Source of the DNA: a virus
Reading direction: 5' to 3' (one strand)
Virus record (IMG/VR): IMGVR_UViG_3300045988_069682
Coordinates: 1 to 64,000 of that record
Length of the DNA stretch: 64,000 nt
Part shown: positions 1-64,000 of the stretch, in pieces
Numbering within the stretch: position 1 is the first letter of the stretch
How the letters are laid out: the number at the start of each line of letters is the position of its first letter
Translations under genes and position numbers: made by a program
The notes under the pieces: generated by a model
The model's input: only the letters and a program-made list of their open reading frames with translations
Databases searched by the model: none
Told to the model about the DNA's origin: nothing

Positions 1-74
1 ATATATCCCCCGATAAATATGCGAATGTGTTGAGGCAAGCGACTTGTGCCCGCCCCAACAGTTATGAAAAAAAA

Positions 75-302
75 TTATAAAGCAGTAGTTATGTGTACAT
101 CCTTCTCGTCAGCGCCATTCTCCTTGGCGGTCTTGGCCATTTCGATGCGGTATTCTTGCGGAGTTAAGAAGTACAATTCGTTGTCCAAGCGGAACTCGCA
201 CTCTCCTTCTTTAGGAGCTGTGCGGATAGGCTCGAGTTCAATGCGGTGAAACACCTTGCGCCACTTACAGTCCTTGACATACTTGCCTTGCTCGCAGCAC
301 AT
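75..302 (-). CDS. hypothetical protein (75 aa)
   Basis: ORF in the co-directional early block. The nearest SD is 19 nt upstream (poor spacing), and an ATG-TAA mini-ORF lies between them. Confidence 0.45.
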   Translation of the reverse strand: MCCEQGKYVKDCKWRKVFHRIELEPIRTAPKEGECEFRLDNELYFLTPQEYRIEMAKTAKENGADEKDVHITTAL

Positions 303-361
303 ACAGGCTTTACATGTATTTCTCCTTGTTCAAGTCTATCCCTTCTTTCTTTTATTATAAA

Positions 362-502
362 TCAACTCTTGCTTTCTTCGGTATCTTCGTCGGCATCCTC
401 TATGATAAAGAATGTATCAATCACGATATAGAAAATGCCAAATGTCAAGCAACTTCCGAGACCAGCGCCCAAGGCAAAAGCAATTAATAATTCCCAATCC
501 AT
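362..502 (-). CDS. small hydrophobic peptide (46 aa, MDWELLIAFALGAGLGSCLTFGIFYIVIDTFF...)
   Basis: Not in the ORF track because it is under 60 aa. Its ATG overlaps the TAA of the upstream gene (TAATG), GGAGGTG lies 8 nt upstream, and one predicted TM helix is followed by an acidic tail. Confidence 0.45.
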   Translation of the reverse strand: MDWELLIAFALGAGLGSCLTFGIFYIVIDTFFIIEDADEDTEESKS

Positions 503-942
503 TAACGTCCCACCTCCATTTGTTCTTTTTCTTTGTCAAGCGCTTCGCAAAGCTTCTTGTAAATGTAAAGTTTGATAACACTATATATGGCAATATCTTT
601 GAGCGATTCATCTACCTTGTCACCTTCGATGCCGTGCATAGCAACATGGATGATATGCTTACGCTCGTAGTTGGATGCTTCTTTCCACATCCGCTTCCAC
701 CACAGCCATTCATGAGGACATGCTTCGGAGCAAGAGCAGGAGAACGGTTCGTTGTTGTAGACAGCTTCCTCAAGAATAGCCCCTAGCTTTAAATTCTCCA
801 GTGGCTCACCCGAGCCATACTGGGAGTTCTTTGCAATGAACAGCTCTTTAAGTTCGTCGAAAGTCTTACTTACGAACGCCACATATTCTGCATTGGCGCT
901 GGTTGTACTTGCATTTCTGTCTACAGTCGGTTCTTTACTCAT
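502..942 (-). CDS. hypothetical protein, helical; possibly DUF1599/MazG-like nucleotide-binding fold (tentative)
   Basis: 146-aa ORF whose start overlaps the end of rusA. The KNSQYG and DK..ES.KDIA.Y patterns are reminiscent of DUF1599-type proteins. This is recall only. Confidence 0.6.
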   Translation of the reverse strand: MSKEPTVDRNASTTSANAEYVAFVSKTFDELKELFIAKNSQYGSGEPLENLKLGAILEEAVYNNEPFSCSCSEACPHEWLWWKRMWKEASNYERKHIIHVAMHGIEGDKVDESLKDIAIYSVIKLYIYKKLCEALDKEKEQMEVGR

Positions 943-1471
943 GTTTCTTTGCCTCCCTTTTGCGTTTCAGACTAGCGTTGGCGACGGCTTTAACCTCGCC
1001 CATATTTTGATAGTACCCTGTTACAACCACTTCCGTGTAGGGTGCATCAGCATACATCTTGATAATGTGAATGTCGTAGACCTGTTTATCATCGGGATAA
1101 ACAATGCCGTTCATGGCATCAAGATAAAGCTTGACGATGTTGTCACCGTCCGGCTTGCCCAAAGGCATAACAGCCTCTATCAGTCCAGCCTCAGCAAACC
1201 ATTTTTGTCTGCCGGACGGAACCTTTCGGCATGACTTAATCTCAACCTTGAGCGGCATTTCCGGGCTTGGCAAGCTCCATCCCTGTTCGACCATAGCTTG
1301 CTGTGCCATTAGTCTGATAGCCGCTTTTTCCTCGGTGCTTCCTTTGGGTTCATAGGCTCTGACGTGACCACTGATTGTAGTAAATCTAGGTCTGCCTTGT
1401 CCTACTGGCTCTCCCATAACCTTGAACCGCAGGACTTTCTTTCCGCAGTTCATCGGTTCTTTAAAGTTCAC
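935..1471 (-). CDS. rusA: RusA-family Holliday junction resolvase
   Basis: GEPVGQGRPRFT and KPDGDNIVKLYLDAMNGIVYPDDKQV match the RusA signature (KPDxDN...DxxxG...DDxQV). Confidence 0.88.
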   Translation of the reverse strand: MNFKEPMNCGKKVLRFKVMGEPVGQGRPRFTTISGHVRAYEPKGSTEEKAAIRLMAQQAMVEQGWSLPSPEMPLKVEIKSCRKVPSGRQKWFAEAGLIEAVMPLGKPDGDNIVKLYLDAMNGIVYPDDKQVYDIHIIKMYADAPYTEVVVTGYYQNMGEVKAVANASLKRKREAKKHE

Positions 1472-1488
1472 TACGCATACCTCCTATA

Positions 1489-2181
1489 TTAAAACTTGCC
1501 GCTACTGCCGTAGCCGCCGCCACGAGCGCCGCTCGCATTGTCATTATCGGTGATGCCATAGCGCAAGAAAATCCCTTGCATACAACGCTCACCCTTCTTA
1601 ATGACGTATTCCTCATCGGAACTATTGATAAACATTGCGCCAATATTGCCGTCATTGTCAATATTGTTAGCGTAGTCTGCGTCGATGATACCGGAGCAAT
1701 GAACCACAAGACCATGCTTTACAGCCAAGCCGCTTCTGATTCTCAAGAACAGAAACATATCCTGCGGCATGATAGCCTTGATGTTGAAATGAACCAGCTT
1801 GCTGAGGCCGTGGGCAGGAACAACAATGTCATACGGAGCGTAGAAGTCATATCCCGCGGCAGATTTTGTGCCACGCACAGGAAGCTTTGTGCCGAACGGA
1901 GCACCCTTGACTGGTTCAAATCTGATTGATTCTTTTTGGCCACCATTGCTGCAATTAGGGCCATATACAAGCTCATCAAGAGAGCAGTCCAAAGATTCAG
2001 CAAGGCGCATCGCTATATCCAACGCAACACCTGTTTTGCCATGCTCTACGCAGCTAAGATGTACTTGGCTAACCGTAGCCTTTTTTGCTAAGTCAATCTG
2101 AGTCACGCCTCGTCTGCGTCTGGCCAAGGCAATGTTCTTTCCGAGAATCTTCATGTCTTTTTCACTCATTACTACTGTCAT
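1489..2181 (-). CDS. dut: fusion protein: N-terminal XRE-type HTH + C-terminal trimeric dUTPase
   Basis: Residues ~10-72 look like an XRE HTH (RRRRGVTQIDLAKKATVSQVHLSCVEHGK). All five dUTPase motifs follow in the same frame: AAGYDFYAP, RIRSGLAVKHG, GIIDADY, GERCMQGIF, ARGGGYGSSG. Confidence 0.88.
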   Translation of the reverse strand: MTVVMSEKDMKILGKNIALARRRRGVTQIDLAKKATVSQVHLSCVEHGKTGVALDIAMRLAESLDCSLDELVYGPNCSNGGQKESIRFEPVKGAPFGTKLPVRGTKSAAGYDFYAPYDIVVPAHGLSKLVHFNIKAIMPQDMFLFLRIRSGLAVKHGLVVHCSGIIDADYANNIDNDGNIGAMFINSSDEEYVIKKGERCMQGIFLRYGITDNDNASGARGGGYGSSGKF

Positions 2182-2786
2182 TATTTCTTGTCCCCTTTCT
2201 TATGTCCGAAAGAACAGGATTGTTCTTTGCAATCGGAGCATCCCATAAAGTTTCTGTCAAAAATCTCCGGCGCTGCTTTAGCCAGTTCGATTTGAATTTT
2301 CTGAGCAAGTTCTCTATGCTCCGGCATAGCACGTTTACACATACGCTTCGGAAGGTACTCGTACCAAGCACGAAAGTTACCAGTGACCACAATGGATGTG
2401 CGGACACCTTGCGGTAACAAATAAGCAGCGTCTTGCTCCGGTACACCTTCTTCAAGTGCCTTTTGATACGGAATCATAACAACACCACTCAAATCCTTAA
2501 AAACAGCAAAGTCACCATGTGGTAACTCCAATACATCAAATTTGCTACCTCTTGCGCTTTTTGCTGTGAAGCTGAGGTGGCGGTGACGTGTGAGTTGTCC
2601 TAAGACGCGCACAGAACAAGTCACCAGAAAAGAAGCAGAGCAATGCTCCAAGACACTAAGGTGTCCGCTTTCAATAATCTTCTTTACGGATTTGTCTGTA
2701 ACATCCTTGCCATATGGCTGACTGCAAGCAGTCTTTAACAATTCCATATGGTTTGGTGTGATTGAGATTAACTCTACTGTTGGCAT
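2181..2786 (-). CDS. thyX: flavin-dependent thymidylate synthase ThyX
   Basis: Carries the ThyX signature RHRHLSFTAKSARG (RHRxxSxxxxSxR) and GHLSVLEH. Size is 201 aa. Confidence 0.9.
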   Translation of the reverse strand: MPTVELISITPNHMELLKTACSQPYGKDVTDKSVKKIIESGHLSVLEHCSASFLVTCSVRVLGQLTRHRHLSFTAKSARGSKFDVLELPHGDFAVFKDLSGVVMIPYQKALEEGVPEQDAAYLLPQGVRTSIVVTGNFRAWYEYLPKRMCKRAMPEHRELAQKIQIELAKAAPEIFDRNFMGCSDCKEQSCSFGHKKGDKK

Positions 2787-3073
2787 TTGTTATCCTCCTT
2801 CAACTTTTTGCGTTGTTCTTTAACCGCCTCCAGAAAAGGTCTTTGGAACTCGCAGTCATCATCAAACTTAACCTTCCCGTCTCCATCTCTGCGCATTTCC
2901 ATTATCTCGAAGTTCCACTCAATGTCGCGTTCCATCTGGGCTAACATCCAGTCTGGAAAGCGGTGAAGGTTTGTCACCAATTCGCTTTGGATAGCCGACA
3001 AGCTCTGTGTAGGGATTCTGTGTACGGCATATCGAAAGGCAAATAGCAGCACTGTCAAATTTTCATTTAGCAC
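2774..3073 (-). CDS. hypothetical protein (99 aa)
   Basis: ORF packed in the early operon, overlapping the thyX start by 13 nt. Confidence 0.6.
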   Translation of the reverse strand: MLNENLTVLLFAFRYAVHRIPTQSLSAIQSELVTNLHRFPDWMLAQMERDIEWNFEIMEMRRDGDGKVKFDDDCEFQRPFLEAVKEQRKKLKEDNKCQQ

Positions 3074-3085
3074 TTTCTCGCCTCC

Positions 3086-3358
3086 TTAAATACAACCACC
3101 GCAGCAGCCGTGCGGAATTTCATCGTTTACTAAAGACTCTAATTCAAGCCAGTCATCTTGCAGTTCTGGCACAAGAGCATCGCGGTCTATTATCCAGTCG
3201 CCCTCTTCGACATCCGCTTCCCAATCTGCGTCAAAACTTACGCTCCCCCCAGACACCAAGACTCCATACATCGAATACTGCTTGCCGTCCTTTTCAACAG
3301 TCAGCGTTCCACGGCACAGGTTCGGCCAACTTCCGTCGTAAGAAATAAACTTAATCAT
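3086..3358 (-). CDS. hypothetical protein (~90 aa; start refined to MIKFISYDG)
   Basis: ATGATTAA overlap with the upstream stop, and GAGGGAG lies upstream. C-terminal motif CCGGC. Confidence 0.55.
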   Translation of the reverse strand: MIKFISYDGSWPNLCRGTLTVEKDGKQYSMYGVLVSGGSVSFDADWEADVEEGDWIIDRDALVPELQDDWLELESLVNDEIPHGCCGGCI

Positions 3359-3554
3359 TTTCAACTCCCTCAAAAGCGATTGCTTTATTCGCCCACATGA
3401 CAACTTCTTCAAGTCTTTGCAAGGCAATTTTTCTTTCTCTACTTTTTGAACAGTTATTTTCAATAGCTTTATACAAATCTTCAGCGCAGAGCGTAATTTT
3501 ATTTGCCCGTGCTCGTTGTTCCGTATTAAAATATTTGCTTCTAAGTCTGTTCAT
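3351..3554 (-). CDS. hypothetical protein (67 aa)
   Basis: ORF with AAAGGAG upstream, following a structured GC-rich spacer. Confidence 0.55.
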   Translation of the reverse strand: MNRLRSKYFNTEQRARANKITLCAEDLYKAIENNCSKSRERKIALQRLEEVVMWANKAIAFEGVEND

Positions 3555-3644
3555 TCTTCTTCACTCCTTTTATAAAAGCGGCGGCGTGGGAATCCTCAGC
3601 AACGCTTACTGCCATTCGGCAACCTAGCCGCCGCACCCATGGGC

Positions 3645-3863
3645 TTAATTTAAATCAATATAGCACCAGCGAATAATGGCATCTTCAAAGCATGCGAATT
3701 CGCAGTCACAGCTCTCCCTAGCGATTATGTCGCATTGCCTGTAGCCAATTAGTATTTCTCCCTTTGACGCTTCTCCGACTTTGATTTCAAAAATGCAGAG
3801 TTTATTTTCGCTCGGCATAACGTCATTGCCATGCCATTCACTGCATATAGGTTTATTGTTCAT
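3645..3863 (-). CDS. hypothetical protein (72 aa)
   Basis: GAGGAGGTG lies 5 nt upstream of the ATG. This is the first gene after the repeat-rich spacer at 3877-3984. Confidence 0.6.
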   Translation of the reverse strand: MNNKPICSEWHGNDVMPSENKLCIFEIKVGEASKGEILIGYRQCDIIARESCDCEFACFEDAIIRWCYIDLN

Positions 3864-3876
3864 GCTATCACCTCCT

Positions 3877-3984
3877 CAACTTTTTCAAGGGACTTTTTGT
3901 CGCCAGCTACAACTTTTTCAAGGGAGTTTGAGCTGTTGCGTTTTTTGCAACAGCTCGTACAAGAGATTTTTGCAACATGTTGCA
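3877..3984. promoter_or_regulatory. repeat-rich intergenic control region (2 direct repeats + 2 palindromes sharing TTGCAACA)
   Basis: CAACTTTTTCAAGGGA occurs at 3877-3892 and 3910-3925. Palindromes are GCTGTTGC-N7-GCAACAGC (3932-3954) and TGCAACATGTTGCA (3971-3984). Confidence 0.45.
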
Positions 3985-3994
3985 GTTTTCTCTT

Positions 3995-4405
3995 CTACAA
4001 CTTATACTCCACGCCCATTTCTTTCGCCACTTTAGGCAAGGCAGCTTCGGCTTCCGCCCGAGAGCGGTATACCCAGCCTTTGTCAAGTAAGGCTAAGTCA
4101 AGCGGATGATTCGTCCATTGTTGAATCCGAACGAACCATTCCTTGCGGGCACAACCGAACGAGTAATACTCGTCCCCGGCTTTCGGCTTCCACGGCAACT
4201 TGACGATTTCCGCGACGCCAGACAGCAAGTCAATAAGCGCCATGTTAGCAGTTGTATCGAATTCTCTTGGGCCATCGTCAGGGGTTAACCGTAAGCCGTC
4301 ATTAGCAAATCTATAAGTCACTCCGTTAAAACCTTTAATCTTAAATTCTTCGCCCAGCTCAACGCCAAGCATTTTACAAATTTCTGGGATTAGATTTTTG
4401 CTCAT
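3995..4405 (-). CDS. hypothetical protein (136 aa; start refined to MSKNLIPEI)
   Basis: GGAGGAA lies 5 nt upstream of the internal ATG at 4405. Confidence 0.6.
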   Translation of the reverse strand: MSKNLIPEICKMLGVELGEEFKIKGFNGVTYRFANDGLRLTPDDGPREFDTTANMALIDLLSGVAEIVKLPWKPKAGDEYYSFGCARKEWFVRIQQWTNHPLDLALLDKGWVYRSRAEAEAALPKVAKEMGVEYKL

Positions 4406-4544
4406 CTTCTTTCCTCCATTTCTTTTCGCAGTGTTCGTCGTAAACCCCAAAACCTATATATACTAAAAACGCCATAAACATCGTAAGGCTGATAATGGCG
4501 AAAAATTCTTCGTCAGTGCCAGCGGTCAATAATAACTCTGCCAT
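4374..4544 (-). CDS. small membrane protein (56 aa, MAELLLTAG...FAIISLTMFMAFLVYIGFGV)
   Basis: AAAGGAGTG upstream, one TM helix, and it overlaps the next gene by 32 nt. Confidence 0.45.
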   Translation of the reverse strand: MAELLLTAGTDEEFFAIISLTMFMAFLVYIGFGVYDEHCEKKWRKEDEQKSNPRNL

Positions 4545-4548
4545 GTTA

Positions 4549-4785
4549 TCACTCCTTTTCTTTGTTGATTCTTTCGGCGAACTCGTCCATTGCATCTAAG
4601 GCAGTAAGCCATTTATCATATTCTTGCGGTAATGTTCCTTCAAAACTCTTGCCCTCGTAATCAATACCGCCAACCACGATAAGATAAGTTTTTTTGTGCG
4701 TTTGGGGTTCTTCGTAATCTTCCGTGATTAATGACCGAATACACCTGCTGTCAATCCACCTATTAGCGCAAATTTTTACAAGCAT
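4549..4785 (-). CDS. hypothetical protein (78 aa)
   Basis: ORF abutting its neighbours in the operon. Confidence 0.55.
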   Translation of the reverse strand: MLVKICANRWIDSRCIRSLITEDYEEPQTHKKTYLIVVGGIDYEGKSFEGTLPQEYDKWLTALDAMDEFAERINKEKE

Positions 4786-5150
4786 TACTTCCGCTCCTTT
4801 ACAGCTTCGCTCACCTTTAAAATTTTCTCAATCAGCTTATCCACAGCCTTGTCTGCAAATTCGCCTGTAGCTTTGATGTTGGCAGGTGTTATATGTTCCG
4901 CAGCATACATAGCGTATATTTCCTTTTCTGTTGGGAGAAATGCCCCCAAAATATCTAAAATTAAAGCAATGCAAACAATTATTTTAGCTGCCTTAGCTGT
5001 TTCTTTATCCTTAACATCTGTCACAGACGCTATTGTAACCATCACGGCATATATAGTTACAAAAAGACCTACTATGCAGCAAATCCCTTGTATCATGTCT
5101 ATTCTTCCCGCCCAGTAAATTAACCAAGGCGAAATAATTGGTTCGTTCAT
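4785..5150 (-). CDS. membrane protein (121 aa, 3 predicted TM helices)
   Basis: Hydrophobic stretches WLIYWAGRIDMIQGICCIVGLFVTIYAVMVTIA and IIVCIALILDILGAFL. SD GGAGGAAGAG lies upstream. Confidence 0.65.
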   Translation of the reverse strand: MNEPIISPWLIYWAGRIDMIQGICCIVGLFVTIYAVMVTIASVTDVKDKETAKAAKIIVCIALILDILGAFLPTEKEIYAMYAAEHITPANIKATGEFADKAVDKLIEKILKVSEAVKERK

Positions 5151-5162
5151 TACTCTTCCTCC

Positions 5163-5630
5163 TTAATGTTTACAGAAAAATGTCCAGCGCGTCTTACCTG
5201 TCCTGTCACCAGCAATAGGCTTATATGGCAATGCGCAACGTAAGACTGCACGATGCGGAATATCTTCCTCGTTCCACTTAAACAACAACATTCCACCCGG
5301 CTTTAATACTCTAAAGCATTCAGCAAAAGCCTTATTCATCCATTCTTCCCACAATAACGGCAGATGTCCGTACTTCTGAGCAAGCCAGCTTTTCTCTCCG
5401 ACTTGCACTAGATGCGGCGGGTCAAAAATCACACAGCAAAAAATGTTGTCCTCGATTCCTTTCATGTCGGTTACGTCTATTAATCTGTCTGGCTGGATAT
5501 GTAGTTCTCGTCCGTCGCAAAGCTTTGTATGCAGCTCTCGTATGTCACAAAACATAACAGCATCACTATATTTGTCGTAGTAGAACATTTTGCTGCCACA
5601 GCACGGGTCTAAGATAATCGGTTCATTCAT
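5163..5630 (-). CDS. small SAM-dependent DNA methyltransferase (N6-A/N4-C type, DPPH motif)
   Basis: ILDPCCGS (motif I-like) and VIFDPPH (motif IV, (D/S)PP(Y/F/H)). The ATG at 5630 overlaps the upstream TAA (TAATG). Confidence 0.72.
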   Translation of the reverse strand: MNEPIILDPCCGSKMFYYDKYSDAVMFCDIRELHTKLCDGRELHIQPDRLIDVTDMKGIEDNIFCCVIFDPPHLVQVGEKSWLAQKYGHLPLLWEEWMNKAFAECFRVLKPGGMLLFKWNEEDIPHRAVLRCALPYKPIAGDRTGKTRWTFFCKH

Positions 5631-5977
5631 TACTTCCACCCCACAATCTTTCTACCACACCAGCAGCAGTACGACTGTTCAAAATTCTCGAACATGTTGC
5701 CGCACTTTTCGCAGCGATAAATCGGCACTCCCTCTTCGAGGCATCCGACATGCACCGCTACCGTTGTACGGTCAAGCTCATGCTTTAAGGCGGTTAATGT
5801 AACCTTTTGTTTTTTTATTCCGGCGATAATAAGTTTTGTCGCCTTAGGCGTAAAGCAACCAAGTTGAAGACGATGCTTAGCCCATGAGATTTCGCCTTTA
5901 ATCTCCCAAATTTTTTTGCGTAACATCTTTTCACGTTTTGGCAGGCTATCCCACCATTTCTTGCGTTCTGGAGTCAT
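5630..5977 (-). CDS. Zn-ribbon protein (115 aa)
   Basis: C-terminal CEKCGN...CCWCGRK, two CxxC pairs. Confidence 0.65.
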   Translation of the reverse strand: MTPERKKWWDSLPKREKMLRKKIWEIKGEISWAKHRLQLGCFTPKATKLIIAGIKKQKVTLTALKHELDRTTVAVHVGCLEEGVPIYRCEKCGNMFENFEQSYCCWCGRKIVGWK

Positions 5978-5980
5978 TGG

Positions 5981-6241
5981 CTATTCCTCCTTAATCTTAA
6001 AACCTTGCGCTGCATTGAGTTTTTTCGCAAGCCCATCTCTTACTTTCGCAGCTTCTCTGTAAGTTTTACAACTCCGGCAAAACGCGGAATCCTCTCGGTT
6101 GCCTTTTTCATAACCAACGTAAACATCGAACGACGCATTTGGGCTTGCCTCTTTAAGATTTGGTGCGTAGATAAAAGGGATAACGTATATTCTGGTAATG
6201 CGTTCCGAGTTTATCCATTGCTTGCCTATTTTAATCAGCAT
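5981..6241 (-). CDS. hypothetical protein (86 aa; start refined to MLIKIGKQW)
   Basis: AGGTGG lies 6 nt upstream of the ATG at 6241. Confidence 0.55.
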   Translation of the reverse strand: MLIKIGKQWINSERITRIYVIPFIYAPNLKEASPNASFDVYVGYEKGNREDSAFCRSCKTYREAAKVRDGLAKKLNAAQGFKIKEE

Positions 6242-6641
6242 CTTGCTCCACCTTTCTAATCGCTCTGCCACAATACGGACAAAACCCGTATTTATCAGCC
6301 TCTTTCATAACATTGCCGCACTCTGAGCATCTATGCCACTCTTGCCCCGCTTCATCGGTTTTCAGCCATTCCATAACGGTTTTAAAGTCGTCTACCTTGA
6401 GTTCTGACTTTTTAAACTCCAGGTTCTGAACGCTCATCGTATATTCGTTATTGTCCCAGCAACCCGCCTTTTCTTTGATAACAATTGCAATGCTGTCTTG
6501 ATGGCGGCGAATATAATGCTTTCTCTCGTACGCTGACTGTACAAGTTTTTCTTGTACTTCACGCAAAAACTCATAGCCTTTGTAGTTTTCCGGCTTAATC
6601 ACCAAGTCAAAACTGACTTCAAAATGAATCACGTTTTTCAT
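6231..6641 (-). CDS. Zn-ribbon protein (136 aa; start refined to MKNVIHFEV)
   Basis: ATGA overlap with the upstream stop and AAGGAGGA upstream. C-terminal CSECGN...CPYCGR. Confidence 0.65.
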   Translation of the reverse strand: MKNVIHFEVSFDLVIKPENYKGYEFLREVQEKLVQSAYERKHYIRRHQDSIAIVIKEKAGCWDNNEYTMSVQNLEFKKSELKVDDFKTVMEWLKTDEAGQEWHRCSECGNVMKEADKYGFCPYCGRAIRKVEQDAD

Positions 6642-6883
6642 TGAACCTTCTCCTCCTTTACAACCACGATAATGTAATTCGCCACACGCACTCTTCTGCC
6701 GCCTAGACTGAGCTTCAACCAGCGGCGGTAGCACAATCCCATGGAATTGATTTTATAACCTTCATTCATCAGAAAGCGCAGTCTTTTGATTGGCGTGCGT
6801 CCCAACATATAGCTGCGGCGCGCCACTCCTGCGCAGCGACGACTCATTCGCCACTCTTTGCGGTTCTTTAGTAGCTCGTTCAT
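6638..6883 (-). CDS. basic hypothetical protein (81 aa)
   Basis: Start and stop are both coupled to neighbours (GTGATG and ATGA overlaps). Very Arg/Lys-rich. Confidence 0.45.
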   Translation of the reverse strand: MNELLKNRKEWRMSRRCAGVARRSYMLGRTPIKRLRFLMNEGYKINSMGLCYRRWLKLSLGGRRVRVANYIIVVVKEEKVQ

Positions 6884-7068
6884 CACTCTTTCACCTTTCT
6901 TTCCCACGCCTGTTCGACGTTTTCCAACAGCTCTACTTTGGTTTCACGCCCGCATTTTGTGCAGCTAATAGCTGCATATGTCAAATAGTCAGCACCACCA
7001 TAGCAGTGATGATATTTATAAAGTTTTGGCATCGCGCCACATTTACATTTTTTCATCGTTCGCACCAC
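6883..7068 (-). CDS. Lar-like restriction-alleviation Zn-ribbon protein (tentative)
   Basis: The pattern CKCG...(hydrophobic)...CTKCGRET...EQAWERK resembles the Lar family (CPFCG...C..CG...A..WN.R). Recall only. Confidence 0.45.
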   Translation of the reverse strand: MVRTMKKCKCGAMPKLYKYHHCYGGADYLTYAAISCTKCGRETKVELLENVEQAWERKVKE

Positions 7069-7166
7069 TCCTTAATCCACGCTTGCATTTCAATATTGAA
7101 CCATCTGTATGCCTTCTTTAAGCGATGCAGATAGTATTTCAACTTCTGTCTTTCGCGGTTATTCAT
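7053..7166 (-). CDS. small basic protein (37 aa, MNNRERQKLKYYLHRLKK...)
   Basis: GGAGGTG lies 9 nt upstream, and there is an ATGA overlap with the preceding peptide ORF. Confidence 0.35.
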   Translation of the reverse strand: MNNRERQKLKYYLHRLKKAYRWFNIEMQAWIKEWCER

Positions 7167-7294
7167 ATCCCGAGCCACCTCCACAGTATCACCAGCGCAG
7201 CTATGCCTATCACAACAGGTATGCCAGCAATAAGGATAATCATAATAATTCCAACCATGCAATTGAGGACTTGGAAAATCAGTTTAGTCATCAT
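7163..7294 (-). CDS. hydrophobic peptide (43 aa, MMTKLIFQVLNCMVGIIMIILIAGIPVVIGIAALVILWRWLGI)
   Basis: Not in the track. GGGAGGAAGA sits directly upstream, with ATGA overlaps at both ends. Predicted as two TM helices or one long one. Confidence 0.45.
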   Translation of the reverse strand: MMTKLIFQVLNCMVGIIMIILIAGIPVVIGIAALVILWRWLGI

Positions 7295-7569
7295 TCTTCC
7301 TCCCAAAACTTCACACCGTTTCTGGCCTTTTCGACCAGTTCTTTATGTCTTGCCTTTGCCTCTTCTGCCCAGTAATATCGTTCGCAGTAAAGGTCAATCC
7401 AATTTACACGGCCATTTTCATCAATACCGAAAAGCATTGTTTCAAATGGTGCAATCGAAAGCAGCATATTGGTAATTTCGTCGCTTATTGGCAAGGCGAC
7501 TGTTGACAAGATATACTCCTTGCCGTCTATAGCGAACCTGTCTTTGAGATTTAAGCGTTCCTCAGTCAT
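7291..7569 (-). CDS. hypothetical protein (92 aa)
   Basis: ORF coupled to its neighbours. Confidence 0.6.
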   Translation of the reverse strand: MTEERLNLKDRFAIDGKEYILSTVALPISDEITNMLLSIAPFETMLFGIDENGRVNWIDLYCERYYWAEEAKARHKELVEKARNGVKFWEEE

Positions 7570-7787
7570 TGTTCTTCATTCTTTCTCTCAGCCTTATAAA
7601 TGTCAACCGCTGTTGTGAGCGGCAGTATAGTCACCGGAAACATGAACCTCAAAGTTTCCACCGCTACCAGCCAGCGTCCATGCTGTCTAAAGATTTCTCC
7701 TGTGTACTGTCCTTTGATTTTCAGAATGTCGTCAGTGTAAATCATGTCACCATGAATATCTCTAACACCAGTAGCCGTTCTTTCCAT
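7566..7787 (-). CDS. hypothetical protein (73 aa; start refined to MERTATG); weak YopX-like flavour
   Basis: GGGAGGTAAAC upstream. The DIHGDMIYTDDIL pattern recalls the YopX N-terminus, at low certainty. Confidence 0.5.
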   Translation of the reverse strand: MERTATGVRDIHGDMIYTDDILKIKGQYTGEIFRQHGRWLVAVETLRFMFPVTILPLTTAVDIYKAERKNEEQ

Positions 7788-7833
7788 GTTTACCTCCCTG
7801 TTTTTTCTCTCTATTTCATCCGCTTTTCCAATT

Positions 7834-8142
7834 TTAATAAATTTTATTAAAATCATTTTTGCGGTTTTTGTCGTAGTAACCGTTGTCTCTGCCGAGCATC
7901 GTCGCTCCGCAGCATCCGCACCTTAGAACGTACAAATTTCCACGCTTTTCGTGTACCGTGTAAGCCTGTACCAGCTTTTTGATTTCGTTGCCGCACTTGC
8001 AGCAGTACGGTCTGTTTTTGCTATCAAACATCACGTTCTCGATTTCCACTTCGCTCACTCCTTGAATTGTATATGCTGCTCTCGCGAACGGAATGTGGGC
8101 TAGATTCGCTTCTAGGTGTATCACTGGTAACTTTATACCCAT
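7834..8142 (-). CDS. Zn-ribbon protein (102 aa)
   Basis: CCKCGN...CGCCG cysteine pairs. Confidence 0.6.
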   Translation of the reverse strand: MGIKLPVIHLEANLAHIPFARAAYTIQGVSEVEIENVMFDSKNRPYCCKCGNEIKKLVQAYTVHEKRGNLYVLRCGCCGATMLGRDNGYYDKNRKNDFNKIY

Positions 8143-8160
8143 CGCTCCCTAAAATTGAAT

Positions 8161-8754
8161 CTAGTGGCATTTCCGTCGCCAGGAGAGCAAATTGTGCATA
8201 ATGTCGTTTGCACTTGTCAGCTCGCCGCTACGGTTCTCGATTTTTTCCTTGGGAACCCCGATGATTCCGGCAGGATTTCTGCCCAGCGCGTAGTCACTCT
8301 TGGCTTTGGACTTGCTACGCCTACAAGCGTCCTCGTAAAATCTGCGCATCTGCGCCCTGACCGTCGGCATATCTTCTGCCAGCGAACACTGGAGCGGCAG
8401 CCAGCCGAAGCTGTTGACTGCTTGTGCAATCTCCGGCGTACTAAACTGCGGAGTTTTACCCCACGGTGTCGCCTGCATTGCGCGCTCAATCTCACCCCAA
8501 GCCTCGTTCCAAGGCTTCATGCGTAGTTCTTCGTTCGTCTCGCCAATAATTTCGGCGGCCGCATCGGCGATTTCTGCAATCGTCGGCAGGAAGCGAGCCT
8601 CAGCTACCAACTTCTTGCAAGTTTTCTCAAGAACGACGGCAGGAATCGTCTCTGTGAACTCCATGTAAATCTTCATGCGCTTAACTTCTCCTGCCTGTCC
8701 GAAAGCTCCGAACAGAACAGCTAAGGTCTTTGCTCGTAGCTCTGCATTATCCAT
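8161..8754 (-). CDS. G39P-like replicative-helicase loader (tentative)
   Basis: The N-terminal pattern ...KKLVAEARFLPTIAEIADAA resembles the SPP1 G39P family (KF-PTIAEI). It lies directly downstream of the replisome organizer. The second ATG (8754) has the better SD spacing. Confidence 0.55.
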   Translation of the reverse strand: MDNAELRAKTLAVLFGAFGQAGEVKRMKIYMEFTETIPAVVLEKTCKKLVAEARFLPTIAEIADAAAEIIGETNEELRMKPWNEAWGEIERAMQATPWGKTPQFSTPEIAQAVNSFGWLPLQCSLAEDMPTVRAQMRRFYEDACRRSKSKAKSDYALGRNPAGIIGVPKEKIENRSGELTSANDIMHNLLSWRRKCH

Positions 8755-9550
8755 TGCCATCCCCTCCGAACGCCGCCATCATCTCGTTGTATGCGCCCTC
8801 CACATCGTTTTTCTCTTTGCGAGGGCTACTGCTCGGTTTTGATTGTTTCGTTTCGCCCCTAGCGATGCCACGAGCCGCCGCTTGCACGTAGTTAAAGTTT
8901 CTCACGCCGTTGAGCACCGCAGACTCAATCGCTTGACACACGGGCAACTCTCCGACTTCCTCGACAAGCGCTTGCAACTTCTCAGACAAAATCGCTGTCA
9001 TCGGGCAGATATTTGAGTTCCAGAGAGCGAAGGGATTTGGAACACCCGGAGCAGTGGCAGCTTTATCTAACTCTTGCTCTTTCTCTATCTCTATCTCTTC
9101 TCTTACTCTTACTCTATCTCTACGTAACGCAGGTGTAACAACATCGTAACCATCGTGTAACAATGTTACGCTTTCGTCTGCTTTTTTACGGTTTCGCATC
9201 TCCCGCATACGGCTTGCTGCCGCGGTTTCAGAGCCTATCGCCTCTGCTGCTTTCGGCAAGGTAATTTCGCTTTCTAGGTCAGTTCCAATCAGTAACCCGT
9301 GCTTTTGCAGAAAGGCTACTGTGACAGCCACGTTCTCTTCGTCTTCGTCAATGTCTAAGGCCAAGTTCTCCACGAACTCGCTTTCCGAACAGTCATATGC
9401 GATTCGCCCCTCGCTTTTGAGCGAGAGCAGCATCATCTTGAGATAAATCACAGTATATGTATCGCCACCAGCAATCTTGCGCAGCTTTTTTATTTCAATT
9501 TGACGAAAGAAATCCTCTTGCAGTTTAAGCCACCAGTATCTTTTACCCAA
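8747..9550 (-). CDS. phage replisome organizer (N-terminal Phage_rep_org_N-like + DnaD-like C-terminal domain)
   Basis: N-terminus MGKRYWWLKLQEDFF...YTVIYLKMMLLSL; C-terminus AIESAVLNGVRNFNYVQAAARG (DnaD C-domain flavour). TTG start with AAGGAGG 9 nt upstream. Confidence 0.75.
   Translation of the reverse strand: MGKRYWWLKLQEDFFRQIEIKKLRKIAGGDTYTVIYLKMMLLSLKSEGRIAYDCSESEFVENLALDIDEDEENVAVTVAFLQKHGLLIGTDLESEITLPKAAEAIGSETAAASRMREMRNRKKADESVTLLHDGYDVVTPALRRDRVRVREEIEIEKEQELDKAATAPGVPNPFALWNSNICPMTAILSEKLQALVEEVGELPVCQAIESAVLNGVRNFNYVQAAARGIARGETKQSKPSSSPRKEKNDVEGAYNEMMAAFGGDGNG
9071..9123. repeat. purine/pyrimidine-skewed hexamer repeat inside the organizer gene
   Basis: On the coding strand: ATAGAG TAAGAG TAAGAG AAGAG ATAGAG ATAGAG AAAGAG CAAGAG. 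It encodes the linker RVRVREEIEIEKEQEL. Confidence 0.7.
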
Positions 9551-9566
9551 AACAGCCGCCTCCTTA

Positions 9567-9914
9567 TTATTGTTTATTCTCTGTCTCCTTAGAACAGATG
9601 TTATCTCCTATGAAGGTTGCTCCGTTAAGGTAAGCAGTCTTCCCGTGAGTCTCTGCCAACTCGTTAGTCAGAAGAAACGTCAGTACCTCCGCTACCATGT
9701 TCGTCGACTCGTCGAGGTCTAAGGAGAGGTATTCAACAAACTCTTCCCGCTTGCAGTCGTATTTGAGATAACCATCATTCTTGCCCGCCAAGAGCATCAT
9801 TTTGATGTAAATAACGAGATATTTATCTCCATAAGGGAGTCTCAACATTTTTTTGACTTTAAGCTGTTTAAAGAAGTCAGGGTGCAACACGAGATGCATT
9901 TTTTCGTCTTTCAT
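9567..9914 (-). CDS. replisome-organizer N-domain paralogue (115 aa)
   Basis: Aligns by eye to the N-terminus of 8747-9550 (FFKQLKVKKM..YGDKYLVIYIKMMLLAGKNDGYLKYDC..EFVEYLSLDLDES). Confidence 0.7.
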   Translation of the reverse strand: MKDEKMHLVLHPDFFKQLKVKKMLRLPYGDKYLVIYIKMMLLAGKNDGYLKYDCKREEFVEYLSLDLDESTNMVAEVLTFLLTNELAETHGKTAYLNGATFIGDNICSKETENKQ

Positions 9915-9917
9915 GTT

Positions 9918-10184
9918 TTATACCTCCATTCGTTTTGCTAATGTTTTACTCATGATGCTTTCGTAGTCCATGCCAATTTCTTGCATGAGTTTCAAAAGTT
10001 CGGCAGCTCTTTTATGGTCACGCATTACATCAATCGCAGCCGACAGAACATCAAAAACTTTCTCGGCTTCGTCTTCTGTGATTCTGCCATCACCTTTAGC
10101 GTCAAGTACGGCAGCGCCGCAGACAGTAATAATTTCACCCCATGTAAGTTTGGGAGTTTCGTTGTAAGTTGTGTCAATAATCAT
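9918..10184 (-). CDS. hypothetical protein (88 aa; start refined to MIIDTTYNE)
   Basis: AGGAGG lies 6 nt upstream of the ATG at 10184. Confidence 0.55.
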   Translation of the reverse strand: MIIDTTYNETPKLTWGEIITVCGAAVLDAKGDGRITEDEAEKVFDVLSAAIDVMRDHKRAAELLKLMQEIGMDYESIMSKTLAKRMEV

Positions 10185-10300
10185 TCGTATCCTCCTAAAT
10201 CTATATCTGAATCCGAGCGAGCTTGCAGCTAAGCCCAAGGAGCGGCTGACGGATAGTCGGAGCTTTCAGTTTGCCCGCTCAGACCAGAGTTATAAAAGGC

Positions 10301-11161
10301 TTATTCGCCTTCTACAGCGGCTTCAATGTCCTCAGCGGTAAATTCGTTGTCTTGAAGAATTTCGCCGCTCTCAGTATCGACTACGCGCGTCTCAGAGGCA
10401 TCCTCGGTCTCAATGGTTTCGACGCTGTTGTCTTTGGAAAGGTCTAAAGGCTTCTCGTGAGCGTCCACGTCCTCTGCCATTGCTTTCTGCATTTCGATAG
10501 ACATTGGCCCCCAATGACGCAGTGTATACGCCAAGACGGTTTTCATTGCCATGGCATCGAAGTCACTCTGCCAAGGGCTAGAAGAAGAATTATAGCTCTT
10601 ACTGAATCTCTTAGCGTGTTTGATAACAGCATCCTTAGTCCAATAAACAACCTTACGGAAGCCGTTCAGCAGTTCAAAGGAAGCACAGTAGCCGATAGCA
10701 GTGTCGCTTTCCTGCTCGCCATAGGTCAATTCCTCGGTGAATTTGTTCCACTTAACAACTTCGCCCTCATAGACGGTGTTTACGTTAATGGATTTATAGA
10801 GTCCGCTACGTTGAGCCAGTTCGACATATCCGAGATAGCCAATCTGGAACTGTGCAACGCCCTTGTAGGGCACAATCCAAGCTCTGCCGAGGGACGGCAG
10901 GATTGGCAAGTCGAGGCTTGCTGCAATGGATGCTGCGCTCAGCACGGTGCGCATATCTACGTTTTGCAGCAATTTATTCTGAGATACTACGGTAAGCACG
11001 GAACTGATGAAGCCAGCCGACTTCTTGCCGAGCATACGTTGGAATCTGGCTTGTACGCTGTCCTGCTTGAACATTGCATCCAAGAGAGCTACGCCAGCCT
11101 TGGGAGCTGACTGTACAGCTTGCTCTTTTTGTTTTGTGATTAAACCTTTTGCGCTAACCAT
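10301..11161 (-). CDS. recT: RecT-family single-strand annealing protein
   Basis: AASIAASLDLPILPSLGRAWIVPYKGVAQFQIGYLGYVELAQRSGLYKSINV matches the RecT core. TAATG coupling to the exonuclease gene. Confidence 0.88.
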   Translation of the reverse strand: MVSAKGLITKQKEQAVQSAPKAGVALLDAMFKQDSVQARFQRMLGKKSAGFISSVLTVVSQNKLLQNVDMRTVLSAASIAASLDLPILPSLGRAWIVPYKGVAQFQIGYLGYVELAQRSGLYKSINVNTVYEGEVVKWNKFTEELTYGEQESDTAIGYCASFELLNGFRKVVYWTKDAVIKHAKRFSKSYNSSSSPWQSDFDAMAMKTVLAYTLRHWGPMSIEMQKAMAEDVDAHEKPLDLSKDNSVETIETEDASETRVVDTESGEILQDNEFTAEDIEAAVEGE

Positions 11162-12168
11162 TATACTTCGTCCTCCACTTCTTTAGCTCTACGTTTTTTT
11201 GCTTCTCTTGTAAGATTGACCTTCAACATACGGTATTGGGTCTGCCGACGGTACTTCTGAGACAGTTCGGGATAATCTTCTGCGAAAGCCTTGTTGTCCC
11301 ATACAGCACGGTTATAGATGCCGTAGCTGACAAGGTAGTCACCACATTCGCCCTTCTCTGAATTGCCAAGCTCCAAGCGAAGTTTGTTTTTCTTTTCGTC
11401 GATGACCTTTTTGATTTCGGTAATCTGGGCTTCAAGCTCTTTAATCTGCTCGCATTGCTTCTCCCACTCGCCGCTCATCGGCATAACCTCTTTATCCCCG
11501 CCCGGATACATTTTCTCGATAGCCTTGGTACAGCTATCGGTATAATCTACATCTGGAATTTTATGAGGGACAACGTAGTTTTCCCAAAAGTCCTTCTCCG
11601 CTTCGATAAGGGCGTTGATTTCATCGTCATCACGCTCAAACTCACGGATAACAGCTCGTTGACCGCCGCAAAGGCAGACAAAGTAGCATTTATCGTAGTT
11701 TCCTACCGCCATATAGTGCAATGCTTGCACCAGATAGGAAGGTGGCACTTTATCGTCAGCCCATTCGTCGTAGTTGTAACCCGCCGTGGTCTTAATCTCC
11801 ACGATAGAGTTCTCGCCTACAACCAAACGGTCAACGTCAGCAATCATAAATGGGTGCTCGTCACTGCGAACCATGCCACAGCGACGGAGTTTCTTGCCTG
11901 TCTTGTCTTGAAACCATTGAGCCAACGGTTCTTCCAAGCGGGTTCCCCACTCCATGCGTTCTTTGACTTCATCCGAGAGGTTAATCTCAGATGCTACGGT
12001 CTGGCTAGTTTTCTCTTGCCAAAGCTGAAACTTTGACTTGTAGGTATTAACACCAACAATAATACCAGCATCGCTACCACCAATGCCTGTGGTGCGCAGC
12101 TCTAACCACTTCTCTCTGCCGCCTTCTGCCTGTATCTCGGCTGCGGTCATCAGCATCGTTGTGCTCAC
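11161..12168 (-). CDS. YqaJ-like (lambda Exo-type, PD-(D/E)XK) recombination exonuclease
   Basis: GIGGSDAGIIVGVNTYKSKFQLWQEKT and the SIVEIKT motif. Classical exo-recT gene pair. Confidence 0.88.
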   Translation of the reverse strand: MSTTMLMTAAEIQAEGGREKWLELRTTGIGGSDAGIIVGVNTYKSKFQLWQEKTSQTVASEINLSDEVKERMEWGTRLEEPLAQWFQDKTGKKLRRCGMVRSDEHPFMIADVDRLVVGENSIVEIKTTAGYNYDEWADDKVPPSYLVQALHYMAVGNYDKCYFVCLCGGQRAVIREFERDDDEINALIEAEKDFWENYVVPHKIPDVDYTDSCTKAIEKMYPGGDKEVMPMSGEWEKQCEQIKELEAQITEIKKVIDEKKNKLRLELGNSEKGECGDYLVSYGIYNRAVWDNKAFAEDYPELSQKYRRQTQYRMLKVNLTREAKKRRAKEVEDEV

Positions 12169-12431
12169 TCTTTATCCTCCTTTACGTCTTTTCGACGATA
12201 CAGTTTTTCGCCCTTGATGTTATCTTGGTAGGTCTTAAAGCCTTGGTCTACGGCCTTTTGGATAATCTCTTGAGCAGCTTCGACAGGCATCCCAGAGTCC
12301 TCAAAAAGACCTGTCAGAGAGTTAACTAAGACAGTCAAGGCTATGAGGCTATCAACCATGTTACTGTTTTTGCTAACAGCAACGGCATAAGCGTTATCGT
12401 TGCTGTATACTGCAAGCAACGGTTCTTTCAT
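12165..12431 (-). CDS. hypothetical protein (88 aa)
   Basis: Coupled ORF. Confidence 0.6.
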   Translation of the reverse strand: MKEPLLAVYSNDNAYAVAVSKNSNMVDSLIALTVLVNSLTGLFEDSGMPVEAAQEIIQKAVDQGFKTYQDNIKGEKLYRRKDVKEDKE

Positions 12432-12835
12432 CAGTCTTCACCTCTTTCTTGCTCACGTAATTCTCTAACCAACTCTTTCAGCGCCTTAGCCCACTTATCA
12501 GGGATGGCCTCGTCATTTCCGATTGCAATGACCGCAATGCCTTCGTCTTTAGACTTCTCGGTTTCGTGTTCATGGTTCATCATCCTTGCGAACCCCTTGT
12601 CATATTTCGCAGTTGCAAACGCTGCATCGAGCAGTCCCCAAGTTGCATCGTTAGCATCTTCGGAATCAAGCCCATTCTCCATAAGACTTTGCTTCATTCC
12701 TTGTGCTACTGTGAATACGAGGCCAGCAAAGACTTTCGCCAAATCCTCGTTTCCTGCTTCCACATTAACCTTAAATTCCAGATGCTTGCCGTCAACAAGA
12801 GCGGCATGGATGACTAATTCGTTAGTTTCTTTCAT
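12431..12835 (-). CDS. hypothetical acidic protein (134 aa)
   Basis: AAGGAGGAACAAACGA upstream of the ATG. Confidence 0.65.
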   Translation of the reverse strand: MKETNELVIHAALVDGKHLEFKVNVEAGNEDLAKVFAGLVFTVAQGMKQSLMENGLDSEDANDATWGLLDAAFATAKYDKGFARMMNHEHETEKSKDEGIAVIAIGNDEAIPDKWAKALKELVRELREQERGED

Positions 12836-13235
12836 TCGTTTGTTCCTCCTTAGATTTTTTATAGTTTTTTCGGCAGCGGCAAACTCTATTGGAGATTATT
12901 GCTGCCGGAACGTCCACGAGTAAACTCAAATCGCACTGGCGTATGCCACATACGATGTTAAGAAAATAATATGATTCACATTCAAGGTCACACAGCGAAG
13001 GTACTTTAGGACGCGGTGCTCTCGGAACCTTTTTGTATTGTGGCTTCATATCCATAAAATCCAATGCGCTGTTAATGCTCACGCTTTTGATTATTGATAT
13101 ATACAACGCATACCAGTTTTCTCGAAACTGGATGTTGCTGCTTGACTTGTGAATGGCAGCCGCTTCCGGTTGAAAACTGTGAGAACGGGCTTTAACGTAA
13201 TTCTCTCGGCATACATGATTTTGCCTTGCTCTCAT
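12822..13235 (-). CDS. hypothetical protein (137 aa), coding status uncertain
   Basis: The only long ORF in a 400-nt stretch, with an ATGA overlap to the LysM gene stop. Its composition is odd (Cys/Arg-rich). Confidence 0.35.
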   Translation of the reverse strand: MRARQNHVCRENYVKARSHSFQPEAAAIHKSSSNIQFRENWYALYISIIKSVSINSALDFMDMKPQYKKVPRAPRPKVPSLCDLECESYYFLNIVCGIRQCDLSLLVDVPAAIISNRVCRCRKNYKKSKEEQTNERN

Positions 13236-13519
13236 TTAACGTCCTCAACCTTCACGATGATTGTTTCACCAACCTGCAAATGCTGTCGCTTGCCGATACC
13301 GAAACCGTTACTTTCGCTCAGCTCGTGCATGAACTCGGCGAACGGCTTGCTGCCATCGTAATACCTTTCGCCAATCCCCCAAAGCGTTTCGCCGCTTTGC
13401 ACTGTATGGCAAATCTTGCGACACATCGGCTTCTCTCTGTCCGCAAGATAGTCGGTATCGAATCCGCTAATCAGCAGCGCCAAGATGCCGACAACTGCAA
13501 TTTTAAGCAGCGTTTTCAT
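13232..13519 (-). CDS. secreted/membrane-anchored LysM-domain protein (95 aa)
   Basis: N-terminal TM/signal MKTLLKIAVVGILALLISG. LysM core HTVQSGETLWGIGERYY...LQVGETIIV. Confidence 0.72.
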   Translation of the reverse strand: MKTLLKIAVVGILALLISGFDTDYLADREKPMCRKICHTVQSGETLWGIGERYYDGSKPFAEFMHELSESNGFGIGKRQHLQVGETIIVKVEDVK

Positions 13520-13533
13520 GTCTCCCCACCCCT

Positions 13534-13782
13534 TCAATCCAATAGCGCTTTAAGTGCGCTCTGATAGCGCCCTTTCCTTATGTTCTGCACCTTGTCCTGC
13601 TTTGCAGTTGGTGCGAACATTTCTTTCAGTTGTTGGTCAACAACGTCCGCTACCAGAAACCACTTTCTGCCATATCTTCCGGCAGAGACTTTGCCTTGCT
13701 TAATAAGTTCCCTCAGCATTTTATCGCTTATATTGCGACTCTCGGAAAATTCCTTGATTCCCATGAGTTCCATTAAGCTCAC
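13534..13782 (-). CDS. excisionase-family/MerR-like HTH DNA-binding protein
   Basis: IKEFSESRNISDKMLRELIKQGKVSAGRYGRKWFLV matches the excisionase-type HTH pattern (...GRRWRI). Confidence 0.55.
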   Translation of the reverse strand: MSLMELMGIKEFSESRNISDKMLRELIKQGKVSAGRYGRKWFLVADVVDQQLKEMFAPTAKQDKVQNIRKGRYQSALKALLD

Positions 13783-13976
13783 TCTCCTTCTTCTTTTTTT
13801 AACAGTTCGTCAATCGTGCAGCCGAGGATTTTGGCCAACATTGGCAATTTATCTGCTCTCGGGAGGAATAAACCGCCCTCCCATTTTGCGATTGTGCTTC
13901 TATCCACCCCGCAAGCTTTAGCCACATCTTCTTGTAGAAGCCCTTTAGCTTTGCGAAATTTTTCTAATTGGGACAT
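13779..13976 (-). CDS. Cro-like XRE-family HTH regulator
   Basis: KGLLQEDVAKACGVDRSTIAKWEGG. Divergent from the repressor gene across the operator region. Confidence 0.85.
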   Translation of the reverse strand: MSQLEKFRKAKGLLQEDVAKACGVDRSTIAKWEGGLFLPRADKLPMLAKILGCTIDELLKKEEGE

Positions 13977-14000
13977 AAACGAACATCACCTCACATTTCT

Positions 14001-14098
14001 GTGCGTTAATCGCACTTGATATTGATATTATAGTGCGATTAAGTCACCTTGTCAAGCACTTTTTTTGATTGACGTGTGCGCTGGTGTCACATTATAAT
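14001..14098. promoter_or_regulatory. immunity switch: three 15-bp operators plus divergent sigma-A-type promoters
   Basis: O1 GTGCGTTAATCGCAC (14001-15), O2 GTGCGATTAAGTCAC (14033-47), O3 GTGCGCTGGTGTCAC (14076-90). Leftward promoter: TTGACA (14055-50), N17, TATAAT (14032-27). Rightward promoter: TTGACG (14069-74), N18, TATAAT (14093-98). Confidence 0.7.
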
Positions 14099-14123
14099 AT
14101 AGGTAATTAGGGAGGTGCGTTAA

Positions 14124-14561
14124 ATGACAATAGGTGGAGCTTTAAAAACGCTTAGAAAAGCTCATGGCTTTACACAAGCGGAAGTCGCTTCTGCGCTGAA
14201 CTTGTCTAGAACGAGCTACACAAAATATGAGAATGACGTTCATATGCCAAACGCAGAGCAAATTCAACTAATAGCGAATCTGTTTGGAGTGTCGCCAGCA
14301 GAGATATTGACACCAATCCAATCCGATGGTACCAAAAACATAAAACCTCCAAAGCTAACAAAACCCACGCTAAGAAGTGACCATGAGAAACTCCTTGGCG
14401 TTTATGATAGCCTTGATGAGCAGTCGAAAACTCAGCTTATGTCTGTTGCTTACTTGCTTATGTCTCAAAGCCTCAAGGCACAAGGCATTGATGTACAAGA
14501 GATGGTAGAGCAGCAGCTCCATAAAATTAAAGACGAAGGAGGCGAAAACAATGACGACTGA
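14124..14561 (+). CDS. cI-like XRE-family repressor (no S24 peptidase domain seen)
   Basis: HGFTQAEVASALNLSRTSYTKYENDVH. GGGAGGTG SD upstream. Lies next to the integrase. Confidence 0.82.
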   Translation: MTIGGALKTLRKAHGFTQAEVASALNLSRTSYTKYENDVHMPNAEQIQLIANLFGVSPAEILTPIQSDGTKNIKPPKLTKPTLRSDHEKLLGVYDSLDEQSKTQLMSVAYLLMSQSLKAQGIDVQEMVEQQLHKIKDEGGENNDD

Positions 14562-14682
14562 CGAAGAACTGCATCAAAAGGCTATTGCTCACGAATTGTT
14601 TTGTGAACTGTCCTCGAAATCAAGAATGGTGGCTATCGGTATTTTACGGCTACTGTTGGTCGAGGAAACGCGCCCTTTTTGA
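14551..14682 (+). CDS. small ORF (43 aa) translationally coupled to the repressor
   Basis: The ATG at 14551 overlaps the end of cI, with GAAGGAGGCG 7 nt upstream. Sequence MTTDEELHQKAIAHELFCELSSKSRMVAIGILRLLLVEETRPF. Confidence 0.4.
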   Translation: MTTDEELHQKAIAHELFCELSSKSRMVAIGILRLLLVEETRPF

Positions 14683-14742
14683 CTGTCTACTCACCCGACG
14701 GTAGCCGACGTGAGCAAAAGCCAAACGATGACAATCCGCAAT

Positions 14743-14787
14743 AAAAAAAGACCGCGCTCCATGGCGGAGAACGGTCAATGCTTTTTA
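14743..14787 (+). terminator. probable intrinsic terminator
   Basis: Imperfect stem GACCGCGCTCC-ATGG-CGGAGAACGGTC followed by AATGCTTTTT, with an A-run upstream. Confidence 0.4.
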
Positions 14788-14920
14788 GCTGTTTGAAGCG
14801 AACTGCTATGAACAAGCGTATAAATCAAGCCATTGCGCTCGTGTCGCTGTCATAGAAGTCCAAAACGAGTGCAACCGTCTCGGTTTCGAGACGGTTGCAG
14901 ACTGTACGGGAGGAATTTAG

Positions 14921-15130
14921 ATGGAAGAAGAAATAGGGGTTGTCTATAAAACGCCCGGCAGCCGATGCAGAGTTTCTTTGTTGACGCAACCAGGCGGAGA
15001 AAAATACATTGTTATTGCCAATCAGTTCAATACAAAGAACACAGACGGTTGGTTTACTAAAAGATTAGTTTATATACCATACGGTTCTGCGGCGCAAGTA
15101 GCTGTACTTATAGCCTTAGCCGTGAAATGA
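14921..15130 (+). CDS. hypothetical protein (69 aa)
   Basis: GGGAGGAATTTAG upstream. Lies between the repressor and the integrase, followed by a strong terminator. Confidence 0.55.
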   Translation: MEEEIGVVYKTPGSRCRVSLLTQPGGEKYIVIANQFNTKNTDGWFTKRLVYIPYGSAAQVAVLIALAVK

Positions 15131-15168
15131 AGGAGGACTGGCAATTATATTGGAACTAAAAGAAAAGC

Positions 15169-15199
15169 AAAAAGGCCTCCGTACACCGGAGGCCTTTTT
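15169..15199. terminator. bidirectional intrinsic terminator
   Basis: AAAAAGGCCTCCG-TACAC-CGGAGGCCTTTTT. Confidence 0.75.
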
Positions 15200-15344
15200 G
15201 CAAACACTATAAATAAAGAAAGAAGGGATTGTGACTCCAAATGGAGATATGCCGAATGAACTTCACACTTATATTTTAACAGAACCATAGAGTAAGTAAC
15301 AAGGGGGGTTTGAGCGCGGTTTTTGTCAGAAAGGAGAAAAAATT

Positions 15345-16487
15345 ATGACAAAATATCGAGAAGGCTCTATATATTACGAAACAAACAGAGGCAAATGGCA
15401 CGCTTCCGTCGCCGACCCGCAAGGTCACAGAACGCACAAAAGGTTCGACACGGAAGTGGAAGCAAACGCTTGGCGCTTGAGCATGGCAGCGAAATACATC
15501 AAGGGTAATTATGTTGCGAAAAGCGACATGACTCTAGGGACATGGATTTTGCAATATCTCAGCATATTCGCTAAATCTAAAGTGAGAGAAAAGACCTTCT
15601 TGAACTACGCTAATACCGCTGCGCATATTAATGAAACATTGGCAGACGTAGAGCTGCAAAAACTTTCACCCATTGCAGTCCAGTCCTATATCAACAACGC
15701 AGACATGACAGACGGCATGAAAGACAGATTGGTAAAACTGCTTTGCCGTGCGTCAAAAAAAGCCATTGCAACAGGGCTGATAGAAAAAGACTTCATGGCT
15801 GGGGTAGAAGTGCTCAAACCTGAGCCGAAAGAAGTAGAGATTTTCTCCCCCGAAGAGCTGAATATAATTATGGAAACCATTGACAGCGACGCAAGACTTC
15901 GCAGGCATCATCTGCTTATTTCCGTTGCAATCGCGTCTGGCTGTCGGATGGGAGAGATATTGGCCCTAACACCACAGGATTTAGATGGAGATGCTATAAA
16001 AATCAACAAAAGCCTAGTGGAAGTTAATGGCGTAGCAAAGCTTCAACCACCAAAGACCAAAGCAGGATACAGGAGGATTCCTTTGCCGAAGAATATAATG
16101 GCAGAGCTTTATCAAGCTGCATATGCTCTTAAAGACGAGGAAATCATCAGAAACGCCAAAGGCAACCCGTGCTTAACTACTAACATCGACAAGACGTGGA
16201 AACGGATATTGAAGAAAGCGGGAATTCCTTACAGAAAATTTCATTGTCTGCGCCACACTCATGCGTCGATGCTGCTTGCTGCAGGTGTGCCTATATTGGA
16301 AGTAGCAAAGCGTCTGGGGCATTCTCGCCCTAGCCACACATTAAACCTCTATGGTCATGCTATTCCCGGCTATGACAGCCAAATGCCATCGCTTGTAGAG
16401 AAAGTTTTCAGTTTAGGAAACGGCAATCATGAAGATATTCTTGCCGCATCTTGCCTTGCTTTGCCCTCAACAACCGAAAAAAGTTGA
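15345..16487 (+). CDS. int: tyrosine site-specific integrase
   Basis: C-terminal catalytic pattern: ...CRMGEILAL..., HCLRHTHASMLL, GHSRPSHTLNLYGH (R-H-R-Y set). N-terminal SAM-like domain. AAAGGAGAA SD upstream. Confidence 0.93.
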   Translation: MTKYREGSIYYETNRGKWHASVADPQGHRTHKRFDTEVEANAWRLSMAAKYIKGNYVAKSDMTLGTWILQYLSIFAKSKVREKTFLNYANTAAHINETLADVELQKLSPIAVQSYINNADMTDGMKDRLVKLLCRASKKAIATGLIEKDFMAGVEVLKPEPKEVEIFSPEELNIIMETIDSDARLRRHHLLISVAIASGCRMGEILALTPQDLDGDAIKINKSLVEVNGVAKLQPPKTKAGYRRIPLPKNIMAELYQAAYALKDEEIIRNAKGNPCLTTNIDKTWKRILKKAGIPYRKFHCLRHTHASMLLAAGVPILEVAKRLGHSRPSHTLNLYGHAIPGYDSQMPSLVEKVFSLGNGNHEDILAASCLALPSTTEKS

Positions 16488-16762
16488 ACCACATTGCAAC
16501 CAAAACGCTACCTACTGATTGATTTTTGGGTAAAAGAAAACGCCCAGAAATGCCATTCCTAGGCGGTTTTTCAATGGAGCTACTGACAAGGTTTGAACTT
16601 GCGACCTACTGATTACGAATAAATAGTGGTAAATATCACTGACACGGCTCAACCCCTTGTACAGCAAGGCTTTCGAGATTTTCGGGAGCCTTGTTTTATT
16701 TGTCTTATTTGCCATATTTTGCCCTATTTTTTCATACTATCTGCAACCAAATTTGAACCACA
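16484..16762. mobile_element. attP region (tRNA-derived core flanked by arm-type repeats)
   Basis: TTGAACCACA occurs at 16484-93 and 16753-62, and TGCAACCAAA at 16495-504 and 16742-51. Both flank the tRNA-derived core at 16575-16620. Confidence 0.65.
16575..16620 (-). other. 3' 46 nt of a tRNA-Thr(CGU) (anticodon loop to CCA); integration core copy, not a complete tRNA
   Basis: The reverse complement reads TTCGTAA-TCAGT-AGGTC-GCAAG-TTCAAAC-CTTGT-CAGTAGC-T-CCA. There is no matching 5' half upstream. Confidence 0.75.
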
Positions 16763-16799
16763 AAGCAGCCTAGTTTGCAGATTTACTAGGCTGCTTTTA
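16763..16799. terminator. bidirectional intrinsic terminator closing the late/accessory transcription unit
   Basis: AGCAGCCTAGT-N10-ACTAGGCTGCT with flanking A and T runs. Confidence 0.7.
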
Positions 16800-16812
16800 T
16801 AGTGGTTTCAAT

Positions 16813-17274
16813 TCATTCTTCTCTTTTTGCTCTCATGCCCGCTATCCACAGGTCAAACACTTTGCCTTCCGCAGCATCGGGGTCGCACATATAGGCTTTG
16901 GCCATTCTGACGTGGTTATTCACATCGTTCCCCAGAACTTCCGCAAAATCGCTATGCAGCATATTCATAACGTAGTACCAGTCAGCCTTACATTGAATCC
17001 CTTGCTGGTCAGCAAGTTGGCTAGTTTGCTCATACGTCCAATGTTCACCGCATGTGCCGTCAACATTTTTCATTTTAGATACTGCCTTTTTTGCCAGTTC
17101 TTCATCGAAGTGCTGGCCATAAGCCACACAATGCAGCTTATATGCAGTGTCCCAAAACAATCTCGGACAGCGGCCGCGGATTTCCTCCAACGCTTCACAA
17201 ACTATTTCTTCCATTTCCTTAATCTTTTCCGGGTTGGCGCTTACTTGCTCCCAGTATTTCTCTAGCTTGTGCAT
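16813..17274 (-). CDS. accessory-module protein E, hypothetical (153 aa, Cys-containing, helical)
   Basis: TAAGGAGGCAGACACC upstream. No motif recognised. Confidence 0.7.
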   Translation of the reverse strand: MHKLEKYWEQVSANPEKIKEMEEIVCEALEEIRGRCPRLFWDTAYKLHCVAYGQHFDEELAKKAVSKMKNVDGTCGEHWTYEQTSQLADQQGIQCKADWYYVMNMLHSDFAEVLGNDVNNHVRMAKAYMCDPDAAEGKVFDLWIAGMRAKREE

Positions 17275-17287
17275 GGTGTCTGCCTCC

Positions 17288-17710
17288 TTATGCCATTTTT
17301 ACAACACTCAGAGAAGCGTTAGTAATCGTGCCAGCGGCGGTCGCCTGTACTTGCAGCATGGAGTTGTTGTTAATTACGCAACAACTCGGCAAAACGCGAA
17401 TCAGCGTAGCAAAGCTAACATTATATGTATCGCCAGTTGCTCCTGTCACTGTCGCTTCCGCTCCCGGCACAGCCGCGCCATTGCGGACGAGCTGCAAGCC
17501 AATGTCGCCAGCGGCAGTCGGTGTTACATCGGCGTTCAGTGTCACGAGATACAGGCCTCGAATCAAGTTCACGGCGTTGCTGCCAGCGATATGCCCGATT
17601 GCCACGCCAGTCAGCAGATTATTGGTAGGAAAATTCACGAATCCGTTCGCTGCCACGGCTTGCGCAGCGGTTGCGACGGTTGTTAGTGCGGATTTTTGAT
17701 TGCAAATCAT
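17288..17710 (-). CDS. accessory-module protein D, beta-rich; possibly a BclA-C/C1q-like or DUF3992(Ena)-like jelly roll (tentative)
   Basis: Start MICNQKS with GGGGTGAAACAA upstream. GLYLVTLNADVT...LQLVRNGAAVPGAE pattern and an internal SCC pair. Confidence 0.6.
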   Translation of the reverse strand: MICNQKSALTTVATAAQAVAANGFVNFPTNNLLTGVAIGHIAGSNAVNLIRGLYLVTLNADVTPTAAGDIGLQLVRNGAAVPGAEATVTGATGDTYNVSFATLIRVLPSCCVINNNSMLQVQATAAGTITNASLSVVKMA

Positions 17711-17790
17711 TTGTTTCACCCCTTTTGAAAGCAATAGGGACGGCTTGCACCGTCCCTAAAACACAGTGCAGTTGATGCACATATCTTGTC

Positions 17791-18513
17791 TTAACCTACA
17801 TTGTAAGCGCAGCCACAAGCGCCAGCTACGTTAGCAGCGACGCTTTGATACGGACTAGATGTAATGTAAGCGGGCTGCGGGTAAGGTCTCAGCGTACCGA
17901 TAAGGTTAGCGCTCTGAGCCTGTTGGGATAACTGGAAGTTAGCGGTCTGCAAATCACGGTCGCGGTCTGCGAGTTTGTCACGCAGGTCTTGAATCTGGTT
18001 GGCAATCAGCACTGCTCTGGTCTTTTCGCCGTCCTCTTTCACTGCGTTAACAATATCACAGGTGTTGCGCGCGTTTTCGTAACGTACTGCGTCAATGTTT
18101 CGGTTAGTTTCGCAGCAGCACTGTTGCTGTGCAAAGCGATTCTCCGCAAGCTGGTTGCCAAGTTGATAACCTGTCTGCATAAGGTCACGTTGAACGCCGT
18201 TAAAGCCATTAAGCATGGTAGTGTTTTGGGCATAAAAGCCGTCACACAGGCCGTTTTGAACACCGCGGATGCCGTCTTTAATGTCTTGCATTGAAAACTG
18301 GTCAGCAATCTGGTCGCGCGTCATAGAGCCGTTTGCAAAGATTTCAGCGCCCATGTTGCCACGATTGTTCCAGTTGCCTCCCCAACCGCCCATCATTACG
18401 AAAATAATGAGAATCCAAGCCCACCAGCCGCCGCCGAAGCCCATGCAGTCGCCATAGCCGCGGTTCATGTCCATTACAGGTACTACACCTGCGCCACCGT
18501 TTTCTAAAGTCAT
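17791..18513 (-). CDS. accessory-module protein C, membrane-anchored Q/N-rich protein with a CCC motif (240 aa)
   Basis: GFGGGWWAWILIIFVMMGGWGGNW TM segment, then QQQCCCETNRNIDAVRY, a coiled-coil-like stretch and a C-terminal GACGCAY. Confidence 0.7.
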   Translation of the reverse strand: MTLENGGAGVVPVMDMNRGYGDCMGFGGGWWAWILIIFVMMGGWGGNWNNRGNMGAEIFANGSMTRDQIADQFSMQDIKDGIRGVQNGLCDGFYAQNTTMLNGFNGVQRDLMQTGYQLGNQLAENRFAQQQCCCETNRNIDAVRYENARNTCDIVNAVKEDGEKTRAVLIANQIQDLRDKLADRDRDLQTANFQLSQQAQSANLIGTLRPYPQPAYITSSPYQSVAANVAGACGCAYNVG

Positions 18514-18561
18514 TATTGTTCACTCCTTTCGGTGAAAATATCTTATAACACCTTGTGCGCA

Positions 18562-18786
18562 TCAAAGTGTTAAGCCAAAATTAGATAGCATCTGGCGAAG
18601 CTGTTCGTCGCTCATGCCACGTTGCTTCGCAAGATTGCGTACAGTTTCTTTCAACTGCATCTCGTTTTTGCCTTGACCCATCTGCATAGCGCGCCCCATC
18701 ATGGGATTTTGCTGTGCCATTTGCGTCAGCATCTGCATAGGATTACCACTATTCTGTAACATCGCCATTATTTGCATCGGGTTCAT
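18562..18786 (-). CDS. accessory-module protein B, Met/Gln-rich small protein (74 aa)
   Basis: AGGAGG lies 8 nt upstream. Sequence MNPMQIMAMLQNSGNPMQMLTQMAQQNPMMGRAMQMGQG. Confidence 0.55.
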   Translation of the reverse strand: MNPMQIMAMLQNSGNPMQMLTQMAQQNPMMGRAMQMGQGKNEMQLKETVRNLAKQRGMSDEQLRQMLSNFGLTL

Positions 18787-19183
18787 GGTTCATGCCTCCT
18801 AGCTGTTTCTCTAACTTATCCACACGTTGAATCAAGTTATCCACACAACTTCGTTCAGCGTATACAACTTGCTTCTGCTCCTGCGGATTACTTAATTGGT
18901 AAACTCTGAATACAGGCAGCCCGTTGAGGTCAATAGACTTCTCGTAAATCTTTCCCTCCGCCGGGCATGGGAAGAAGGTGCTGCTGCCGTCAAGGTCTAT
19001 CTGAGCAGCCTTTGCTTCATCTATACCAGTCACCACTCTGCCTTTTAACGCTTGCGGCATCTGGCTCATAGGCATTTGCGGTTGCTGATACATCTGCATC
19101 TGTTGCTGCAAATAATTTAATCGCTGTTGCATCTGCGGCGCAGCTCCCACATAAGGATTCGGTGCGTATTGTTGTCCGTACAT
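18749..19183 (-). CDS. accessory-module protein A, Q-rich N-terminus + globular domain (144 aa; start refined to MYGQQYAP)
   Basis: GTGAGGTGATAACA upstream of the ATG at 19183. Confidence 0.65.
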   Translation of the reverse strand: MYGQQYAPNPYVGAAPQMQQRLNYLQQQMQMYQQPQMPMSQMPQALKGRVVTGIDEAKAAQIDLDGSSTFFPCPAEGKIYEKSIDLNGLPVFRVYQLSNPQEQKQVVYAERSCVDNLIQRVDKLEKQLGGMNHEPDANNGDVTE

Positions 19184-19247
19184 TGTTATCACCTCACACT
19201 TATATTTTGCGATATTTTTGTTAAATCGTTCTATCAATATTCCCTCA

Positions 19248-19577
19248 TCATTCAGACATTTGTTTTTTATTTAACGCATAAAAAAATAAGCCCCTTGAGC
19301 ATACGACACAAAGTCGTATACCCAAGGGGCTTCGTTTTATTCTAGATTTCAAAACACGTAAAACAGACTCATATGCAGCAGCAACATCACGTTCAACAGT
19401 CTTATCGGAAATATTCATTTCCATACCAATCTGGTAATTCATCAGTCCATCGACAAATCGCTTCTCGCAGATAACGTATTGCCGAGGACTGACTTTTGCT
19501 TCGTGCAGCACGGCGTAAAATTCTTCTCGCGTCGAATTATGCAGCCAGTCCCTTGCACGCTTTTTGAAATCATCCAT
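19248..19577 (-). CDS. sigma-70 region-4-like HTH transcription regulator
   Basis: VSPRQYVICEKRFVDGLMNYQIGMEMNISDKTVERDVAAAYESV fits the region-4 pattern (LSxRQ..V...R...G.....IA..L.IS..TV). The annotated stop lies beyond the terminator. Confidence 0.6.
   Translation of the reverse strand: MDDFKKRARDWLHNSTREEFYAVLHEAKVSPRQYVICEKRFVDGLMNYQIGMEMNISDKTVERDVAAAYESVLRVLKSRIKRSPLGIRLCVVCSRGLFFYALNKKQMSE
19278..19332 (-). terminator. strong intrinsic terminator (20-bp stem) between the late operon and the accessory module
   Basis: Minus sense: AAGCCCCTTGGGTATACGAC-TTTGT-GTCGTATGCTCAAGGGGCTT followed by ATTTTTTTAT. Confidence 0.8.
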
Positions 19578-19578
19578 A

Positions 19579-20010
19579 TTATGTTGCGATTGCCACCGCT
19601 AAAGCGCCGCCTAGCAATACCCACGCTATATTTCGCTGTGCCTTAATTATTTGTTGCTGCTTTTTTACCTCTTTCGCGTATAGTTCTAGTGAGTCGTTGG
19701 CAGTCTGCAATAGCAGCTCGTTGCTGCTCGATTGTTGCTTCAATGCTGTCAGCTCTGCTTGCAGCTTCTCGGTTTGCGCTTGCGCTTCGTTCAAGGCTGC
19801 TTGTGACTTCGCCAGCTCTGCTTTCAGCGCTCTGCAATCCCTCGCTAATTTGATGTTGCTGGCTGATAGCTGCTCCAACCTCGTGTCTAACAGCGTCAAT
19901 TCGCTCTCCGTTATCGTGTACTCGGCTTCCTGCGAAGAAGCAGAGGCAGGCAAAGGCAAGGCCAGCAATAAGCAGAATCCAGTGGCTTTTAATAAATTCT
20001 TTAGCTTCAT
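19579..20010 (-). CDS. signal-peptide/coiled-coil/C-terminal-TM protein (143 aa), lysis-associated?
   Basis: MKLKNLLKATGFCLLLALPLPASA, then a heptad-like coiled coil, then a C-terminal IAWVLLGGALAVAIAT. It abuts the next gene. A second full-length ORF overlaps it in another frame. Confidence 0.5.
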   Translation of the reverse strand: MKLKNLLKATGFCLLLALPLPASASSQEAEYTITESELTLLDTRLEQLSASNIKLARDCRALKAELAKSQAALNEAQAQTEKLQAELTALKQQSSSNELLLQTANDSLELYAKEVKKQQQIIKAQRNIAWVLLGGALAVAIAT

Positions 20011-20033
20011 TCATTGTTTACCTCATGAGATAC

Positions 20034-20060
20034 AACTGGGGGACAAATTGTCCCCCAGTT
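20034..20060. other. perfect 13-bp-arm palindrome/hairpin
   Basis: AACTGGGGGACAA-A-TTGTCCCCCAGTT. No U-tract follows on either strand. Confidence 0.7.
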
Positions 20061-20069
20061 AAAAGGAAA

Positions 20070-20180
20070 TTATAAACCAAAATAGTTGTGTAATGCTCCT
20101 AACGCAAAGCCCAGCACAAGTCCAGCCAGAAATTTCTTGTCAGTGACATACTCTAAAAACTTGTCAACTTTCTCCATCAT
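20070..20180 (-). CDS. small membrane peptide (36 aa, MMEKVDKFLEYVTDKKFLAGLVLGFALGALHNYFGL)
   Basis: Not in the track. AGGTAGGTG lies upstream, and it sits directly after the endolysin gene. Confidence 0.4.
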   Translation of the reverse strand: MMEKVDKFLEYVTDKKFLAGLVLGFALGALHNYFGL

Positions 20181-20200
20181 TGTTTATTCACCTACCTTTC

Positions 20201-20707
20201 TTAATGCAGTCTATACCATTCAGCGTTACCGCGGATGGTCTGCATCTTTTCATAAAGCTTTCTGCCGGGGCAAGCAGTCGCCATAAGGTCTCTGTGGCCT
20301 ACCACGACGTTTTTCGCCGCCGTCAGACTGTAGATATTGCACAGCTCACCAATGAGCGCAGAGAGGCTGTTAAGCTGCTCTGGAGTAGGGCGTGCAATCT
20401 CAAAGTTTCCGCACACATGGATACCGATAGTATCTCTGTTTCTACCGTAAGCATGAGCACCAACAGCCCATCTAGGTCTGCCTCGCTCGATTGTGCCATC
20501 CTTGCGGATAACATAATGGTAGCCGATGCCAGCCCAGCCCTGAGCTTTATGAGAGTCATGAATCTCTGCCGCCGACAGGTCATCATCCGTCGGATTGCCT
20601 GTATGATGCACCACAATCATATTGGTTTGTTGGCGCTCGTTCAAGCTGTCAAAATTTAAATCTGTTTCAACGATGTCCGTGTTTCTCACCGTCCTTTTCG
20701 TCCTCAA
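20201..20707 (-). CDS. N-acetylmuramoyl-L-alanine amidase endolysin (Amidase_2/PGRP fold)
   Basis: MIVVHHTGN, GWAGIGYHYVIRKDGTIERGRP, GAHAYGRNRDTIGIHVCGNF, ACPG. The start is ambiguous (TTG 20707, GTG 20689). Confidence 0.88.
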   Translation of the reverse strand: MRTKRTVRNTDIVETDLNFDSLNERQQTNMIVVHHTGNPTDDDLSAAEIHDSHKAQGWAGIGYHYVIRKDGTIERGRPRWAVGAHAYGRNRDTIGIHVCGNFEIARPTPEQLNSLSALIGELCNIYSLTAAKNVVVGHRDLMATACPGRKLYEKMQTIRGNAEWYRLH

Positions 20708-20999
20708 ACTTGTCGGGTATGCCGTTGCCGTTTACATCGACAAAACACCCGGCAATAAATGTCACGAAGCCAATCATAGCGGGGCCTATCATTTCTTTTA
20801 TTATCGCCAGCAAGTCGCTCATTATGATTTTGCCGAACCACGCTTGGTAGCACCATGCTGCGTAATACGTCAGCACCAACAGTACCACCAAAGCGAAGTA
20901 CGACATTATCATCCATTTAATAGGCGACTGCATATCGCTGACTTTGTTCTTTGCTACCTCAATATATTTTCCGAGATAGTCCTTGAACTTGCTGAACAT
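20667..20999 (-). CDS. holin-like membrane protein (110 aa, 2-3 TM, charged C-terminus)
   Basis: Hydrophobic segments WMIMSYFALVVLLVLTYYAAW and MIGFVTFIAGCFV. Lies immediately upstream of the endolysin. Confidence 0.6.
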   Translation of the reverse strand: MFSKFKDYLGKYIEVAKNKVSDMQSPIKWMIMSYFALVVLLVLTYYAAWCYQAWFGKIIMSDLLAIIKEMIGPAMIGFVTFIAGCFVDVNGNGIPDKFEDEKDGEKHGHR

Positions 21000-21277
21000 C
21001 AGTCATCAACACCTTTTGAACAGCAGCACTTGCGAACGTCGTCGACCTCTCTTTTAACCTCTTGATAGCGCAGCAATAAGGAATTTAACTGTTCCTCGGT
21101 AGTGGCCTGTGCTACACGAATGTCGTTTATAACCTTGGTCAGTTCTTTCACCGCAAGTGTGTTGTTGTCAATGCTCTGATGCAGTGCATCATTCTCAACT
21201 CTCTGCGGTTGAACAATCAGCCAAGCCCCCGCAAACGCCAGCCCGCTAATCAAAAAGCTCAGTAACTCTAAGTCCAT
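20999..21277 (-). CDS. N-terminal TM + coiled-coil protein with C-terminal CCC motif (92 aa)
   Basis: LLSFLISGLAFAGAWLIV TM helix and a C-terminal RKCCCSKG. TGATG coupling to the holin-like gene. Confidence 0.55.
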   Translation of the reverse strand: MDLELLSFLISGLAFAGAWLIVQPQRVENDALHQSIDNNTLAVKELTKVINDIRVAQATTEEQLNSLLLRYQEVKREVDDVRKCCCSKGVDD

Positions 21278-21365
21278 TTTTCACCTCTCAGAAAATAGTT
21301 TGAGCCACCGCGCAAGCAGTGGCTCTTTTTATATACAGCCGTTCCTAGGTAACGGCTCCCCCGAC

Positions 21366-24300
21366 TTAAATGTCAAATTTGTCGCCATATTTTTTCAAGC
21401 AAAGCTGTGCGACCTTTTGTTGCTTTGCTCGGTTTTTATCAACCAGCATCCTCTTTTGCGCTGGGGTGTATTTGGGGTTTGTTGTAATATCCCTAATCTC
21501 TTTTTGGAGCTTGGAGATTGTGTTTGCCGCAGTATTAACGCCAGATACAGCGACGGTAGGTTTACCCTTCTTGCCGTAACCAGCCTGCCATTTCGCAGAT
21601 GCCTCTTTGAGCTGATAGAAGTCATTCATGGTTCTGGTAAGGTTCATGTCGTTGACAACGAAGTCACGGACGAACGCCATTTCTGAAAGCTTCTTTTCTG
21701 GCAGATTGCGCTTTTCGGCAATCAGCAAGTCTGGAGCTTGCCATAAGAACATGCCCATAGTGCCTGTATAACCACGCCAGAGATTGTCAATTTTTACAGG
21801 AGACAACTTCATGATTGGGTTGTCACCCAAAGCCTTACTCATTTCACTGGTGTATGGGCCATATTGCAATTCGTCCGGCAGACGTTCCTGTGACTTGCTC
21901 ACAATGGGCTTGCCACGGAAAAAGGAGTAATTTGTAATCCACTCAGCCAGTGGCAGAAACAGAGTAGGAATAACGCCCGGCATCAGTGCGTCTCGTGCTT
22001 GGGTGCGCCAGTTTGCCATAGCCTTCGGGTCTTGACCGTTAGCCGTATCGAGCATAGCTTCCGCGCCAGAGCCAAACAGAATACCAGCTTCTTGCGGTTT
22101 GGGGATGCGAATACCATTTGGCAATATCCAGTTGGTCATCTTGACGTTCGGGTCAAGTTCCTTATACCAATCCTCATCGTGATTCCACAGCCACAGCACT
22201 ATGGACGGCAGAACTATATAGGTACCGATGCGGAGTAAAGTTCTTCTCGGGTCAGCCTTAAACATTCTATACAGCTTATCGCCGCCTTGAATACATGCGT
22301 TGAAGAACGGTACCATACGGTTGATTTGCTGACCTGTAGCACCGCTGCGGCCAAAGTTAAGAGTAATCTCTACTGCGTCGTAAGCTGCTTGGTCTACGCT
22401 CTTGCCTTTCTCTCTCGCCCGCATGAACTCGCCCATACGGGTGCCAGCTTCGGCAAGGTTGCTAATCCATTCCAGACCTTCTATCGGTTTGTGGAATATA
22501 CCTTTGATAATATCTAGCAAGCCAAGCTTCTGCCATTTTTTACCGCCAGCCATACTTTCAAGGCTACGCATAACTGATTCGCCATCGCCATAGAAGTTGG
22601 ACGAGATAACGCCACTTGCATTAAACTCGCTTCTCAACTGCTGATTATTGAGCAATGCGTTCATGCCGCGAATACTGTCGTAAATTGGAACGAAGCCGTT
22701 CTTGGAGGCGATTCCTGCAAACAATGTATCGCGAATGAGGTTGCGAAGAATAAAGGACGGAGACATTGTAGAACCAGTTCTCAGCCATTGAGCTGGCTTA
22801 GTCAGTAGAGCCATTTCGATTTCCACTAACGGCTTTACCGCAGCAGTAATAGCTGGGTACATCTCAGGGATTGTCTGATAGGAGTGCTTCTCGCCGTTGA
22901 ACATTACCGTAAAGATGCAGTTCTTGGCATCGCCGCTATTGCCCTTAACCTCCTTGATGTAGTCATCGAGCTTGTATTTATTTGCCTGTTTAACGGCATA
23001 CTGGCCAACTCTGTTACGCTCTGCCTTCTGTGTCAATGCGTTGATAGATGTAACAATAGTTCTGAGTGGCGGCACTATGTCGCGTTCGGAACCTTCGCTG
23101 CTACGATTCTTTAACGGGTCAGACACGTTCGCTAGACCTTTGCCAGAGTTAATCTGGTCGATGAAACTGTCAACAGCAGCGGTGTCGCTGAAATCACGCA
23201 TCAACGGGCAATAAGCCTTGTAACGAGATTTGGTTGCTAAGTATCTGTCCCCGGTAATCAAGCCAGTGTTGTACAGAATATCCAGCATGTTGTCAGTAAT
23301 GCCTTTGAACATCTTGGCATATTCTTTGAAACCAACAGGAGCTTCTTTGATGACCTGCCGAATTTCCTGCTCAGTCATACCGCCCGGAAATTTATAAGGC
23401 TCAAAGATAGGCTTATCACCATGCGAGCCTTTCTTTTCCCATTCGGCTACACTGCGGTCGTAGTCAAGTCTATGGTTTTGCGCGGACTCCAACAGGCTTC
23501 TGGCAACCAAATAATTTTCGATTGCGCTGATGTGTTCTTCGAGTTCCGCTTTGCCTTGCGGATTAGTGGATTTAACGTAATTGGTAAATCGGCCAGCCTT
23601 CATATCTGTGCCGATTTTCTCCATGAGCATCTGCAAGGAAACCATGTTCTTGATGCCATATTTGTTTGCCGCCTGTTTCAACTCATCTGCATTGCCTTCC
23701 AGCAGAGCCATTGCCATGCCAGAAGCGCTATTCGCTGCCATGTTCATGCGGCCAAGGATGGTGTTAGCTCCGTCGATTTTCTCGCCGCTCGCCTTTGCGA
23801 TTGCGTCATCGAGCAGATGCAAAGCGTCATACTTGTCAACGAAGTGTTTGTAGAATTGGCTCTTGGCATCGACTATCCACTCTTTAACCTTTTGGGTTCT
23901 GGTCTTAGGTTCCTCTCTGGCAATTCTGGAGCCGAGCTTCTGCGCTGCATTTGCGGTTTTTTCACCCTCATGGCGCTTATTGACGTAGGTACGATTCGGC
24001 AGTCCGTCGTCAATCTTTTCGACAACTTCTTTGCCATCTTTACCCAACCTTACAACAGCTCCAGCTAGAGAGAAGCTTTCAATCTCTTTAGCGTGTAGCT
24101 TTTTACGTAAAGAGCGGATTTCTGCCGCACGCAGTTTCGTGCGCTCTTTTTGCTTCTCCCCTTTGTCTTTAAGGTATTCGGCAAGTTCCTTTTGATGCTC
24201 GTTCATAATGGCGGTAATTCTATTGTCGCCAGCGCCAGCAGCATAGGCTTCCTCTAACTTACGCTTATAAGCTTCGTTAATACCTGTAATGCCTGGGTCT

Positions 24301-27300
24301 TGAGAGCGAGGCTTGCTTCGAGCAGAATATTTACAGGGATTAGTTTGACGAGCATTGACAAGGTCTTGCTTGTGTAGTATACTTTCGTCAGAAGCCCGCT
24401 TGCGGATAAGGCCTGTTAAGGTGTCGGTTCTGGCATCCTTAGCCGCCTTAGCCCAAGCGAGGCTTTTTTTGCTGTCTAAATATAATAATTCCCCGTTATT
24501 TTCAAGAGCGTTTATAAAATACTGGTAGCTCGGTTTAGCTCCGCCTACGCCAAACGCAGTTTGCGGCATGTTGACCACAGTACGCTTGCGCTCAACATCG
24601 ACTTCCAATTTTACTGGAACAACAACAGTAGCTCCGTACTCGTTTTTTACTCCTAGCACTAAAACTCTTTTGTTAGGAAATTCTTTCTTAACCCCTTTAA
24701 CATCCTCAAAATCTTTGAGAATCATCAAAGGTTCTGCCATAGCTTTTGGGATTTGTTTAATTACGGCTGGTGTCATTCCCGGATGCTTAGTTTTAGTTGA
24801 ATGGCCAAAAAACCCAGAAGAAATTTTCAAAGGATATTGCTTCGCTCCAGTTAAAACCAAAGCCAATGGCGTTTGTCTCATGAAATCCACAGTTTCAAAC
24901 TTATGTTCTTCAAACCACTTTTTCGGATTCTTCGACCACTCATCTACCATTGCAGCAAATCTATCTGAATCCTCGTCAATCTTTTTCTGTAACGCCTCAT
25001 CAAGTTTTGATTTTTTTGCTTGGTGCTTATCGCCGTCGCTGTTTCTTTTGCTGCCCTCATCTCCCCAAACCTCACCAAGCTCGATTCTACGCGCTAAATC
25101 ATGGAAGTTATCAACTTTCTCGAACATCGCTTGAGCTTTCTTGATAAAATCATAAACCTTGCGCATGAGCTTCGCTACCAATCGTTGCAGCTTGTTTTTG
25201 GCAAGAATCATTCTACCCCATGCGGTCTTTTGCAGTTCGGTTTCATGCAGTTTGGTAAACAGAGCGGCCTTTCCGCCAACGCGATTGGCTCTCAGCATCA
25301 TTCTGCCCCAAGGTGTTTTTTGCAGCTTCTCAATTTCGGATTTGGTGAAGTCGGTTATGTAACCATGCTCACGAGCAGACACGAAGTTGCGCACTGCGTC
25401 AGCAGCGATTTCCTCTGCGTCTTTCTCAATACCATACTCTTCGGCAATCTTCTCTGCTCTGTCAAACAGGATTTTCTTCTCCTGCTCGTTGAGTGCCAAA
25501 TCAATCGCTGCATGAGTAGCTTCGTGAGCCTCAGTATTCTCTCTGGAGTCCAAGGAAACACTGATGATACCTTCAACGTCAGAACTGTACATCGGGCGGT
25601 AGTAACCCTCGATAGTCATATCCGCATCGTCAGCTATGCCATGTTCTTTTCTGGCGCGCTCGGCTTCTGCTTCATTTACAAGAAGATTGTTTTGAATATC
25701 GAGGGTAAATTTGTTACCACCTTTAGTAATGATAGTGAACGTGCTATTGTCATTGACTTGAATATCATCAGTACCGAAGAGTTTTTTGCACTTCTCTAAG
25801 ATTTCATCACGAGAGCGCAGGATTTTTTCGCCAAATTCGGATTCACGGACGGAGAACTTAACCTCCGCTTTTTGATTAGCCTTGTGCAAAGCTGTGTCCA
25901 ATGCCTTTTGACGTACAGCTCCGATTTTGCTGTCGCTGTCATAAAACTCGATATGAAGCCCCGCATCCATCATAGCTTTTACTTCTTTAGTATCCGCATA
26001 TTTCTGTGGTACAACTGCGGCTTTAAAGTCTCCAAGGTTGACGCTTCGTTGACTCTTGGCTTCAAAATATTCGGTTTTGACCAGTTTCTTTACGCTATGG
26101 AAAAGATTCAAAGCTCGCTCATTAGGCAAAGCGTTAACAAGATTAGGGTTTTCTTTGAACGCCTCTTTGCCAACAAGTTCCTCCATTAAGTGTTTTTCGG
26201 ACGGGTCATCTGAATTTATGACTTTTGCAATAGCAATCAAAGCATCATCCCCAACTTTGTCATAATTACTTCTTATGGTTGGGTTGTCGAAGTCTCTTGA
26301 AAGACTACCAGACGCTTTGTGCATATCATCTACAGACTTAAACTCTCTGGCTACAAACGCCAAAAATTGTCCATAGGTCATTCTTTTTCCTTCAGACCAG
26401 TGTGCTCTCGGATATGCTTGTTTTAACATGTAGCGTTCTAGATTTTCTGTTGTAAAAGGAACATCCTTTCCTTCGGCCGGGTTAAAGAAATAGCTTTCGC
26501 CGTCGATTATTTTCTCTTTTGGAATCGTTGGAGTCCAAGCATCGCGCTCATAAACCTTCGCCGCTCCTGTGCTTGGGTCGATAAGTTCTTTACCCCCAAT
26601 CAAAGTTATTTCTCCGTAGTTGCTGTACGGCTCTCCGTCGCGTATAATCGCAAGACTTGGCGACACAAAAGTACCATTTGTTTTGCCAAAGATAACATCG
26701 CTAAGAGATTCCATGGTCAAATTGTGCAAAGCTACAAGTTTTGACGAATCTCTTGTCTTGTTAACATACCGCTTATTTGAATTATCAGTACCTTCTGGCT
26801 TTGAATCATAATCTGCATGTGATGCCTTATTTTCAACAGCCACGGCATTGCTAGTTTCTTTCGCTGCTTTTGCGATTTCTTCGACCGCTTCATGCTTGTC
26901 ATAAAGCTCTTGATACTTTTGTAAAGCTTGAAGCATTGCATCTGCATATTTTTTTACAGCATCAATGGTTTCGTCGCTCAATTCGTCATCTTTCAGACCT
27001 TTTATAAGCGCATCAAAATCTTCATCGAGTTTGCCGTCAGTCGCGTAATCAGCCGTTACGGCTGCCGCAATACTGTCTCTTCCAATATCGGCAACATCTT
27101 CTTTTTCTTGCTCGCTCAGCACTGAATCTAAAATATTTAATGCTTCTTTAGGCAGCGTTTCCAGTTCGTCCGGATTACCCTCTATTAAACCACTTGCCGC
27201 CCTAGCAACAATATTGGCATCAGTATTGCCATTTTTTACTTCTGCCAATGCGACGCGCGCATCGTGTTTTGCACGTTTTTCGTCAAATTCCAACCATATA

Positions 27301-30300
27301 GAATTTCTTGCAGCAGCCAAAGAAGTGTTTTGCTCACTTGTATATTCATCATCACTCTTTGAAGCATTTGCAAGATTCATTTGGAAGTCACGCGCTTCCG
27401 CAGCCCCAACGTGACTGTCGCCGCCCAACATGGTGTCAATCTGATTGCGCAAATCATCTAATTCTTTTATGCGCTCGGCAAATGGTTTGCTAACTTCGTC
27501 CTTGCCGCTGAATACAACCTCGTTAATGATTCGCTTAACATCAGCAGGAATCTCAAAATCAAAAGTATAAGCGTTGGCCCACTTCTTAGATTTTTCGGAT
27601 TCCCTGCCTAATGCTTTTTGTATTTTCAGCATAAATTTTTCAATATAAGATTGAATTTCTGCCTTTAAATCTGCAAACAGTTTATTGAGCCACGGAATAG
27701 GGGTATCTGCATCGGCTATATGTTTTATGATAGCCTGAGAGAAACGCTCTTCGTCAACAGGCCCGCCGTCGCTTTTAGAGCGTTGCTCTGAGTTAAAGTA
27801 AGGAGCCTGGGTATACTCTTTAGACGTTTTATCTGCCCCATTTCCTATCCATTCTCTCAGCCGTTTAAAATCATCTTTGAGTTTTTGAGGTGCAAGCGGA
27901 GACTCTGCAACCAAAGCAAAGTCTGCAAAGAACATGTGCGCCATTTCGTGGAACAATGTGGTTGTACTAGCTTTTCCAGAAAAAGCCAATCTTCCTCTTG
28001 CAGTTTTGTCAGCAGTAAATATTTGAGTTGTGAGTCCAGCAGTGCCCGCCGAAAAGCGATTATCAATTTTATCATCAAAAAATGCAAATTTATAACGCTG
28101 AGCAAACGCCAAAGGGGTATAGTTTGCGCCGAGATACTTATTGAACAGCCTAGACCACGTTTGCGCTCTAAAAGCCAAAAGCTGTGCGGCAGCTTCAATA
28201 GCATTTGTGCTGAACCGTTTCTTGGAATCATTGGAAAGAGAAGATTTTACCCAATCATAGACCTCTTGGCCTTCTTTGGACAAAGTCTCGTTGCCGTCAG
28301 CCATTGCGTCAGTAGTTGCAGATTCAAGAATCTTTTTGTCGATTTGCTCCTGCTCCTTTTTGACTGCTGCTACCTGTTTATCATATACGGATTTTCTATC
28401 GTCAACTCGCAAAAAGTCGCCCTTGCCAGCGCTGTCTTTGCTAGCTTCCAGTTTCCTTTCCAATTCACTCTTGATTTTTTCAAGCGAATCAAGAGCCTCT
28501 TCCAAAAATATCTTGCCTTCCTTATGCTGTTTGACAACATTTTCGGCGGCTTCCTTGGCATCTTTAAGTGCCTTTTGGTAAAACTCTTTTCTCGGAGCCT
28601 CAGCTTCTTCTCTAGCTCTTTTATCAGCTTCGAGTTGTTTCCTGTGCTGCTCTTTAGCATCTGCTTCTCGGTCGATGAACATTTGCTTGCGAGTTTCTTC
28701 TATTTTCTCGATGCAGTCTTTTGAAACAGTAGGAACCTGTCGTTCACTACGCGCATAAACACGTTTTAAAGCATTTACCTCCTTGGAAGCCTCGTCTATG
28801 CTAGTTTCACCATTACGCCACTTATCGCAGATTCCCTTAACTTGTTCCAGCAAGGTCGCCTCGTTGTATTTTTGAATAAGTTCAATGTTATCAACGGGGG
28901 TTTTCTTGTTCATTAGATACAAGCCATTGTTATCTGTGTTCAGTCCTTTAACGATAGCAGAAACATCTGGCTTTGTTTCAATGTCTGCTTGCTGCCTAAT
29001 TGGCGGTTCGCCTTCGCCGCTGCCAGAACCAACATCAGCAGTTGATGTATCGGTTGTACCTTCGGTGTTATCAGTATTCGCGTTTTTGAGCTTGTCGAGC
29101 ACATCCGTAAGAGTAACCTTTGGAACTGTCGGCAACTCAACGGGCTTGCTTGTGTCAATGCCATTGCTCGCAAAGAAATTTTTAACGCTCGCAGATGCCG
29201 CATCTAATCCCGGTGTCCCTTTATTGCCATTGATATTATCTTTTTGGTGCTTTTCAAGAAAATCTTTAACCTTCGATTGTCCGTAAGGAGCGTAATAAAA
29301 GCCACCAGAATCCCAGTGGAATCCAGCTTGGCCTAAAGATTTTCTCACATCAAGAGGAAGCTTGTCGGATGGAGCAATCCATACCATGTTGTCTTTTTGG
29401 CGCAGGATAGGGTTTAACTCCTTGCCACCGACTTGAATTGTTGGCAATTTGTCTGCCTTACCAACTTCATTCTTGTTAGTGTTGTCGTCCTGCTTTGGTT
29501 TTTTACCTTTCGCCGGGGTTACTGTATTACCATTGGCATTGTTATCAGAAGCATCTTGAACAAGATACTTCTTCAAAAATTCGTCTAAAGCTGGCGTATT
29601 TTCAGCAATAGAGCCTTCCTCTTTGCTCTTCCATGCAAAGCCAGCTTTCTTATATGCTTGCTTTTCTTCTTTGGTGAATTTAACACGCTTTTCCATTTTT
29701 AAAGAAACTCTGCCATCCGGCAAAGACCTTACTTCGCCTTTAACACCATTTAAGCGAATAGTGCATAGCAGTTTTCCAACATCAGTAGTCGATGTATCGG
29801 TTTTATCATCGGCATTAACATCATCTGCGTTTTTGAGCTTATCGAGTACATCCGTGAGATTAACCTTAGGAGCCTTCGGTAGTTCAACGGCCTTGCTTGT
29901 GTCAATGCCATTGCTCGCGAAAATCTCACGAAGCGTCTGGACTTCGGTTTTCGGTTCTACGTCTATTTTTGCCCCAGAGAGTTTCTCCAAAGCGGTTTTC
30001 ACCTCTGCGTTATAAGGAGCTTTAATCGCTTTCGCATTGCCGTCATACTTAAAACCAGCTTCGTAGATGATTTTTCGTTGTTCGTCTGTGGTTTCGGTAC
30101 CTTTAGGCCAAGAAATGGTAACTGTTTTGCCATCGTCCGTCAGAATCGGAGTCAACTCTTTTTTGCCGAATTTAATTTTTGGGAGAGTTTTTTGCATCTC
30201 TTGTTCGCGTTCCTCCGGCTCAGCTTTAGGCTCAGTCTTAGGCTCGGCTTTAGGCTCGGCTTTAGGCTCAGCTTTAGGCTCAGTCTTAGGTTCAGCTTTA

Positions 30301-32876
30301 GGTTCGGCCTTAGGCTCAGCTTTAGGTTCAGCTTTAGGTTCAGCCTTAGGTTCAGCCTTAGGTTCAGCGATTCTATTAAGCGCAGCAGGAACCTTTACCC
30401 CTAGCTGTTCCGCAAGTTGCATTAATCCGTTAATGTTAGCAGTTTCCGCAACTTTTGCAGCAGCGGCCTTTTTCTTTTTGTTAAGAACTCTGCTGTTTTT
30501 TATTGCGCTTTTCAAAACGCCGCGGAAGTTTTGTACTGCATGGTAGTCGTCATCAGCGCCAAGTTCCCATGCCGCAATGCCATTTTCAGCTGCATCCATA
30601 ACAGCCGCTTTGCGTGGAGCAGTCAGTTTGCTAAACCATGCCCAAGCTTCTTCGTTTCCGTTCATTGCTGCATTGAATTTTTCAACAGCATCTTGATTGT
30701 CGTTTAAAAAGGTGCGCAACGCAGGAGCCGCTCTCAGTTGTCTAACGTCAAATCCTCCATTAGCGTTCAAAAAACGGTCGGAGCCTTTCCCCTTCTTTAA
30801 ACCATCTAAGATAGCTCGTTTAGAACTTTCGTAACGAACTTTGGCCTGTGTGCCGTAGTTTGCAACGGTTTCTGCTACACCTGTGTTGGCTTCTGGAGGC
30901 ACAGGGTACTGCGCTGCGTTTTTCTTGCCGTTGTTTTGTAACGAAGAAGGAGCCTTTGCACTATTTTTAATATTTTGTTGAAGCGCTCGTCCACGAGGCG
31001 GCAAATTGCTTGTATCGACAGCTAAGACTGTTCTCAGCCTTGCTACTTCTATATCGTATTGCTCTTTGCTTATTTCGCCGCGAGCGTATCTGCCAGCCAA
31101 ATCGTTTACTTCTTGTTCATATTCTGCTCTAAGTCTGCTCACATCTGCTTGCGAAGGCGTATCGTATCGCAAATTATAGCCTTTAAGTCGAGTGGCTGCT
31201 TCGTTCAGACGGGTTAATTGTTTATCTGCATCCCGACGGCTAACGCTGCCTAATTGTACTCTGTTTTCGATTTTAGCGCGTTTTTCTTCGGTCTTGCGGT
31301 CAACATCGCTATTTGCATATACACTAGGCTTTTGCGGCATCGGCAAACCCAAAACAGGCTCTTGCTTGTTGATAGCTTTATCGACACTATCCATAGCAGC
31401 CTTATAGTTAATGCCAAAATGCTGTTCTGGCGGTCTGAAATTCATGTTGCCGCCCCGTGCCATCGCGTCAACCAAAGTGCTTGGGCTTGCGCTCATCTCG
31501 TCGAGTTTTCGCCTGGTCGCAAACATGTTTTGAATCGCATCAGAATCAATTTTTTCTTTTTGCTCAGCCCCATCCCAGCCGAATTTCATAGCAGTATTTT
31601 TAATCAATTCAGCGTCTCCGCTAGAATTAACTGCATCTATTTCGTTGCGCTGTTCGTCACTTAGGGATGGATGTTCATAAAGGCTATCGAGATATTCTTG
31701 CGCCTGTGCAACATCATCGTTCGTTGGCTGTACTTCGGGCTGAACCGATTGCTGTGTCTCAGCGGCAGCTATCTGTTCCTGCTCATTCTTGCTGTTGAGG
31801 TAGTTGGCACCAGCTCTCATCGCAGCGTTGCCGCCACCGATAGCCAAGCCGCCTACACCGCCAACGGCAGCCTGTTGCAATGCTTCGTCGCTCCACTGTA
31901 AAGGGTTTACCACGCCGAGCAAATTCTGCTTGCCTTGCGCATATTCATGGGTGGATTGTTGCATACCTTCTTCCCAAGCGTTTTGCAAACCTTCACGGGT
32001 AACGCTGCCTAGAATGGCCATCATGCCTTCTTTGCCGATTTTTTTGCCGCCAGCTTTCTCTGCTTCCTTCAAGAATAATTTGCCCAAGCCAGCAGATTCA
32101 AAGGTGTTGCTTAAACCGAGCAGAGGCATCTGCAATGCGCCTACGATAAGAGCCTGTTTTCGTGCCTCGTCGATGTTCGCGCCACTTTCCAACGCTTCCG
32201 CACCAGCATTACCCATTTCAGAAGAAACTTCAACGGGGGTTTTCAAAATATTCAAAGCATAGAGCTTGCCCATAGGGCCATCCAACACCTTTGCAAGTTT
32301 GGGCATACCTGCTTTGGCGGCAGCTCTGCTCATGCCTCCGCTGATTTTACCTGCAAGGGCAAGGCCTCTAGCCGCGCCGCCAACACCTGCTGCACCACCA
32401 ACGCCAAGAGCGCCGAGGGCTGCGCCGCCAGTTGCTGCAACGGCGGCAGTCTCTGCACCAAGGACGGCCGAAGAGCCGAGCATATTAGCAACGTCATATG
32501 CCGCACCATCGCCATTAGTCCAGTAGTCGCTGGCGAATGGAATCATATCTGCAATAGTATATTCTTTTTTGCGGGCGTTGTTCTGCATAGATTCACCCAA
32601 CGCATTGGCTGTGGCACCGTCTCCAATGCCCATCAAGTTGCTCAACTGTGCTTGACCTTGCAGCACGCCCAAGGCACCGGATTTAAAGCCTCTGGTAAAA
32701 CCCCAACTGTCATCTTGAAGCGCACCTTGCTGCGCTGTGGGCAGCGCGCTTTCGTCGAGGTTCATTTGTTTCATATAAGAATCGGCGTATTCATGTGCTG
32801 GCATGTTGCCTAACTTTCGCATACGCTCGGAAAAGTTTTTGTACCCTTCACTTGGGTTTTCGTAATCAAACATCAT
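21366..32876 (-). CDS. giant multi-module virion-associated (internal/ejection, polyvalent-type) protein, ~3,836 aa
   Basis: Uninterrupted 11.5-kb ORF. AGGAGG lies just upstream of ATGATG (32876/32873). It contains two HExxH motifs, tandem AEPK repeats, internal module duplications and a hydrophobic N-terminus. It is the last structural gene before the lysis cassette. Confidence 0.85.
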   Translation of the reverse strand: MMFDYENPSEGYKNFSERMRKLGNMPAHEYADSYMKQMNLDESALPTAQQGALQDDSWGFTRGFKSGALGVLQGQAQLSNLMGIGDGATANALGESMQNNARKKEYTIADMIPFASDYWTNGDGAAYDVANMLGSSAVLGAETAAVAATGGAALGALGVGGAAGVGGAARGLALAGKISGGMSRAAAKAGMPKLAKVLDGPMGKLYALNILKTPVEVSSEMGNAGAEALESGANIDEARKQALIVGALQMPLLGLSNTFESAGLGKLFLKEAEKAGGKKIGKEGMMAILGSVTREGLQNAWEEGMQQSTHEYAQGKQNLLGVVNPLQWSDEALQQAAVGGVGGLAIGGGNAAMRAGANYLNSKNEQEQIAAAETQQSVQPEVQPTNDDVAQAQEYLDSLYEHPSLSDEQRNEIDAVNSSGDAELIKNTAMKFGWDGAEQKEKIDSDAIQNMFATRRKLDEMSASPSTLVDAMARGGNMNFRPPEQHFGINYKAAMDSVDKAINKQEPVLGLPMPQKPSVYANSDVDRKTEEKRAKIENRVQLGSVSRRDADKQLTRLNEAATRLKGYNLRYDTPSQADVSRLRAEYEQEVNDLAGRYARGEISKEQYDIEVARLRTVLAVDTSNLPPRGRALQQNIKNSAKAPSSLQNNGKKNAAQYPVPPEANTGVAETVANYGTQAKVRYESSKRAILDGLKKGKGSDRFLNANGGFDVRQLRAAPALRTFLNDNQDAVEKFNAAMNGNEEAWAWFSKLTAPRKAAVMDAAENGIAAWELGADDDYHAVQNFRGVLKSAIKNSRVLNKKKKAAAAKVAETANINGLMQLAEQLGVKVPAALNRIAEPKAEPKAEPKAEPKAEPKAEPKAEPKTEPKAEPKAEPKAEPKTEPKAEPEEREQEMQKTLPKIKFGKKELTPILTDDGKTVTISWPKGTETTDEQRKIIYEAGFKYDGNAKAIKAPYNAEVKTALEKLSGAKIDVEPKTEVQTLREIFASNGIDTSKAVELPKAPKVNLTDVLDKLKNADDVNADDKTDTSTTDVGKLLCTIRLNGVKGEVRSLPDGRVSLKMEKRVKFTKEEKQAYKKAGFAWKSKEEGSIAENTPALDEFLKKYLVQDASDNNANGNTVTPAKGKKPKQDDNTNKNEVGKADKLPTIQVGGKELNPILRQKDNMVWIAPSDKLPLDVRKSLGQAGFHWDSGGFYYAPYGQSKVKDFLEKHQKDNINGNKGTPGLDAASASVKNFFASNGIDTSKPVELPTVPKVTLTDVLDKLKNANTDNTEGTTDTSTADVGSGSGEGEPPIRQQADIETKPDVSAIVKGLNTDNNGLYLMNKKTPVDNIELIQKYNEATLLEQVKGICDKWRNGETSIDEASKEVNALKRVYARSERQVPTVSKDCIEKIEETRKQMFIDREADAKEQHRKQLEADKRAREEAEAPRKEFYQKALKDAKEAAENVVKQHKEGKIFLEEALDSLEKIKSELERKLEASKDSAGKGDFLRVDDRKSVYDKQVAAVKKEQEQIDKKILESATTDAMADGNETLSKEGQEVYDWVKSSLSNDSKKRFSTNAIEAAAQLLAFRAQTWSRLFNKYLGANYTPLAFAQRYKFAFFDDKIDNRFSAGTAGLTTQIFTADKTARGRLAFSGKASTTTLFHEMAHMFFADFALVAESPLAPQKLKDDFKRLREWIGNGADKTSKEYTQAPYFNSEQRSKSDGGPVDEERFSQAIIKHIADADTPIPWLNKLFADLKAEIQSYIEKFMLKIQKALGRESEKSKKWANAYTFDFEIPADVKRIINEVVFSGKDEVSKPFAERIKELDDLRNQIDTMLGGDSHVGAAEARDFQMNLANASKSDDEYTSEQNTSLAAARNSIWLEFDEKRAKHDARVALAEVKNGNTDANIVARAASGLIEGNPDELETLPKEALNILDSVLSEQEKEDVADIGRDSIAAAVTADYATDGKLDEDFDALIKGLKDDELSDETIDAVKKYADAMLQALQKYQELYDKHEAVEEIAKAAKETSNAVAVENKASHADYDSKPEGTDNSNKRYVNKTRDSSKLVALHNLTMESLSDVIFGKTNGTFVSPSLAIIRDGEPYSNYGEITLIGGKELIDPSTGAAKVYERDAWTPTIPKEKIIDGESYFFNPAEGKDVPFTTENLERYMLKQAYPRAHWSEGKRMTYGQFLAFVAREFKSVDDMHKASGSLSRDFDNPTIRSNYDKVGDDALIAIAKVINSDDPSEKHLMEELVGKEAFKENPNLVNALPNERALNLFHSVKKLVKTEYFEAKSQRSVNLGDFKAAVVPQKYADTKEVKAMMDAGLHIEFYDSDSKIGAVRQKALDTALHKANQKAEVKFSVRESEFGEKILRSRDEILEKCKKLFGTDDIQVNDNSTFTIITKGGNKFTLDIQNNLLVNEAEAERARKEHGIADDADMTIEGYYRPMYSSDVEGIISVSLDSRENTEAHEATHAAIDLALNEQEKKILFDRAEKIAEEYGIEKDAEEIAADAVRNFVSAREHGYITDFTKSEIEKLQKTPWGRMMLRANRVGGKAALFTKLHETELQKTAWGRMILAKNKLQRLVAKLMRKVYDFIKKAQAMFEKVDNFHDLARRIELGEVWGDEGSKRNSDGDKHQAKKSKLDEALQKKIDEDSDRFAAMVDEWSKNPKKWFEEHKFETVDFMRQTPLALVLTGAKQYPLKISSGFFGHSTKTKHPGMTPAVIKQIPKAMAEPLMILKDFEDVKGVKKEFPNKRVLVLGVKNEYGATVVVPVKLEVDVERKRTVVNMPQTAFGVGGAKPSYQYFINALENNGELLYLDSKKSLAWAKAAKDARTDTLTGLIRKRASDESILHKQDLVNARQTNPCKYSARSKPRSQDPGITGINEAYKRKLEEAYAAGAGDNRITAIMNEHQKELAEYLKDKGEKQKERTKLRAAEIRSLRKKLHAKEIESFSLAGAVVRLGKDGKEVVEKIDDGLPNRTYVNKRHEGEKTANAAQKLGSRIAREEPKTRTQKVKEWIVDAKSQFYKHFVDKYDALHLLDDAIAKASGEKIDGANTILGRMNMAANSASGMAMALLEGNADELKQAANKYGIKNMVSLQMLMEKIGTDMKAGRFTNYVKSTNPQGKAELEEHISAIENYLVARSLLESAQNHRLDYDRSVAEWEKKGSHGDKPIFEPYKFPGGMTEQEIRQVIKEAPVGFKEYAKMFKGITDNMLDILYNTGLITGDRYLATKSRYKAYCPLMRDFSDTAAVDSFIDQINSGKGLANVSDPLKNRSSEGSERDIVPPLRTIVTSINALTQKAERNRVGQYAVKQANKYKLDDYIKEVKGNSGDAKNCIFTVMFNGEKHSYQTIPEMYPAITAAVKPLVEIEMALLTKPAQWLRTGSTMSPSFILRNLIRDTLFAGIASKNGFVPIYDSIRGMNALLNNQQLRSEFNASGVISSNFYGDGESVMRSLESMAGGKKWQKLGLLDIIKGIFHKPIEGLEWISNLAEAGTRMGEFMRAREKGKSVDQAAYDAVEITLNFGRSGATGQQINRMVPFFNACIQGGDKLYRMFKADPRRTLLRIGTYIVLPSIVLWLWNHDEDWYKELDPNVKMTNWILPNGIRIPKPQEAGILFGSGAEAMLDTANGQDPKAMANWRTQARDALMPGVIPTLFLPLAEWITNYSFFRGKPIVSKSQERLPDELQYGPYTSEMSKALGDNPIMKLSPVKIDNLWRGYTGTMGMFLWQAPDLLIAEKRNLPEKKLSEMAFVRDFVVNDMNLTRTMNDFYQLKEASAKWQAGYGKKGKPTVAVSGVNTAANTISKLQKEIRDITTNPKYTPAQKRMLVDKNRAKQQKVAQLCLKKYGDKFDI
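30217..30369 (-). repeat. 12-nt tandem repeat x ~13 encoding (A/T)EPK
   Basis: ggctcagcttta-type units with synonymous variation. In frame within the giant ORF. Confidence 0.9.
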
Positions 32877-32883
32877 GTTCCTC

Positions 32884-34692
32884 CTAGTGCTTTTTAACCC
32901 AGTTTGCAACGTCCGTTAGCTTAAAGTTATTCCACTCATCTCCCAAGGCTTCTAGAGATGCCAATATGCCAGTATGTCCGTTGGCGTTTGGAACTTCCTC
33001 TGGCTCTGGAGTAGATGCCGAAGTATTGTTGCTCAAAACATTGTCAAATTCTTCTCTGGCACCCTCGCCATCAGAGTTTTCCATATCTCCGTATGTATCT
33101 CTAAGCCACTTATCTACGGTTCGTTGCTCATCTTCGCCGAGACCACTATCAAAGTAAATCCAGTTGCGGGCTTCATCATAAGTCAGTTCACCGTTGCCAA
33201 TAGCTTTTTGGAGTTCAGCCTTAACCACACTAGCTGGAACAACATAATTATCGCCAGCCATGTAACGGTCGTAAGCCGCCAATGTATTAGTGGCGGATTG
33301 TTTCATTTCTGGACTGGCGTTCGGATTCTCTAAAACGCCTCTAGCCCACTCTACGCGCTTGTCCCATGTTGGGCCTTTGCTCGAAGAACCGCCGCCAGCA
33401 GCGCTTCTGCTTCTACCACCGCCAGAACCGCCGCCATAGCCGCCTCTGCCGCCTCTGCTACCCCCGCCACCACCGCCATAGCTATACGAAGGCGCTTTGC
33501 CAGCAATGTAACCCATGCTCTGCAAATCTTTCTGAGAGTAACGGGTGTCGCCTGTTTCGAGGAAATTCTTAGCTTCCTGTTCAGAATAGCCACGGTTTTT
33601 CATCAGCATCTTAACAGATTGGTCGTATTTATACTGCTCCAAGAAGTCGCTCTGGTTACGTTTGAATTGCCCAGATAAGCCTTCTGCCAGAATCGGGTTC
33701 AACTGACGCATCCTTGCATATGTCAATGCAGAAGCATCAATCTGCCCACTTTGTACCTGTTGTTTGTAAAGGTCATACAAGGCGTTGAATTGCTGTGCGT
33801 TGTTTTGCTCGACCTTGTTTGCAATGTCCGGTTCAATAATCTTCATTACCTGCTCAATCTGATATGGTGTTCTGCCGTTTTTTAACATTTCCGAACGGGC
33901 AATAGCCGAAAGACTTTCTTTGCTAAGAGGAATGTTGTTCAGATTCGCATTAGCAATCTGACCTTTTGCCGCAAGAGCTGTAATGGTGCGCTTATCTTCT
34001 TCGGGATTGTCAGTGCCGCTGTATTTTTGTACAACATAGTCCTGCTTCTCTGCTTTCAAATCTCGTGGAGCCTCAACCACAGGAGCCGCAACGCCTTGCC
34101 CATTAGCGGATGCGTCTGAGGAAGGGGTTGTCTGTGGCTGAGGCTGAGAAAAATTTGCAGACGGCACCTGCTGACCGTTAACAGTTAAATTCTGCGGCTG
34201 ATACTGCTGCGGAATACTGCCTGTTGCACTGATAGCCGCACTTTGTGGCTGAGCAAAATCCATAGAACTGATTGTGCCGCCTTGGGGAGCTGCTACGATG
34301 CCTTGACCGAAATTCAGCCCATTTGCGCCAGCGCCGATATTGCCAGCGTTTTCATAGCCAGTGCCTTGCTGCTGATGGAAACTTCCTGCACTTCCCGGCA
34401 TTGCTACCTGTTGACCGTCCACAGTTACGTTGCCGCCGCCAAACGCTCCTGTCGCGTCTTGGCCTTGCCCTTCCATCAACGCTTTCATTGCGGCATTTAT
34501 GGCTTCGGTACTTTCATCAATACCCTTCTGGGTGCCTCTGCGATTATAATTCTGCCCCCAGATTGCTCCCAGCAAGCCGCCAAGGTTATAAAAAATATCA
34601 TTGCTGCTTGAGCCTGTTGAAAAACCTGTGCTCGGGTTAATCTTAACTCCGTAGTTAGGGTTCATTTTCATTCCGTATGCGCCATAACTCAT
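32884..34692 (-). CDS. low-complexity virion protein with RGG/Gly-rich tract (602 aa)
   Basis: TAAGGAGCG SD upstream. Q/N/G-rich N-terminal half, then SYGGGGGGSRGGRGGYGGGSGGGRSRS. Confidence 0.75.
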   Translation of the reverse strand: MSYGAYGMKMNPNYGVKINPSTGFSTGSSSNDIFYNLGGLLGAIWGQNYNRRGTQKGIDESTEAINAAMKALMEGQGQDATGAFGGGNVTVDGQQVAMPGSAGSFHQQQGTGYENAGNIGAGANGLNFGQGIVAAPQGGTISSMDFAQPQSAAISATGSIPQQYQPQNLTVNGQQVPSANFSQPQPQTTPSSDASANGQGVAAPVVEAPRDLKAEKQDYVVQKYSGTDNPEEDKRTITALAAKGQIANANLNNIPLSKESLSAIARSEMLKNGRTPYQIEQVMKIIEPDIANKVEQNNAQQFNALYDLYKQQVQSGQIDASALTYARMRQLNPILAEGLSGQFKRNQSDFLEQYKYDQSVKMLMKNRGYSEQEAKNFLETGDTRYSQKDLQSMGYIAGKAPSYSYGGGGGGSRGGRGGYGGGSGGGRSRSAAGGGSSSKGPTWDKRVEWARGVLENPNASPEMKQSATNTLAAYDRYMAGDNYVVPASVVKAELQKAIGNGELTYDEARNWIYFDSGLGEDEQRTVDKWLRDTYGDMENSDGEGAREEFDNVLSNNTSASTPEPEEVPNANGHTGILASLEALGDEWNNFKLTDVANWVKKH

Positions 34693-34707
34693 TCCGTATC
34701 ACGCTCC

Positions 34708-35823
34708 TTACCATTCGTTTGTTGCGCCTTTGGCGATAAAGCCGTTGGCGTAATATGCGTTAGTTCCTGTCAACTTCATGTCGTAAACTTTTCTTGTGCC
34801 ATTGAAGATGACACTTTTGACTTTGCCGACATTCTTCAAGTTATCGCCAATTCTCAGCATCGCTACATCGCGCCATGTGCCGTCAGCTTTCATTAAAGGC
34901 TGAGTCAGTGTTGTGATTACGTCGTGCATGTCGCCGCCCTCGTCTTGGCAGATAACCATATAAACTTCGCTATCCAGCGGTTCCATAATCTCGACAACTT
35001 CTTCGACCTGCTTCTTATCACGAACATGGTCGTATGCCAAAACTTTGTCACCGGAAACGATTTCTCTGATAGCCTTAGTCCCTTTGGTTGTTTTAATGGG
35101 AGTTTCACCAACAAAGCAAGCGATAGCAGACGCACCGAGGTTGAGAGCACCGCCAAGGAAGCTACCCCAGCCGCTGCCGCCGCTTTGGCTTGATGTGCTG
35201 GTTGTGGTGCCAGTGCCCTTCATGGCATCCAGTGCACCCAATGTACCTCCGCTGTTCAAGCCAAGGGATGCGTTCCACAGATTCAGAGCTGGCTGCTGAG
35301 CCGCCTGTTGTGCCGCAGCAGAAGTAGTAATGTTCTGACCAGCCAAAGAAGCCTGCTGGCCATACAAGCCGTTCAATGTGCCGATATTGCTCTGATACTG
35401 TTGAGCCATGGCATCGGCAGCGTTCTTGGAAATATCGTTCAGAGCTGTGTTTGTCACGCTGCTGTTAAGGATGCCTCTGGAACCAAGGCTGTTAAGAGTG
35501 CTGCCCATAGTGTTGTTTACGCCGCTTCGGATAGCGTTCTCCATGTTCTGCTGATATGCAGACGGCAAAATGCCTTGTGTCAGATTGGCTACACCTTGTT
35601 GCGCCGCAGAGGTCTGCTGATTGGCGTTGTTTAATAACTGGTTGTAGTCAACTTGGATTGTACCCAAGCTGTCTTGCAGTAAACCTCTCGCTACGCCGTT
35701 CAGCCACAGTGCGTTAGGTGCAATAGCCTCGGAATAATCAGCGGCCGCTTTTTGCAGTCGAATTTCCTGCTCTGTTGGTTTGTAGGATTGTACAGTTGTC
35801 GAACTGCCGCCTTTTTTACCCAT
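34708..35823 (-). CDS. virion protein with C-terminal Hint (Hedgehog/intein-like) domain (371 aa)
   Basis: The Hint module starts at ...SAIA|CFVGETPIKT and ends at VYDMKLTGTNAYYANGFIAKG, leaving only 5 residues after it. The N-terminal ~230 aa are Q/N/A/G-rich. Confidence 0.7.
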   Translation of the reverse strand: MGKKGGSSTTVQSYKPTEQEIRLQKAAADYSEAIAPNALWLNGVARGLLQDSLGTIQVDYNQLLNNANQQTSAAQQGVANLTQGILPSAYQQNMENAIRSGVNNTMGSTLNSLGSRGILNSSVTNTALNDISKNAADAMAQQYQSNIGTLNGLYGQQASLAGQNITTSAAAQQAAQQPALNLWNASLGLNSGGTLGALDAMKGTGTTTSTSSQSGGSGWGSFLGGALNLGASAIACFVGETPIKTTKGTKAIREIVSGDKVLAYDHVRDKKQVEEVVEIMEPLDSEVYMVICQDEGGDMHDVITTLTQPLMKADGTWRDVAMLRIGDNLKNVGKVKSVIFNGTRKVYDMKLTGTNAYYANGFIAKGATNEW

Positions 35824-36310
35824 TAAGCACACCCTCTTTCCGTAATTTCTCTTTCATTTTTTCAATTAGCGGGCTGGTTGCTTTGGTGTTGAAATAATGA
35901 GTTACCCAATAAACTGGCTCGCCTGTCTTTTCGTCGTTGTGTTTGTGTGTGATGATAACCAATCTGCCGATGCTGTCTTGGCACCAATAACGGAAGCGCC
36001 CGTCAACATCTTCCTTTTCGATTGTCTCCCAGCCAAAGCCGCGGATGTACGGTTCGATGTGTCGGGTGCAAATGCTGGCTACACACTCAAAACCAGCCGT
36101 GCAGCTTACGAGTTCAGCATAATCACGCCAAAATTTAGCGTCGCCGCATACTTGGTAAATAATCATCATTTTGCCTTCAAAGTCGGGCTTCATGCTCGCG
36201 AAACCTCTTTCCGGCATATACAAAAGGCGATAGCCCGGTAATAAATCAAAGCTATCGCCTGTTTTGATTTCATAAATTTCAATCCATTCTTTAAGGCTTT
36301 TAGCCTTCAT
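35816..36310 (-). CDS. hypothetical structural-module protein (164 aa)
   Basis: AAAGGCGGT SD upstream. No motif recognised. Confidence 0.65.
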   Translation of the reverse strand: MKAKSLKEWIEIYEIKTGDSFDLLPGYRLLYMPERGFASMKPDFEGKMMIIYQVCGDAKFWRDYAELVSCTAGFECVASICTRHIEPYIRGFGWETIEKEDVDGRFRYWCQDSIGRLVIITHKHNDEKTGEPVYWVTHYFNTKATSPLIEKMKEKLRKEGVLNG

Positions 36311-36336
36311 ATTACATTACCGCCTTTCTGTTCTAA

Positions 36337-37716
36337 TCACTCGTCAATGCCGTACAGGCAGAAATTGTTTATTCTGTGCGGCGATGTGCTGGTCACAATA
36401 ACCTGCATCGCCCGCAAAGAATTGTAAAAATGCTTCACTCTGCGTTTGGTTGTCAAACTGTAATCAAAGCCACGGTCGGCAACCTGTACGTGAATTTTGC
36501 CACTCTCATCGCCTTCTCTGCCCTCGACAAAAATATCAAAGTATCTGGTGATGATGCGGTTGGGGGTGATATACATTTTCGAGATAATTTTGCTGTGTAT
36601 CGGCTCTCCGTTGTCGGTAGTATACTCGTCATTCATGCGGCAGACACCCTTGTCGGTAGCCAGCATGATGCCGCTATCTGTCTGTGCAACGTCGTGAATA
36701 TCATCGTGGAAGGTGTATTTGTACGCTGCGCCAGTATCATACTGATATATATAAAAGGTCTTTTCATCCTTGGCATTAGGGCGTATCCAGAGTTGCTTCA
36801 TAGTCAACATGTTCCAGATTCTTGGCTTGTAGCACTCTTTTTGCAGCAACCTGTTTATCTTATACGCAACTTCGGTTGTATCGAAGTTGCCGTAAGTTGT
36901 TGTTGTCTGCAAGCTGCGGATGCCTAAATCCGTCGCAAACACAATGGTATTGCCCAGCAAAGCGAACGATTCCCTGTCGTCTTGTGCGTGGGTGTTGTTC
37001 AGAATCTGCTGGCTCTGTAAGTCTGGTACGGTGCCGCTTATCTGATAACCCAAATCATTGGTCTTGAATACAATCAAGTCACCGGAGAGAGGCAGCGTAG
37101 TGATAATGTCGCCACCGTCAAGCTCGCCTATGCCATACCATTGGGCTTGGCTCGCCACGTTAGTGTCCTCCTTCCATGCCTCGTCGGAAGTGCAGTCGCC
37201 AGTGCTGCTGTAATGGAAGTTGTCATCACCGCGTTTGGAAGTACCCAATCTGCTGTCGCGCACCCATAAATTGTCGCAAAGGAAACTGCCTTCAACGGTA
37301 GTCAAGTTGTTCTCGTAATCATAGTATTGTAGCTTATCACCGCTGCCTATGGTGACTTTGGCTCCGAACCGCTGGCAGACAGGGCGCTCTTCGCCTGTCA
37401 GTTTGCCAATCTGCTTCGGCGGTTCTTTGACATAGCCGTAATAAGCGTTGGCCGTTCCCTTTGCTGGTGCTTTGCCAAACAGCAGAAAGCCATCCGTGCT
37501 TTGGTCATACCAAATTTTATCCACTGGCTCACCAATGTCGATAAGAGGCTCGGAATAACCGCACCTTGTACGCAAAACGCCCTGCTCAAACATATAGTTT
37601 TCAAGCAGGACGGCTTCGTTTTCACCTATCATGTTGTCTGGAACAGAAGCGTTCATGCCGCCCACTAAACTGCTTAGGCAACACGATACACTCTGCGGTT
37701 CTCTTTCTATCGGCAT
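36337..37716 (-). CDS. hypothetical structural protein (459 aa; tail hub/nozzle candidate by position only)
   Basis: TAGGTGAG SD upstream. Beta-rich. Confidence 0.7.
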   Translation of the reverse strand: MPIEREPQSVSCCLSSLVGGMNASVPDNMIGENEAVLLENYMFEQGVLRTRCGYSEPLIDIGEPVDKIWYDQSTDGFLLFGKAPAKGTANAYYGYVKEPPKQIGKLTGEERPVCQRFGAKVTIGSGDKLQYYDYENNLTTVEGSFLCDNLWVRDSRLGTSKRGDDNFHYSSTGDCTSDEAWKEDTNVASQAQWYGIGELDGGDIITTLPLSGDLIVFKTNDLGYQISGTVPDLQSQQILNNTHAQDDRESFALLGNTIVFATDLGIRSLQTTTTYGNFDTTEVAYKINRLLQKECYKPRIWNMLTMKQLWIRPNAKDEKTFYIYQYDTGAAYKYTFHDDIHDVAQTDSGIMLATDKGVCRMNDEYTTDNGEPIHSKIISKMYITPNRIITRYFDIFVEGREGDESGKIHVQVADRGFDYSLTTKRRVKHFYNSLRAMQVIVTSTSPHRINNFCLYGIDE

Positions 37717-37724
37717 AATCTCAC

Positions 37725-38219
37725 CTACATTGTAATCTTCTCAATATCAGCCTTGTTCTGTGCCGCTTCTATTTTTTCTTTTGCTGCACGGTAGGCAGTA
37801 TGCAAAGCATTACTACGCACCGCAACAGCGGCGATAACCATGCGCAAGTCATTAGCTGTCACTTTAACATCTTGATTATCCGCCGTAGTCCAGTCAATGG
37901 ACGCATCCTCGCCTTGTAACGATAAGGCAATGATAGCTGCATTGATGCGGTCTCTCGCTTTGTCGTCATAGTCGAAGCTATGACCGCCATATTCAATCGG
38001 TTCAACCTCGGCAGTGTCACGCTGACGCTTTAACATCAAGATTTTACGCTGTTTTACGTTTTCAATAGGTTCTTCCTCATGCGTAACGGTTACGCCTAAT
38101 TCTGTTAAAGCCTCGTCACCGATTGACAGAGGGATGAAAATGCCGTCTTTGCCTAGTGCTTCTGAAAGTTCGTATAAGCTAGGGTAGGCCTCTGCTTTAT
38201 ATGTATAAGTTGTATTCAT
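37725..38219 (-). CDS. hypothetical structural-module protein (164 aa; start refined to MNTTYTYKAE)
   Basis: AGAGGTGATTTG upstream of the ATG at 38219. Confidence 0.6.
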   Translation of the reverse strand: MNTTYTYKAEAYPSLYELSEALGKDGIFIPLSIGDEALTELGVTVTHEEEPIENVKQRKILMLKRQRDTAEVEPIEYGGHSFDYDDKARDRINAAIIALSLQGEDASIDWTTADNQDVKVTANDLRMVIAAVAVRSNALHTAYRAAKEKIEAAQNKADIEKITM

Positions 38220-38229
38220 CAAATCACCT

Positions 38230-38664
38230 CTAGTTAAACACAATTTCGACTTTAAATTTCTTACCGACGTTGGCGGTAGTAAACATACTAGAGATACTGG
38301 ACGGCACACGTTGCACATAGGTGTAAAAGCCTGTTGCAGCACTTTGATATGATATTTTACCAACAGCAAGGGGTACGGTAACACCTGTTTCCATAGGCGT
38401 GATATTTAACGCAATATTACGACTACCACTCGTCACACCTTCCTCTTTAAAGGCAACGTCAAGCCAACCGCCGTAATAAGACAATATAACAAGAGTAACG
38501 GCTCTGCCATCGTGTGTAACATTGCCTGTAACTTCACCATAGTAACCACTGTTGGCATTATATCCATATTGACCACTTTTAGTTCCCATAGTCATAATGA
38601 ATACATTCTCATCAACATCACCGCCACCAGTGCGCTTTACCATAAATAAACGATTAAGTCCCAT
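38230..38664 (-). CDS. hypothetical structural-module protein (144 aa)
   Basis: AGAGGTGGTG SD upstream. Confidence 0.65.
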   Translation of the reverse strand: MGLNRLFMVKRTGGGDVDENVFIMTMGTKSGQYGYNANSGYYGEVTGNVTHDGRAVTLVILSYYGGWLDVAFKEEGVTSGSRNIALNITPMETGVTVPLAVGKISYQSAATGFYTYVQRVPSSISSMFTTANVGKKFKVEIVFN

Positions 38665-38676
38665 ATTACACCACCT

Positions 38677-39483
38677 CTACGATAACTTAGATGCTTGTAC
38701 GATGCTTGTTTTGTTACCACTATCATCTAATGTTATAAAGATATTAAGTAATAAACCTGCACTCGTAATCGCTAAATCAGATGAGTTACCAGTGTATTTT
38801 AGTGTGCCACCATTAGTTATAGTTAGAGGATAATCAGCATTAGCTTTGATATATGCAGTAAAGACTAATGATTGTCCTATGTTTAATAGAGATGAGAAGT
38901 TTGCTAAGTCTAAAGCGAAACTACCTGTTGCATTGTACACAGCCGTAACGCTAGAAGGTTTTACAGAATTTCCATTAGCGTAAGTAGTTTTATATTTTTC
39001 TACACCCAGCAAGGCTAAATTAAACGACTGCTGAGCCGTCCACACATTCTGTGTAGACGTGCTTACTCCACCACCACCGCTGATTGCAATAGTTACGTTA
39101 CCATTGCTGTCGGGTTTTGTACCATTAACACTTTTGACATAGCCGTCCAACGATTGATGCTGTGTCAAATAACCTGCATCGTTAGTAAATGCTGACACAT
39201 TACTCGGCACAATCGGTATTGTTGGCTTGTCGCTAAGGTCATTATAGCTGCCCGACGTTGCAACGTTAGCCAATCCAGTAATCATACTTGCCGGGTGCGT
39301 TAACGGATGCTCGTAAACCGTATCCGTAAATTTAGCGTTTTTAGGCACGGCTGTTTCCACTGTCAGTCCGTTTACCTTAGCGGCGTTTACTGCCGTGTCA
39401 TTTTTACCCAACTTCTCGACAAGCATTGCCTTGATTTTGCTGTAAAAATAAGCAAGGCCGTCTAAATCTACCAATTTTGCCAT
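38677..39483 (-). CDS. tail-fibre-like protein (268 aa)
   Basis: GGAGGTG lies 10 nt upstream of the ATG at 39483. Ser/Thr/Asn/Gly-rich, with beta-rich composition typical of fibre tips. Confidence 0.65.
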   Translation of the reverse strand: MAKLVDLDGLAYFYSKIKAMLVEKLGKNDTAVNAAKVNGLTVETAVPKNAKFTDTVYEHPLTHPASMITGLANVATSGSYNDLSDKPTIPIVPSNVSAFTNDAGYLTQHQSLDGYVKSVNGTKPDSNGNVTIAISGGGGVSTSTQNVWTAQQSFNLALLGVEKYKTTYANGNSVKPSSVTAVYNATGSFALDLANFSSLLNIGQSLVFTAYIKANADYPLTITNGGTLKYTGNSSDLAITSAGLLLNIFITLDDSGNKTSIVQASKLS

Positions 39484-39484
39484 A

Positions 39485-40153
39485 TCAAATATCACCTCCG
39501 TAGGCTATCAGGACAAAACCGCCTGTACCGTTCATACCGCCAGCACCGCCTACAGTTATAGCATAGCTTTGCCCAGCGGTAACGCTGACATACTGCGAGT
39601 CATAGCCGCCAGAGCCGCCATATTGTCCACCTCTGCCGTATGTACCCTTGTTTATGTCAAACGACATTAAAAAGCCGTCTGTTATGCTGTTGCCTTTAGA
39701 CGCATGACCATTAGGAGTGCCGCCGTCACCTTTGCTCCATGCCACGCCAGCTCCATAACCACCTGTTACAGTAACGCCGAACGCTGACGTATTGCCGCCG
39801 TCTTTGCCGTTGCCGCCTAAGCCACCTTTACCAGCTCCACCGCCACATACAGCGACACGCATACGAGATACGCCGCTAGGGACAGTAAACGTATAATCGC
39901 CAGCATCAGTCCAATATTTTTCGGTGTACGGCATGTTGACAGCCGCTGTGTGCTGTGTAGCGATTGCATACGTCACGCCGTTTATGCTGACACGTCCTGC
40001 TGTAGCGTTTGCATCAGTAACGTCTTTTAAAGCAACATAGCCGTTACCGACTCTTAACGCTTTGTCACCTGCTTCCGCAGCCGTAGAGTAAATATTGCAG
40101 GCAGCCGTTGAGCTGCCTTTTTTTATGTATAATTTCTGAGATAAAATACTCAT
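39485..40153 (-). CDS. glycine-rich fibre-associated protein (222 aa)
   Basis: CGGGAGKGGLGGNGKDGG...GGQYGGSGGYDS...GGAGGMNGTGG. Confidence 0.7.
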   Translation of the reverse strand: MSILSQKLYIKKGSSTAACNIYSTAAEAGDKALRVGNGYVALKDVTDANATAGRVSINGVTYAIATQHTAAVNMPYTEKYWTDAGDYTFTVPSGVSRMRVAVCGGGAGKGGLGGNGKDGGNTSAFGVTVTGGYGAGVAWSKGDGGTPNGHASKGNSITDGFLMSFDINKGTYGRGGQYGGSGGYDSQYVSVTAGQSYAITVGGAGGMNGTGGFVLIAYGGDI

Positions 40154-42070
40154 TTAAGCCACCCAAATTGTGCCACCGGGAATGTTCAATGTGTCGGTTA
40201 CAGTAAGCGTTTTTACTGTAACGCTATCGCCGCTGGGGATTGTGCCTGTACCTGCTAATGCAAGCGCATTGTCAATCTCGCTGTTCGTAGCAACCTCTAC
40301 ATTAACAGTGTTTCCTGTACCCTGTTCACCTTTGTCACCTTTCGCACCTTGCGGAATGGTGAAATCAAGCACCGCCGCCGATGCAGTACCGCTGTTGGTA
40401 ACTGTTGCCGCTGTTCCTGCCGCACCCGTGGTAACAGTGCCGACTTTGATTGTAGCTGCCGTACCCGCTGCACCTGTTGCACCTTGGATACCCTGTGGGC
40501 CTTGAATGCCTTGCAAACCTTGTTCGCCCTGTTGGCCTTGGTCGCCTTTGTCGCCTTTGGGAATTACGAAATTCAAGATGACCTCTGATGCTGTGCCGCT
40601 ATTGGTAACAGATACTGCCGAACCAGCATTGCCTGTGCTGACAGTACCCACCTTGATTGTGGCGGCTGTGCCAACTGCACCCGTCGCGCCCGTCGCACCC
40701 TGTAAACCTTGCGGCCCTCTTTCGCCTGTATCGCCTTTAGGGCCAGTATCGCCCTTTGGGCCTTTCAGTGCGGCTAACTGCTCCTGCGTGAAGTCGGCAT
40801 AAGTGAAAGCATCGCCCTTCTCACCTTTAGCTCCTTGTGGGCCTGTTGCACCTCTTTCGCCTGTCGCACCCTTCTCACCTTGGATGCCACGTAAGCCTTG
40901 TGGGCCTGTGTCACCTTTATCACCCTTCGGGCCTTGGATGTTGCCGCAGTCAATCCATTCTGTGCCAGACCACGCATAGAGGTTAACGCCAACCATATAT
41001 GCGTCACCTTCGTTGCCTTTAGGATGTGCAGCAATTAAAGCGGACAACGAATCATATCTGCCTTTGATTGTAACGCCTGTACCCTGTTCGCCTTTATCAC
41101 CCTTCGGGCCTTGCGGGCCTGTTGCGCCCTGCGGGCCTCTCTCGCCTTGCGGGCCTGTCGCTCCTGTTGCGCCTTGCAAACCACGCAGACCACGTTCGCC
41201 TTGTGGGCCTTGTAAACCTGTGTCACCTTTAGGCCCTTGCTCGCCTCGTGGGCCTTGCAAACCAGTATCGCCTTTAGGCCCTTTTAAAGCAGCAAGCTGT
41301 GCCGCAGTGAAGTCGGTGTATTTGAAAGCATCGCCCTTCTCACCTTTCTCGCCACGCAGACCTTGCAAGCCTTGCGGCCCTTGCTCGCCACGTTCACCTC
41401 TGGCACCAGTTGCACCTGCCTCGCCTTTAGCACCCTGTTCGCCCTTTTCGCCACGCTCGCCTTTGACATTTACCGGGGCAGGATTTGCAAGACCTGCTTT
41501 GTTCGTCCATGTCATTACGCCGTCAGCATCTACGGACGGGATAAAGACATTTACAGACTCGCTATACTCTTTAGCCTTATCAGCATACCCCTTGGCGTTT
41601 TTCTCGCTCACAGCGGCGTTCTGTGCGCTCTCAACAGCCTTGTCTACTTCTACGCCTGCGTTCTCTACCTTGTCTGCGTACTCTTTTACCTTTGCCAACG
41701 TGTCGACAAGAAATGTGTTAGTCAGTCTTGTTTCTGAGCCTGTTGGGTTTTCTTCAAACTCGTTGCTACTGACCCGCACCGCCTTATCACTCGTTGTTGC
41801 GATAACCTCGCCTTCGTTTGCCTTGCCTACTACTGTAAGTTGAAACTGTCCTTGCGTTCTCGCGCACTCATAAGGCACGATGCACTTGCCGTCTACGATT
41901 GCAACTTCGTATGTCTTGTTGTCCCTCGCAAACAACGCCCATTTGTCGATGTTGTTCCAATCGTCGGAGAACGTGAACAACAACTGTACAAAGTTCTTGC
42001 TTCCCTCTGTTACATATGCGTCTGACGTTCTTGTAAGCCGCATACCGTCAATTTCAAATTCTATCTGCAT
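40154..42070 (-). CDS. collagen-like (G-X-Y) repeat tail fibre protein (638 aa)
   Basis: Six G-X-Y blocks (for example [44 protein letters not shown]) separated by duplicated non-collagen segments. Confidence 0.88.
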
Positions 42071-42084
42071 TGTTTCACCTCGCT

Positions 42085-42891
42085 TTAACAAATAGTCCCT
42101 ATTAACCAGCCGTAATTATACCAAGCGTCAAATTCGTAAAACCCTCCGTACTCTGGCCCTCCGTTATCTGGATACGTCCATTCCCCTGTATCTGGGTTAT
42201 ATTCTGGAGCTTGACTGTCGCCTGTCCAAAATGTGTTGAAAAATCTAGGCACAATACTTACTACTTGATTTTTTAAAATATATGTTGGCCTTTTATGGCT
42301 TTCTACGCCTTGCGGTGATATATGAGCGGCTTGTTGGTAAAGCTCATAGTAATAATCTTCTCCTAAATTGCACGCAATTATTGGCTTTTCGCTCGCAGTA
42401 GAAATGTTATCTTTTTCTTCGCTTCCACATTTCAAGACGTTTATATAGGGCCGTTCAGAAGAAAAGACTATTTCGTTCTTATCGTTTATTATTTCAAGCC
42501 CAGTGCCGTGTTCGCTAGGTGTTCTCGTGGCATGGTTAAAGATATACAGTGTCGACGTTGCTATAATATCATCTCTTTCGATAGCAACTATGCCAACTTG
42601 TGCTACTGCACTTCCGTCACCAAAAAAACGAATAGTGTTTCCGATAGCTAAATAGGAAAACGGCACTTCGCTAGTTATTCCATTTAAACTTATCCCAACC
42701 AACGCATTGTCCGGTATCGAATGGCCAGTTGGAAATTCATAATAATAATTGTGCCATCCCGCCGTGTTACCAGACATATCTTTCTTCTTGCACTGTGATA
42801 ACGGAAAACTGTCAACTACTTCCATGCAAGCAAATTTATCGTCGATAACGACTCTTTTATCATCGCCTATAACTTCAAGATAAGTGCTCAT
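42085..42891 (-). CDS. hypothetical fibre-module protein (268 aa; start refined to MSTYLEV)
   Basis: The ATG overlaps the upstream stop. Confidence 0.65.
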   Translation of the reverse strand: MSTYLEVIGDDKRVVIDDKFACMEVVDSFPLSQCKKKDMSGNTAGWHNYYYEFPTGHSIPDNALVGISLNGITSEVPFSYLAIGNTIRFFGDGSAVAQVGIVAIERDDIIATSTLYIFNHATRTPSEHGTGLEIINDKNEIVFSSERPYINVLKCGSEEKDNISTASEKPIIACNLGEDYYYELYQQAAHISPQGVESHKRPTYILKNQVVSIVPRFFNTFWTGDSQAPEYNPDTGEWTYPDNGGPEYGGFYEFDAWYNYGWLIGTIC

Positions 42892-43175
42892 ATTATTCCA
42901 TACCTTATCTTTGTGCCAAGTTGATTTTTCCAAAATATCCTATACCCGGTATCATCTATGCGCAAAATAGGATATGCGTCATTACTAGGTTTGTATACTG
43001 GAGATACGTTGCTGAGAATTATGTACCACAGCTTATTGTTAGGATAGCCTATGCCAGCACTTGTGATTTCTCCGCTACCTTGCAGAGTAGCTTGTCCTAA
43101 TGTCCTTGTGATATTGCTGTTAGTATCTAACTTTACGCTTCCGTCTGCATTGTTTATTACTAAACCTTGAGCCAT
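42888..43175 (-). CDS. hypothetical fibre-module protein (95 aa)
   Basis: TGATG coupling to the fibre gene stop. Confidence 0.6.
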   Translation of the reverse strand: MAQGLVINNADGSVKLDTNSNITRTLGQATLQGSGEITSAGIGYPNNKLWYIILSNVSPVYKPSNDAYPILRIDDTGYRIFWKNQLGTKIRYGII

Positions 43176-45559
43176 CACCACACCCCCATTTTTACGCGCA
43201 GTACATTATTTTCGTCATATATGCGTATCAAATTATCTTTGAGTTCCATTCTTGCTCCTGTATCGGCAGTTTTCAATTCGCCAATCCTAGCAGTTATCGC
43301 AGATAACGTGTTAACGTCAATCTTATCAGCCGTCACAGCTCCTGCTTGAATTTGGAAAGAAGTGACTGCATTAGAATCAATCTTACTAGAAGTTATCGTG
43401 TTCGCCGCTATCTTGTCACCGATAACGCTTCCTGCCTGTATAGCGTCAGAAGTTACACTGTCAGCGGCTAACTTCTCTGCGGTAATAGCTCCTGCTTCGA
43501 TTTTGTCAGCGGTTACTGCTCCTGCGGCAATTTTAGTCGACGTGATAGCATTGGCCTGTATCTTTGCAGACGATACGGAGTTAGCCTTTAAGTGCTCCAG
43601 TGCGATACTTTCGGCAGCTATCATGCCGCCTACGATAACATTTTTGTCAAACACTGTATCGCCTGTGATATGCACTTTGTTGCCGTCGATTACAATACCT
43701 TCCGTTGATACGTTGATAGCATTGATAACGCCGTCTTTCTTGACGCAAAGCAGAATATCATCTTGCAGTTGGTTGATAGATGAGTAATTGCAGTCGGCAG
43801 GTTTTTTGTTCAGTTCCGTAACCACGCTTGTAATACTGTTAGCGTTCTGTACGATTGCTGAGCCTTGCTTATCAATCGTTGCACCTTGCTTATCAACCTT
43901 TGTAACGATGCTGGTAATATTGTCAGCGTTGGCTTGGATAGATGCCTTGTTTCCTTTCACGTCCTCTACAATAGCGGTAATACTCTTGGCGTTCTGCTCT
44001 ATGGCAGAAGCGTTGCCTTTAACGTCCATAGCGATTGTAGATATGCTGTTGGCGTTCTGTTGAATAGCCGTGCCGTGGGTTTTTAAAGTACCCTCTGCAT
44101 CGTCTACACGCTTAACCACGCTTGTAATAGAGTCGGCGTTCTGCTGAATAGAAGAAGTGTTAGTGCTGATTGTACCCTCGTTGACTGTTACTCTTTTGGC
44201 TAGTGCCGTAATATCAGCAGCGGTCTGCACGATAGCAGTACCCTGTGTGGTTACTGTACCCTCTATGCCCTCCACTTTCTCATTCAAGCCGTTTACTTTA
44301 GTCATAACGCTTGAAATACTGTCAGCGTTTTGATGTATGCCGTTGGCGTTAGCGTCAATCAGCTTGTTAGCCTCGTTGATAGCCGTGGTATTATCAGTAA
44401 TCAGCTTTTTCAGTGCATCGTTGATGCTAGGCTGATTGTTAGCCTTGTCGATAGCATCCTGCGTAAATTTATCAAACTTGGTATAGTCAATAGTCGGCAC
44501 TTGCCCTATATCAATGCCAGCCTTGCAGTCCGCTTCGCTCGTATCGCTCCATTCGCCGTCACCCAATGGGTCGACAAAGCAATACTTAACAGTGATATGC
44601 CCGATGAAGAAGAAGTAGATATACTCGCTGTTGACAGTATAGAAATCATCCTCAACGGTTTCTTTGCTATCCTTAGTCTTGATGTGAATCTTGTAGCCTG
44701 TTGCGCCCAGCGGTAAGCCTTGCATTTTGATACGAACGCCGTCAATCGTGCTTGTTAACTGCGGGGCAGTCGGCTTTTGCGGCAATGCTTTACTGAACTC
44801 ATGGACTGCGGGTTCGCTATACTCACCGAAGATGTTACGGATATACAGATATGCCGTACCGCTTCTGACACCGGGATTGGCTCTGCTCCACGTTTCTCGT
44901 GTGCTGTCTAATCTCTTGTCATTCCAGACACCGGGGTTCTGGTCTAAACGCAGCTCAAAGAAATCTATGTATTCGTTAGGCTCAAACTGCCACTTCCATA
45001 ACGGGCCTTTCTCGTCCCACGTCAGTACAAACTGTGTCGGCGGGTTAGGGATATACTGACTGCCTTGGATTTTGATGCTGGCTTGCGGAGCTGTGTCAAA
45101 GTCGGCTGTGTTGCCCTTGGTGTTTACCGCTACTACTTTGATATAGTACGTCAAGCCTGTTGTAGCGCCGCTATAAACAAACTGTGTGCCGCTGCTCTCT
45201 CCTGCCTTCTCCCACGCCTTGTCCGTAGCCGTTCTGAACCACACCTCGGCTTTAGCATAGTTGGTTACAGTAGTCTTTACCCACGACACCTGTATAGAGT
45301 TGATGCGAACGCCGTCAGTTATCGAATGTAGCTCTAATAACTGTACACTGCTGACGTGTCCGGGTTTTTCGCCTGTTCCGGATGTGCTGTCGTCAATCTT
45401 TTTGTTCGTCAGCAAGCCAGATTTAACGAGATAGTTTTTCAACGCAGCTACAAAAACCTTGCCGTCGCCGCTGACGTTGTTGGGGATATTGGTCAATATT
45501 TGTTTTATTTGCGCCTCGTCAAGCGCGTTGTTGTTTTCTTTATCAGCCATATCCTTCAC
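43175..45559 (-). CDS. tail fibre/host-specificity protein (794 aa)
   Basis: Repeated QNADSI(S/T)SVV-type coiled-coil heptads and C-terminal (A)GA(I/V)T(A/S)xKI repeats, as seen in Firmicutes phage fibre and host-specificity proteins. Confidence 0.75.
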   Translation of the reverse strand: MKDMADKENNNALDEAQIKQILTNIPNNVSGDGKVFVAALKNYLVKSGLLTNKKIDDSTSGTGEKPGHVSSVQLLELHSITDGVRINSIQVSWVKTTVTNYAKAEVWFRTATDKAWEKAGESSGTQFVYSGATTGLTYYIKVVAVNTKGNTADFDTAPQASIKIQGSQYIPNPPTQFVLTWDEKGPLWKWQFEPNEYIDFFELRLDQNPGVWNDKRLDSTRETWSRANPGVRSGTAYLYIRNIFGEYSEPAVHEFSKALPQKPTAPQLTSTIDGVRIKMQGLPLGATGYKIHIKTKDSKETVEDDFYTVNSEYIYFFFIGHITVKYCFVDPLGDGEWSDTSEADCKAGIDIGQVPTIDYTKFDKFTQDAIDKANNQPSINDALKKLITDNTTAINEANKLIDANANGIHQNADSISSVMTKVNGLNEKVEGIEGTVTTQGTAIVQTAADITALAKRVTVNEGTISTNTSSIQQNADSITSVVKRVDDAEGTLKTHGTAIQQNANSISTIAMDVKGNASAIEQNAKSITAIVEDVKGNKASIQANADNITSIVTKVDKQGATIDKQGSAIVQNANSITSVVTELNKKPADCNYSSINQLQDDILLCVKKDGVINAINVSTEGIVIDGNKVHITGDTVFDKNVIVGGMIAAESIALEHLKANSVSSAKIQANAITSTKIAAGAVTADKIEAGAITAEKLAADSVTSDAIQAGSVIGDKIAANTITSSKIDSNAVTSFQIQAGAVTADKIDVNTLSAITARIGELKTADTGARMELKDNLIRIYDENNVLRVKMGVW

Positions 45560-45567
45560 CGCCTAAA

Positions 45568-46053
45568 CTACGCTCTCGCACTGTATGCTGATTCTATAAT
45601 ATCCATCAAAGAACTGTTCAAACCTTGGTCTTGAGACACATTCAGTCGCTGCTGATTCATAAGCAGAATCACAGTCAAAGTTACAATGACGTTGTTTGTT
45701 ACTGTGTCGTCGTAAGGCATTTCTTCGTTCTCTGCACCCGTAATATTGGGTGCTTTATAAAAATACTTCATGGTGTAATCTTTGACATTGGTATCGAGAA
45801 ACTTGATTGTTTTGCCAGTAATCTTGATGGGTAAAATGCCACACGCCTTAATATAATCATTTGGCAACGTATCGCCGTTTCTGATTACAACGTCCTTGAT
45901 GGCAATAGGATTGCCAGAACCAACAAAGTAAAGTCCGATGTAGTTTATGGCTTGGTTGATGTAGCTGACAATCTCGTCATCGTCGAAATCACCAACACCT
46001 TCTTTATCGTTAATGCGATTGCGAATATCTTGAATAATTGCTTTAACTAACAT
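45568..46053 (-). CDS. head-tail adaptor/connector-like protein (161 aa)
   Basis: N-terminal ...DFDDDEIVSYINQAINYIG pattern, paralogous to 46065-46634. Lies after the capsid gene. Confidence 0.55.
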   Translation of the reverse strand: MLVKAIIQDIRNRINDKEGVGDFDDDEIVSYINQAINYIGLYFVGSGNPIAIKDVVIRNGDTLPNDYIKACGILPIKITGKTIKFLDTNVKDYTMKYFYKAPNITGAENEEMPYDDTVTNNVIVTLTVILLMNQQRLNVSQDQGLNSSLMDIIESAYSARA

Positions 46054-46064
46054 GCTTCCTCCTT

Positions 46065-46634
46065 CTATACCATAAACGGCATCTTGATGCGAGCATGAGA
46101 ATAGCGACGCATCGGCACGATATTCTGAATCGCTTCCTCGATGCCGCTCAGCATTTCTTCGTTGCTGTTGCTTAACGCAGCAAAAGCAAAGTTGCGCACC
46201 AATGATTCAAAAACAAGCGGCAAATCAATTTCATCGTTAGCGCTCTCCACTTCTTCGAGGCGCTTGCGATAATGCACCGTAAAATCTGGTACGCCACTGT
46301 AAATCTTGCTCCCGACGATTTTGTACTCATCAAACTTTGGGGTTTCGGTGGATGGTACTACCGCAAGCGGTCTGCCGCATTGCAAGTCGTTCATACCTAC
46401 CAGTGTCACAAAATCATATGGTAAGGTTGCACCCTTCTGCATCTGCTCCGAGGTAAGGTGATACTCTTTGACCTTTTCCAGAAAATCGCTGTTGCGTAAA
46501 GCATAAGACGCATTTAAATATTCGATAACATCGTTTATAGCATTGATAATCTGATAATCACTATATTTAATTTCGTCAAAGTCCATAGCCTTTAGACGGA
46601 TTTTACGGATTAGTTTGGAAACCTCGATTGCCAT
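46065..46634 (-). CDS. head-tail adaptor/connector-like protein (189 aa)
   Basis: N-terminal ...DFDEIKYSDYQIINAINDVIEYLN pattern. Confidence 0.55.
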   Translation of the reverse strand: MAIEVSKLIRKIRLKAMDFDEIKYSDYQIINAINDVIEYLNASYALRNSDFLEKVKEYHLTSEQMQKGATLPYDFVTLVGMNDLQCGRPLAVVPSTETPKFDEYKIVGSKIYSGVPDFTVHYRKRLEEVESANDEIDLPLVFESLVRNFAFAALSNSNEEMLSGIEEAIQNIVPMRRYSHARIKMPFMV

Positions 46635-46645
46635 GTTGCTTCACC

Positions 46646-46960
46646 TCAAAAATATTTCTTTGGAATCAACGGAGCATACTCGCGATGCACCTCAAAAAAC
46701 TTCTGCACATACTTCGTGTACTCGCCGTTATCTCCGGCAGCCAAAGCTCTTTTAGCGGTAACAAGCCACGGGTCGTAGTTCCACATTTCGGGTGGGATGT
46801 AACCCATAACCCTGACCTCAAAACCGTCCTTGCCTACCGCTCTGCCGCCGCCTTCGCGTTCGGTCATGCGGGCTACCTCGGCGGCAACACTATGGTCAAA
46901 TTTGTTGACAACGTGAATTTTCTTTTCGCCGTCAATATATACTTTCTGGTCTACTAACAT
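46646..46960 (-). CDS. hypothetical head-module protein (104 aa)
   Basis: ACGGAGGGCGAAACA upstream. The SD follows directly after the tRNA 3' end. Confidence 0.65.
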   Translation of the reverse strand: MLVDQKVYIDGEKKIHVVNKFDHSVAAEVARMTEREGGGRAVGKDGFEVRVMGYIPPEMWNYDPWLVTAKRALAAGDNGEYTKYVQKFFEVHREYAPLIPKKYF

Positions 46961-46983
46961 TGTTTCGCCCTCCGTGTTTTAGT

Positions 46984-47059
46984 TGGAGCTGGTGACAGGA
47001 ATCGAACCCGCAACCTAGTGCTTACAAGGCACTTGCACTACCAGTTGTGCTACACCAGC
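46984..47059 (-). tRNA. tRNA-Thr (anticodon UGU), CCA encoded
   Basis: Cloverleaf read by hand: GCTGGTG-TA-GCAC-AACTGGTA-GTGC-A-AGTGC-CTTGTAA-GCACT-AGGTT-GCGGG-TTCGATT-CCTGT-CACCAGC-T-CCA, 76 nt. Confidence 0.85.
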
Positions 47060-47060
47060 A

Positions 47061-47092
47061 TATTAAATAACCGCCCCGAAACCGAGGCGGTT
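47061..47092 (-). terminator. intrinsic terminator after the major capsid gene
   Basis: Minus sense: AACCGCC-TCGGTTTCGG-GGCGGTT followed by ATTTAATAT. Confidence 0.65.
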
Positions 47093-47119
47093 AAAGTGGT
47101 CGAAATCGACTAGGTTAGA

Positions 47120-48322
47120 TTAGCGCTTGATACCGATGATTGCAGCGGAAGCCTTCGGAGCTGCGCATTTGAGGCCCAGCCAAGATTCCAGCATACGCTC
47201 ATCATAAGAGCCTTTCTTCGGAATGGGTACGTCGTGGGTGTGTTCAAACCACTTAATACCCCAATAGCCCATATCCATGCAGTAGATGCGGCTATCCGGC
47301 AGCATACGATGTGCTTCGGCAGTCAGTACGCCGTAGTCAGTTTGGATAACGTCGGCAACAAGATTCAGCTTGTTCTTCTTCGCCATATCGCGGTAAGAAG
47401 TAGCCTGTGCGATTACCAACTGGCTGAAAGCGCGTTTCTTGGCGGGGGACATGAACGCATGGGTAGGATTACCGCCGCGGTTGTACGCCATTTCCATTAC
47501 CGCGTTGAGGTCATCCAGAGTGTAGTCGACAGTGCCGCCTAAATCCAGTACGTTGTTTTTGATGATTTTAGCGGAAGTGCCAGCAGCACTCGGTTTGACC
47601 TGTTCAGCGGCAATGTTCTCAACAGCACCTTTTTGGGTGTTGAAGATAGTGAATTTGGTTTTTGGAGTAGCAGCATCGGTGCGGATGTAATAAATGGTCT
47701 TAGCGGACAGGCCAGTCGGCATGGTTTTGGCAGTGAAATACACAAAATCACCAGTTTCCAAGCCATGCGGTTTGGTGGTAGTGATAGAACCGTCGGTAGT
47801 GCCGACAGTTACATCCAACTCTTGAGTAGCCATGAAGAACGGAACGCCGCCAGTTTTAGCCGGAGTAGTCTTGTTCTGTTCTGCGTTGGTGGTCTCATTG
47901 TTTACGAGAGCGTACTCAATGTCAGCAGCATGTTTGCGGGAGCACTGTTCCAACAGGCGAGCCAGCTCATCCTCGGGGCGGTAAACTTTAGCAACTTTGC
48001 GCTGTGCCTCAGTTACATAGTAGCTGTTTACAAAGCGTTGGCAGTTGTTTTCCAAACCTTCCAGATGGCCGATTTCCTTGGAGGAATAATCCTCTTTTTC
48101 CAAGTGGGCGTTCTCACCGGGCGGCTGCAAACCTTCGGTTAACCAGCTAAATTTCAGAGTGGTTGCATCTTCCTCGGAGCCGAAGCGGTTGAGGAACAGA
48201 GTAACCTCGGGGTCGATGTTGGTAATTACGCTGCTCATATCCTCAGCATGGCCAATCGCATCAGAGGTATGGGATTGGGAAGTGCTGTAGGAAAGAGAAC
48301 GTGTTACGTCGTTAATTGCCAT
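47120..48322 (-). CDS. major capsid protein (400 aa)
   Basis: Position after the scaffold gene, its size, a strong SD (TGAGGTGAAAAATTA) and a dedicated downstream terminator. No motif-level proof. Confidence 0.7.
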   Translation of the reverse strand: MAINDVTRSLSYSTSQSHTSDAIGHAEDMSSVITNIDPEVTLFLNRFGSEEDATTLKFSWLTEGLQPPGENAHLEKEDYSSKEIGHLEGLENNCQRFVNSYYVTEAQRKVAKVYRPEDELARLLEQCSRKHAADIEYALVNNETTNAEQNKTTPAKTGGVPFFMATQELDVTVGTTDGSITTTKPHGLETGDFVYFTAKTMPTGLSAKTIYYIRTDAATPKTKFTIFNTQKGAVENIAAEQVKPSAAGTSAKIIKNNVLDLGGTVDYTLDDLNAVMEMAYNRGGNPTHAFMSPAKKRAFSQLVIAQATSYRDMAKKNKLNLVADVIQTDYGVLTAEAHRMLPDSRIYCMDMGYWGIKWFEHTHDVPIPKKGSYDERMLESWLGLKCAAPKASAAIIGIKR

Positions 48323-48381
48323 TAATTTTTCACCTCATTAAAAAATTTTATTTAACAAAACCGCATAGCCTCGGGGGTAGC

Positions 48382-49635
48382 TTATTGGTTTCTGTTACGG
48401 ATAAACTCGGCCAGCCATGCGCGGCGGCCTCTTACATCAGATTTTGCCAGAGCACTGTAGTCCGGCACATATACACTGTTAACATCTCTGCCGTCGCCAG
48501 CTCGTTCAACAGTCGGCGGGCGATTGACAGCTCTCGGGGTTGCGCCCAAGCCGTTCTTCTGCATATAGAACATTTTGCGTGTATCTTCATAATAGTTGCG
48601 AAGAACCTCTGTCTGGGCTTCGTTGATAGTGCCGTTCTGCAAAGCTTGCAGCACAGGCACAATCACTTGCGCCTGTTTATAGGTCAAATCATTCACACGA
48701 GTCAGCAACATGCGGTCGATAGCGTCGAAGTTCGGCTCTTTTGCGCGTTGCTCTTCTGTAAACTGGTTGATGCCAGCATAGACAGCTTCCTGCCTCTGGC
48801 GCTGTGCCTGTTCGTCTGCATAGCGGTTCTGCATCTTGGCCATAAGGTCTTGGCGATGCCACTCCTTAGCCAGTTTGTAGTTGATGAGCTTCGGGTCGTC
48901 ATCGTCCATGAGGTCGAGGTTTTCAATATCCTCTTCACTCAGACCAGCATCCTGTTGAGCGCGCGCATCAGCCTCTTTGTCGAGGCCTGTCAGAAACTCT
49001 CTCATCTGCTCTTGGCGGGTTTCCGGATTCATCTGCGCTTCAATCTCAGCGCGACGTGCTGCTTCCTGCTGGGCGATAGCTCTTTGCTGTGCATTGTGAG
49101 CTTGAACAGCTTGGCCGATTTTCCAATCAGCATATTGACGTTGGTATTCCTGCGGAACACGTTTCTCGTCAACATAGCCTGTTGCGATTGCGTTGGAAAA
49201 TTCGTCAAGAGTATAAGCAGGAAGCTGTTGGTTGAACTGTTGGCCAATCTGCTGCGGAGCATCTGTCAGCTTCGGCTGATTGGTATCAGCACCAAATATG
49301 TTAGGTTCTTGGGCAACTTCTTCGTTTTTTGGCGGTTCAGTCAACGGACTGGGCTTCAAATGTGTTTTTCCGTCCTCACCTTTGACTAAAACATAGCCTT
49401 GAGTACCTTCTGAGTTCTTTGCAGCAGCGATAATTTGCTGATTGCCGCTCTCGCGCGTTTGCAGCCCTTCTGAGCGATTTTCCGTGTTTGCGCTAGTGTT
49501 TGTATTCACTGGTGTATTTGGAACGCTCTGAGAGGATTCTACGCTGTCAACATTTGGTTGACTTGTAGAAATTGTGTTTGTTTGTGGTGTGGAAGCAGAA
49601 AAATCGCTTCCAGCACCGCCAAATTCGTCAGCCAT
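48382..49635 (-). CDS. scaffolding protein (417 aa, Q/E/A-rich, helical)
   Basis: Lies between the portal and the capsid gene. Low-complexity helical composition. Confidence 0.6.
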   Translation of the reverse strand: MADEFGGAGSDFSASTPQTNTISTSQPNVDSVESSQSVPNTPVNTNTSANTENRSEGLQTRESGNQQIIAAAKNSEGTQGYVLVKGEDGKTHLKPSPLTEPPKNEEVAQEPNIFGADTNQPKLTDAPQQIGQQFNQQLPAYTLDEFSNAIATGYVDEKRVPQEYQRQYADWKIGQAVQAHNAQQRAIAQQEAARRAEIEAQMNPETRQEQMREFLTGLDKEADARAQQDAGLSEEDIENLDLMDDDDPKLINYKLAKEWHRQDLMAKMQNRYADEQAQRQRQEAVYAGINQFTEEQRAKEPNFDAIDRMLLTRVNDLTYKQAQVIVPVLQALQNGTINEAQTEVLRNYYEDTRKMFYMQKNGLGATPRAVNRPPTVERAGDGRDVNSVYVPDYSALAKSDVRGRRAWLAEFIRNRNQ

Positions 49636-49656
49636 TGGTTTTACCTCCTAAAAAAA

Positions 49657-49947
49657 TCAGCCTTGTGTCTGTAATTGAACCAAGGCTTTCTCTTTCTGCT
49701 TGCCAGTGGCCGCTGCGTGTTGCAACATTTCAACCAAACGACAGACTGCTCTGTAGTCGCTTCGGTGTCTTTCAATGTCTCCGTAGCTTAACGCCGCTTC
49801 AAGCATTTTTTCATCCGCTTCTTTTTTTAAGCGGAACGCATATTTATACACCGCCTCAGCATCTTCTCCGTCGACGATGAAGTCGCGGAGAAGGTCGATG
49901 CGAGATTCGGCAGCTTTAATAACTTTAGAGTTATTGCGCTTAATCAT
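49657..49947 (-). CDS. hypothetical head-module protein (96 aa; start refined to MIKRNNSK)
   Basis: The ATG overlaps the portal stop (AATGATTAA). Confidence 0.55.
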   Translation of the reverse strand: MIKRNNSKVIKAAESRIDLLRDFIVDGEDAEAVYKYAFRLKKEADEKMLEAALSYGDIERHRSDYRAVCRLVEMLQHAAATGKQKEKALVQLQTQG

Positions 49948-52174
49948 TATTGAGCACCTCATGTTCTGCGATTGCTCGCTCGGTTGTACTAATGCCAAGT
50001 TTATCTTTAAGATACTGACGCTGCACATCGGGCGGCAAATCTGTAAGATTGATATTGAGACGCGGAATGGAGTATTTTGCGATAGACAGTTGCAAGCTGT
50101 TCTGCAATGCTTCGGCCTGTGCCTGTGCCTGTGCCTGTGCTTGAGCCTGTGCCTGTGCCTGTGCTTCTTCGCTCTCGGGGTCGAGCAGATATTGGGAAAC
50201 ATCTCGCAAGCCCAATGCTTCCAGAAGTTTGCATACAAGGTTGTACCAGCTCTTCGCATTCGCAATACCGAAGTTTGCGAGCTGCGGATAAATCTGGTTG
50301 AGCACCAGCATCAGATACTGAATCTGTGCTTCTCTTGTGCCAGCGCCCTGTCCGACGTTGACAATCAAATCATAATCTACATCCAAATCCTCTTTCTTAA
50401 TAGAAAGCGTCTTGTTGGTCAATCGAATCATCTGCTCATCTTCCAGATACTTTTGATTCAACAGGATGATGAACTTGTAAATCGGAATAAAAAATTTCTC
50501 TGCAATGCTTCGCGCAACCATTTTGTTGCGCTTCTCTGCCATACCAAGAATAGCGGTAATGCCAGTTGCAGTAGAGTTCAGAGAGTTGCTGTCAAGGCCT
50601 TGGTTGTATCTGGTGCTGCCGCTCTGGCTCTCAATCTCAGTCTGAGCGTAGTTGATAACATCCATAGAAACGCTGGACAACGGCAGCGACGGCGGAATAA
50701 AGACAGATTCTGTCGGGGCGTTCTGCGTCGGGATGATTTCCTCGCCATTGAACAGTGCATCTACGTCTACCTTGCGTTCATCGACAAAAACACGCGGAGC
50801 GTTGTTTTTCGCCACGTTAGTGATAATCTGACGCATAACAGCAGTCTTTAAATCCTGCTGCTGTTCCAGCATATCAGTAAAAGAATCACGGTTAAACACA
50901 GCGTTCGGGTCGTAGACCGCACTGCAAACAAAGAATGGTGGGAATCCGTAGTCGTTTTCTACGATGCGGATTGGTTGGTCGCCTACAGCATGAACGATGA
51001 TGTTCTCGTAGATGCCGTCATTATTCCAATCCACTTGCATGTAGGCCTCGTAAAGCTCAACCTCTTTGGATGCCAAGTCATTATCTGTCGGACGTTTAGC
51101 CCTGTCAGCTCTGTCTCTGTCATTGACATAATCCAGAGTGGTAGGCTCGGTATTGCCCGAGGTGTATTCCTTGAGCGCTTTGTCGATGTTCTGATAAATG
51201 CCGTCTTTTTCACGCTGCTTCAAATAGCTGCCGCGTACGACCTTGCGATGTGCAACGAACTTACAGTCCTGCAAATCTGGAGCATCTGGAGTGTAGCGCA
51301 GCTCTGATGTAGGGACATACTCTACAACAGGATGGTTGCTCTTGACCTTCACAAGGTCGTAAGTAACTTTGGTAAGGTCTGGCGCGCCTTCAATATCCTC
51401 GAATTTCATATTCTCGATATTGCCGCCGCCGACACCTTCCATAAGTCCCAGAATCTGCGTCATATCGTTCAAGTCAAGCATGAACTGCATCTGCTTGCGT
51501 TCTTCTTCGCGCTTCCACCATACCTTAGCAATACAGAAGTTCTGGCTTAAAGCGAAATTCAGCTCAGTCTGGCAGAAATGATACCAGTCATTCTTCTTTT
51601 CAAGCTGATAACGTACAAGTTCCTGCACCTTGGATGCAACCTCATCGTCATCGACATTCACGCCTTTGACGGAAAGCGGTGCATCTGTACCGCAGAACGC
51701 TTCCATAAGGCCTGTCAGAATCCACTGGCAAGAGGTCTTTACATCCTTGGAAACCCAGTTACTTGTTTCCGAAAGTCTTGGAAAACGCTTTTTGTAATAT
51801 TCCTCGTCAGCTTCGTAAATATCTCTGCGATGCAGGATTTTCGGCTCGATAATCTGCTTGTACTGCGAATCCGCAATATCACGGCAGCTCTCGAACGCTC
51901 GCATGATTTTTTCTTTCTGAGATTTTGTCAAAGTATCGAGCGACAAGGCTTTATCCTTTGCCTCACTCTGTGCTTTGAGCATTTCCAGTGGGGACGGCGG
52001 TTGCTCTGTTCCCGGCTGGATTACGCCAGTCTGCGGCTGCTCCGGCAATGTACCACCCGTCATCATGTCGACCGCCCCTTGGTTTAAACCGAATTGAGGG
52101 TTGGTCGCTTGCCATGCGCTTCGATGGACTTCGCTGTTTGCAGCAGCAGCCAGCTTATCGTTTAAGTCTGGCAT
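49940..52174 (-). CDS. portal protein (744 aa)
   Basis: Size and position (two small ORFs after terL, before the scaffold and capsid genes). AAGGCGGTG SD upstream. Confidence 0.75.
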   Translation of the reverse strand: MPDLNDKLAAAANSEVHRSAWQATNPQFGLNQGAVDMMTGGTLPEQPQTGVIQPGTEQPPSPLEMLKAQSEAKDKALSLDTLTKSQKEKIMRAFESCRDIADSQYKQIIEPKILHRRDIYEADEEYYKKRFPRLSETSNWVSKDVKTSCQWILTGLMEAFCGTDAPLSVKGVNVDDDEVASKVQELVRYQLEKKNDWYHFCQTELNFALSQNFCIAKVWWKREEERKQMQFMLDLNDMTQILGLMEGVGGGNIENMKFEDIEGAPDLTKVTYDLVKVKSNHPVVEYVPTSELRYTPDAPDLQDCKFVAHRKVVRGSYLKQREKDGIYQNIDKALKEYTSGNTEPTTLDYVNDRDRADRAKRPTDNDLASKEVELYEAYMQVDWNNDGIYENIIVHAVGDQPIRIVENDYGFPPFFVCSAVYDPNAVFNRDSFTDMLEQQQDLKTAVMRQIITNVAKNNAPRVFVDERKVDVDALFNGEEIIPTQNAPTESVFIPPSLPLSSVSMDVINYAQTEIESQSGSTRYNQGLDSNSLNSTATGITAILGMAEKRNKMVARSIAEKFFIPIYKFIILLNQKYLEDEQMIRLTNKTLSIKKEDLDVDYDLIVNVGQGAGTREAQIQYLMLVLNQIYPQLANFGIANAKSWYNLVCKLLEALGLRDVSQYLLDPESEEAQAQAQAQAQAQAQAQAEALQNSLQLSIAKYSIPRLNINLTDLPPDVQRQYLKDKLGISTTERAIAEHEVLNND
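50115..50165 (-). repeat. hexanucleotide (GCCTGT)n repeat encoding (AQ)8 near the portal C-terminus
   Basis: gcctgt x4, gcttga, gcctgt x3. Protein sequence EEAQAQAQAQAQAQAQAQAEA. Confidence 0.9.
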
Positions 52175-52188
52175 GAATTATCACCGCC

Positions 52189-52473
52189 TTAACCAAAGAA
52201 CTCTGTCAGCACGCAGTCGCCGCCAATAACATAAAAGTTTTGACGTGCGGTTGGCAGCACTGGCAAAGTATAGGTTGTGCCAGCCTTAATCAGCAAGCCT
52301 TCGCCAGCCTTGACACTCTTGTCGCCAAGATAAATGTCAGCCTCGCCAGCGGTAATTGCCAAGCCGATGCGACCGCCGCGCATATTGGTGAAAACCTCAG
52401 TGCTTGCAGCAGGAGTTGCACTGCTGGCGCTCAGTTTAGTAGTTTTGATTTCCTTTGCTGGACATAAAAGCAT
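52189..52473 (-). CDS. hypothetical protein (94 aa)
   Basis: GGAGGAATAACAT upstream. Confidence 0.6.
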   Translation of the reverse strand: MLLCPAKEIKTTKLSASSATPAASTEVFTNMRGGRIGLAITAGEADIYLGDKSVKAGEGLLIKAGTTYTLPVLPTARQNFYVIGGDCVLTEFFG

Positions 52474-52487
52474 ATGTTATTCCTCCG

Positions 52488-52955
52488 TCAATCATACTTC
52501 ATGCGCTCACGCATCATGTTGTAGAGCCATTCCTCACGTCTGCGGCGGTCGTAATAATCATCCGTATAGCCTTGGCTCTGATAGTCAAACGGCACACGGG
52601 CTGCTTTGTCGCTCAGCCTTGTAGCAGGAATACCCATACGTCTTGCATAACCCGTAGGCTGCGGATAGCCTTGCTCATCGCGGACAGCCTCTGGATGGTA
52701 ATAAGGCCCACCAAGGCTCTCAGCATACACAGGCATACCTCTATTAGCATACTGGCTGTCATCTGCATAATAGCGAGAGTATGTCGGGTCTTGCGGCACG
52801 TGCTTATCATAATTAAACCGTTCTCCTAATCTTGGAATATCCTTATATTGCGGAGCTGCCCCGTATGCTGCATAAGAAGCATATTCATCAGGTGCAAGTT
52901 CTACTCCAAAGGCTTCTCCGAACTCGCCTCTTGCTCTGTTTTTTTCTTTGGTCAT
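52488..52955 (-). CDS. Tyr/Arg-rich hypothetical protein (155 aa; start refined to MTKEKNRARG)
   Basis: GAGGAAAAAGCTA upstream of the ATG at 52955, 11 nt after the terL stop. Confidence 0.55.
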   Translation of the reverse strand: MTKEKNRARGEFGEAFGVELAPDEYASYAAYGAAPQYKDIPRLGERFNYDKHVPQDPTYSRYYADDSQYANRGMPVYAESLGGPYYHPEAVRDEQGYPQPTGYARRMGIPATRLSDKAARVPFDYQSQGYTDDYYDRRRREEWLYNMMRERMKYD

Positions 52956-52966
52956 TAGCTTTTTCC

Positions 52967-54313
52967 TCACAATCTGCCGTATTTTCTTACCTGTCCCAGC
53001 TTCTTTGCCCGCTGGTACAGGTTTTTTCTTGCGAAAGACACAGGATAAGCAAAGGTCAGACACAGCGCGTCAGCCATATCTGGCGAACGTCCTGTCTTAT
53101 CTTTGATGCTTTCCTTGCTTTCAAGTTTGATTCTGTTCATGCCGTCAAAGGTATATTCGGGCATCGACAGCTCAGTGCGCAGGTTCGGGTCATACGGCAA
53201 TGAACCGCCCTGTTCAAGCCACTGTCGGCAACCATCCCACATTTCGGCACGTTTATTCATATAGCGCGTGTCCTCGATAGCCTTGCCGCCAAAGGGAACT
53301 TCTACGACTCCCTTGTAGCCAATCTGACGCAAGCGGTCGATAACACCCTCGCCACGGCCAGCATCAATAAACACCGTATCTGGCCCCCAATCGTCAATCT
53401 CTCTGGCGATGATTCCGGCAAAGGTCATGTTGTCGACTTCTTTGCAGACAATCGGCTCAAAGGTCATCAGACCTTGGCGTTTGAAGATTACGCAGCTATC
53501 GTCACCGAAACGGGCAACGTCGACACCCATAACCTTGGGCATATCCTTGTAATCCTCTTCCTGCAAATCTCTTTCCATTGCCGCGTTGATAGAATCCAGC
53601 GAGATAAGGCGGTTATAAGCGTTCGCAGCAAAGTCACAGTACAGCTCCTGCCGTATCTCCGTCTTTGTCATTTCACGCTTCATGTCCTCAAGTTCTTCCG
53701 GAGGAATAATACCTGTTTCATCTACCGTGTACAGGCAGGAGAACCAGTTGTTGTTCTTCTGTGCCTGTAAGTAAATGTCGTAGAACTGATTCTGCCCTTT
53801 GGGAGTACCAATAAAAACAGCCCAGCCGTGTCGGTCTGATAAGGCTGGTCGGATGACCTCGCCCCACAGCTCTTTACGTATCTGGGCATATTCGTCTATT
53901 ACTACACCGTCCCAGTACGTACCACGAAGGCCGTCCGGTCGGTCAGCACCAATGATATAAATTCTCGCTCCACGAGCATCTTTATGGTAGCTCGGGAACT
54001 CTACATACAGCTCGCTCTCGTTGACTTTTCTGTCGGGAATCCCCGCAGTATACCGCTTCAAGTAGTCCCATGCAATCATCTTCGCCTGTTTCAAGAACGG
54101 CGCAAGATATGCGTAGTTCGGTGAAGGGTATTTCGTCATCGTCAGAGCCTTCTTGATGAGGTGGTTGACACTGCCCACGCTCTTTCCGAAACGGCGGTGC
54201 GCTACAATTACCGCAAACCTGTACTGTTCAAGATTAGGATGCAGAACATCCCTCCAGAACGGTCTGGGAGTGTACGGAATTGTAATGACCTTGGCATCAG
54301 CAGCAACCGTCAT
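52967..54313 (-). CDS. terL: terminase large subunit
   Basis: Walker-A-like VAHRRFGKS, a Walker-B-like WDGVVIDEYA, and a C-terminal nuclease-like region. Overlaps the end of terS. Confidence 0.88.
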   Translation of the reverse strand: MTVAADAKVITIPYTPRPFWRDVLHPNLEQYRFAVIVAHRRFGKSVGSVNHLIKKALTMTKYPSPNYAYLAPFLKQAKMIAWDYLKRYTAGIPDRKVNESELYVEFPSYHKDARGARIYIIGADRPDGLRGTYWDGVVIDEYAQIRKELWGEVIRPALSDRHGWAVFIGTPKGQNQFYDIYLQAQKNNNWFSCLYTVDETGIIPPEELEDMKREMTKTEIRQELYCDFAANAYNRLISLDSINAAMERDLQEEDYKDMPKVMGVDVARFGDDSCVIFKRQGLMTFEPIVCKEVDNMTFAGIIAREIDDWGPDTVFIDAGRGEGVIDRLRQIGYKGVVEVPFGGKAIEDTRYMNKRAEMWDGCRQWLEQGGSLPYDPNLRTELSMPEYTFDGMNRIKLESKESIKDKTGRSPDMADALCLTFAYPVSFARKNLYQRAKKLGQVRKYGRL

Positions 54314-54824
54314 CAGAGGTGCTTTCTACCGTCTCGGGTGCCGGGGGCAATACCCCCTCTTTCTCCACGGGTGACGCTTTAGTGTCAATCACATCACCAG
54401 CGTTCTCAGCCCAGCCAAATACCAATGGCTGACCATCGCCGCTTGTAAGCTGACGTGTGCTCTTTTCTTCCCATCCGGCATTGTTCTTCAACGCAAACAT
54501 AATACCAGTAGGAGCCTTCGAGTACACCAGCTTGCCCTCAAGATAGTCCTCAAGCCTCAGCTTTGCATCAGCCAAAATGGTGTTGTAGGCTTCGTCCCTC
54601 TTGTTCACATAGTCCAGCATCTGACCACGGCTCTGGAATCCCAAATATCTGGCAAGACCGCTGTATGTGGGCGGTTTTCGCTCTTTAATCTTCAGCTCCC
54701 CAGTCCTCGGGTCAATCACTTCCGGCAAGCAGTAGTCGAAATACTCTCTGACTTTGTTTGCCATGCTCTGAGGTGTGGGGTACATCGTTACAATGCTGCC
54801 ACCAGCACCAAACAAATCACTCAT
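54297..54824 (-). CDS. terS: terminase small subunit (175 aa; start refined to MSDLFGAGG)
   Basis: KPPTYSGLARYLGF and GIMFALKNNAGWEEK match the small-terminase (P27/Terminase_4-like) pattern. AAGGAGGAATTGGTT upstream. Confidence 0.78.
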   Translation of the reverse strand: MSDLFGAGGSIVTMYPTPQSMANKVREYFDYCLPEVIDPRTGELKIKERKPPTYSGLARYLGFQSRGQMLDYVNKRDEAYNTILADAKLRLEDYLEGKLVYSKAPTGIMFALKNNAGWEEKSTRQLTSGDGQPLVFGWAENAGDVIDTKASPVEKEGVLPPAPETVESTSDDGCC

Positions 54825-54870
54825 AACCAATTCCTCCTTGTTGTTGTCGTTGTTGTTGTTGTATTTTAAA

Positions 54871-54896
54871 AGCCTCGTACACACTATACGGAGGCT
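54871..54896 (-). terminator. terminator-like hairpin in the terS leader
   Basis: Minus sense: AGCCTCCG-N11-CGAGGCT followed by TTTTAAAAT. Confidence 0.35.
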
Positions 54897-54898
54897 GA

Positions 54899-54979
54899 TA
54901 CAGTGCTAATCGTACAAGGCTCTTAAAAGCATTAAAAAAGCACTGTAATTTCTTACAGTGCTAATAATAAACAGTGCTA
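54899..54979. promoter_or_regulatory. four copies of TACAGTGCT(A) (3 direct, 1 inverted)
   Basis: Copies at 54899-908, 54939-947 (inverted), 54954-963 and 54971-979. Confidence 0.55.
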
Positions 54980-55764
54980 TGTAGGTACTGTGTAAGTCTA
55001 GGTACTTATTGTTTTACCCCTACCCCTATACCCTACCCCTTGTTTTGTAGAGAATTAAAACGTAGAGTGTTGAATTAAACTCTTGTATCTAAGTGTTTAA
55101 TAATTAAGCTTTAGTTTTAACCTGACTAGATATACCATGTAACCTAAACCCCAACCAGCAAGAGGTACTTACTCACCTCGGGGGCGGGGGCGTGCCCAGG
55201 CGAAAAGCTTATAGAATTTACGTCCGATAATACACGTTATGTTATATTTCGTATAACTTTAGCATTACTGTCCTTCTGTAAAGAACTTTAGTGGTTAACA
55301 GTGAGAGTTTAGTTAATACTAACTATATACCGTATTCTCCTAAATAGCGGCACAACTTACATACTCTAATCTACTAACCATTTATGTAGAACTCTAGAGT
55401 ACAATATAACTGAGTAAGTTAGCCGAGTTTGCTAACTTACTCTATACTAGATTGTACTTAATCAGTAGTTCTCTTACAGTTCTACAAGCTGCTTCCCGTT
55501 GTGATTATTATACCACACAATCGAAGTGCTTATTCTCAAAATAAGCAAAAATTTTATATCGAACTACTATTGCAGTGTAGCTGTAAATACCAGGCTAAAC
55601 TACAGAGAAACGCCGAATGGCGGCGAAAATCCGCCAAAAACGGCGAAAATCCGTCAAATTTGCGTTTTTCCTGCCGTCGTGGCATGATATGGGCAACGGC
55701 AACGAAGCCAGCTGATTGAGAGCTGGTAAGTTAGCTAGAGAGTTTATAAGAAAGAGTGATAATT

Positions 55765-56112
55765 ATGATTAGTGTTAAGAAAATGGGTTTGGTCGTTCCT
55801 GAAGTTGAGAAGAAGGAGAAAGCACCTTCTAAGGCTATTTATAATCGCAAAGTCTTGGCAGATGTCCCCAACTGCATGAAATCCCAATACTGGGAGCAGG
55901 TTGGCTGTGATGTATATGCAGCCGGTGGCATTCTTGGTTTTAAGACTAGCAGCAAAGACGGTATCGTCTTTGCTGGCTATGATACCGAACAGCAGGCTTT
56001 CGAGCTTATTCAGAAGATGGCTAAGCTTGAGATTTATGGCTGCTGGAATATTGTCCAGCATATTGAGACTGGCAAGTTCATGGTTGTTCCGGCTATGAAA
56101 TATAGCAAATAA
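55765..56112 (+). CDS. hypothetical protein (115 aa), first gene of the rightward block
   Basis: ATG at 55765 with a weak SD. Followed by a strong terminator. Confidence 0.55.
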   Translation: MISVKKMGLVVPEVEKKEKAPSKAIYNRKVLADVPNCMKSQYWEQVGCDVYAAGGILGFKTSSKDGIVFAGYDTEQQAFELIQKMAKLEIYGCWNIVQHIETGKFMVVPAMKYSK

Positions 56113-56122
56113 CCCGACCAGG

Positions 56123-56185
56123 CAAGGCGCAGGGATATACTCCCTGCGCCTTAATTATTTTTTTATTTTTTTATTTTTTTAGGAG
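56123..56185 (+). terminator. strong intrinsic terminator with an extended T-tract
   Basis: AAGGCGCAGGGA-TATAC-TCCCTGCGCCTT, then (ATTTTTTT)x3. Confidence 0.85.
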
Positions 56186-56195
56186 GTATTTAATT

Positions 56196-56498
56196 ATGAC
56201 TAAGCAGGAAATTGAGAACGAAATTAAACGTTCTCTTAGTGTTGATGTATGTGAACAGATTCTCTCTGAGGATTCTGTAAGTGAAGATATTAAACTTAAA
56301 GTAGACCGTATTCTTTGGTTTATTGATGAGGGAGAAAGAATTCTCATTGGTTATCCTAACGAGAAACTTAGAGAGGCTTATGAAAAAGACCTTGAAGAGT
56401 GCTACAAAACGCTTGTAGACCTCGCTATGGAAGAACTGCGTAAGCAAGGCAAAATAGACCTTGCTTTAGAGGAGTGGCGTAAACACGTCGAACTCTAA
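56196..56498 (+). CDS. hypothetical acidic helical protein (100 aa)
   Basis: TAGGAGGTATTTAATT upstream. Confidence 0.68.
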   Translation: MTKQEIENEIKRSLSVDVCEQILSEDSVSEDIKLKVDRILWFIDEGERILIGYPNEKLREAYEKDLEECYKTLVDLAMEELRKQGKIDLALEEWRKHVEL

Positions 56499-56511
56499 GG
56501 CGAATGACCAT

Positions 56512-56545
56512 GAGGCTGAGATAAAACTCAGCCTCTGATTTTTTT
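56512..56545 (+). terminator. strong intrinsic terminator
   Basis: GAGGCTGAG-ATAAAA-CTCAGCCTC followed by TGATTTTTTT. Confidence 0.85.
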
Positions 56546-56624
56546 ATGCCGTGTTTTAAACAGCCGTTAAATGCGACTGCTTAAAACGCTGCATAAGCGT
56601 AATTTTAATTAAGGAGGTGTGACT

Positions 56625-56867
56625 ATGCAAAAAATAACCGTGTCGAAAGTAGAAATTAGGCATCAGTATGTAGACGAACTGATGCTGTTTTGCTCTAAAA
56701 GCGAACCGCTTGATAGACGTTGCAAGCATTTCGGGAAAATGAAAGTGTATGGGGAATTGCTCAATAGAGTTCCATACAGAGATATAAAAAGAATGTGCAA
56801 AGTTTGCGGCGTTCCGCAAACGGATGTAGACGATATATTAAAGCTTTTCAAAAGCTTGGGATGTTAA
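56625..56867 (+). CDS. hypothetical protein (80 aa)
   Basis: TAAGGAGGTGTGACT upstream. Confidence 0.68.
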   Translation: MQKITVSKVEIRHQYVDELMLFCSKSEPLDRRCKHFGKMKVYGELLNRVPYRDIKRMCKVCGVPQTDVDDILKLFKSLGC

Positions 56868-56879
56868 GGAGGTGCAATC

Positions 56880-57101
56880 ATGTTGCTTTTGGAAGATTTT
56901 TTGAACAGTCTCCCCAAAACTAAGAAGAAACCGCCTAAAGACACTACTAAGGCGGTTTATCTTGATATTGGTCGTGAATCAAGTCGAGCTTATATTGTGT
57001 CCGACCAGGTATCTTATTACGGCAAGGGTAACTCTTGGGTTGAAAAAGTTGCCCTTAAAAAAGGCGGTGTCACTTTTAAGTGGCATCATAAGGAGGTGTA
57101 A
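56880..57101 (+). CDS. hypothetical basic protein (73 aa)
   Basis: TAAGGAGGTGCAATC upstream. Confidence 0.68.
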   Translation: MLLLEDFLNSLPKTKKKPPKDTTKAVYLDIGRESSRAYIVSDQVSYYGKGNSWVEKVALKKGGVTFKWHHKEV

Positions 57102-57103
57102 TC

Positions 57104-57277
57104 ATGGAAGAAAAAATCGTATTTGTAGGCGGAGCTATTACCTTTCTTAGCTTTGCTGTTGGCGGTGTAACAGTGCTTACACCGTTATACAAGTATGCTG
57201 TTTACGGTATGCTTGTAGGCTTTGCGATTATTGTATTGGGACTCTTGGTAGATGCTTTTAAAGGAGGTGAAAAGTAA
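57104..57277 (+). CDS. small membrane protein (57 aa, 2 TM)
   Basis: Not in the track. TAAGGAGGTGTAATC upstream. Sequence MEEKIVFVGGAITFLSFAVGGVTVLTPLYKYAVYGMLVGFAIIVLGLLVDAF. TAATG coupling downstream. Confidence 0.55.
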   Translation: MEEKIVFVGGAITFLSFAVGGVTVLTPLYKYAVYGMLVGFAIIVLGLLVDAFKGGEK

Positions 57278-57528
57278 TGAAAAAGCATGATGAATGGGCA
57301 GCAGCAGCATGGTGGGGCTATAATAGCGGCATTGCTATTCTTGACCCAACGGCTGAGAACTATGAGGATGCCTTCGCTGACGGCTATGTAAAGTGCATTG
57401 CCTTTGATGGCGATACACAGACTCGCCCAACATGGCATAAGGTTTGCTACAATCGCAATGGAGAACCGTATTTTACGAAATACGGCAGACGCTACTATCT
57501 GGACGAAATGCAGCGTTGCAACTACTAA
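57277..57528 (+). CDS. hypothetical protein (83 aa)
   Basis: AAAGGAGGTGAAAAGTA upstream. Confidence 0.68.
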   Translation: MKKHDEWAAAAWWGYNSGIAILDPTAENYEDAFADGYVKCIAFDGDTQTRPTWHKVCYNRNGEPYFTKYGRRYYLDEMQRCNY

Positions 57529-57557
57529 TAATTAATTATTCTAAGGAGGATTTTATT

Positions 57558-57734
57558 ATGAAAAACAACTTTCGCTTCAAACAAATCATTAAACTTCAAT
57601 CTCTTTTGGTTAAAAGTGGTAAAGGCTCTAAGCCCAGCAGCAATTTGCTGATTACTTGGTTAAAGGTATATGCGATTGTAGACCCATGGGAGTTTGCATA
57701 TCGTATTCCAGCATCTGCGGAACAACTGTTCTAA
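57558..57734 (+). CDS. hypothetical protein (58 aa), paralogue of 58044-58277
   Basis: TAAGGAGGATTTTATT upstream. N-terminus MKNNFRFKQIIKLQSL. Confidence 0.58.
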   Translation: MKNNFRFKQIIKLQSLLVKSGKGSKPSSNLLITWLKVYAIVDPWEFAYRIPASAEQLF

Positions 57735-57822
57735 GCTTTCGGCCTATTTGCAGTATATCGGCTTATGTCGGTATATTGCAGGAGTGGTCGAACACTCAGA
57801 TATTAGAAAGGAGGTTCTGAAT

Positions 57823-58029
57823 ATGGGAAAAGAATGGAATATTGAAGTCCCTAAGGAATTAGCTCAAGTAGCTAAAATCTATCTCAATGTCGTTGGCGTT
57901 AAATGGCATTGCCACGAGTATTCTGATACTCATCATTTGCTTTATTACACAGAACCAGCAGATATTGATTTGCAATCTCAAGTGCAATATGTCCTTGAAA
58001 CCATTAGTTCTGTGCGTGTCAAACATTAA
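57823..58029 (+). CDS. hypothetical protein (68 aa)
   Basis: AAAGGAGGTTCTGAAT upstream. Confidence 0.62.
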   Translation: MGKEWNIEVPKELAQVAKIYLNVVGVKWHCHEYSDTHHLLYYTEPADIDLQSQVQYVLETISSVRVKH

Positions 58030-58043
58030 AGGAGTGACTGATT

Positions 58044-58277
58044 ATGACAAACAAAGCGCGGTTTAAACAAATTGCTAAGTTGGAAAATTTGATGTGGATT
58101 GCAATGCAAAGCAATCTGGAGGCTATGAAAGGCAAAAAAGAGGAATCCGATAAAAAAGCCCTCTTTTTTAAAGCCCTTCGCAACTGCTCTGTTGTAAATA
58201 AAACTAGAGCTATCTTGTGTCTTGAACTTGACAACCTCGCCTCCACAGACGGCTATTACTATCGTAAGGAGGTGTAA
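58044..58277 (+). CDS. hypothetical protein (77 aa), paralogue of 57558-57734
   Basis: AAAGGAGTGACTGATT upstream. N-terminus MTNKARFKQIAKLENL. Confidence 0.62.
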   Translation: MTNKARFKQIAKLENLMWIAMQSNLEAMKGKKEESDKKALFFKALRNCSVVNKTRAILCLELDNLASTDGYYYRKEV

Positions 58278-58279
58278 AT

Positions 58280-59167
58280 ATGGACTACGAGCAGTTAATT
58301 TATAAATGGATTCAAAAGCATTATCCAGAGGGCATTGACATTTACGCTGATTATCGTGATGAAATCAATGCAGAAACAGTTCAAGAACTCTTGAACGCTC
58401 CCTATGATTCTTATACGGCGTTCTGGGAATGGCTTGATGAAGCCTATTGGGAAACTATGGACGACGCTCAACACGATGCCTTTGGGGACATGATGGACGA
58501 TTTAGAAATCGACGATGAAGCACAGTATGATTTCAAAGACGAGTTTTTCGACTACTTTAGAGATAACTGCCCTTGCAATGAACCAACTGACCACTTTTTA
58601 AATCAGTCTTTTTGCTGTGATATTTTTATTGATTCCGGTAACTGGAATTACGATTGCAGCTGCGAGGATTATGGTAGCAATTATTACGCTTCCTTGTACA
58701 AAAATGATAGAATCAGCGATATTCAAGCTGAAAGTTCTATCCTCTGGCTCGCTAGAAAACAAGGTTATAGCAAGCTCAAGCTTTACAACTACCTCTACAA
58801 GAGAAGCTACGCTAAGAAGCATCCTAGCAAGTTCTTACGTAGTGTAGACCAAGAGCTTGCTAATATAACCAGCAATATGAATGTGCTGACATTTGCTACA
58901 ACATTCACTCTGGAAGAGCTTTTAAGATTACACACCGACGATAAAAATGAGCCGTTAAGAATATCTAAAGCCACATCTTGCGGATTATTTGACCCATTCA
59001 ACGGTGGCGGTTCAGTTCTTGAAATAGAGCTTGAAAAGGATATTGTAATCGACCGCAAGTGGGTTGGAGGTATTTATTTGGATGATGCTATAAGAAGAGC
59101 AAGCCCACTCTGCTATGGCATTGATGATGTATATGGCATGTTGGATAGTTTTTGGGAAAGAGGTTAA
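58280..59167 (+). CDS. very acidic hypothetical protein (295 aa)
   Basis: TAAGGAGGTGTAAAT upstream. The N-terminal half is D/E/Y/W-rich (DDAQHDAFGDMMDDLEIDDEAQYDFKDEFFDYF). Confidence 0.72.
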   Translation: MDYEQLIYKWIQKHYPEGIDIYADYRDEINAETVQELLNAPYDSYTAFWEWLDEAYWETMDDAQHDAFGDMMDDLEIDDEAQYDFKDEFFDYFRDNCPCNEPTDHFLNQSFCCDIFIDSGNWNYDCSCEDYGSNYYASLYKNDRISDIQAESSILWLARKQGYSKLKLYNYLYKRSYAKKHPSKFLRSVDQELANITSNMNVLTFATTFTLEELLRLHTDDKNEPLRISKATSCGLFDPFNGGGSVLEIELEKDIVIDRKWVGGIYLDDAIRRASPLCYGIDDVYGMLDSFWERG

Positions 59168-59172
59168 CTATA

Positions 59173-59451
59173 ATGCTTAAATTCAGAATTATCATAAACT
59201 TTAAGAGTTCAGCTACTCTTGACGATGTAAAGTTGAATCGTCATGTAATCAACGAGTTGCAGGAAAAATGCTTGGCTTTTGCTTCAAGCAGTATGTTTGA
59301 AATGTTTAACGACATGCAATGTCGAGTTGACATTAACGCGTACAATGTAGCAATCGCGGGTAATTTAACCCGGTATTTGTTGGGCTGCGACAACGTAGAC
59401 ACTTACTACATAACTAGAATTAACGATTATCTGCCCAAAACTAACGATTAA
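59173..59451 (+). CDS. hypothetical protein (92 aa)
   Basis: AAGAGGTTAACTATA upstream of the ATG at 59173. Confidence 0.58.
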   Translation: MLKFRIIINFKSSATLDDVKLNRHVINELQEKCLAFASSSMFEMFNDMQCRVDINAYNVAIAGNLTRYLLGCDNVDTYYITRINDYLPKTND

Positions 59452-59515
59452 GCGCAAACCCAGCGTCCTACAAGTTAGGGCGTTGGAGGGGTTGCTTAAC
59501 CCAAGAAAGGAGGTG
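59443..59515 (+). ncRNA. structured leader element, copy 1 (conserved flanks, variable 10-bp hairpin)
   Basis: AACGATTAAGCGCAAACC + CAGCGTCCTA-CAAGT-TAGGGCGTTG + GAGGGGTTGCTTAACCCAAGAAAGGAGGTG. The flanks can pair (TTAAGC/GCTTAA, AACC/GGTT). Confidence 0.5.
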
Positions 59516-59521
59516 CTGAAC

Positions 59522-60106
59522 ATGGTTAACAGTGAGTTATACTTTAAAATTCTGGGCAAAGCCGCTAATAAAATAGCAGATTTGCCGCTGGCTGAGCTTT
59601 ATGGAGCAGACAACGCTCTTGAGTTTAGCCAATACGGATTGACTGAAAAAGAGTCAGAGAAACTCTTTGCAAGTGTAAAGCTGGCGAAAGAGCTTCTTAA
59701 CGCCAAAAGGGAAGAAAAACCTTATTTGGCTAACGCAGGAGAAGCAGCAAAATACCTTATGCCGCTTTTGCGGTATGAAAAAAGGGAGCAGTTCTGGGTT
59801 TTGACCTTAAATGCTCGAAATCATGTCACTGATGCAAAAGCAGTGGCGCAAGGCAATTTAAACAACTCCCTTGTACACCCAAGGGACGTTTTTAAATTCG
59901 CATGTTTGAGAGATGCAGCCAGTATTATTGTAGCGCATAATCATCCGTCAGGTGAGGTATCACCTAGTCTGGATGACCAAAAGCTTACTAAATGTCTTGT
60001 TGCCGCTGGTTCTTTTATGGGCATCCCGGTATTAGACCACATAATCATCGGAGACGGTATTTATTACAGTTTCCAAGAAGATGGAGCATTGCCAAAGGAG
60101 GATTAG
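59522..60106 (+). CDS. radC: RadC-like JAB/MPN-domain protein
   Basis: FWVLTLNARNHV...GNLNNSLVHPRDVFK...IIVAHNHPSGEVSPSLDD...LDHIIIGDG is the canonical RadC/JAB motif set. Confidence 0.9.
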   Translation: MVNSELYFKILGKAANKIADLPLAELYGADNALEFSQYGLTEKESEKLFASVKLAKELLNAKREEKPYLANAGEAAKYLMPLLRYEKREQFWVLTLNARNHVTDAKAVAQGNLNNSLVHPRDVFKFACLRDAASIIVAHNHPSGEVSPSLDDQKLTKCLVAAGSFMGIPVLDHIIIGDGIYYSFQEDGALPKED

Positions 60107-60108
60107 TT

Positions 60109-60417
60109 ATGTATAAGTTTAGAATATGCTATGAAGGTCAAGGGCAAGGTTGCGGTTTTGATAGTTTTATACCTGCCTACAATGCGTATTTAGCATTATT
60201 GAGCCAGTTCCGAGACACAGCTCTTTTAATTGACAAAGACTTTTGCAAGGCACGCGTTATTTTTCCCTGTGCATACGTTAAGTTCTGGTTAGAGATTTGG
60301 AGCGAGGAGAGAAACCAGTATAGCACCGTTTTCAACGACGATATTTATTCTTATATCTGCGATGACATTGAAAATGTTTTGATTGAAAACGGCGGCAAAA
60401 ACTTGAAGGGGGAGTAA
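60109..60417 (+). CDS. hypothetical protein (102 aa)
   Basis: AAAGGAGGATTAGTT upstream. Confidence 0.62.
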   Translation: MYKFRICYEGQGQGCGFDSFIPAYNAYLALLSQFRDTALLIDKDFCKARVIFPCAYVKFWLEIWSEERNQYSTVFNDDIYSYICDDIENVLIENGGKNLKGE

Positions 60418-60421
60418 AAAA

Positions 60422-60616
60422 ATGCCTAGCAAAGTTACGGTCTGTGTCAATGGTCAAGAAGTCACTTTAAGCTTGCACACTACTACGCAAGGTACTTTCG
60501 TGAGTCTGCAAAACTGTTATTCCATGTGTTATGTCGGCTATGAGTTCGACGAAATGATAGATGCTTATATTGAGCATCTGAGAAAAATTGCTCAAGAAAT
60601 GAAAGGCGGTGAATAA
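60422..60616 (+). CDS. hypothetical protein (64 aa)
   Basis: GAAGGGGGAGTAAAAAA upstream. Confidence 0.58.
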   Translation: MPSKVTVCVNGQEVTLSLHTTTQGTFVSLQNCYSMCYVGYEFDEMIDAYIEHLRKIAQEMKGGE

Positions 60617-60617
60617 T

Positions 60618-61004
60618 ATGACAGCTAAATTGAGTCACAGTTCAATTATTGACGCTCTGGAAGAGTTAAGCCGTAATGATTTAATCTCCATCCACAATGA
60701 TTATTGTCAGGCAAACAGCTATTACGATGAGTTTATTTATCAAAATTGTGAATACGAGCTTGGAGTTTATTTGGGGTTCACCCAAGATTACCTAGAGGCA
60801 TTCAAGGCGGGCTACGATGCTTATAAGAGCGGCTACAGACTCGTCGACGATTATTTCCATGATGACCGCTTAGGTAGCATGGAAAGTTGCAATAGACCAG
60901 AAGATGACTGGATTGACACTGATGATATAGCCGAATGGTTAGAACGCAACTTCACTGACGAAGAAATTGCCCAAAAATTAGATATTGATTTAGAGGAGGA
61001 ATAA
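60618..61004 (+). CDS. acidic hypothetical protein (128 aa)
   Basis: AAAGGCGGTGAATAAT upstream. D/E/Y-rich. Confidence 0.65.
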   Translation: MTAKLSHSSIIDALEELSRNDLISIHNDYCQANSYYDEFIYQNCEYELGVYLGFTQDYLEAFKAGYDAYKSGYRLVDDYFHDDRLGSMESCNRPEDDWIDTDDIAEWLERNFTDEEIAQKLDIDLEEE

Positions 61005-61006
61005 TC

Positions 61007-61075
61007 ATGTTAGAACCCGGTGATATTATTTTTTGCGACAACGTAAATTACAAATCTGCAAGGAGAAAACATTAA
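61007..61075 (+). CDS. possible micro-ORF (22 aa, MLEPGDIIFCDNVNYKSARRKH)
   Basis: GAGGAGGAATAATC sits directly upstream. Very short and unverified. Confidence 0.25.
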   Translation: MLEPGDIIFCDNVNYKSARRKH

Positions 61076-61092
61076 CAAGGAGGTAGTATTTT

Positions 61093-61389
61093 ATGGATTA
61101 TTTAGAAATTGTATCTTATGAACGCCAATCAAAATACGATACAAAAGTTATTTTGAAAATAAATCGCGGCAGTGACAAGTTGCTTTTTAGAGTTGAACAC
61201 CCATACGTTCCCGACGACGCAAAATATTTCACCTGTTATGTAGACTATGTTTTCAACTACAGAGTCTACGCTATTGGAGAAAAATATAAAGAGCCTTTTT
61301 CTTCGAGTTATCGGTTCGATGACCGAAACGACAGAATTATCGCCGACATAAGGAAAGTAGTAACTCCATTCGTTAGGAAAGTTCGCTAA
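61093..61389 (+). CDS. hypothetical protein (98 aa)
   Basis: CAAGGAGGTAGTATTTT upstream. Confidence 0.62.
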   Translation: MDYLEIVSYERQSKYDTKVILKINRGSDKLLFRVEHPYVPDDAKYFTCYVDYVFNYRVYAIGEKYKEPFSSSYRFDDRNDRIIADIRKVVTPFVRKVR

Positions 61390-61405
61390 TTTCATTGCTC
61401 GAATA

Positions 61406-61480
61406 AACGATTAAGCGCAAACCTAGCACATCAGCTTCGTTGGTGTGCTAGAGGGGTTGCTTAACCCAAGAAAGGAGGTG
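61406..61480 (+). ncRNA. structured leader element, copy 2 (same flanks, different 11-bp hairpin)
   Basis: AACGATTAAGCGCAAACC + TAGCACATCAG-CTTCG-TTGGTGTGCTA + GAGGGGTTGCTTAACCCAAGAAAGGAGGTG. Confidence 0.5.
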
Positions 61481-61486
61481 TCAATT

Positions 61487-61741
61487 ATGGAACGCAGGTA
61501 CAAGTATCTTGTTAAGGCGATTGCTAAAATGCCAAAGCACGATATGGGCAACGGATATTATGTGCAAGTGTCGTATGACACAAGTGACGATACCGTATTG
61601 TCAGACTGGCACGTTTCTCTTGGATTTAACGAGTGGTGTCAGTATCACAACCCCAGTATCATTTTTGTTGGCAATTATACCAAAAAGATAAGCAAAAAAG
61701 AGCTTATCGAACACATTGAAGCTGCTATAAGGAGGGATTAA
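61487..61741 (+). CDS. hypothetical protein (84 aa)
   Basis: The ATG lies 6 nt after the element's AAGGAGGTG. Confidence 0.62.
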   Translation: MERRYKYLVKAIAKMPKHDMGNGYYVQVSYDTSDDTVLSDWHVSLGFNEWCQYHNPSIIFVGNYTKKISKKELIEHIEAAIRRD

Positions 61742-61742
61742 C

Positions 61743-62291
61743 ATGGAATTACGAATCAAAGGACACTTAAACACAATAACCACCTACAACAATGGTCATA
61801 CAACGCTGACTCTGAAAGAAGAGGATTTACTCAAGTTGCAGGAAGCCATAGACTTCCATTATTTCGACCAGGATTTTCACAACTTTCTGGAGTTGGAACA
61901 TGAACCAACATGCTTTTCAGATGGTTGTGAACTGTCAACGCTCAAAAGATTCTGGGAATTGTACAAGGATGCGCAAGATGTGAATATCGCTGAATGGGAC
62001 ACATTTAAAAGTGCTTACGAAGCGGCAAAAGGCATAGATGGTTTTTGGTGGCCTTGTTCTAATTGCGGCTGTGATGTATTTGGGGAGTGGCCCGAAGTAG
62101 ACGCTAACGGCAATGTATATTGTGACGCTTGCGCAGAAGAAGTTCTCGGTTACTGTGATTACTGTGATGAAAAGGTGTTGCTCAACAAGCTTTACCCTTT
62201 CAACCAGAACGACAAATTCATTTGTCAAGAATGCTTGCTGCAAGGTATTGAGAACGGCACCTTTGAGATTAAAGAAACGGAGGAAGAGTAA
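61743..62291 (+). CDS. Cys-rich (four CxxC pairs) double zinc-ribbon protein (182 aa)
   Basis: CSNCGC...CDAC...CDYCDE...CQEC. TAAGGAGGGATTAAC upstream. Confidence 0.68.
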   Translation: MELRIKGHLNTITTYNNGHTTLTLKEEDLLKLQEAIDFHYFDQDFHNFLELEHEPTCFSDGCELSTLKRFWELYKDAQDVNIAEWDTFKSAYEAAKGIDGFWWPCSNCGCDVFGEWPEVDANGNVYCDACAEEVLGYCDYCDEKVLLNKLYPFNQNDKFICQECLLQGIENGTFEIKETEEE

Positions 62292-62293
62292 TT

Positions 62294-62923
62294 ATGGGAA
62301 ACAGAGCAGTTATTATCAGCAAAAAGGATATGAAGAACGGGAGAATCTCCCCTAACCAAATCGGAGTTTACTTGCACTGGAATGGCGGTCGTGATAGCGT
62401 GGAAGCTTTCTTGAGATATTGCGAATACAAAAACTACCGTACTCCAGATACCGACTGCTATGGCTGGGCAAGACTCTGCCAAGTAATCGGCAATTTCTTC
62501 GGCGGTAACACAAGCCTTGGCATCGATGTTGCAAAGAACCTTGATTGCGACAATGGAGATAACGGCGTTTACATCATCGAAGGTTGGGAAATTGTCGGAC
62601 GCAAATATTTTAACAGCAAGGAGCAAGACCACTATAGCATGTTTGATATGTTGTATGAAATTGATTCCGCCCAGCCTAAAGCGGAACAGCTTGGTAAAAA
62701 GTTTTGGGCTGCTGAAGAACTGCCACCAGAAGCAATGGATGTTGGCGATGAAGTTTTTATCAGAAACTGGGACGGAACATACTCGCTAGAAAAAATAGTG
62801 GGTTACAGCAATGATTTTCAATCTACTCCCTGTTACGAGCGAAACGGTAAGCAAATCCCGATTATGTCCTCTCTAGGCGGAAGTTATACGGATGATGTTT
62901 TCAGAGTATTGAAACAACTTTAA
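62294..62923 (+). CDS. hypothetical protein (209 aa)
   Basis: ACGGAGGAAGAGTAATT upstream. No motif recognised. Confidence 0.7.
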   Translation: MGNRAVIISKKDMKNGRISPNQIGVYLHWNGGRDSVEAFLRYCEYKNYRTPDTDCYGWARLCQVIGNFFGGNTSLGIDVAKNLDCDNGDNGVYIIEGWEIVGRKYFNSKEQDHYSMFDMLYEIDSAQPKAEQLGKKFWAAEELPPEAMDVGDEVFIRNWDGTYSLEKIVGYSNDFQSTPCYERNGKQIPIMSSLGGSYTDDVFRVLKQL

Positions 62924-63007
62924 TATGATTTAGTCTATTCACAGCCTACAAAATTAGATTTGTAGGTTGTGGCAGTGATTAAATCACTGGGAAAGAAGGA
63001 ATAAAAA

Positions 63008-63340
63008 ATGAATATTCAAATCATCAACCTGTGTCCGCACGAAATTAATATTAAGGACGCTAATGGTAAGCTGTGGAATCTGCCACCTAACGAGACTCCG
63101 GCAAGAGTGCTGACAGACTTTTGCCCTTCATTTTACGTCGGTGCAATAGGCGTGTTTACTAGACGTTTCATTGATAACGTCGACTTGCCACCAGTAACAG
63201 ACGGCACAATGTATATCGTTTCGCGGCAAGTTGCCACCTTCAACCCCAACAGAAGAGATTTAATGGTTCCCGGAGCCACTTATACGGAAAACGGCACCAC
63301 TTATTGCGTAGGTTTAGAGATTATCGAAGGGAGGCGCTAA
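63008..63340 (+). CDS. hypothetical protein (110 aa)
   Basis: GAAGGAATAAAAA upstream. Confidence 0.65.
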   Translation: MNIQIINLCPHEINIKDANGKLWNLPPNETPARVLTDFCPSFYVGAIGVFTRRFIDNVDLPPVTDGTMYIVSRQVATFNPNRRDLMVPGATYTENGTTYCVGLEIIEGRR

Positions 63341-63342
63341 TT

Positions 63343-63711
63343 TTGGAACGTGAATATGAATTTGATTATGGTTTTTGGGGAATGTATCCGAATGTTTTGG
63401 CATGTGGTGAGAAAGCGTTTGAGCTGCTTGGAGAGCACTTTGAAGTAAGCTCTTTAGAGCTTTCTGATATTGAAGATGCTGCCAAGTGGGATGTTCTCTC
63501 TGCTTTAGCAGAAGCTGAACGCCAAGGTAAAAATCCTTTTTATGATTCAGAACCGTTTATATTGTCTAATTTAATAAACCAGTATAAATTAGACCACTTA
63601 ATTGCCTATATTTGCAGAACCCAAGGATTGGATGAAGATGACTTCGAGCACGATGCCTACAATGACGGCACGCTAGTTGATGTGCGCTATAAAGGCGAAG
63701 TTATTGCATAA
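63343..63711 (+). CDS. hypothetical acidic protein (122 aa, TTG start)
   Basis: GGGAGG lies 8 nt upstream of the in-frame TTG at 63343. Confidence 0.55.
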   Translation: MEREYEFDYGFWGMYPNVLACGEKAFELLGEHFEVSSLELSDIEDAAKWDVLSALAEAERQGKNPFYDSEPFILSNLINQYKLDHLIAYICRTQGLDEDDFEHDAYNDGTLVDVRYKGEVIA

Positions 63712-63727
63712 AAGGAGGCGGAAACTG

Positions 63728-64000
63728 ATGAAAACTTATAAAACTTACAAAGATTTATACGATTATATTGAAATTGACAAGAACACCAACAGACACTCAC
63801 ACTACAGAAAGGGTGTGCTTACTATTGCCATGATGATGTTGGAACCTATTATATCTAGCAAGCCAGATTCTCCATTGCCCACCAGTTGGGATGTATTAAA
63901 AGACGATTTGTTGAACGGCGCTGACAATTTTCGCCAGTACGCTTTCACAGGTAATCCCTATGCGTATGACGAGGATATAGCGAAGCTGCTTCTTTCTCCG
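63728..64000 (+). CDS. hypothetical protein, 5' part only (runs off the window)
   Basis: AAGGAGGCGGAAACTG upstream of the ATG at 63728. The frame stays open for 91 codons to the window end. Confidence 0.6.
   Translation, partial: MKTYKTYKDLYDYIEIDKNTNRHSHYRKGVLTIAMMMLEPIISSKPDSPLPTSWDVLKDDLLNGADNFRQYAFTGNPYAYDEDIAKLLLSP

Follow-up and report, generated by a model that had tools for sequence, protein, structure and literature searches.

A giant LPD38-type polyvalent protein encoded between the virion and lysis genes of a probable short-tailed phage

In short-tailed phages, T7 gp14, gp15 and gp16, the P22 ejection proteins and the virion RNA polymerase of N4 reside inside the capsid, exit ahead of the DNA or together with it, and function within or across the cell envelope. 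The N4 enzyme is comparable in size to the giant protein examined here and carries a zincin-like module (PMC5512222). The PBECR domains and the concept of phage large polyvalent proteins were described in the same study (Iyer 2017, J Bacteriol, PMC5512222), in which processing of polyvalent proteins by a metallopeptidase was also proposed. JC1 gp69, with LPD38 at residues 4195-4401 and an N-terminal LT-like domain, was detected in virions by mass spectrometry, and the giant gene of Bcep22-like phages is found at the same place as the one studied here, as the last large gene preceding the lysis genes (PMC9144972). In phi24B, gp47 (2,811 aa, with LPD38 and MuF-C domains) is an abundant virion protein that is not visible on the virion exterior, and it was proposed to be an ejection protein (bioRxiv 10.64898/2026.04.10.717836). 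Knock-down of PTXU04_00025 impairs infection, and this protein is needed for efficient infection (bioRxiv 10.1101/2023.09.18.558157).

The window analysed here, a 64,000-nucleotide stretch of viral DNA, encodes a giant protein that is best explained (probability about 0.8) as an LPD38-terminal phage large polyvalent protein that a temperate short-tailed phage packs in its capsid and ejects at infection.

The giant gene and its neighbours

The gene and the features on either side of it are as follows.

21366..32876, minus strand: giant protein CDS, 3,836 aa plus a stop codon at 21366-21368
32880..32885, minus strand: ribosome-binding site AGGAGG of the giant gene
32884..34692, minus strand: upstream 602-aa protein, no family match, candidate companion internal virion protein
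34708..35832, minus strand: upstream 374-aa protein with a C-terminal pretoxin-HINT domain (PT-HINT, 3.4e-8)
20201..21277, minus strand: lysis cassette, directly downstream of the giant gene
20999-21277, minus strand: 92-aa membrane protein of the lysis cassette
20667-20999, minus strand: 110-aa membrane protein of the lysis cassette
20201-20707, minus strand: Amidase_2 endolysin of the lysis cassette

The single uninterrupted minus-strand ORF reported in the initial annotation was confirmed at 21366..32876 (3,836 aa); in the ORF listing of the window it is counted from a TTG (21366..32909, 3847 aa). The start codon is likely the ATG at 32876 or that at 32873, and the AGGAGG said to precede this ATGATG was found at 32885-32880. 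It shares bases with the TAG stop (32886-32884) of the 602-aa gene, suggesting translational coupling of the giant gene to this upstream neighbour.

No stop was found within the 3,847 codons of the ORF, and a run of ~3,840 stop-free codons cannot have arisen by chance (~e^-190 at ~5% stop codons, by our estimate). Unbroken ORFs of 1.5-4.2k aa with the same C-terminal block at the end were present at ~60 of 80 GTDB-genome loci, and an isolate Megasphaera genome includes an uninterrupted 3,799-aa ORF that also ends in this block. In two close relatives the giant gene is broken by scaffold gaps (runs of N), indicating that it is hard to assemble; this speaks for an assembly or fusion artefact that merged several real genes. 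However, such an artefact is hardly credible given the lack of any stop, the ~60 independent loci (isolate genomes among them) that share the same ends, and the occurrence of the N-terminal and C-terminal domains together in dozens of proteins of 2.5-5.9k aa. The ORF is a real gene of 11.5 kb encoding a 3,836-residue polyvalent protein.

The late genes include those for TerS, TerL, a podovirus-type portal, MCP and SU10-adaptor-like proteins, and the giant gene sits between the virion genes and the holin/amidase lysis cassette, as the last large gene before lysis. The initial annotation had placed it last in the virion module, before lysis and after a Hint-domain protein and a protein that it called RGG-rich (the 602-aa protein); the PT-HINT and Amidase_2 matches bear out the Hint-domain protein and the lysis genes. 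In Bacillus phage Pony, too, the giant gene is the last large one ahead of the lysis genes. No tape-measure, tube or sheath match was detected by PHROGs or Pfam in the giant gene or the late genes scanned, consistent with the original statement that no such gene is recognisable. A tail component, such as a tape-measure-like ruler, a central fibre or a needle extension, would account for the great length of the protein, for its Gly/Ala-rich and charged stretches (coiled-coil-looking by eye) and for a gene that closes the tail gene block. However, that negative result, the podovirus-type portal and adaptors, and the fact that phi24B gp47 is missing from the external virion reconstruction make a tail role very improbable.

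Conserved frame and variable cargo

Three regions of the giant protein, the N-terminal domain, an HExxH...E module and the C-terminal block, form a frame common to dozens of proteins of 2.5-5.9k aa.

31542..32714, minus strand: conserved N-terminal domain, residues ~55-445, Gly/Ala-rich, predicted all-helical
32349..32471, minus strand: Gly/Ala-rich hydrophobic stretch, residues ~136-176, glycine-zipper-like, low model confidence
25002..25751, minus strand: conserved frame module with HExxH #2 (HEATH, residues 2451-2455, at 25512-25526)
25182..25343, minus strand: clade-specific ~50-aa insertion containing the duplicated KTPWGRMMLRANR / KTAWGRMILAKNK segment
21369..23954, minus strand: conserved C-terminal block, residues 2975-3836, ~860 aa
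22185..22241, minus strand: hydrophobic helix TLLRIGTYIVLPSIVLWLW, residues 3546-3564, family consensus YIxLPSxxLW
21669..22175, minus strand: LPD38 Pfam match, residues 3568-3736, 7.8e-40

The proteins that share this frame are of metagenomic and prophage origin.

The N-terminal domain (~390 aa) has no Pfam model and no match in deposited phages. Exhaustive HMMER searching placed it at the N-terminus of ~35 proteins (2.5-5.9k aa); in at least 23 of them the C-terminal block forms the other end. Its composition (G+A content of 34% in residues 1-200 and 26% in 201-400, with AAVAATGG starting at residue 144) agrees with the earlier description of the first ~400 aa as Gly/Ala-rich and hydrophobic. 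In several relatives, an SLT, M15 peptidase or glucosaminidase domain immediately follows the N-terminal domain, whereas Pfam detected no peptidoglycan hydrolase domain in the giant protein.

The C-terminal block corresponds to a phrog_9854 match (residues 2975-3828). A block of ~1,100 aa had been described; the block itself is conserved but the family-wide length is ~860 aa, and the ~145 residues upstream are conserved among closer relatives only. The AlphaFold model of the block (pLDDT 76.8, pTM 0.73) is mostly helical and gave 80 BFVD matches at E<=1e-3. Among the 50 of these 80 that were listed, nearly all are the last segment of multi-part viral entries and many are named large polyvalent proteins, E. 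coli phage PTXU04 (TMq 0.73) and Ralstonia phage Alix being represented; the partner domains named include RelA/SpoT, LT_GEWL, Zeta toxin and type I methylase. These matches are to the terminal segments of phage large polyvalent proteins. Against the PDB, the best Foldseek E values for the two conserved ends were 0.54 and 0.2, with TM below 0.2, and neither end resembled a solved ejection protein or membrane-insertion domain. By tblastn, the block matched PTXU04 (9e-30), the BcepMigl 'DarB-like' protein (2e-8), a 'virion structural protein' of Aeromonas phiARM81mr, and Bacillus Pagevirus.

Only two segments, the Gly/Ala stretch and helix TLLRIGTYIVLPSIVLWLW, exceed a Kyte-Doolittle 19-residue mean of 1.4. 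As the helix lies within a confidently folded helical domain of the model, it may be a buried core helix; the initial annotation was right about a hydrophobic segment here, but the position in the model does not bear out a membrane-spanning ('TM-like') nature.

The intervening regions are made up of the following modules.

30217..30368, minus strand: (A/T)EPK tandem repeat, 12.7 copies of a 12-nt unit by TRF
29967..30176, minus strand: ~65-aa module copy 1, residues 901-970
29775..29936, minus strand: linker copy 1, residues 981-1034
29547..29759, minus strand: ~65-aa module copy 2, diverged, residues ~1040-1110
29241..29438, minus strand: ~65-aa module copy 3, residues 1147-1212
29028..29189, minus strand: linker copy 2, residues 1230-1283, 68.5% identity to copy 1
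28197..29009, minus strand: charged stretch, residues 1290-1560, 30-39% K/E/D/R in covering tiles
27477..28199, minus strand: cargo module with HExxH #1 (HEMAH, residues 1643-1647, at 27936-27950)
25752..26924, minus strand: PBECR5 module, residues ~1985-2375, Pfam match 2044-2120 (26517-26747)
24462..24797, minus strand: MuF_C (PBECR-type) domain, residues 2694-2805, Pfam 2.2e-11

The (A/T)EPK repeat, probably a flexible spacer, had been counted as 13 units; residues 837-888 hold 12 full units (10 AEPK and 2 TEPK) followed by a partial AEPE. The three ~65-aa copies and two linker copies noted originally were recovered. Residues 901-1018 and 1147-1267 share 45% identity (E 2e-20), and the middle copy (about 1040-1110) shows only 21-31% identity, with an AGF(x)W/Y core common to the copies; the linkers are 68.5% identical. 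The charged stretch, found only in near relatives, looks like a coiled coil by eye. No function could be assigned to residues 450-835, 895-1560 and 1800-1985 (~1,500 in total).

Both HExxH motifs reported earlier are present, at residues 1643 and 2451. The first, retained in distant homologs (P0032 and P0035), marks a candidate zincin-like metallopeptidase. The second belongs to a candidate processing metallopeptidase, in which H76, E77, H80 and a downstream E114 (250-aa-module numbering) are invariant in 14 diverged members; the module was found in 27 of the 178 proteins collected (close relatives and unrelated repeat matches). A profile search of the PDB gave no match to support a metallopeptidase identity, and the Pfam matches, to Peptidase_M41 and Tox-MPTase2, were no more than faint. 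The short duplication noted originally lies in the insertion and corresponds to KTxWGRM copies at residues 2520 and 2550.

The PBECR5 module is a predicted BECR-fold RNase (E = 2.3e-18, the match covering just profile positions 13-87 of 239). It shares LVALHNLT and YFEAKxQR motifs with a distant PBECR5 protein, and is missing from close relatives P0026 and P0029. The MuF_C module keeps the conserved His and downstream Ser/Thr of the PBECR configuration, as do its alleles, a different one of which occupies this position in close relatives. The middles of frame-sharing proteins vary, encoding methylases, helicases, ADP-ribosyltransferase and RNases. Among 12 members, LPD38 was present in 12/12, with other cargo comprising helicase, ResIII, SNF2, LPD1/5/23, ddrB-ParB, ART-PolyVal, PBECR1/3, MuF_C, C5 and N6 methylases, Peptidase_M15 and SLT. 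Comparison with related genomes revealed that whole modules are gained, lost or swapped between near relatives.

Proposed role in infection

Gene continuity, domain content, frame conservation, cargo variability and synteny were computed here, and virion presence and a role in infection are results of others, obtained in relatives. The original suggestion, a short-tailed phage protein that is internal to the virion or ejected and is fused to effector modules, is supported by Pfam, the C-terminal model matches and the podovirus-type neighbourhood. We infer packaging from homology and gene position; we also infer ejection, membrane insertion, proteolytic processing, RNase activity and its targets, and effector or enzyme roles for the modules.

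A single ~425-kDa polypeptide would lie inside the capsid and be expelled via the portal and tail, with or ahead of the DNA. The frame (N-terminal domain ~55-445, HExxH...E module about 2375-2625, C-terminal block 2975-3836) would serve procapsid incorporation and crossing of the cell envelope, and the cargo would consist of the (A/T)EPK spacer, three small repeated modules, the charged stretch, the HExxH #1 module, and PBECR5 and MuF_C, both of the BECR-fold RNase type. The N-terminal end may go first, because a peptidoglycan hydrolase directly follows the N-terminal domain in relatives. The conserved metallopeptidase-like module could then cleave the polypeptide into working pieces, and, within minutes of the start of infection, the RNase-type cargo could attack RNAs of the host or its defences.

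Alternatively, the protein might be expressed late and stay unpackaged in the cytoplasm as a multi-enzyme protein, serving for instance as a hub for anti-defence or superinfection exclusion, with its gene next to the virion genes by coincidence. In line with this, one relative (L002) has the giant and lysis genes without structural genes and with flanking bacterial genes. However, L002 contains two 100-N scaffold gaps and could represent a remnant or misjoin, mass spectrometry has found LPD38-carrying proteins in the virions of other podophages, and the giant gene is apparently coupled translationally to the virion operon. The hydrolases that follow the N-terminal domain in relatives make sense only for entry from outside, and a cytoplasmic role is therefore improbable.

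A packaged protein acting solely as an ejection conduit (ejectosome), forming a trans-envelope channel in which PBECR5, MuF_C and HExxH #1 are inactive relics or structural, is somewhat less improbable but still unlikely. The MuF_C of phage Mu is thought inactive (PMC5512222), the PBECR5 match is partial, PTXU04_00025 is needed for infection though annotated for LPD38 alone, and a conduit role was proposed by the phi24B authors (bioRxiv 10.64898/2026.04.10.717836). However, retention of the PBECR-configuration His and Ser/Thr in the MuF_C module and its alleles, conservation of LVALHNLT and YFEAKxQR with a distant PBECR5 protein, and a cargo turnover among near relatives that is typical of arms-race effectors, unlike scaffolding, favour a capsid-delivered protein with effector cargo.

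Comparison with described systems

The analogy with T7 gp14-16 and N4 RNA polymerase drawn initially holds in functional logic only, as it does for the P22 ejection proteins; no sequence or fold similarity to any of these was found, and the giant protein is one polypeptide rather than three, without an RNA polymerase or transglycosylase domain. MuF and SPP1 gp7 head proteins and MuF-fused polymorphic toxins share the MuF_C domain and the idea of a capsid-delivered effector. However, MuF_C is an internal cargo module here, and Pfam found no MuF N-terminal head-morphogenesis domain in the giant protein.

Among LPD38 proteins detected in virions, only the Bcep22-like group is matched directly by sequence (BcepMigl, 2e-8). 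The 'DarB-like' Bcep22 gp75 and JC1 gp69 of Burkholderia and Ralstonia podophages, which are temperate podoviruses, also have a C-terminal LPD38 block, and their genes, placed last in the morphogenesis module and close to the lysis genes, account for about a fifth of the genome. They differ in a lytic transglycosylase start, LPD3, and the DNA methylase and SNF2-type helicase from which the name 'DarB-like' derives, all absent from the giant protein. phi24B gp47, of an Stx phage, is linked via the shared Pfam domain only and differs in having LPD5 and LPD1. PTXU04_00025 (2,198 aa) has the LPD38-type C-terminal block (tblastn 9e-30, predicted-fold TM 0.73) as its sole annotated domain. The giant protein is 1,000-1,600 aa longer than these two.

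Judged by its domains, the giant protein belongs to a known kind, the phage large polyvalent proteins, for which LPD38, PBECR5 and MuF_C in one protein are a signature (Iyer 2017); the Pfam matches to all three, families that were built on polyvalent proteins, uphold the initial view of a 'polyvalent protein' style of effector fusion. Like the proteins described there (PMC5512222), it combines unrelated effector-type domains in one giant polypeptide, includes HExxH modules of the kind proposed for processing, adjoins portal and terminase genes, and differs in cargo from its relatives. The cargo most often seen (methylase-helicase dyad, ART, ParB) is absent from the giant protein, whereas its subfamily adds the conserved ~390-aa N-terminal domain, for which there is no Pfam model, and its conserved C-terminal block is ~4.5x longer than the Pfam LPD38 model.

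The giant gene and its genomic context

The initial annotation described one uninterrupted giant minus-strand reading frame, and this was borne out, as no stop codon was found over 21366..32909 (-), a single ORF of 3847 aa when counted from the first in-frame TTG. A run of ~3,840 codons free of stops is impossible by chance. In the start region, AGGAGG (32885–32880) overlaps the TAG stop codon of the upstream gene for a 602-aa protein and is followed by ATG ATG at 32876 and 32873; the product, referred to here as the giant protein, is therefore 3,836 aa. This arrangement makes translational coupling of the giant gene to the preceding one probable.

Uninterrupted ORFs of 1,500–4,174 aa that end in the same C-terminal block were present at about 60 of 80 loci in GTDB genomes, including one of 3,799 aa in a Megasphaera isolate genome. 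The gene appears split in L002 and L003, the two nearest relatives, but each apparent split falls at a run of N and was not accepted as evidence against continuity. The giant ORF is therefore genuine. In megablast searches of 50,697 deposited phage records, no match to the giant gene and no close relative of the phage were found.

The genes surrounding the giant gene are as follows.

Genes of the virion and lysis region
54297–54884 (-): small terminase
52967–54313 (-): large terminase
49940–52174 (-): portal, with relatives in Pseudomonas, Achromobacter and Vibrio phages
47120–48322 (-): major head protein
between the head protein and HINT genes (-): two SU10-adaptor-like proteins, tail proteins, a collagen-like fibre and a weakly amidase-like 459-aa protein
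34708–35832 (-): 374-aa protein of the virion operon with a C-terminal pretoxin-HINT domain (residues 246–366, 3.4e-8)
21366–32876 (-): giant protein
directly downstream of the giant gene: genes for two small membrane proteins and for an endolysin (Amidase_2), plus a nested pair resembling spanin genes

Large polyvalent proteins are recognised partly by association with a portal–terminase system and virion genes, and here the small and large terminases, portal, major capsid protein, adaptors and tail genes all lie upstream on the same strand. The phages carrying the portal's relatives are, in our reading, N4-like and VP93-like podophages. A tRNA-Thr(TGT) gene (46984–47059 (-)) separates the major head protein gene from the virion gene that follows. 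Pretoxin-HINT modules cleave themselves and are typical of polymorphic toxins. The 602-aa protein, which had no family match, is encoded directly upstream of the giant gene and starts 16 nt after the pretoxin-HINT gene; both products are candidates for additional internal or ejected proteins.

No tape-measure, tail-tube or sheath family was matched among the genes scanned with PHROGs and Pfam, in agreement with the initial annotation. A tape measure identity was likewise not indicated, as neither the giant protein nor its neighbours matched such a family. Beyond the lysis genes lie genes for an integrase and for a repressor-like HTH protein, together with an early region with RecT, YqaJ, replisome-organiser, ThyX and dUTPase genes. 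The phage is temperate and short-tailed.

Several further features of the window were recorded. Two genes lie between the lysis cassette and the integrase (16813–17734 (-)). One encodes 148 aa with a sub-cutoff Pfam match to BclA_C; the other encodes a DUF7841 protein of 153 aa and is also present in L003. In the early region, HTH_3 is fused to dUTPase (230 aa) with the ThyX thymidylate synthase gene adjoining (1489–2786 (-)). Strand and composition switch at 55000–64000 (+), a separate module with a G+C content of ~0.40 and positive GC skew, which includes a RadC-like JAB protein (59483–60106).

After the endolysin gene, two ORFs overlap in different frames (19579–20014 (-)), the first encoding 143 aa with a signal peptide, coiled coil and C-terminal TM helix, and the second 123 aa with an N-terminal TM helix. 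This spanin-like pair would suggest a two-membrane host, in agreement with the nearest prophage homologues, which are in Negativicutes (Phascolarctobacterium, Megasphaera and Veillonella). The phage is uncultured, and its host is probably a gut anaerobe.

Conserved frame of the giant protein

Three parts of the giant protein form a conserved frame, namely an N-terminal domain (residues ~55–445), a module containing the second of two HExxH motifs (2375–2625) and a C-terminal block (2975–3836), with variable cargo between them. The C-terminal ~860 aa include 26 invariant columns over 21 sequences with identity down to 22%. Pfam identified LPD38 at residues 3568–3736 (E 7.8e-40; score 137 bits, cutoff 27; all profile positions 1–189 covered), preceded by a hydrophobic helix (3546–3564) corresponding to the TM-like helix of the initial annotation, and phrog_9854 in PHROGs spans residues 2975–3828. 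In an AlphaFold2 model of the block (pLDDT 76.8, pTM 0.73), helices predominate and there is a small beta element. A Foldseek search with this model found no match in the PDB (best E 0.54, TM below 0.1), and 80 matches with E<=1e-3 in BFVD. Nearly all of the 50 BFVD matches listed are final segments of viral entries split into several parts, many of them named large polyvalent proteins, with TMq of 0.6–0.83 for terminal segments; among them are Escherichia coli phage PTXU04 (TMq 0.73) and Ralstonia phage Alix, and the partner domains named include RelA/SpoT, lytic transglycosylase, Zeta toxin and type I methylase. The block was also matched by tblastn in PTXU04 (9e-30), in 'DarB-like' proteins of Bcep22-like Burkholderia and Ralstonia phages, in a 'virion structural protein' of Aeromonas phage phiARM81mr, and in Bacillus Pagevirus and Vibrio and Pelagibacter podophages.

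A word-index search with residues 1–830 found nothing at 1e-5, a misleading result, as an exhaustive HMMER search (query 1–1200) then recovered residues ~55–445 as a domain at the N-terminus of ~35 proteins of 2.5–5.9k aa. In a local profile search, the C-terminal block was found to end at least 23 of these. Certain Gly, Tyr, Glu and Pro residues of the N-terminal domain are invariant, and its motifs include SDYWTNPxGxAYDxGN and QNAWEEGMQ. The domain was also found in giant genes of prophage-like loci in one MAG each of Ruminococcus and Phascolarctobacterium and in a Megasphaera isolate genome. No match to it was found in Pfam, or by tblastn in deposited phages (50,697 records). The model is all-helical (pLDDT 67.7), with low confidence in the Gly/Ala stretch, and Foldseek found no fold match in the PDB; G+A reaches 34% over residues 1–200, confirming the Gly/Ala-rich N-terminus noted initially. 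This ~390-aa region is an undescribed domain family.

Two separate HExxH motifs had been reported and both were recovered, HEMAH beginning at residue 1643 in the cargo and HEATH at residue 2451 in the frame. The first is retained in three homologues. The module containing the second is present in 27 of 178 proteins collected, a set that includes unrelated repeat matches as well as close relatives. All 14 aligned diverged members share the H, E and H of the motif and a Glu located 34 residues further downstream, a pattern compatible with a gluzincin-type metal site. A profile built from this alignment matched nothing in the PDB, and Pfam gave only faint matches among the 14 members to Peptidase_M41 (two members, 0.011) and Tox-MPTase2 (0.07). 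The short duplicated segment of the initial annotation is present as KTxWGRM at residues 2520 and 2550, and in the 14-member alignment forms a ~50-aa insertion found only in the nearest clade. Self-processing of polyvalent proteins by metallopeptidases was proposed by Iyer et al. (PMC5512222), and the invariant module would be compatible with such a role.

The initial annotation had likened the giant protein to the internal core proteins of T7 (gp14–16) or the N4 virion RNA polymerase. A phmmer search of the PDB with the whole giant protein found only compositional matches of the AEPK repeat to circumsporozoite and TonB-type proteins. Foldseek searches of the PDB with both conserved ends gave nothing below E 0.2, and the membrane-protein matches among their results were rejected as noise (TM below 0.2). 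These results, with the absence of an SLT domain from the giant protein in Pfam, argue against a T7-type ejectosome. An N4-like polymerase is similarly not indicated, as there was no Pfam match and the N4 mini-vRNAP (3c46_A) was reached only at E 3.3 and TM 0.06.

Cargo modules and their variation

Within the cargo, Pfam identified PBECR5 (residues 2044–2120, E 2.3e-18) and MuF_C (2694–2805, E 2.2e-11), which like LPD38 were defined from 'polyvalent proteins' of phages and conjugative elements (PMC5512222). The presence of several unrelated effector-type domains in one polypeptide characterises this class, and here PBECR5, MuF_C and LPD38 occur with two conserved HExxH modules. A MuF/SPP1 gp7 head morphogenesis protein would share MuF_C, but this domain was found without the N-terminal MuF domain. 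Conserved His and Ser/Thr positions are retained in both BECR-type modules, which may therefore be active RNases against host or defence RNAs, an action proposed for such modules previously (PMC5512222).

The repeats of the initial annotation were largely confirmed. An (A/T)EPK repeat is present at residues 837–888, but instead of 13 units has 10 AEPK and two TEPK units and a partial thirteenth (12-nt unit, 12.7 copies at 30217–30368 by TRF). Three copies of a ~65-aa module are also present; those at 901–970 and 1147–1212 share 45% identity over 124 columns (E 2e-20), but the middle copy, around 1040–1110, is far more diverged. The two linker copies (981–1034 and 1230–1283) are 68.5% identical. 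A profile built from the three modules had no significant match in the PDB, where 2kta (a 'putative helicase' domain, E 1.2) is an unverified lead, and tblastn of the repeat-module region found no match in plasmids. A charged stretch is coiled-coil-like by appearance, and an acidic stretch covers residues 1800–1985. The G+C content is 0.42–0.44 in the cargo part of the gene (24000–30000) versus 0.47–0.49 at both conserved-end parts, which is consistent with a foreign origin of the cargo.

Comparison of related phages revealed that whole modules differ even in close relatives. The homologous proteins P0026 and P0029 (89% identical) have no PBECR5 module and a different MuF_C allele. L003, whose aligned DNA segments are 88–97% identical to the window, has an extra ~1.2-kb (~406-aa) module (3400–4618 in L003, corresponding to ~25825–25840 in the window) between the PBECR5 and second HExxH modules, which begins ...AAWHGSPH...GWGLYFA and had no Pfam match. 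In 12 members, Pfam identified between the constant parts helicase/ResIII/SNF2, LPD1, LPD5, LPD23, ddrB-ParB, ART-PolyVal, PBECR1/3, MuF_C, C5 and N6 methylases, Peptidase_M15 and SLT. A P1 DarB-like antirestriction protein would combine an N6-adenine methylase with an SF2/SNF2 helicase, both of which occur in other family members, but no methylase or helicase was found in the giant protein using Pfam, NCBIfam and PHROGs.

Directly after the N-terminal domain, several relatives carry a peptidoglycan hydrolase in Pfam searches (SLT, 1.7e-8; Peptidase_M15_3, 2.7e-12; Glucosaminidase, 5.7e-12). At the same position, P0049, P0051, P0062, P0069, P0072, P0080 and P0090 (~350–470) have a conserved ~130-aa domain, common in relatives, with the motif DGTNCMRT...PGDxAVV..GNHxVMV. 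Its Cys/His pattern resembles CHAP/NlpC amidases by eye, an assignment not claimed here as there was no Pfam match.

In L002 (1–23285; ENA ERZ15610571 NODE_196, 98.7 kb), where the C-terminal block is 75% identical at the protein level, the giant gene (~3084–13285, with two 100-N gaps) and lysis genes lie between bacterial genes on both sides (EamA and LarA; an MnmA-type tRNA methyltransferase (Pfam tRNA_Me_trans) and radical SAM). An integrase fragment is immediately upstream and there are no structural genes. This locus could be what is left of a prophage that kept only the giant gene with its lysis genes; alternatively, it could be a misjoin introduced during scaffolding.

Predicted function and comparison with known systems

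The domains, context and relatives support the initial proposal of an internal or ejection protein of a short-tailed phage fused to polyvalent-style effectors. In the best-supported reading, inferred from these analyses, the giant protein is capsid-internal and would leave the particle at infection with its effectors carried along; capsid packaging and delivery have been shown for relatives only, by virion mass spectrometry. The cell-wall hydrolases following the N-terminal domain in relatives suggest that the N-terminal end would lead through the envelope, much like the N-terminal transglycosylase of T7 gp16. The second HExxH module might process the polypeptide itself, and the BECR-type modules might act as RNases on host or defence RNAs.

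What is new is the definition of a conserved frame, including an N-terminal domain without a Pfam model and a C-terminal block far larger than (~4.5 times) the Pfam LPD38 model, and of a cargo that here consists of two RNase-type modules, an extra HExxH module and three small repeats, with no hydrolase, methylase or helicase. The architecture is clear in this case, with two constant ends and a constant HExxH module around cargo that changes even between near-identical phages, and it offers a clean case for studying packaging and delivery of a 425-kDa protein. Giant polyvalent proteins make up a fifth of some podophage genomes, and efficient infection depends on at least one of them; to our knowledge, their conserved parts have no known structure or mechanism. 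Such genes would be better labelled virion-internal polyvalent/ejection proteins than 'DarB-like', 'methylase' or 'tail fibre'.

A bolder and rather doubtful reading is that the three frame parts act together as a dedicated chassis for protein delivery that processes itself, the frame alone being enough for capsid loading and trans-envelope translocation. Both ends are unlike any solved structure, and the N-terminal domain has no Pfam model or deposited-phage match. If this reading were true, almost any enzyme placed between the ends would reach the host cytoplasm; the frame would be the phage equivalent of polymorphic-toxin or Rhs carriers and might serve as a programmable vehicle, and L002, with giant and lysis genes among bacterial genes, would hint at domestication.

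Giant proteins of other podophages also carry LPD38. JC1 gp69, with an N-terminal LT-like domain, methylase/helicase, LPD3 and LPD38, was found by virion mass spectrometry, and its gene was described at the end of the morphogenesis module near the lysis genes (PMC9144972). Virions of phi24B contain abundant gp47 (LPD5, LPD1, LPD38 and MuF-C), which does not appear in the external reconstruction and for which an ejection role was proposed (bioRxiv 10.64898/2026.04.10.717836), and knock-down of PTXU04_00025 impairs infection (bioRxiv 10.1101/2023.09.18.558157). This group, to which Pony_20 also belongs, is characterised by a conserved LPD38 block at the extreme C-terminus and by a gene that is the last large one for morphogenesis, beside the lysis genes; the giant protein shows both features, and the Pony_20 gene lies between those for a virion lysin and the holin. 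On the features compared, the giant protein is a phage large polyvalent protein of the LPD38-terminal subgroup, a known kind that will not surprise specialists.

Follow-up and report, generated by a model that had tools for sequence, protein, structure and literature searches.

The two intergenic elements found upstream of radC and of a gene for an 84-aa protein in this phage genome belong to an uncatalogued family of structured intercistronic RNAs, approximately 60 nt in length, present in temperate phages of the human gut. As to their function, the explanation that we favor, with about as much confidence as doubt, is that the elements serve as intercistronic mRNA punctuation of the T7/SP82 RNase III type, acting in a sense polycistronic early mRNA, and at the same time as PeSL-like recombination joints. 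Judging from the predicted folds and from comparison with known systems, the long message is probably cut and protected at the elements; the role of RNase III we infer from geometry and analogy. To our knowledge, the elements are akin to known phage intercistronic processing hairpins and to PeSL-like shuffling cassettes, and are set apart by a bistable pair of stems (P1 and P3) and by a stop codon positioned inside a stem.

Phage islands of small early genes, often anti-defense genes, evolve through fast gene swapping, and little is understood of how the newcomers are expressed. Both the swapping and the expression could be explained by a portable module of RNA that supplies its own stop codon, leader, and signal for processing or stability and whose repeats act as joints. 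If so, the PeSL idea would reach beyond the T4-type phages of Proteobacteria and take in temperate gut phages of Negativicutes, an RNA fold replacing the promoter. With its support from covariation, the family is also a clean candidate for inclusion in Rfam as a new entry.

Membership and distribution of the elements

The window, i.e., the whole stretch of 64,000 nt that was analyzed, represents bases 1-64000 of a 68,221-bp IMG/VR record, with a 75-bp terminal overlap and a G+C content of 45%. All four elements recognized in it are located in a one-directional operon (Table 1), whose genes, between 55.9 and 66.6 kb, are all encoded on the + strand, mostly specify products of 57-210 aa, and are nearly all orphans: RadC (59522-60106) is the sole clear Pfam match, and an ArdA-like protein is recognized by a weak match, under the cut-off. 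A megablast search with 5 kb of sequence against a phage collection produced no match. Rfam 15, at the gathering threshold, identifies a single tRNA across the window and none of the elements, and at the elements, within 55-64 kb, there is no Rfam match up to E=5.

Table 1. Elements, their paired segments, and neighboring signals in the window.
Feature	Position	Strand	Remarks
Operon	55910..64000, on to ~66.6 kb	+	One-directional; ~27 small, mostly orphan genes; includes all four elements
Intrinsic terminator	56124..56170	+	Canonical; 12-bp GC-rich stem and T-run, after the first operon gene
Second intrinsic terminator	56512-56545		
E1	57736..57796	+	Diverged member, between the 58-aa and 68-aa genes; 34.7 bits (R1), 58.8 bits (R2)
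E1 P1	57738-57744 with 57786-57792		
E1 P2	57747-57762 with 57767-57783		
E1 P3	57782-57786 with 57793-57797		
E2	59446..59503	+	Copy 1, upstream of radC
E2 P1	59448-59454 with 59493-59499		
E2 P2	59459-59470 with 59476-59488		Loop 59471-59475
E2 P3	59489-59493 with 59498-59502		Alternative hairpin
Stop codon TAA	59449-59451		Of the upstream 92-aa gene; within the 5' arm of P1 of E2
radC SD (GGAGG), ATG	59509-59513, 59522-59524	+	SD 10 nt past the 3' arm of P1 of E2
E3	61409..61468	+	Copy 2, upstream of the 84-aa gene
E3 P1	61411-61417 with 61458-61464		
E3 P2	61424-61435 with 61439-61450		
E3 P3	61454-61458 with 61463-61467		
84-aa gene SD (GGAGG), ATG	61474-61478, 61487-61489	+	After E3
E4	62927..62987	+	Diverged member, upstream of the 110-aa gene; 50.3 bits
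E4 P1	62929-62935 with 62977-62983		
E4 P2	62938-62952 with 62959-62974		
E4 P3	62973-62979 with 62983-62989		

The sequence-only reading had described E2 and E3 as a pair of elements with identical flanks surrounding hairpins of the same geometry and of unrelated sequence, and the first part of this description was verified. The 18-nt block AACGATTAAGCGCAAACC has two exact occurrences, at 59443-59460 and 61406-61423, and so does the 30-nt block GAGGGGTTGCTTAACCCAAGAAAGGAGGTG, at 59486-59515 and 61451-61480, with neither block repeated in any of 100 dinucleotide-preserving shuffles. Folding of the central hairpins likewise agrees with the claim: that of copy 1 (CAGCGTCCTA-CAAGT-TAGGGCGTTG) forms a 10-bp stem with a 5-nt loop and that of copy 2 (TAGCACATCAG(C)-TTC-(G)TTGGTGTGCTA) a stem of 11-12 bp with a loop of 3-5 nt, and both include G.U pairs. 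Their sequences, however, are homologous and not unrelated: the hairpins of E2 and E3 align column for column, compensatory changes at four pairs account for most of the difference between them, and they represent two alleles (type 1 and type 2, respectively), both of which are found again in other phages. The elements do not form a simple pair either, as the genome holds four members of the family.

A search with covariance models had been suggested as a way to uncover further copies, and it proved productive. With the models R1, built from nine core copies, and then R2, built from 25 copies, two more members (E1 and E4) were recognized in this genome; per related gut phage or prophage the yield was 2-10 sense-strand members, all of them grouped in its operon of small genes. 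One example is a complete relative (G007), in which one element precedes each of eight successive genes. An exact-pattern scan located the core of the element in six other IMG/VR contigs, in a prophage contig of a Phascolarctobacterium MAG, and in 14 human-gut metagenome contigs. Conservation across the phages is limited to TTAAGCGCAAACC...GAGGGGTTGCTTAACC, and the AACGA prefix and the SD-containing suffix are common only to this genome and its closest relative. In the 2.5-Mb host MAG every element match is confined to the prophage contig, and only 2 of the 140 genomes of the host family contain the element. Matches to the 5' block or pattern at two further loci (L005 and L006) were rejected as due to chance, their context being unrelated and coding-like, and so was a match in a Bacteroidetes MAG (L008), without a hairpin between the blocks.

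The fold and the strand that folds

The fold of the family consists of an outer stem (P1, 7-10 bp), an internal loop of approximately 4x4 nt, and an inner hairpin (P2, 11-14 bp), producing a helix of approximately 20 bp in total. When RNAalifold was provided with a MAFFT alignment of 25 distinct copies that had been made without regard to structure, it returned a P1 of 7-8 bp, the ~4x4 loop, and a P2 of at least 11 bp, with compensatory double changes in 14 of the 19 pairs. Among 46 distinct copies, 97.4% of the cells are paired, 15 of the 19 pairs vary on both sides, and 180 cells are compensatory, counts that, with copies related by descent, exceed the number of independent events. This level of pairing and compensation was attained by none of 500 shuffles (46 distinct copies), and sliding the 3' partners by 1-3 columns leaves pairing at only 31-44%. 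Examples of covariation in P1 are TTAAG/CTTAA, TTGAG/CTCAA, TTCAG/CTGAA, and TTTAGG/CCTAA. The core folded alone has as its minimum-energy structure the long interrupted helix, in which TTAAGCG/TGCTTAA closes the hairpin over the internal loop. The earlier proposal that the conserved blocks pair with each other into such a helix is thus borne out both by the minimum-energy fold of the core and by covariation in relatives, and the argument built upon it, that a structure kept while its sequence is replaced denotes a functional single-stranded element, gains strong support from the covariation, with the sense bias favoring RNA.

Each subfamily has internal loops of its own sequence, without conservation from one subfamily to another; this speaks against a ribozyme, and a self-cleaving one was rejected on this ground and for lack of an Rfam match. 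A mimic of a CRISPR repeat, or a solitary repeat unit, was rejected as well, as nothing else of the kind is found in the host MAG and as it is the structure, not the sequence, that is conserved. In 20 of 27 distinct loop windows, versus 12.5 in shuffles, an SD-like motif occurs on the 3' side of the internal loop; this signal is weak, the windows being G-rich and related.

As to the strand that folds, across the 19 pairs of 73 distinct copies, read on the gene strand, G.U cells number 203 and A.C cells 17. As equality would be expected for a symmetric double-stranded DNA cruciform, this excess indicates that it is the sense single strand that folds, most simply as mRNA. The orientation of the element is that of the genes in every copy, covariance-model scores are 41-80 bits in the sense direction and no more than 36 bits in antisense, and the central hairpins of copies 1 and 2, folded as RNA, reach -12.8 and -15.4 kcal/mol, respectively, on the + strand versus -4.3 and -8.1 kcal/mol on the - strand. 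Exceptions exist, however: among the type-2 hairpins, some show C.A at one or two sense positions, and one is more stable on the antisense strand. The series T.G, C-G, C.A is represented among the copies, so that the C.A cells are ordinary point changes, and nested inversions, considered as a cause of the conversion of T.G to C.A in type-2 hairpins, were rejected, as the C-G intermediate is found and point mutation suffices. An N4-like hairpin promoter for a virion RNA polymerase was also rejected, since the 3,836-aa ORF encodes a large polyvalent protein (LPD38, PBECR5, MuF_C) and folding of the hairpins is most favorable on the sense (non-template) strand.

Stop codons, the alternative hairpin, and a proposed processing of the message

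All of the 47 distinct copies analyzed are intercistronic, with the upstream ORF ending no more than 25 nt before the element. In 25 of them the upstream stop codon occupies element positions 4-6, in the 5' arm of P1, and these embedded stops, TAA, TGA, or TAG, covary with their pairing partners; in the remaining 22 the stop is found 1-25 nt before the element. On the other side, the 3' end of the element is separated from the SD by 3-23 nt and from the start codon by 12-38 nt. The same gene pair may or may not be separated by an element: in this genome the gene for a Cys-rich 182-aa protein directly abuts the gene for a 209-aa (MGNRAV) protein (62291/62294), and in G006 and others the two are parted by an element. 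Occupancy of a junction is therefore facultative, and the element is dispensable at a given junction.

Besides P1 and P2, nearly every subfamily possesses an alternative hairpin, P3, in which nucleotides of the 3' side of the internal loop pair with 3-7 nt just past the element, the 3' arm of P1 forming the loop. P3 starts 0-3 nt past P2, and its sequence is GGGTT/AACCC in E2 and E3, GAGTG/CACTC in E1, CAGTGAT/ATCACTG in E4, and, in other members, GGTTGC/GCAATC, GAGCG/CGCTC, or GGTAGC/GTTGCC; the four members of the subfamily TATTAAGTCAC are devoid of it. As the register of P3 varies by subfamily, its support is energetic and does not come from column covariation: native P3 segments have a mean of -6.85 kcal/mol, versus -2.1 (sd 1.9) for shuffles, and -4.0 kcal/mol with the tails exchanged between subfamilies. 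P1 and P3 overlap or lack a linker, and thus represent alternative, mutually exclusive folds; a P1/P3 pseudoknot was rejected as sterically impossible, with no linker from the 3' arm of P1 to the 3' strand of P3 and with an overlap in the core subfamily. In constrained folding, form A (P1 with P2) has a mean of -26.2 kcal/mol and form B (P2 with P3) of -24.7 kcal/mol, and in E2 and E3 the gap between the forms is 0.3 kcal/mol. The SD is sequestered in neither. The sequence-only reading had overlooked this alternative 3' hairpin and the stop codon in the stem, along with the multi-copy nature of the family and the homology of the hairpin alleles.

These features can be combined into a scheme of processing. 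The substrate would be form A, the helix of ~20 bp with its internal loop (P1, ~4x4 loop, P2), which host RNase III would cut in or beside the 3' side of the internal loop, in a T7/SP82-like manner. P2 would stay on the upstream message as a 3' protective hairpin, and the new 5' end of the downstream message would refold into P3, located 0-3 nt from that end and just before the ribosome-binding site, each cistron thus becoming a separately stabilized message. In form B, P2 would be kept and the small 3' hairpin P3 would loop out the 3' arm of P1. Given the embedded stop and the near-equal energies of the forms, termination by the upstream ribosome may gate the choice between them: a ribosome terminating at the stop in P1 would favor form B and could in this way gate the cut. 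Work from the Bechhofer laboratory reportedly indicates that 5'-terminal hairpins and 5'-proximal SD-like sequences stabilize mRNA in Firmicutes. With two conserved, mutually exclusive conformers, the elements present a tractable test case for translation-coupled mRNA processing.

The likeness to the RNase III sites of T7 and SP82 extends to several features: multiple related copies in one polycistronic early operon, a helix of ~20 bp broken by an internal loop, a position after a stop codon and ahead of the following ribosome-binding site, and the potential to leave a 3' hairpin on the upstream message. The differences are that there is no sequence similarity and that the host is a Negativicute, the elements being likened to these sites by predicted fold and position. 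We know of no description of a conserved P3 or of a stem-embedded stop codon for the T7 or SP82 sites, nor of a conserved bistable P1/P3 design combined with a stem-built stop for processing hairpins or PeSL cassettes. RNase III is encoded in both host MAGs that carry such prophages (TIGR02191, 245 and 261 bits, with a cut-off of 166), and an RNase III gene was not found in the phage itself. Internal loops at RNase III targets result in single-strand cleavage, making 3' hairpins that are determinants of stability (PMC3867540), and the early mRNA of SP82 is among the recorded targets of the Bacillus enzyme (PMC4838370).

Some observations count against the punctuation reading. P3 is not positionally homologous, and one subfamily of four members does without it; C.A mismatches are present in some type-2 sense hairpins, one of which folds better in antisense; and the same gene pair works without an element at 62291/62294. 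Without cleavage, the embedded stop and the near-equal energies would support a pure translational-coupling switch, and this is the main rival, if in our estimate an unlikely one. In such a switch the terminating ribosome would melt P1 and P3 would form, coupling or insulating the translation or re-initiation of the next cistron, and the compact fold would bring the stop and start codons close. The fixed position of the stop within P1 in 25 of the 47 copies, with TAA, TGA, and TAG all covarying with their partners, would fit such a device, as would the mutual exclusion and near isoenergy of P1 and P3 and the SD 3-23 nt downstream. However, in the other 22 copies, with the stop 1-25 nt upstream, P1 would be melted only partly, the SD is free in both forms, and many junctions in the operon couple directly, by overlapping or abutting stop and start codons, without an element. 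A comparably unlikely possibility is a translation-gated, self-insulating joint, in which termination on the P1 stop would flip the cleavable helix to P2 plus P3 and the release of a cistron, with both its new ends capped, would depend on translation of the one upstream; stop, processing site, protective hairpins, and leader would then travel as one module, and the early operon of the phage, possibly an anti-defense one, would amount to a recombinase-free, integron-like cassette array.

The question of a protein partner is raised by nucleotides that are invariant or nearly so within the otherwise covarying helix: UU...AA at the base of P1, the invariant pair A18-U44, a recurrent U.G pair of columns 24-38, and GU in columns 51-52. 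Bacterial RNase III is usually not sequence-specific, and these nucleotides hint at a partner that is, thus counting against RNase III. The elements might accordingly be binding sites for a sequence- and structure-specific RNA-binding protein, a phage orphan or a host protein, that would repress, activate, or protect each cistron, a reading also in keeping with the subfamily-specific sequences of the internal loops. We regard it with considerable doubt: no RNA-binding protein is recognizable among the operon products, for which Pfam and PHROGs give almost nothing, and the loops differ so greatly among the subfamilies within one phage that a single protein would have to tolerate all of them.

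Exchange of genes at the elements

Comparison between phages shows the elements to be crossover points for gain, loss, and exchange of element-plus-gene units, and their repetition in one orientation would allow them to serve in this capacity as well. In four pairwise comparisons among G007, G002, G005, and G006, blocks of homology start or stop inside the elements or within approximately 45 nt of them, and units of an element with its gene (for products of 175, 172, and 188 aa) occur as wholes in some phages and are missing as wholes from others. The breakpoints are scattered over the element and the leader, which fits homologous and not site-specific exchange. Another example is the closest relative, G001, in which the 102-aa gene (60109-60417) is missing and whose identity to this genome over the region is approximately 84%. 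Its radC is preceded by an element with a type-2 hairpin, 92% identical to copy 2, and its homologue of the 84-aa gene by one with a type-1 hairpin, 96% identical to copy 1, so that, relative to this genome, the two hairpins are swapped between identical flanks. Exactly such a swap would result if the intervening segment was excised by a crossover in the 3' blocks and re-inserted by a crossover in the 5' blocks, an excision and re-insertion (mini-circle) route having been proposed for PeSLs (PMC2839356). A role at module boundaries in recombination, one of the options in the sequence-only reading, is thus demonstrated by the breakpoints at the elements, by the units present or absent, and by the swapped hairpins.

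In all of this the elements resemble the PeSLs of T4-type phages (Arbiol et al., 2010, PMC2839356; Comeau et al., 2014, PMC4122927), which are repeated intergenic motifs spanning from the upstream stop to the downstream SD, with G-T pairs in their stems, within a hyperplastic early region made up of small orphan genes, and with mosaic breakpoints and gene gain and loss at the motifs; the hairpin swap likewise fits the mini-circle route. The difference is that a PeSL combines a strong sigma-70 promoter with a terminator stem-loop, whereas the elements possess no promoter or T-run, and what they conserve is a two-tier, covarying, bistable RNA fold and not a promoter sequence.

Integron attC sites present a further parallel, and an attC-like reading would have a recombinase act on the folded sense strand as single-stranded DNA and move element-plus-gene cassettes. 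As with attC, each promoterless ORF of a co-oriented array has one imperfect palindrome, whose structure and ends (the outer arms) are conserved and whose center is variable, and a single strand folds in a strand-specific manner; the cassettes that are present or absent as wholes and the hairpins swapped in G001 would fit as well. The hairpins also extrude in DNA, as their tips flip: the loop ATCT is converted to AGAT in otherwise identical stems, and a 10-nt hairpin tip is exactly inverted between L012 and L007. Tip flipping is, however, known for hairpin-forming DNA and has little bearing on function. We consider the attC-like reading quite improbable, as no integron integrase accompanies the elements: TIGR02249 scores 23-31 bits versus a cut-off of 265 bits, its only match being the phage integrase (a tyrosine integrase encoded at 15345-16487), located approximately 40 kb away, and the model has no match in two of four element-bearing phages. 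The ends of the element, (N)TTAAGC...GCTTAAC on the gene strand, are of the polarity opposite to that of the attC core boxes, RYYYAAC...GTTRRRY; the crossovers occur at no fixed point and are spread over the element and leader, as homologous recombination predicts; and the elements, as leaders, are located 5' of the SD.

That the elements attenuate or terminate transcription, or are strict PeSLs in the sense of promoter-terminator cassettes, we hold to be very improbable. Like a PeSL (PMC2839356), the element is a stable, GC-rich hairpin located between genes of a variable early region, but neither a T-run after the stem nor a -35/-10 match is present in any of the four copies. Of the promoter-like sites between 54.5 and 64 kb (23, a count equal to the shuffle expectation) and the terminator-like sites there (24), not one overlaps with an element, hence the elements are neither strict PeSLs nor intrinsic terminators. 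The real terminators of the phage do carry T-runs, as is seen in the two canonical ones at the start of the operon and the bidirectional one at its end.

Comparable likenesses and differences can be noted for other repeated elements. Cluster K mycobacteriophages reportedly possess start-associated sequences (SAS) and extended SAS with inverted repeats, as described by Pope and colleagues in 2011. The SAS is a conserved 13-bp sequence beside the start codon. Compared by description only, these are likewise repeated phage motifs just upstream of many translation starts, some with inverted repeats, whereas our elements are conserved in structure, measure approximately 60 nt, and are separated from the start by an SD leader of their own. 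REP/BIME and Correia (CREE) sequences are intercistronic hairpins that can stabilize segments of the upstream mRNA, and Correia elements can be cut by RNase III. These are dispersed by the hundreds on host chromosomes, in both orientations, whereas the elements keep to a single phage operon, always in the same orientation and register. A selfish miniature mobile element of this kind (MITE, REP, or Correia-like), without function for the phage, is hardly credible, even with its inverted-repeat ends TTAAGC...GCTTAA, TTAA at both tips, multiple copies, and facultative occupancy of junctions, given the single orientation and precise stop-to-SD register in all copies, the lack of copies elsewhere in the 2.5-Mb host MAG, with only 2 of 140 host-family genomes positive, the lack of an associated transposase, and the pairing that has been kept by compensatory change over deep divergence.

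Flips of hairpin tips, an apparent insertion and a gene deletion

The hairpin tips of the element undergo flips at the DNA level, resembling the small hairpin inversions known in plastid DNA. In one pair (L062:628-688 versus L068:852-912) the loop ATCT is replaced by AGAT, the stems being otherwise identical, and in another (L007:1837-1891 versus L012:2326-2380) a 10-nt hairpin tip is exactly inverted.

One relative carries a Cys-rich HNH-like gene (LGCFRDLSGKTFGRLTV...) immediately 3' of a type-2 element, in the slot occupied in other phages by the MGNRAV gene, and this gene looks like an insertion at an element boundary. Gene loss is also seen: a 102-aa gene of the window is missing in the closest relative, G001, the deletion starting just past the radC stop and extending to the start of the next gene, with an element at neither edge.

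Signals ahead of and within the rightward operon

The divergent region preceding the operon contains several hairpins and, near 55620-55660, a tandem motif, GGCGAAAATCCG(C/T)C; it may be the site of an early promoter and operators, or of an origin. As canonical terminators follow the first two operon genes, read-through or antitermination is required to express the approximately 25 genes downstream. A perfect 14-bp hairpin (TTTTAGGGCATCAC...GTGATGCCCTAAGG) with neither internal loop nor T-run lies just past the window end; R2, the covariance model built from 25 element copies, fails to recognize it, and it may thus represent some other class of hairpin between cistrons.

Orphan proteins

Several orphan proteins, none with a Pfam match, are kept in all these phages: a protein of about 209 aa (MGNRAV...), one of 108-110 aa containing ...IINLC.HEINIKD..., and one of 305 aa with the N-terminus MCII.

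Coordinates of features in the window, the phage's own genome (G000) and other sequences
Feature	Location	Strand	Setting
tRNA-Thr (TGT) gene	window 46984-47059	-	inside leftward late block
Non-coding divergent region, 1.1 kb	window 54825-55909		between leftward and rightward gene blocks
Two terminators with T-run	window 56124-56170, 56512-56545		rightward operon
102-aa gene	window 60109-60417		
Conserved orphans	window 62294-62923, 63008-63340; L047 5304-9223		
14-bp hairpin	G000 64208-64243		between two genes
Type-2 element/Cys-rich HNH-like gene	L053 (G004) ~4619-4679; L012:2326-2380
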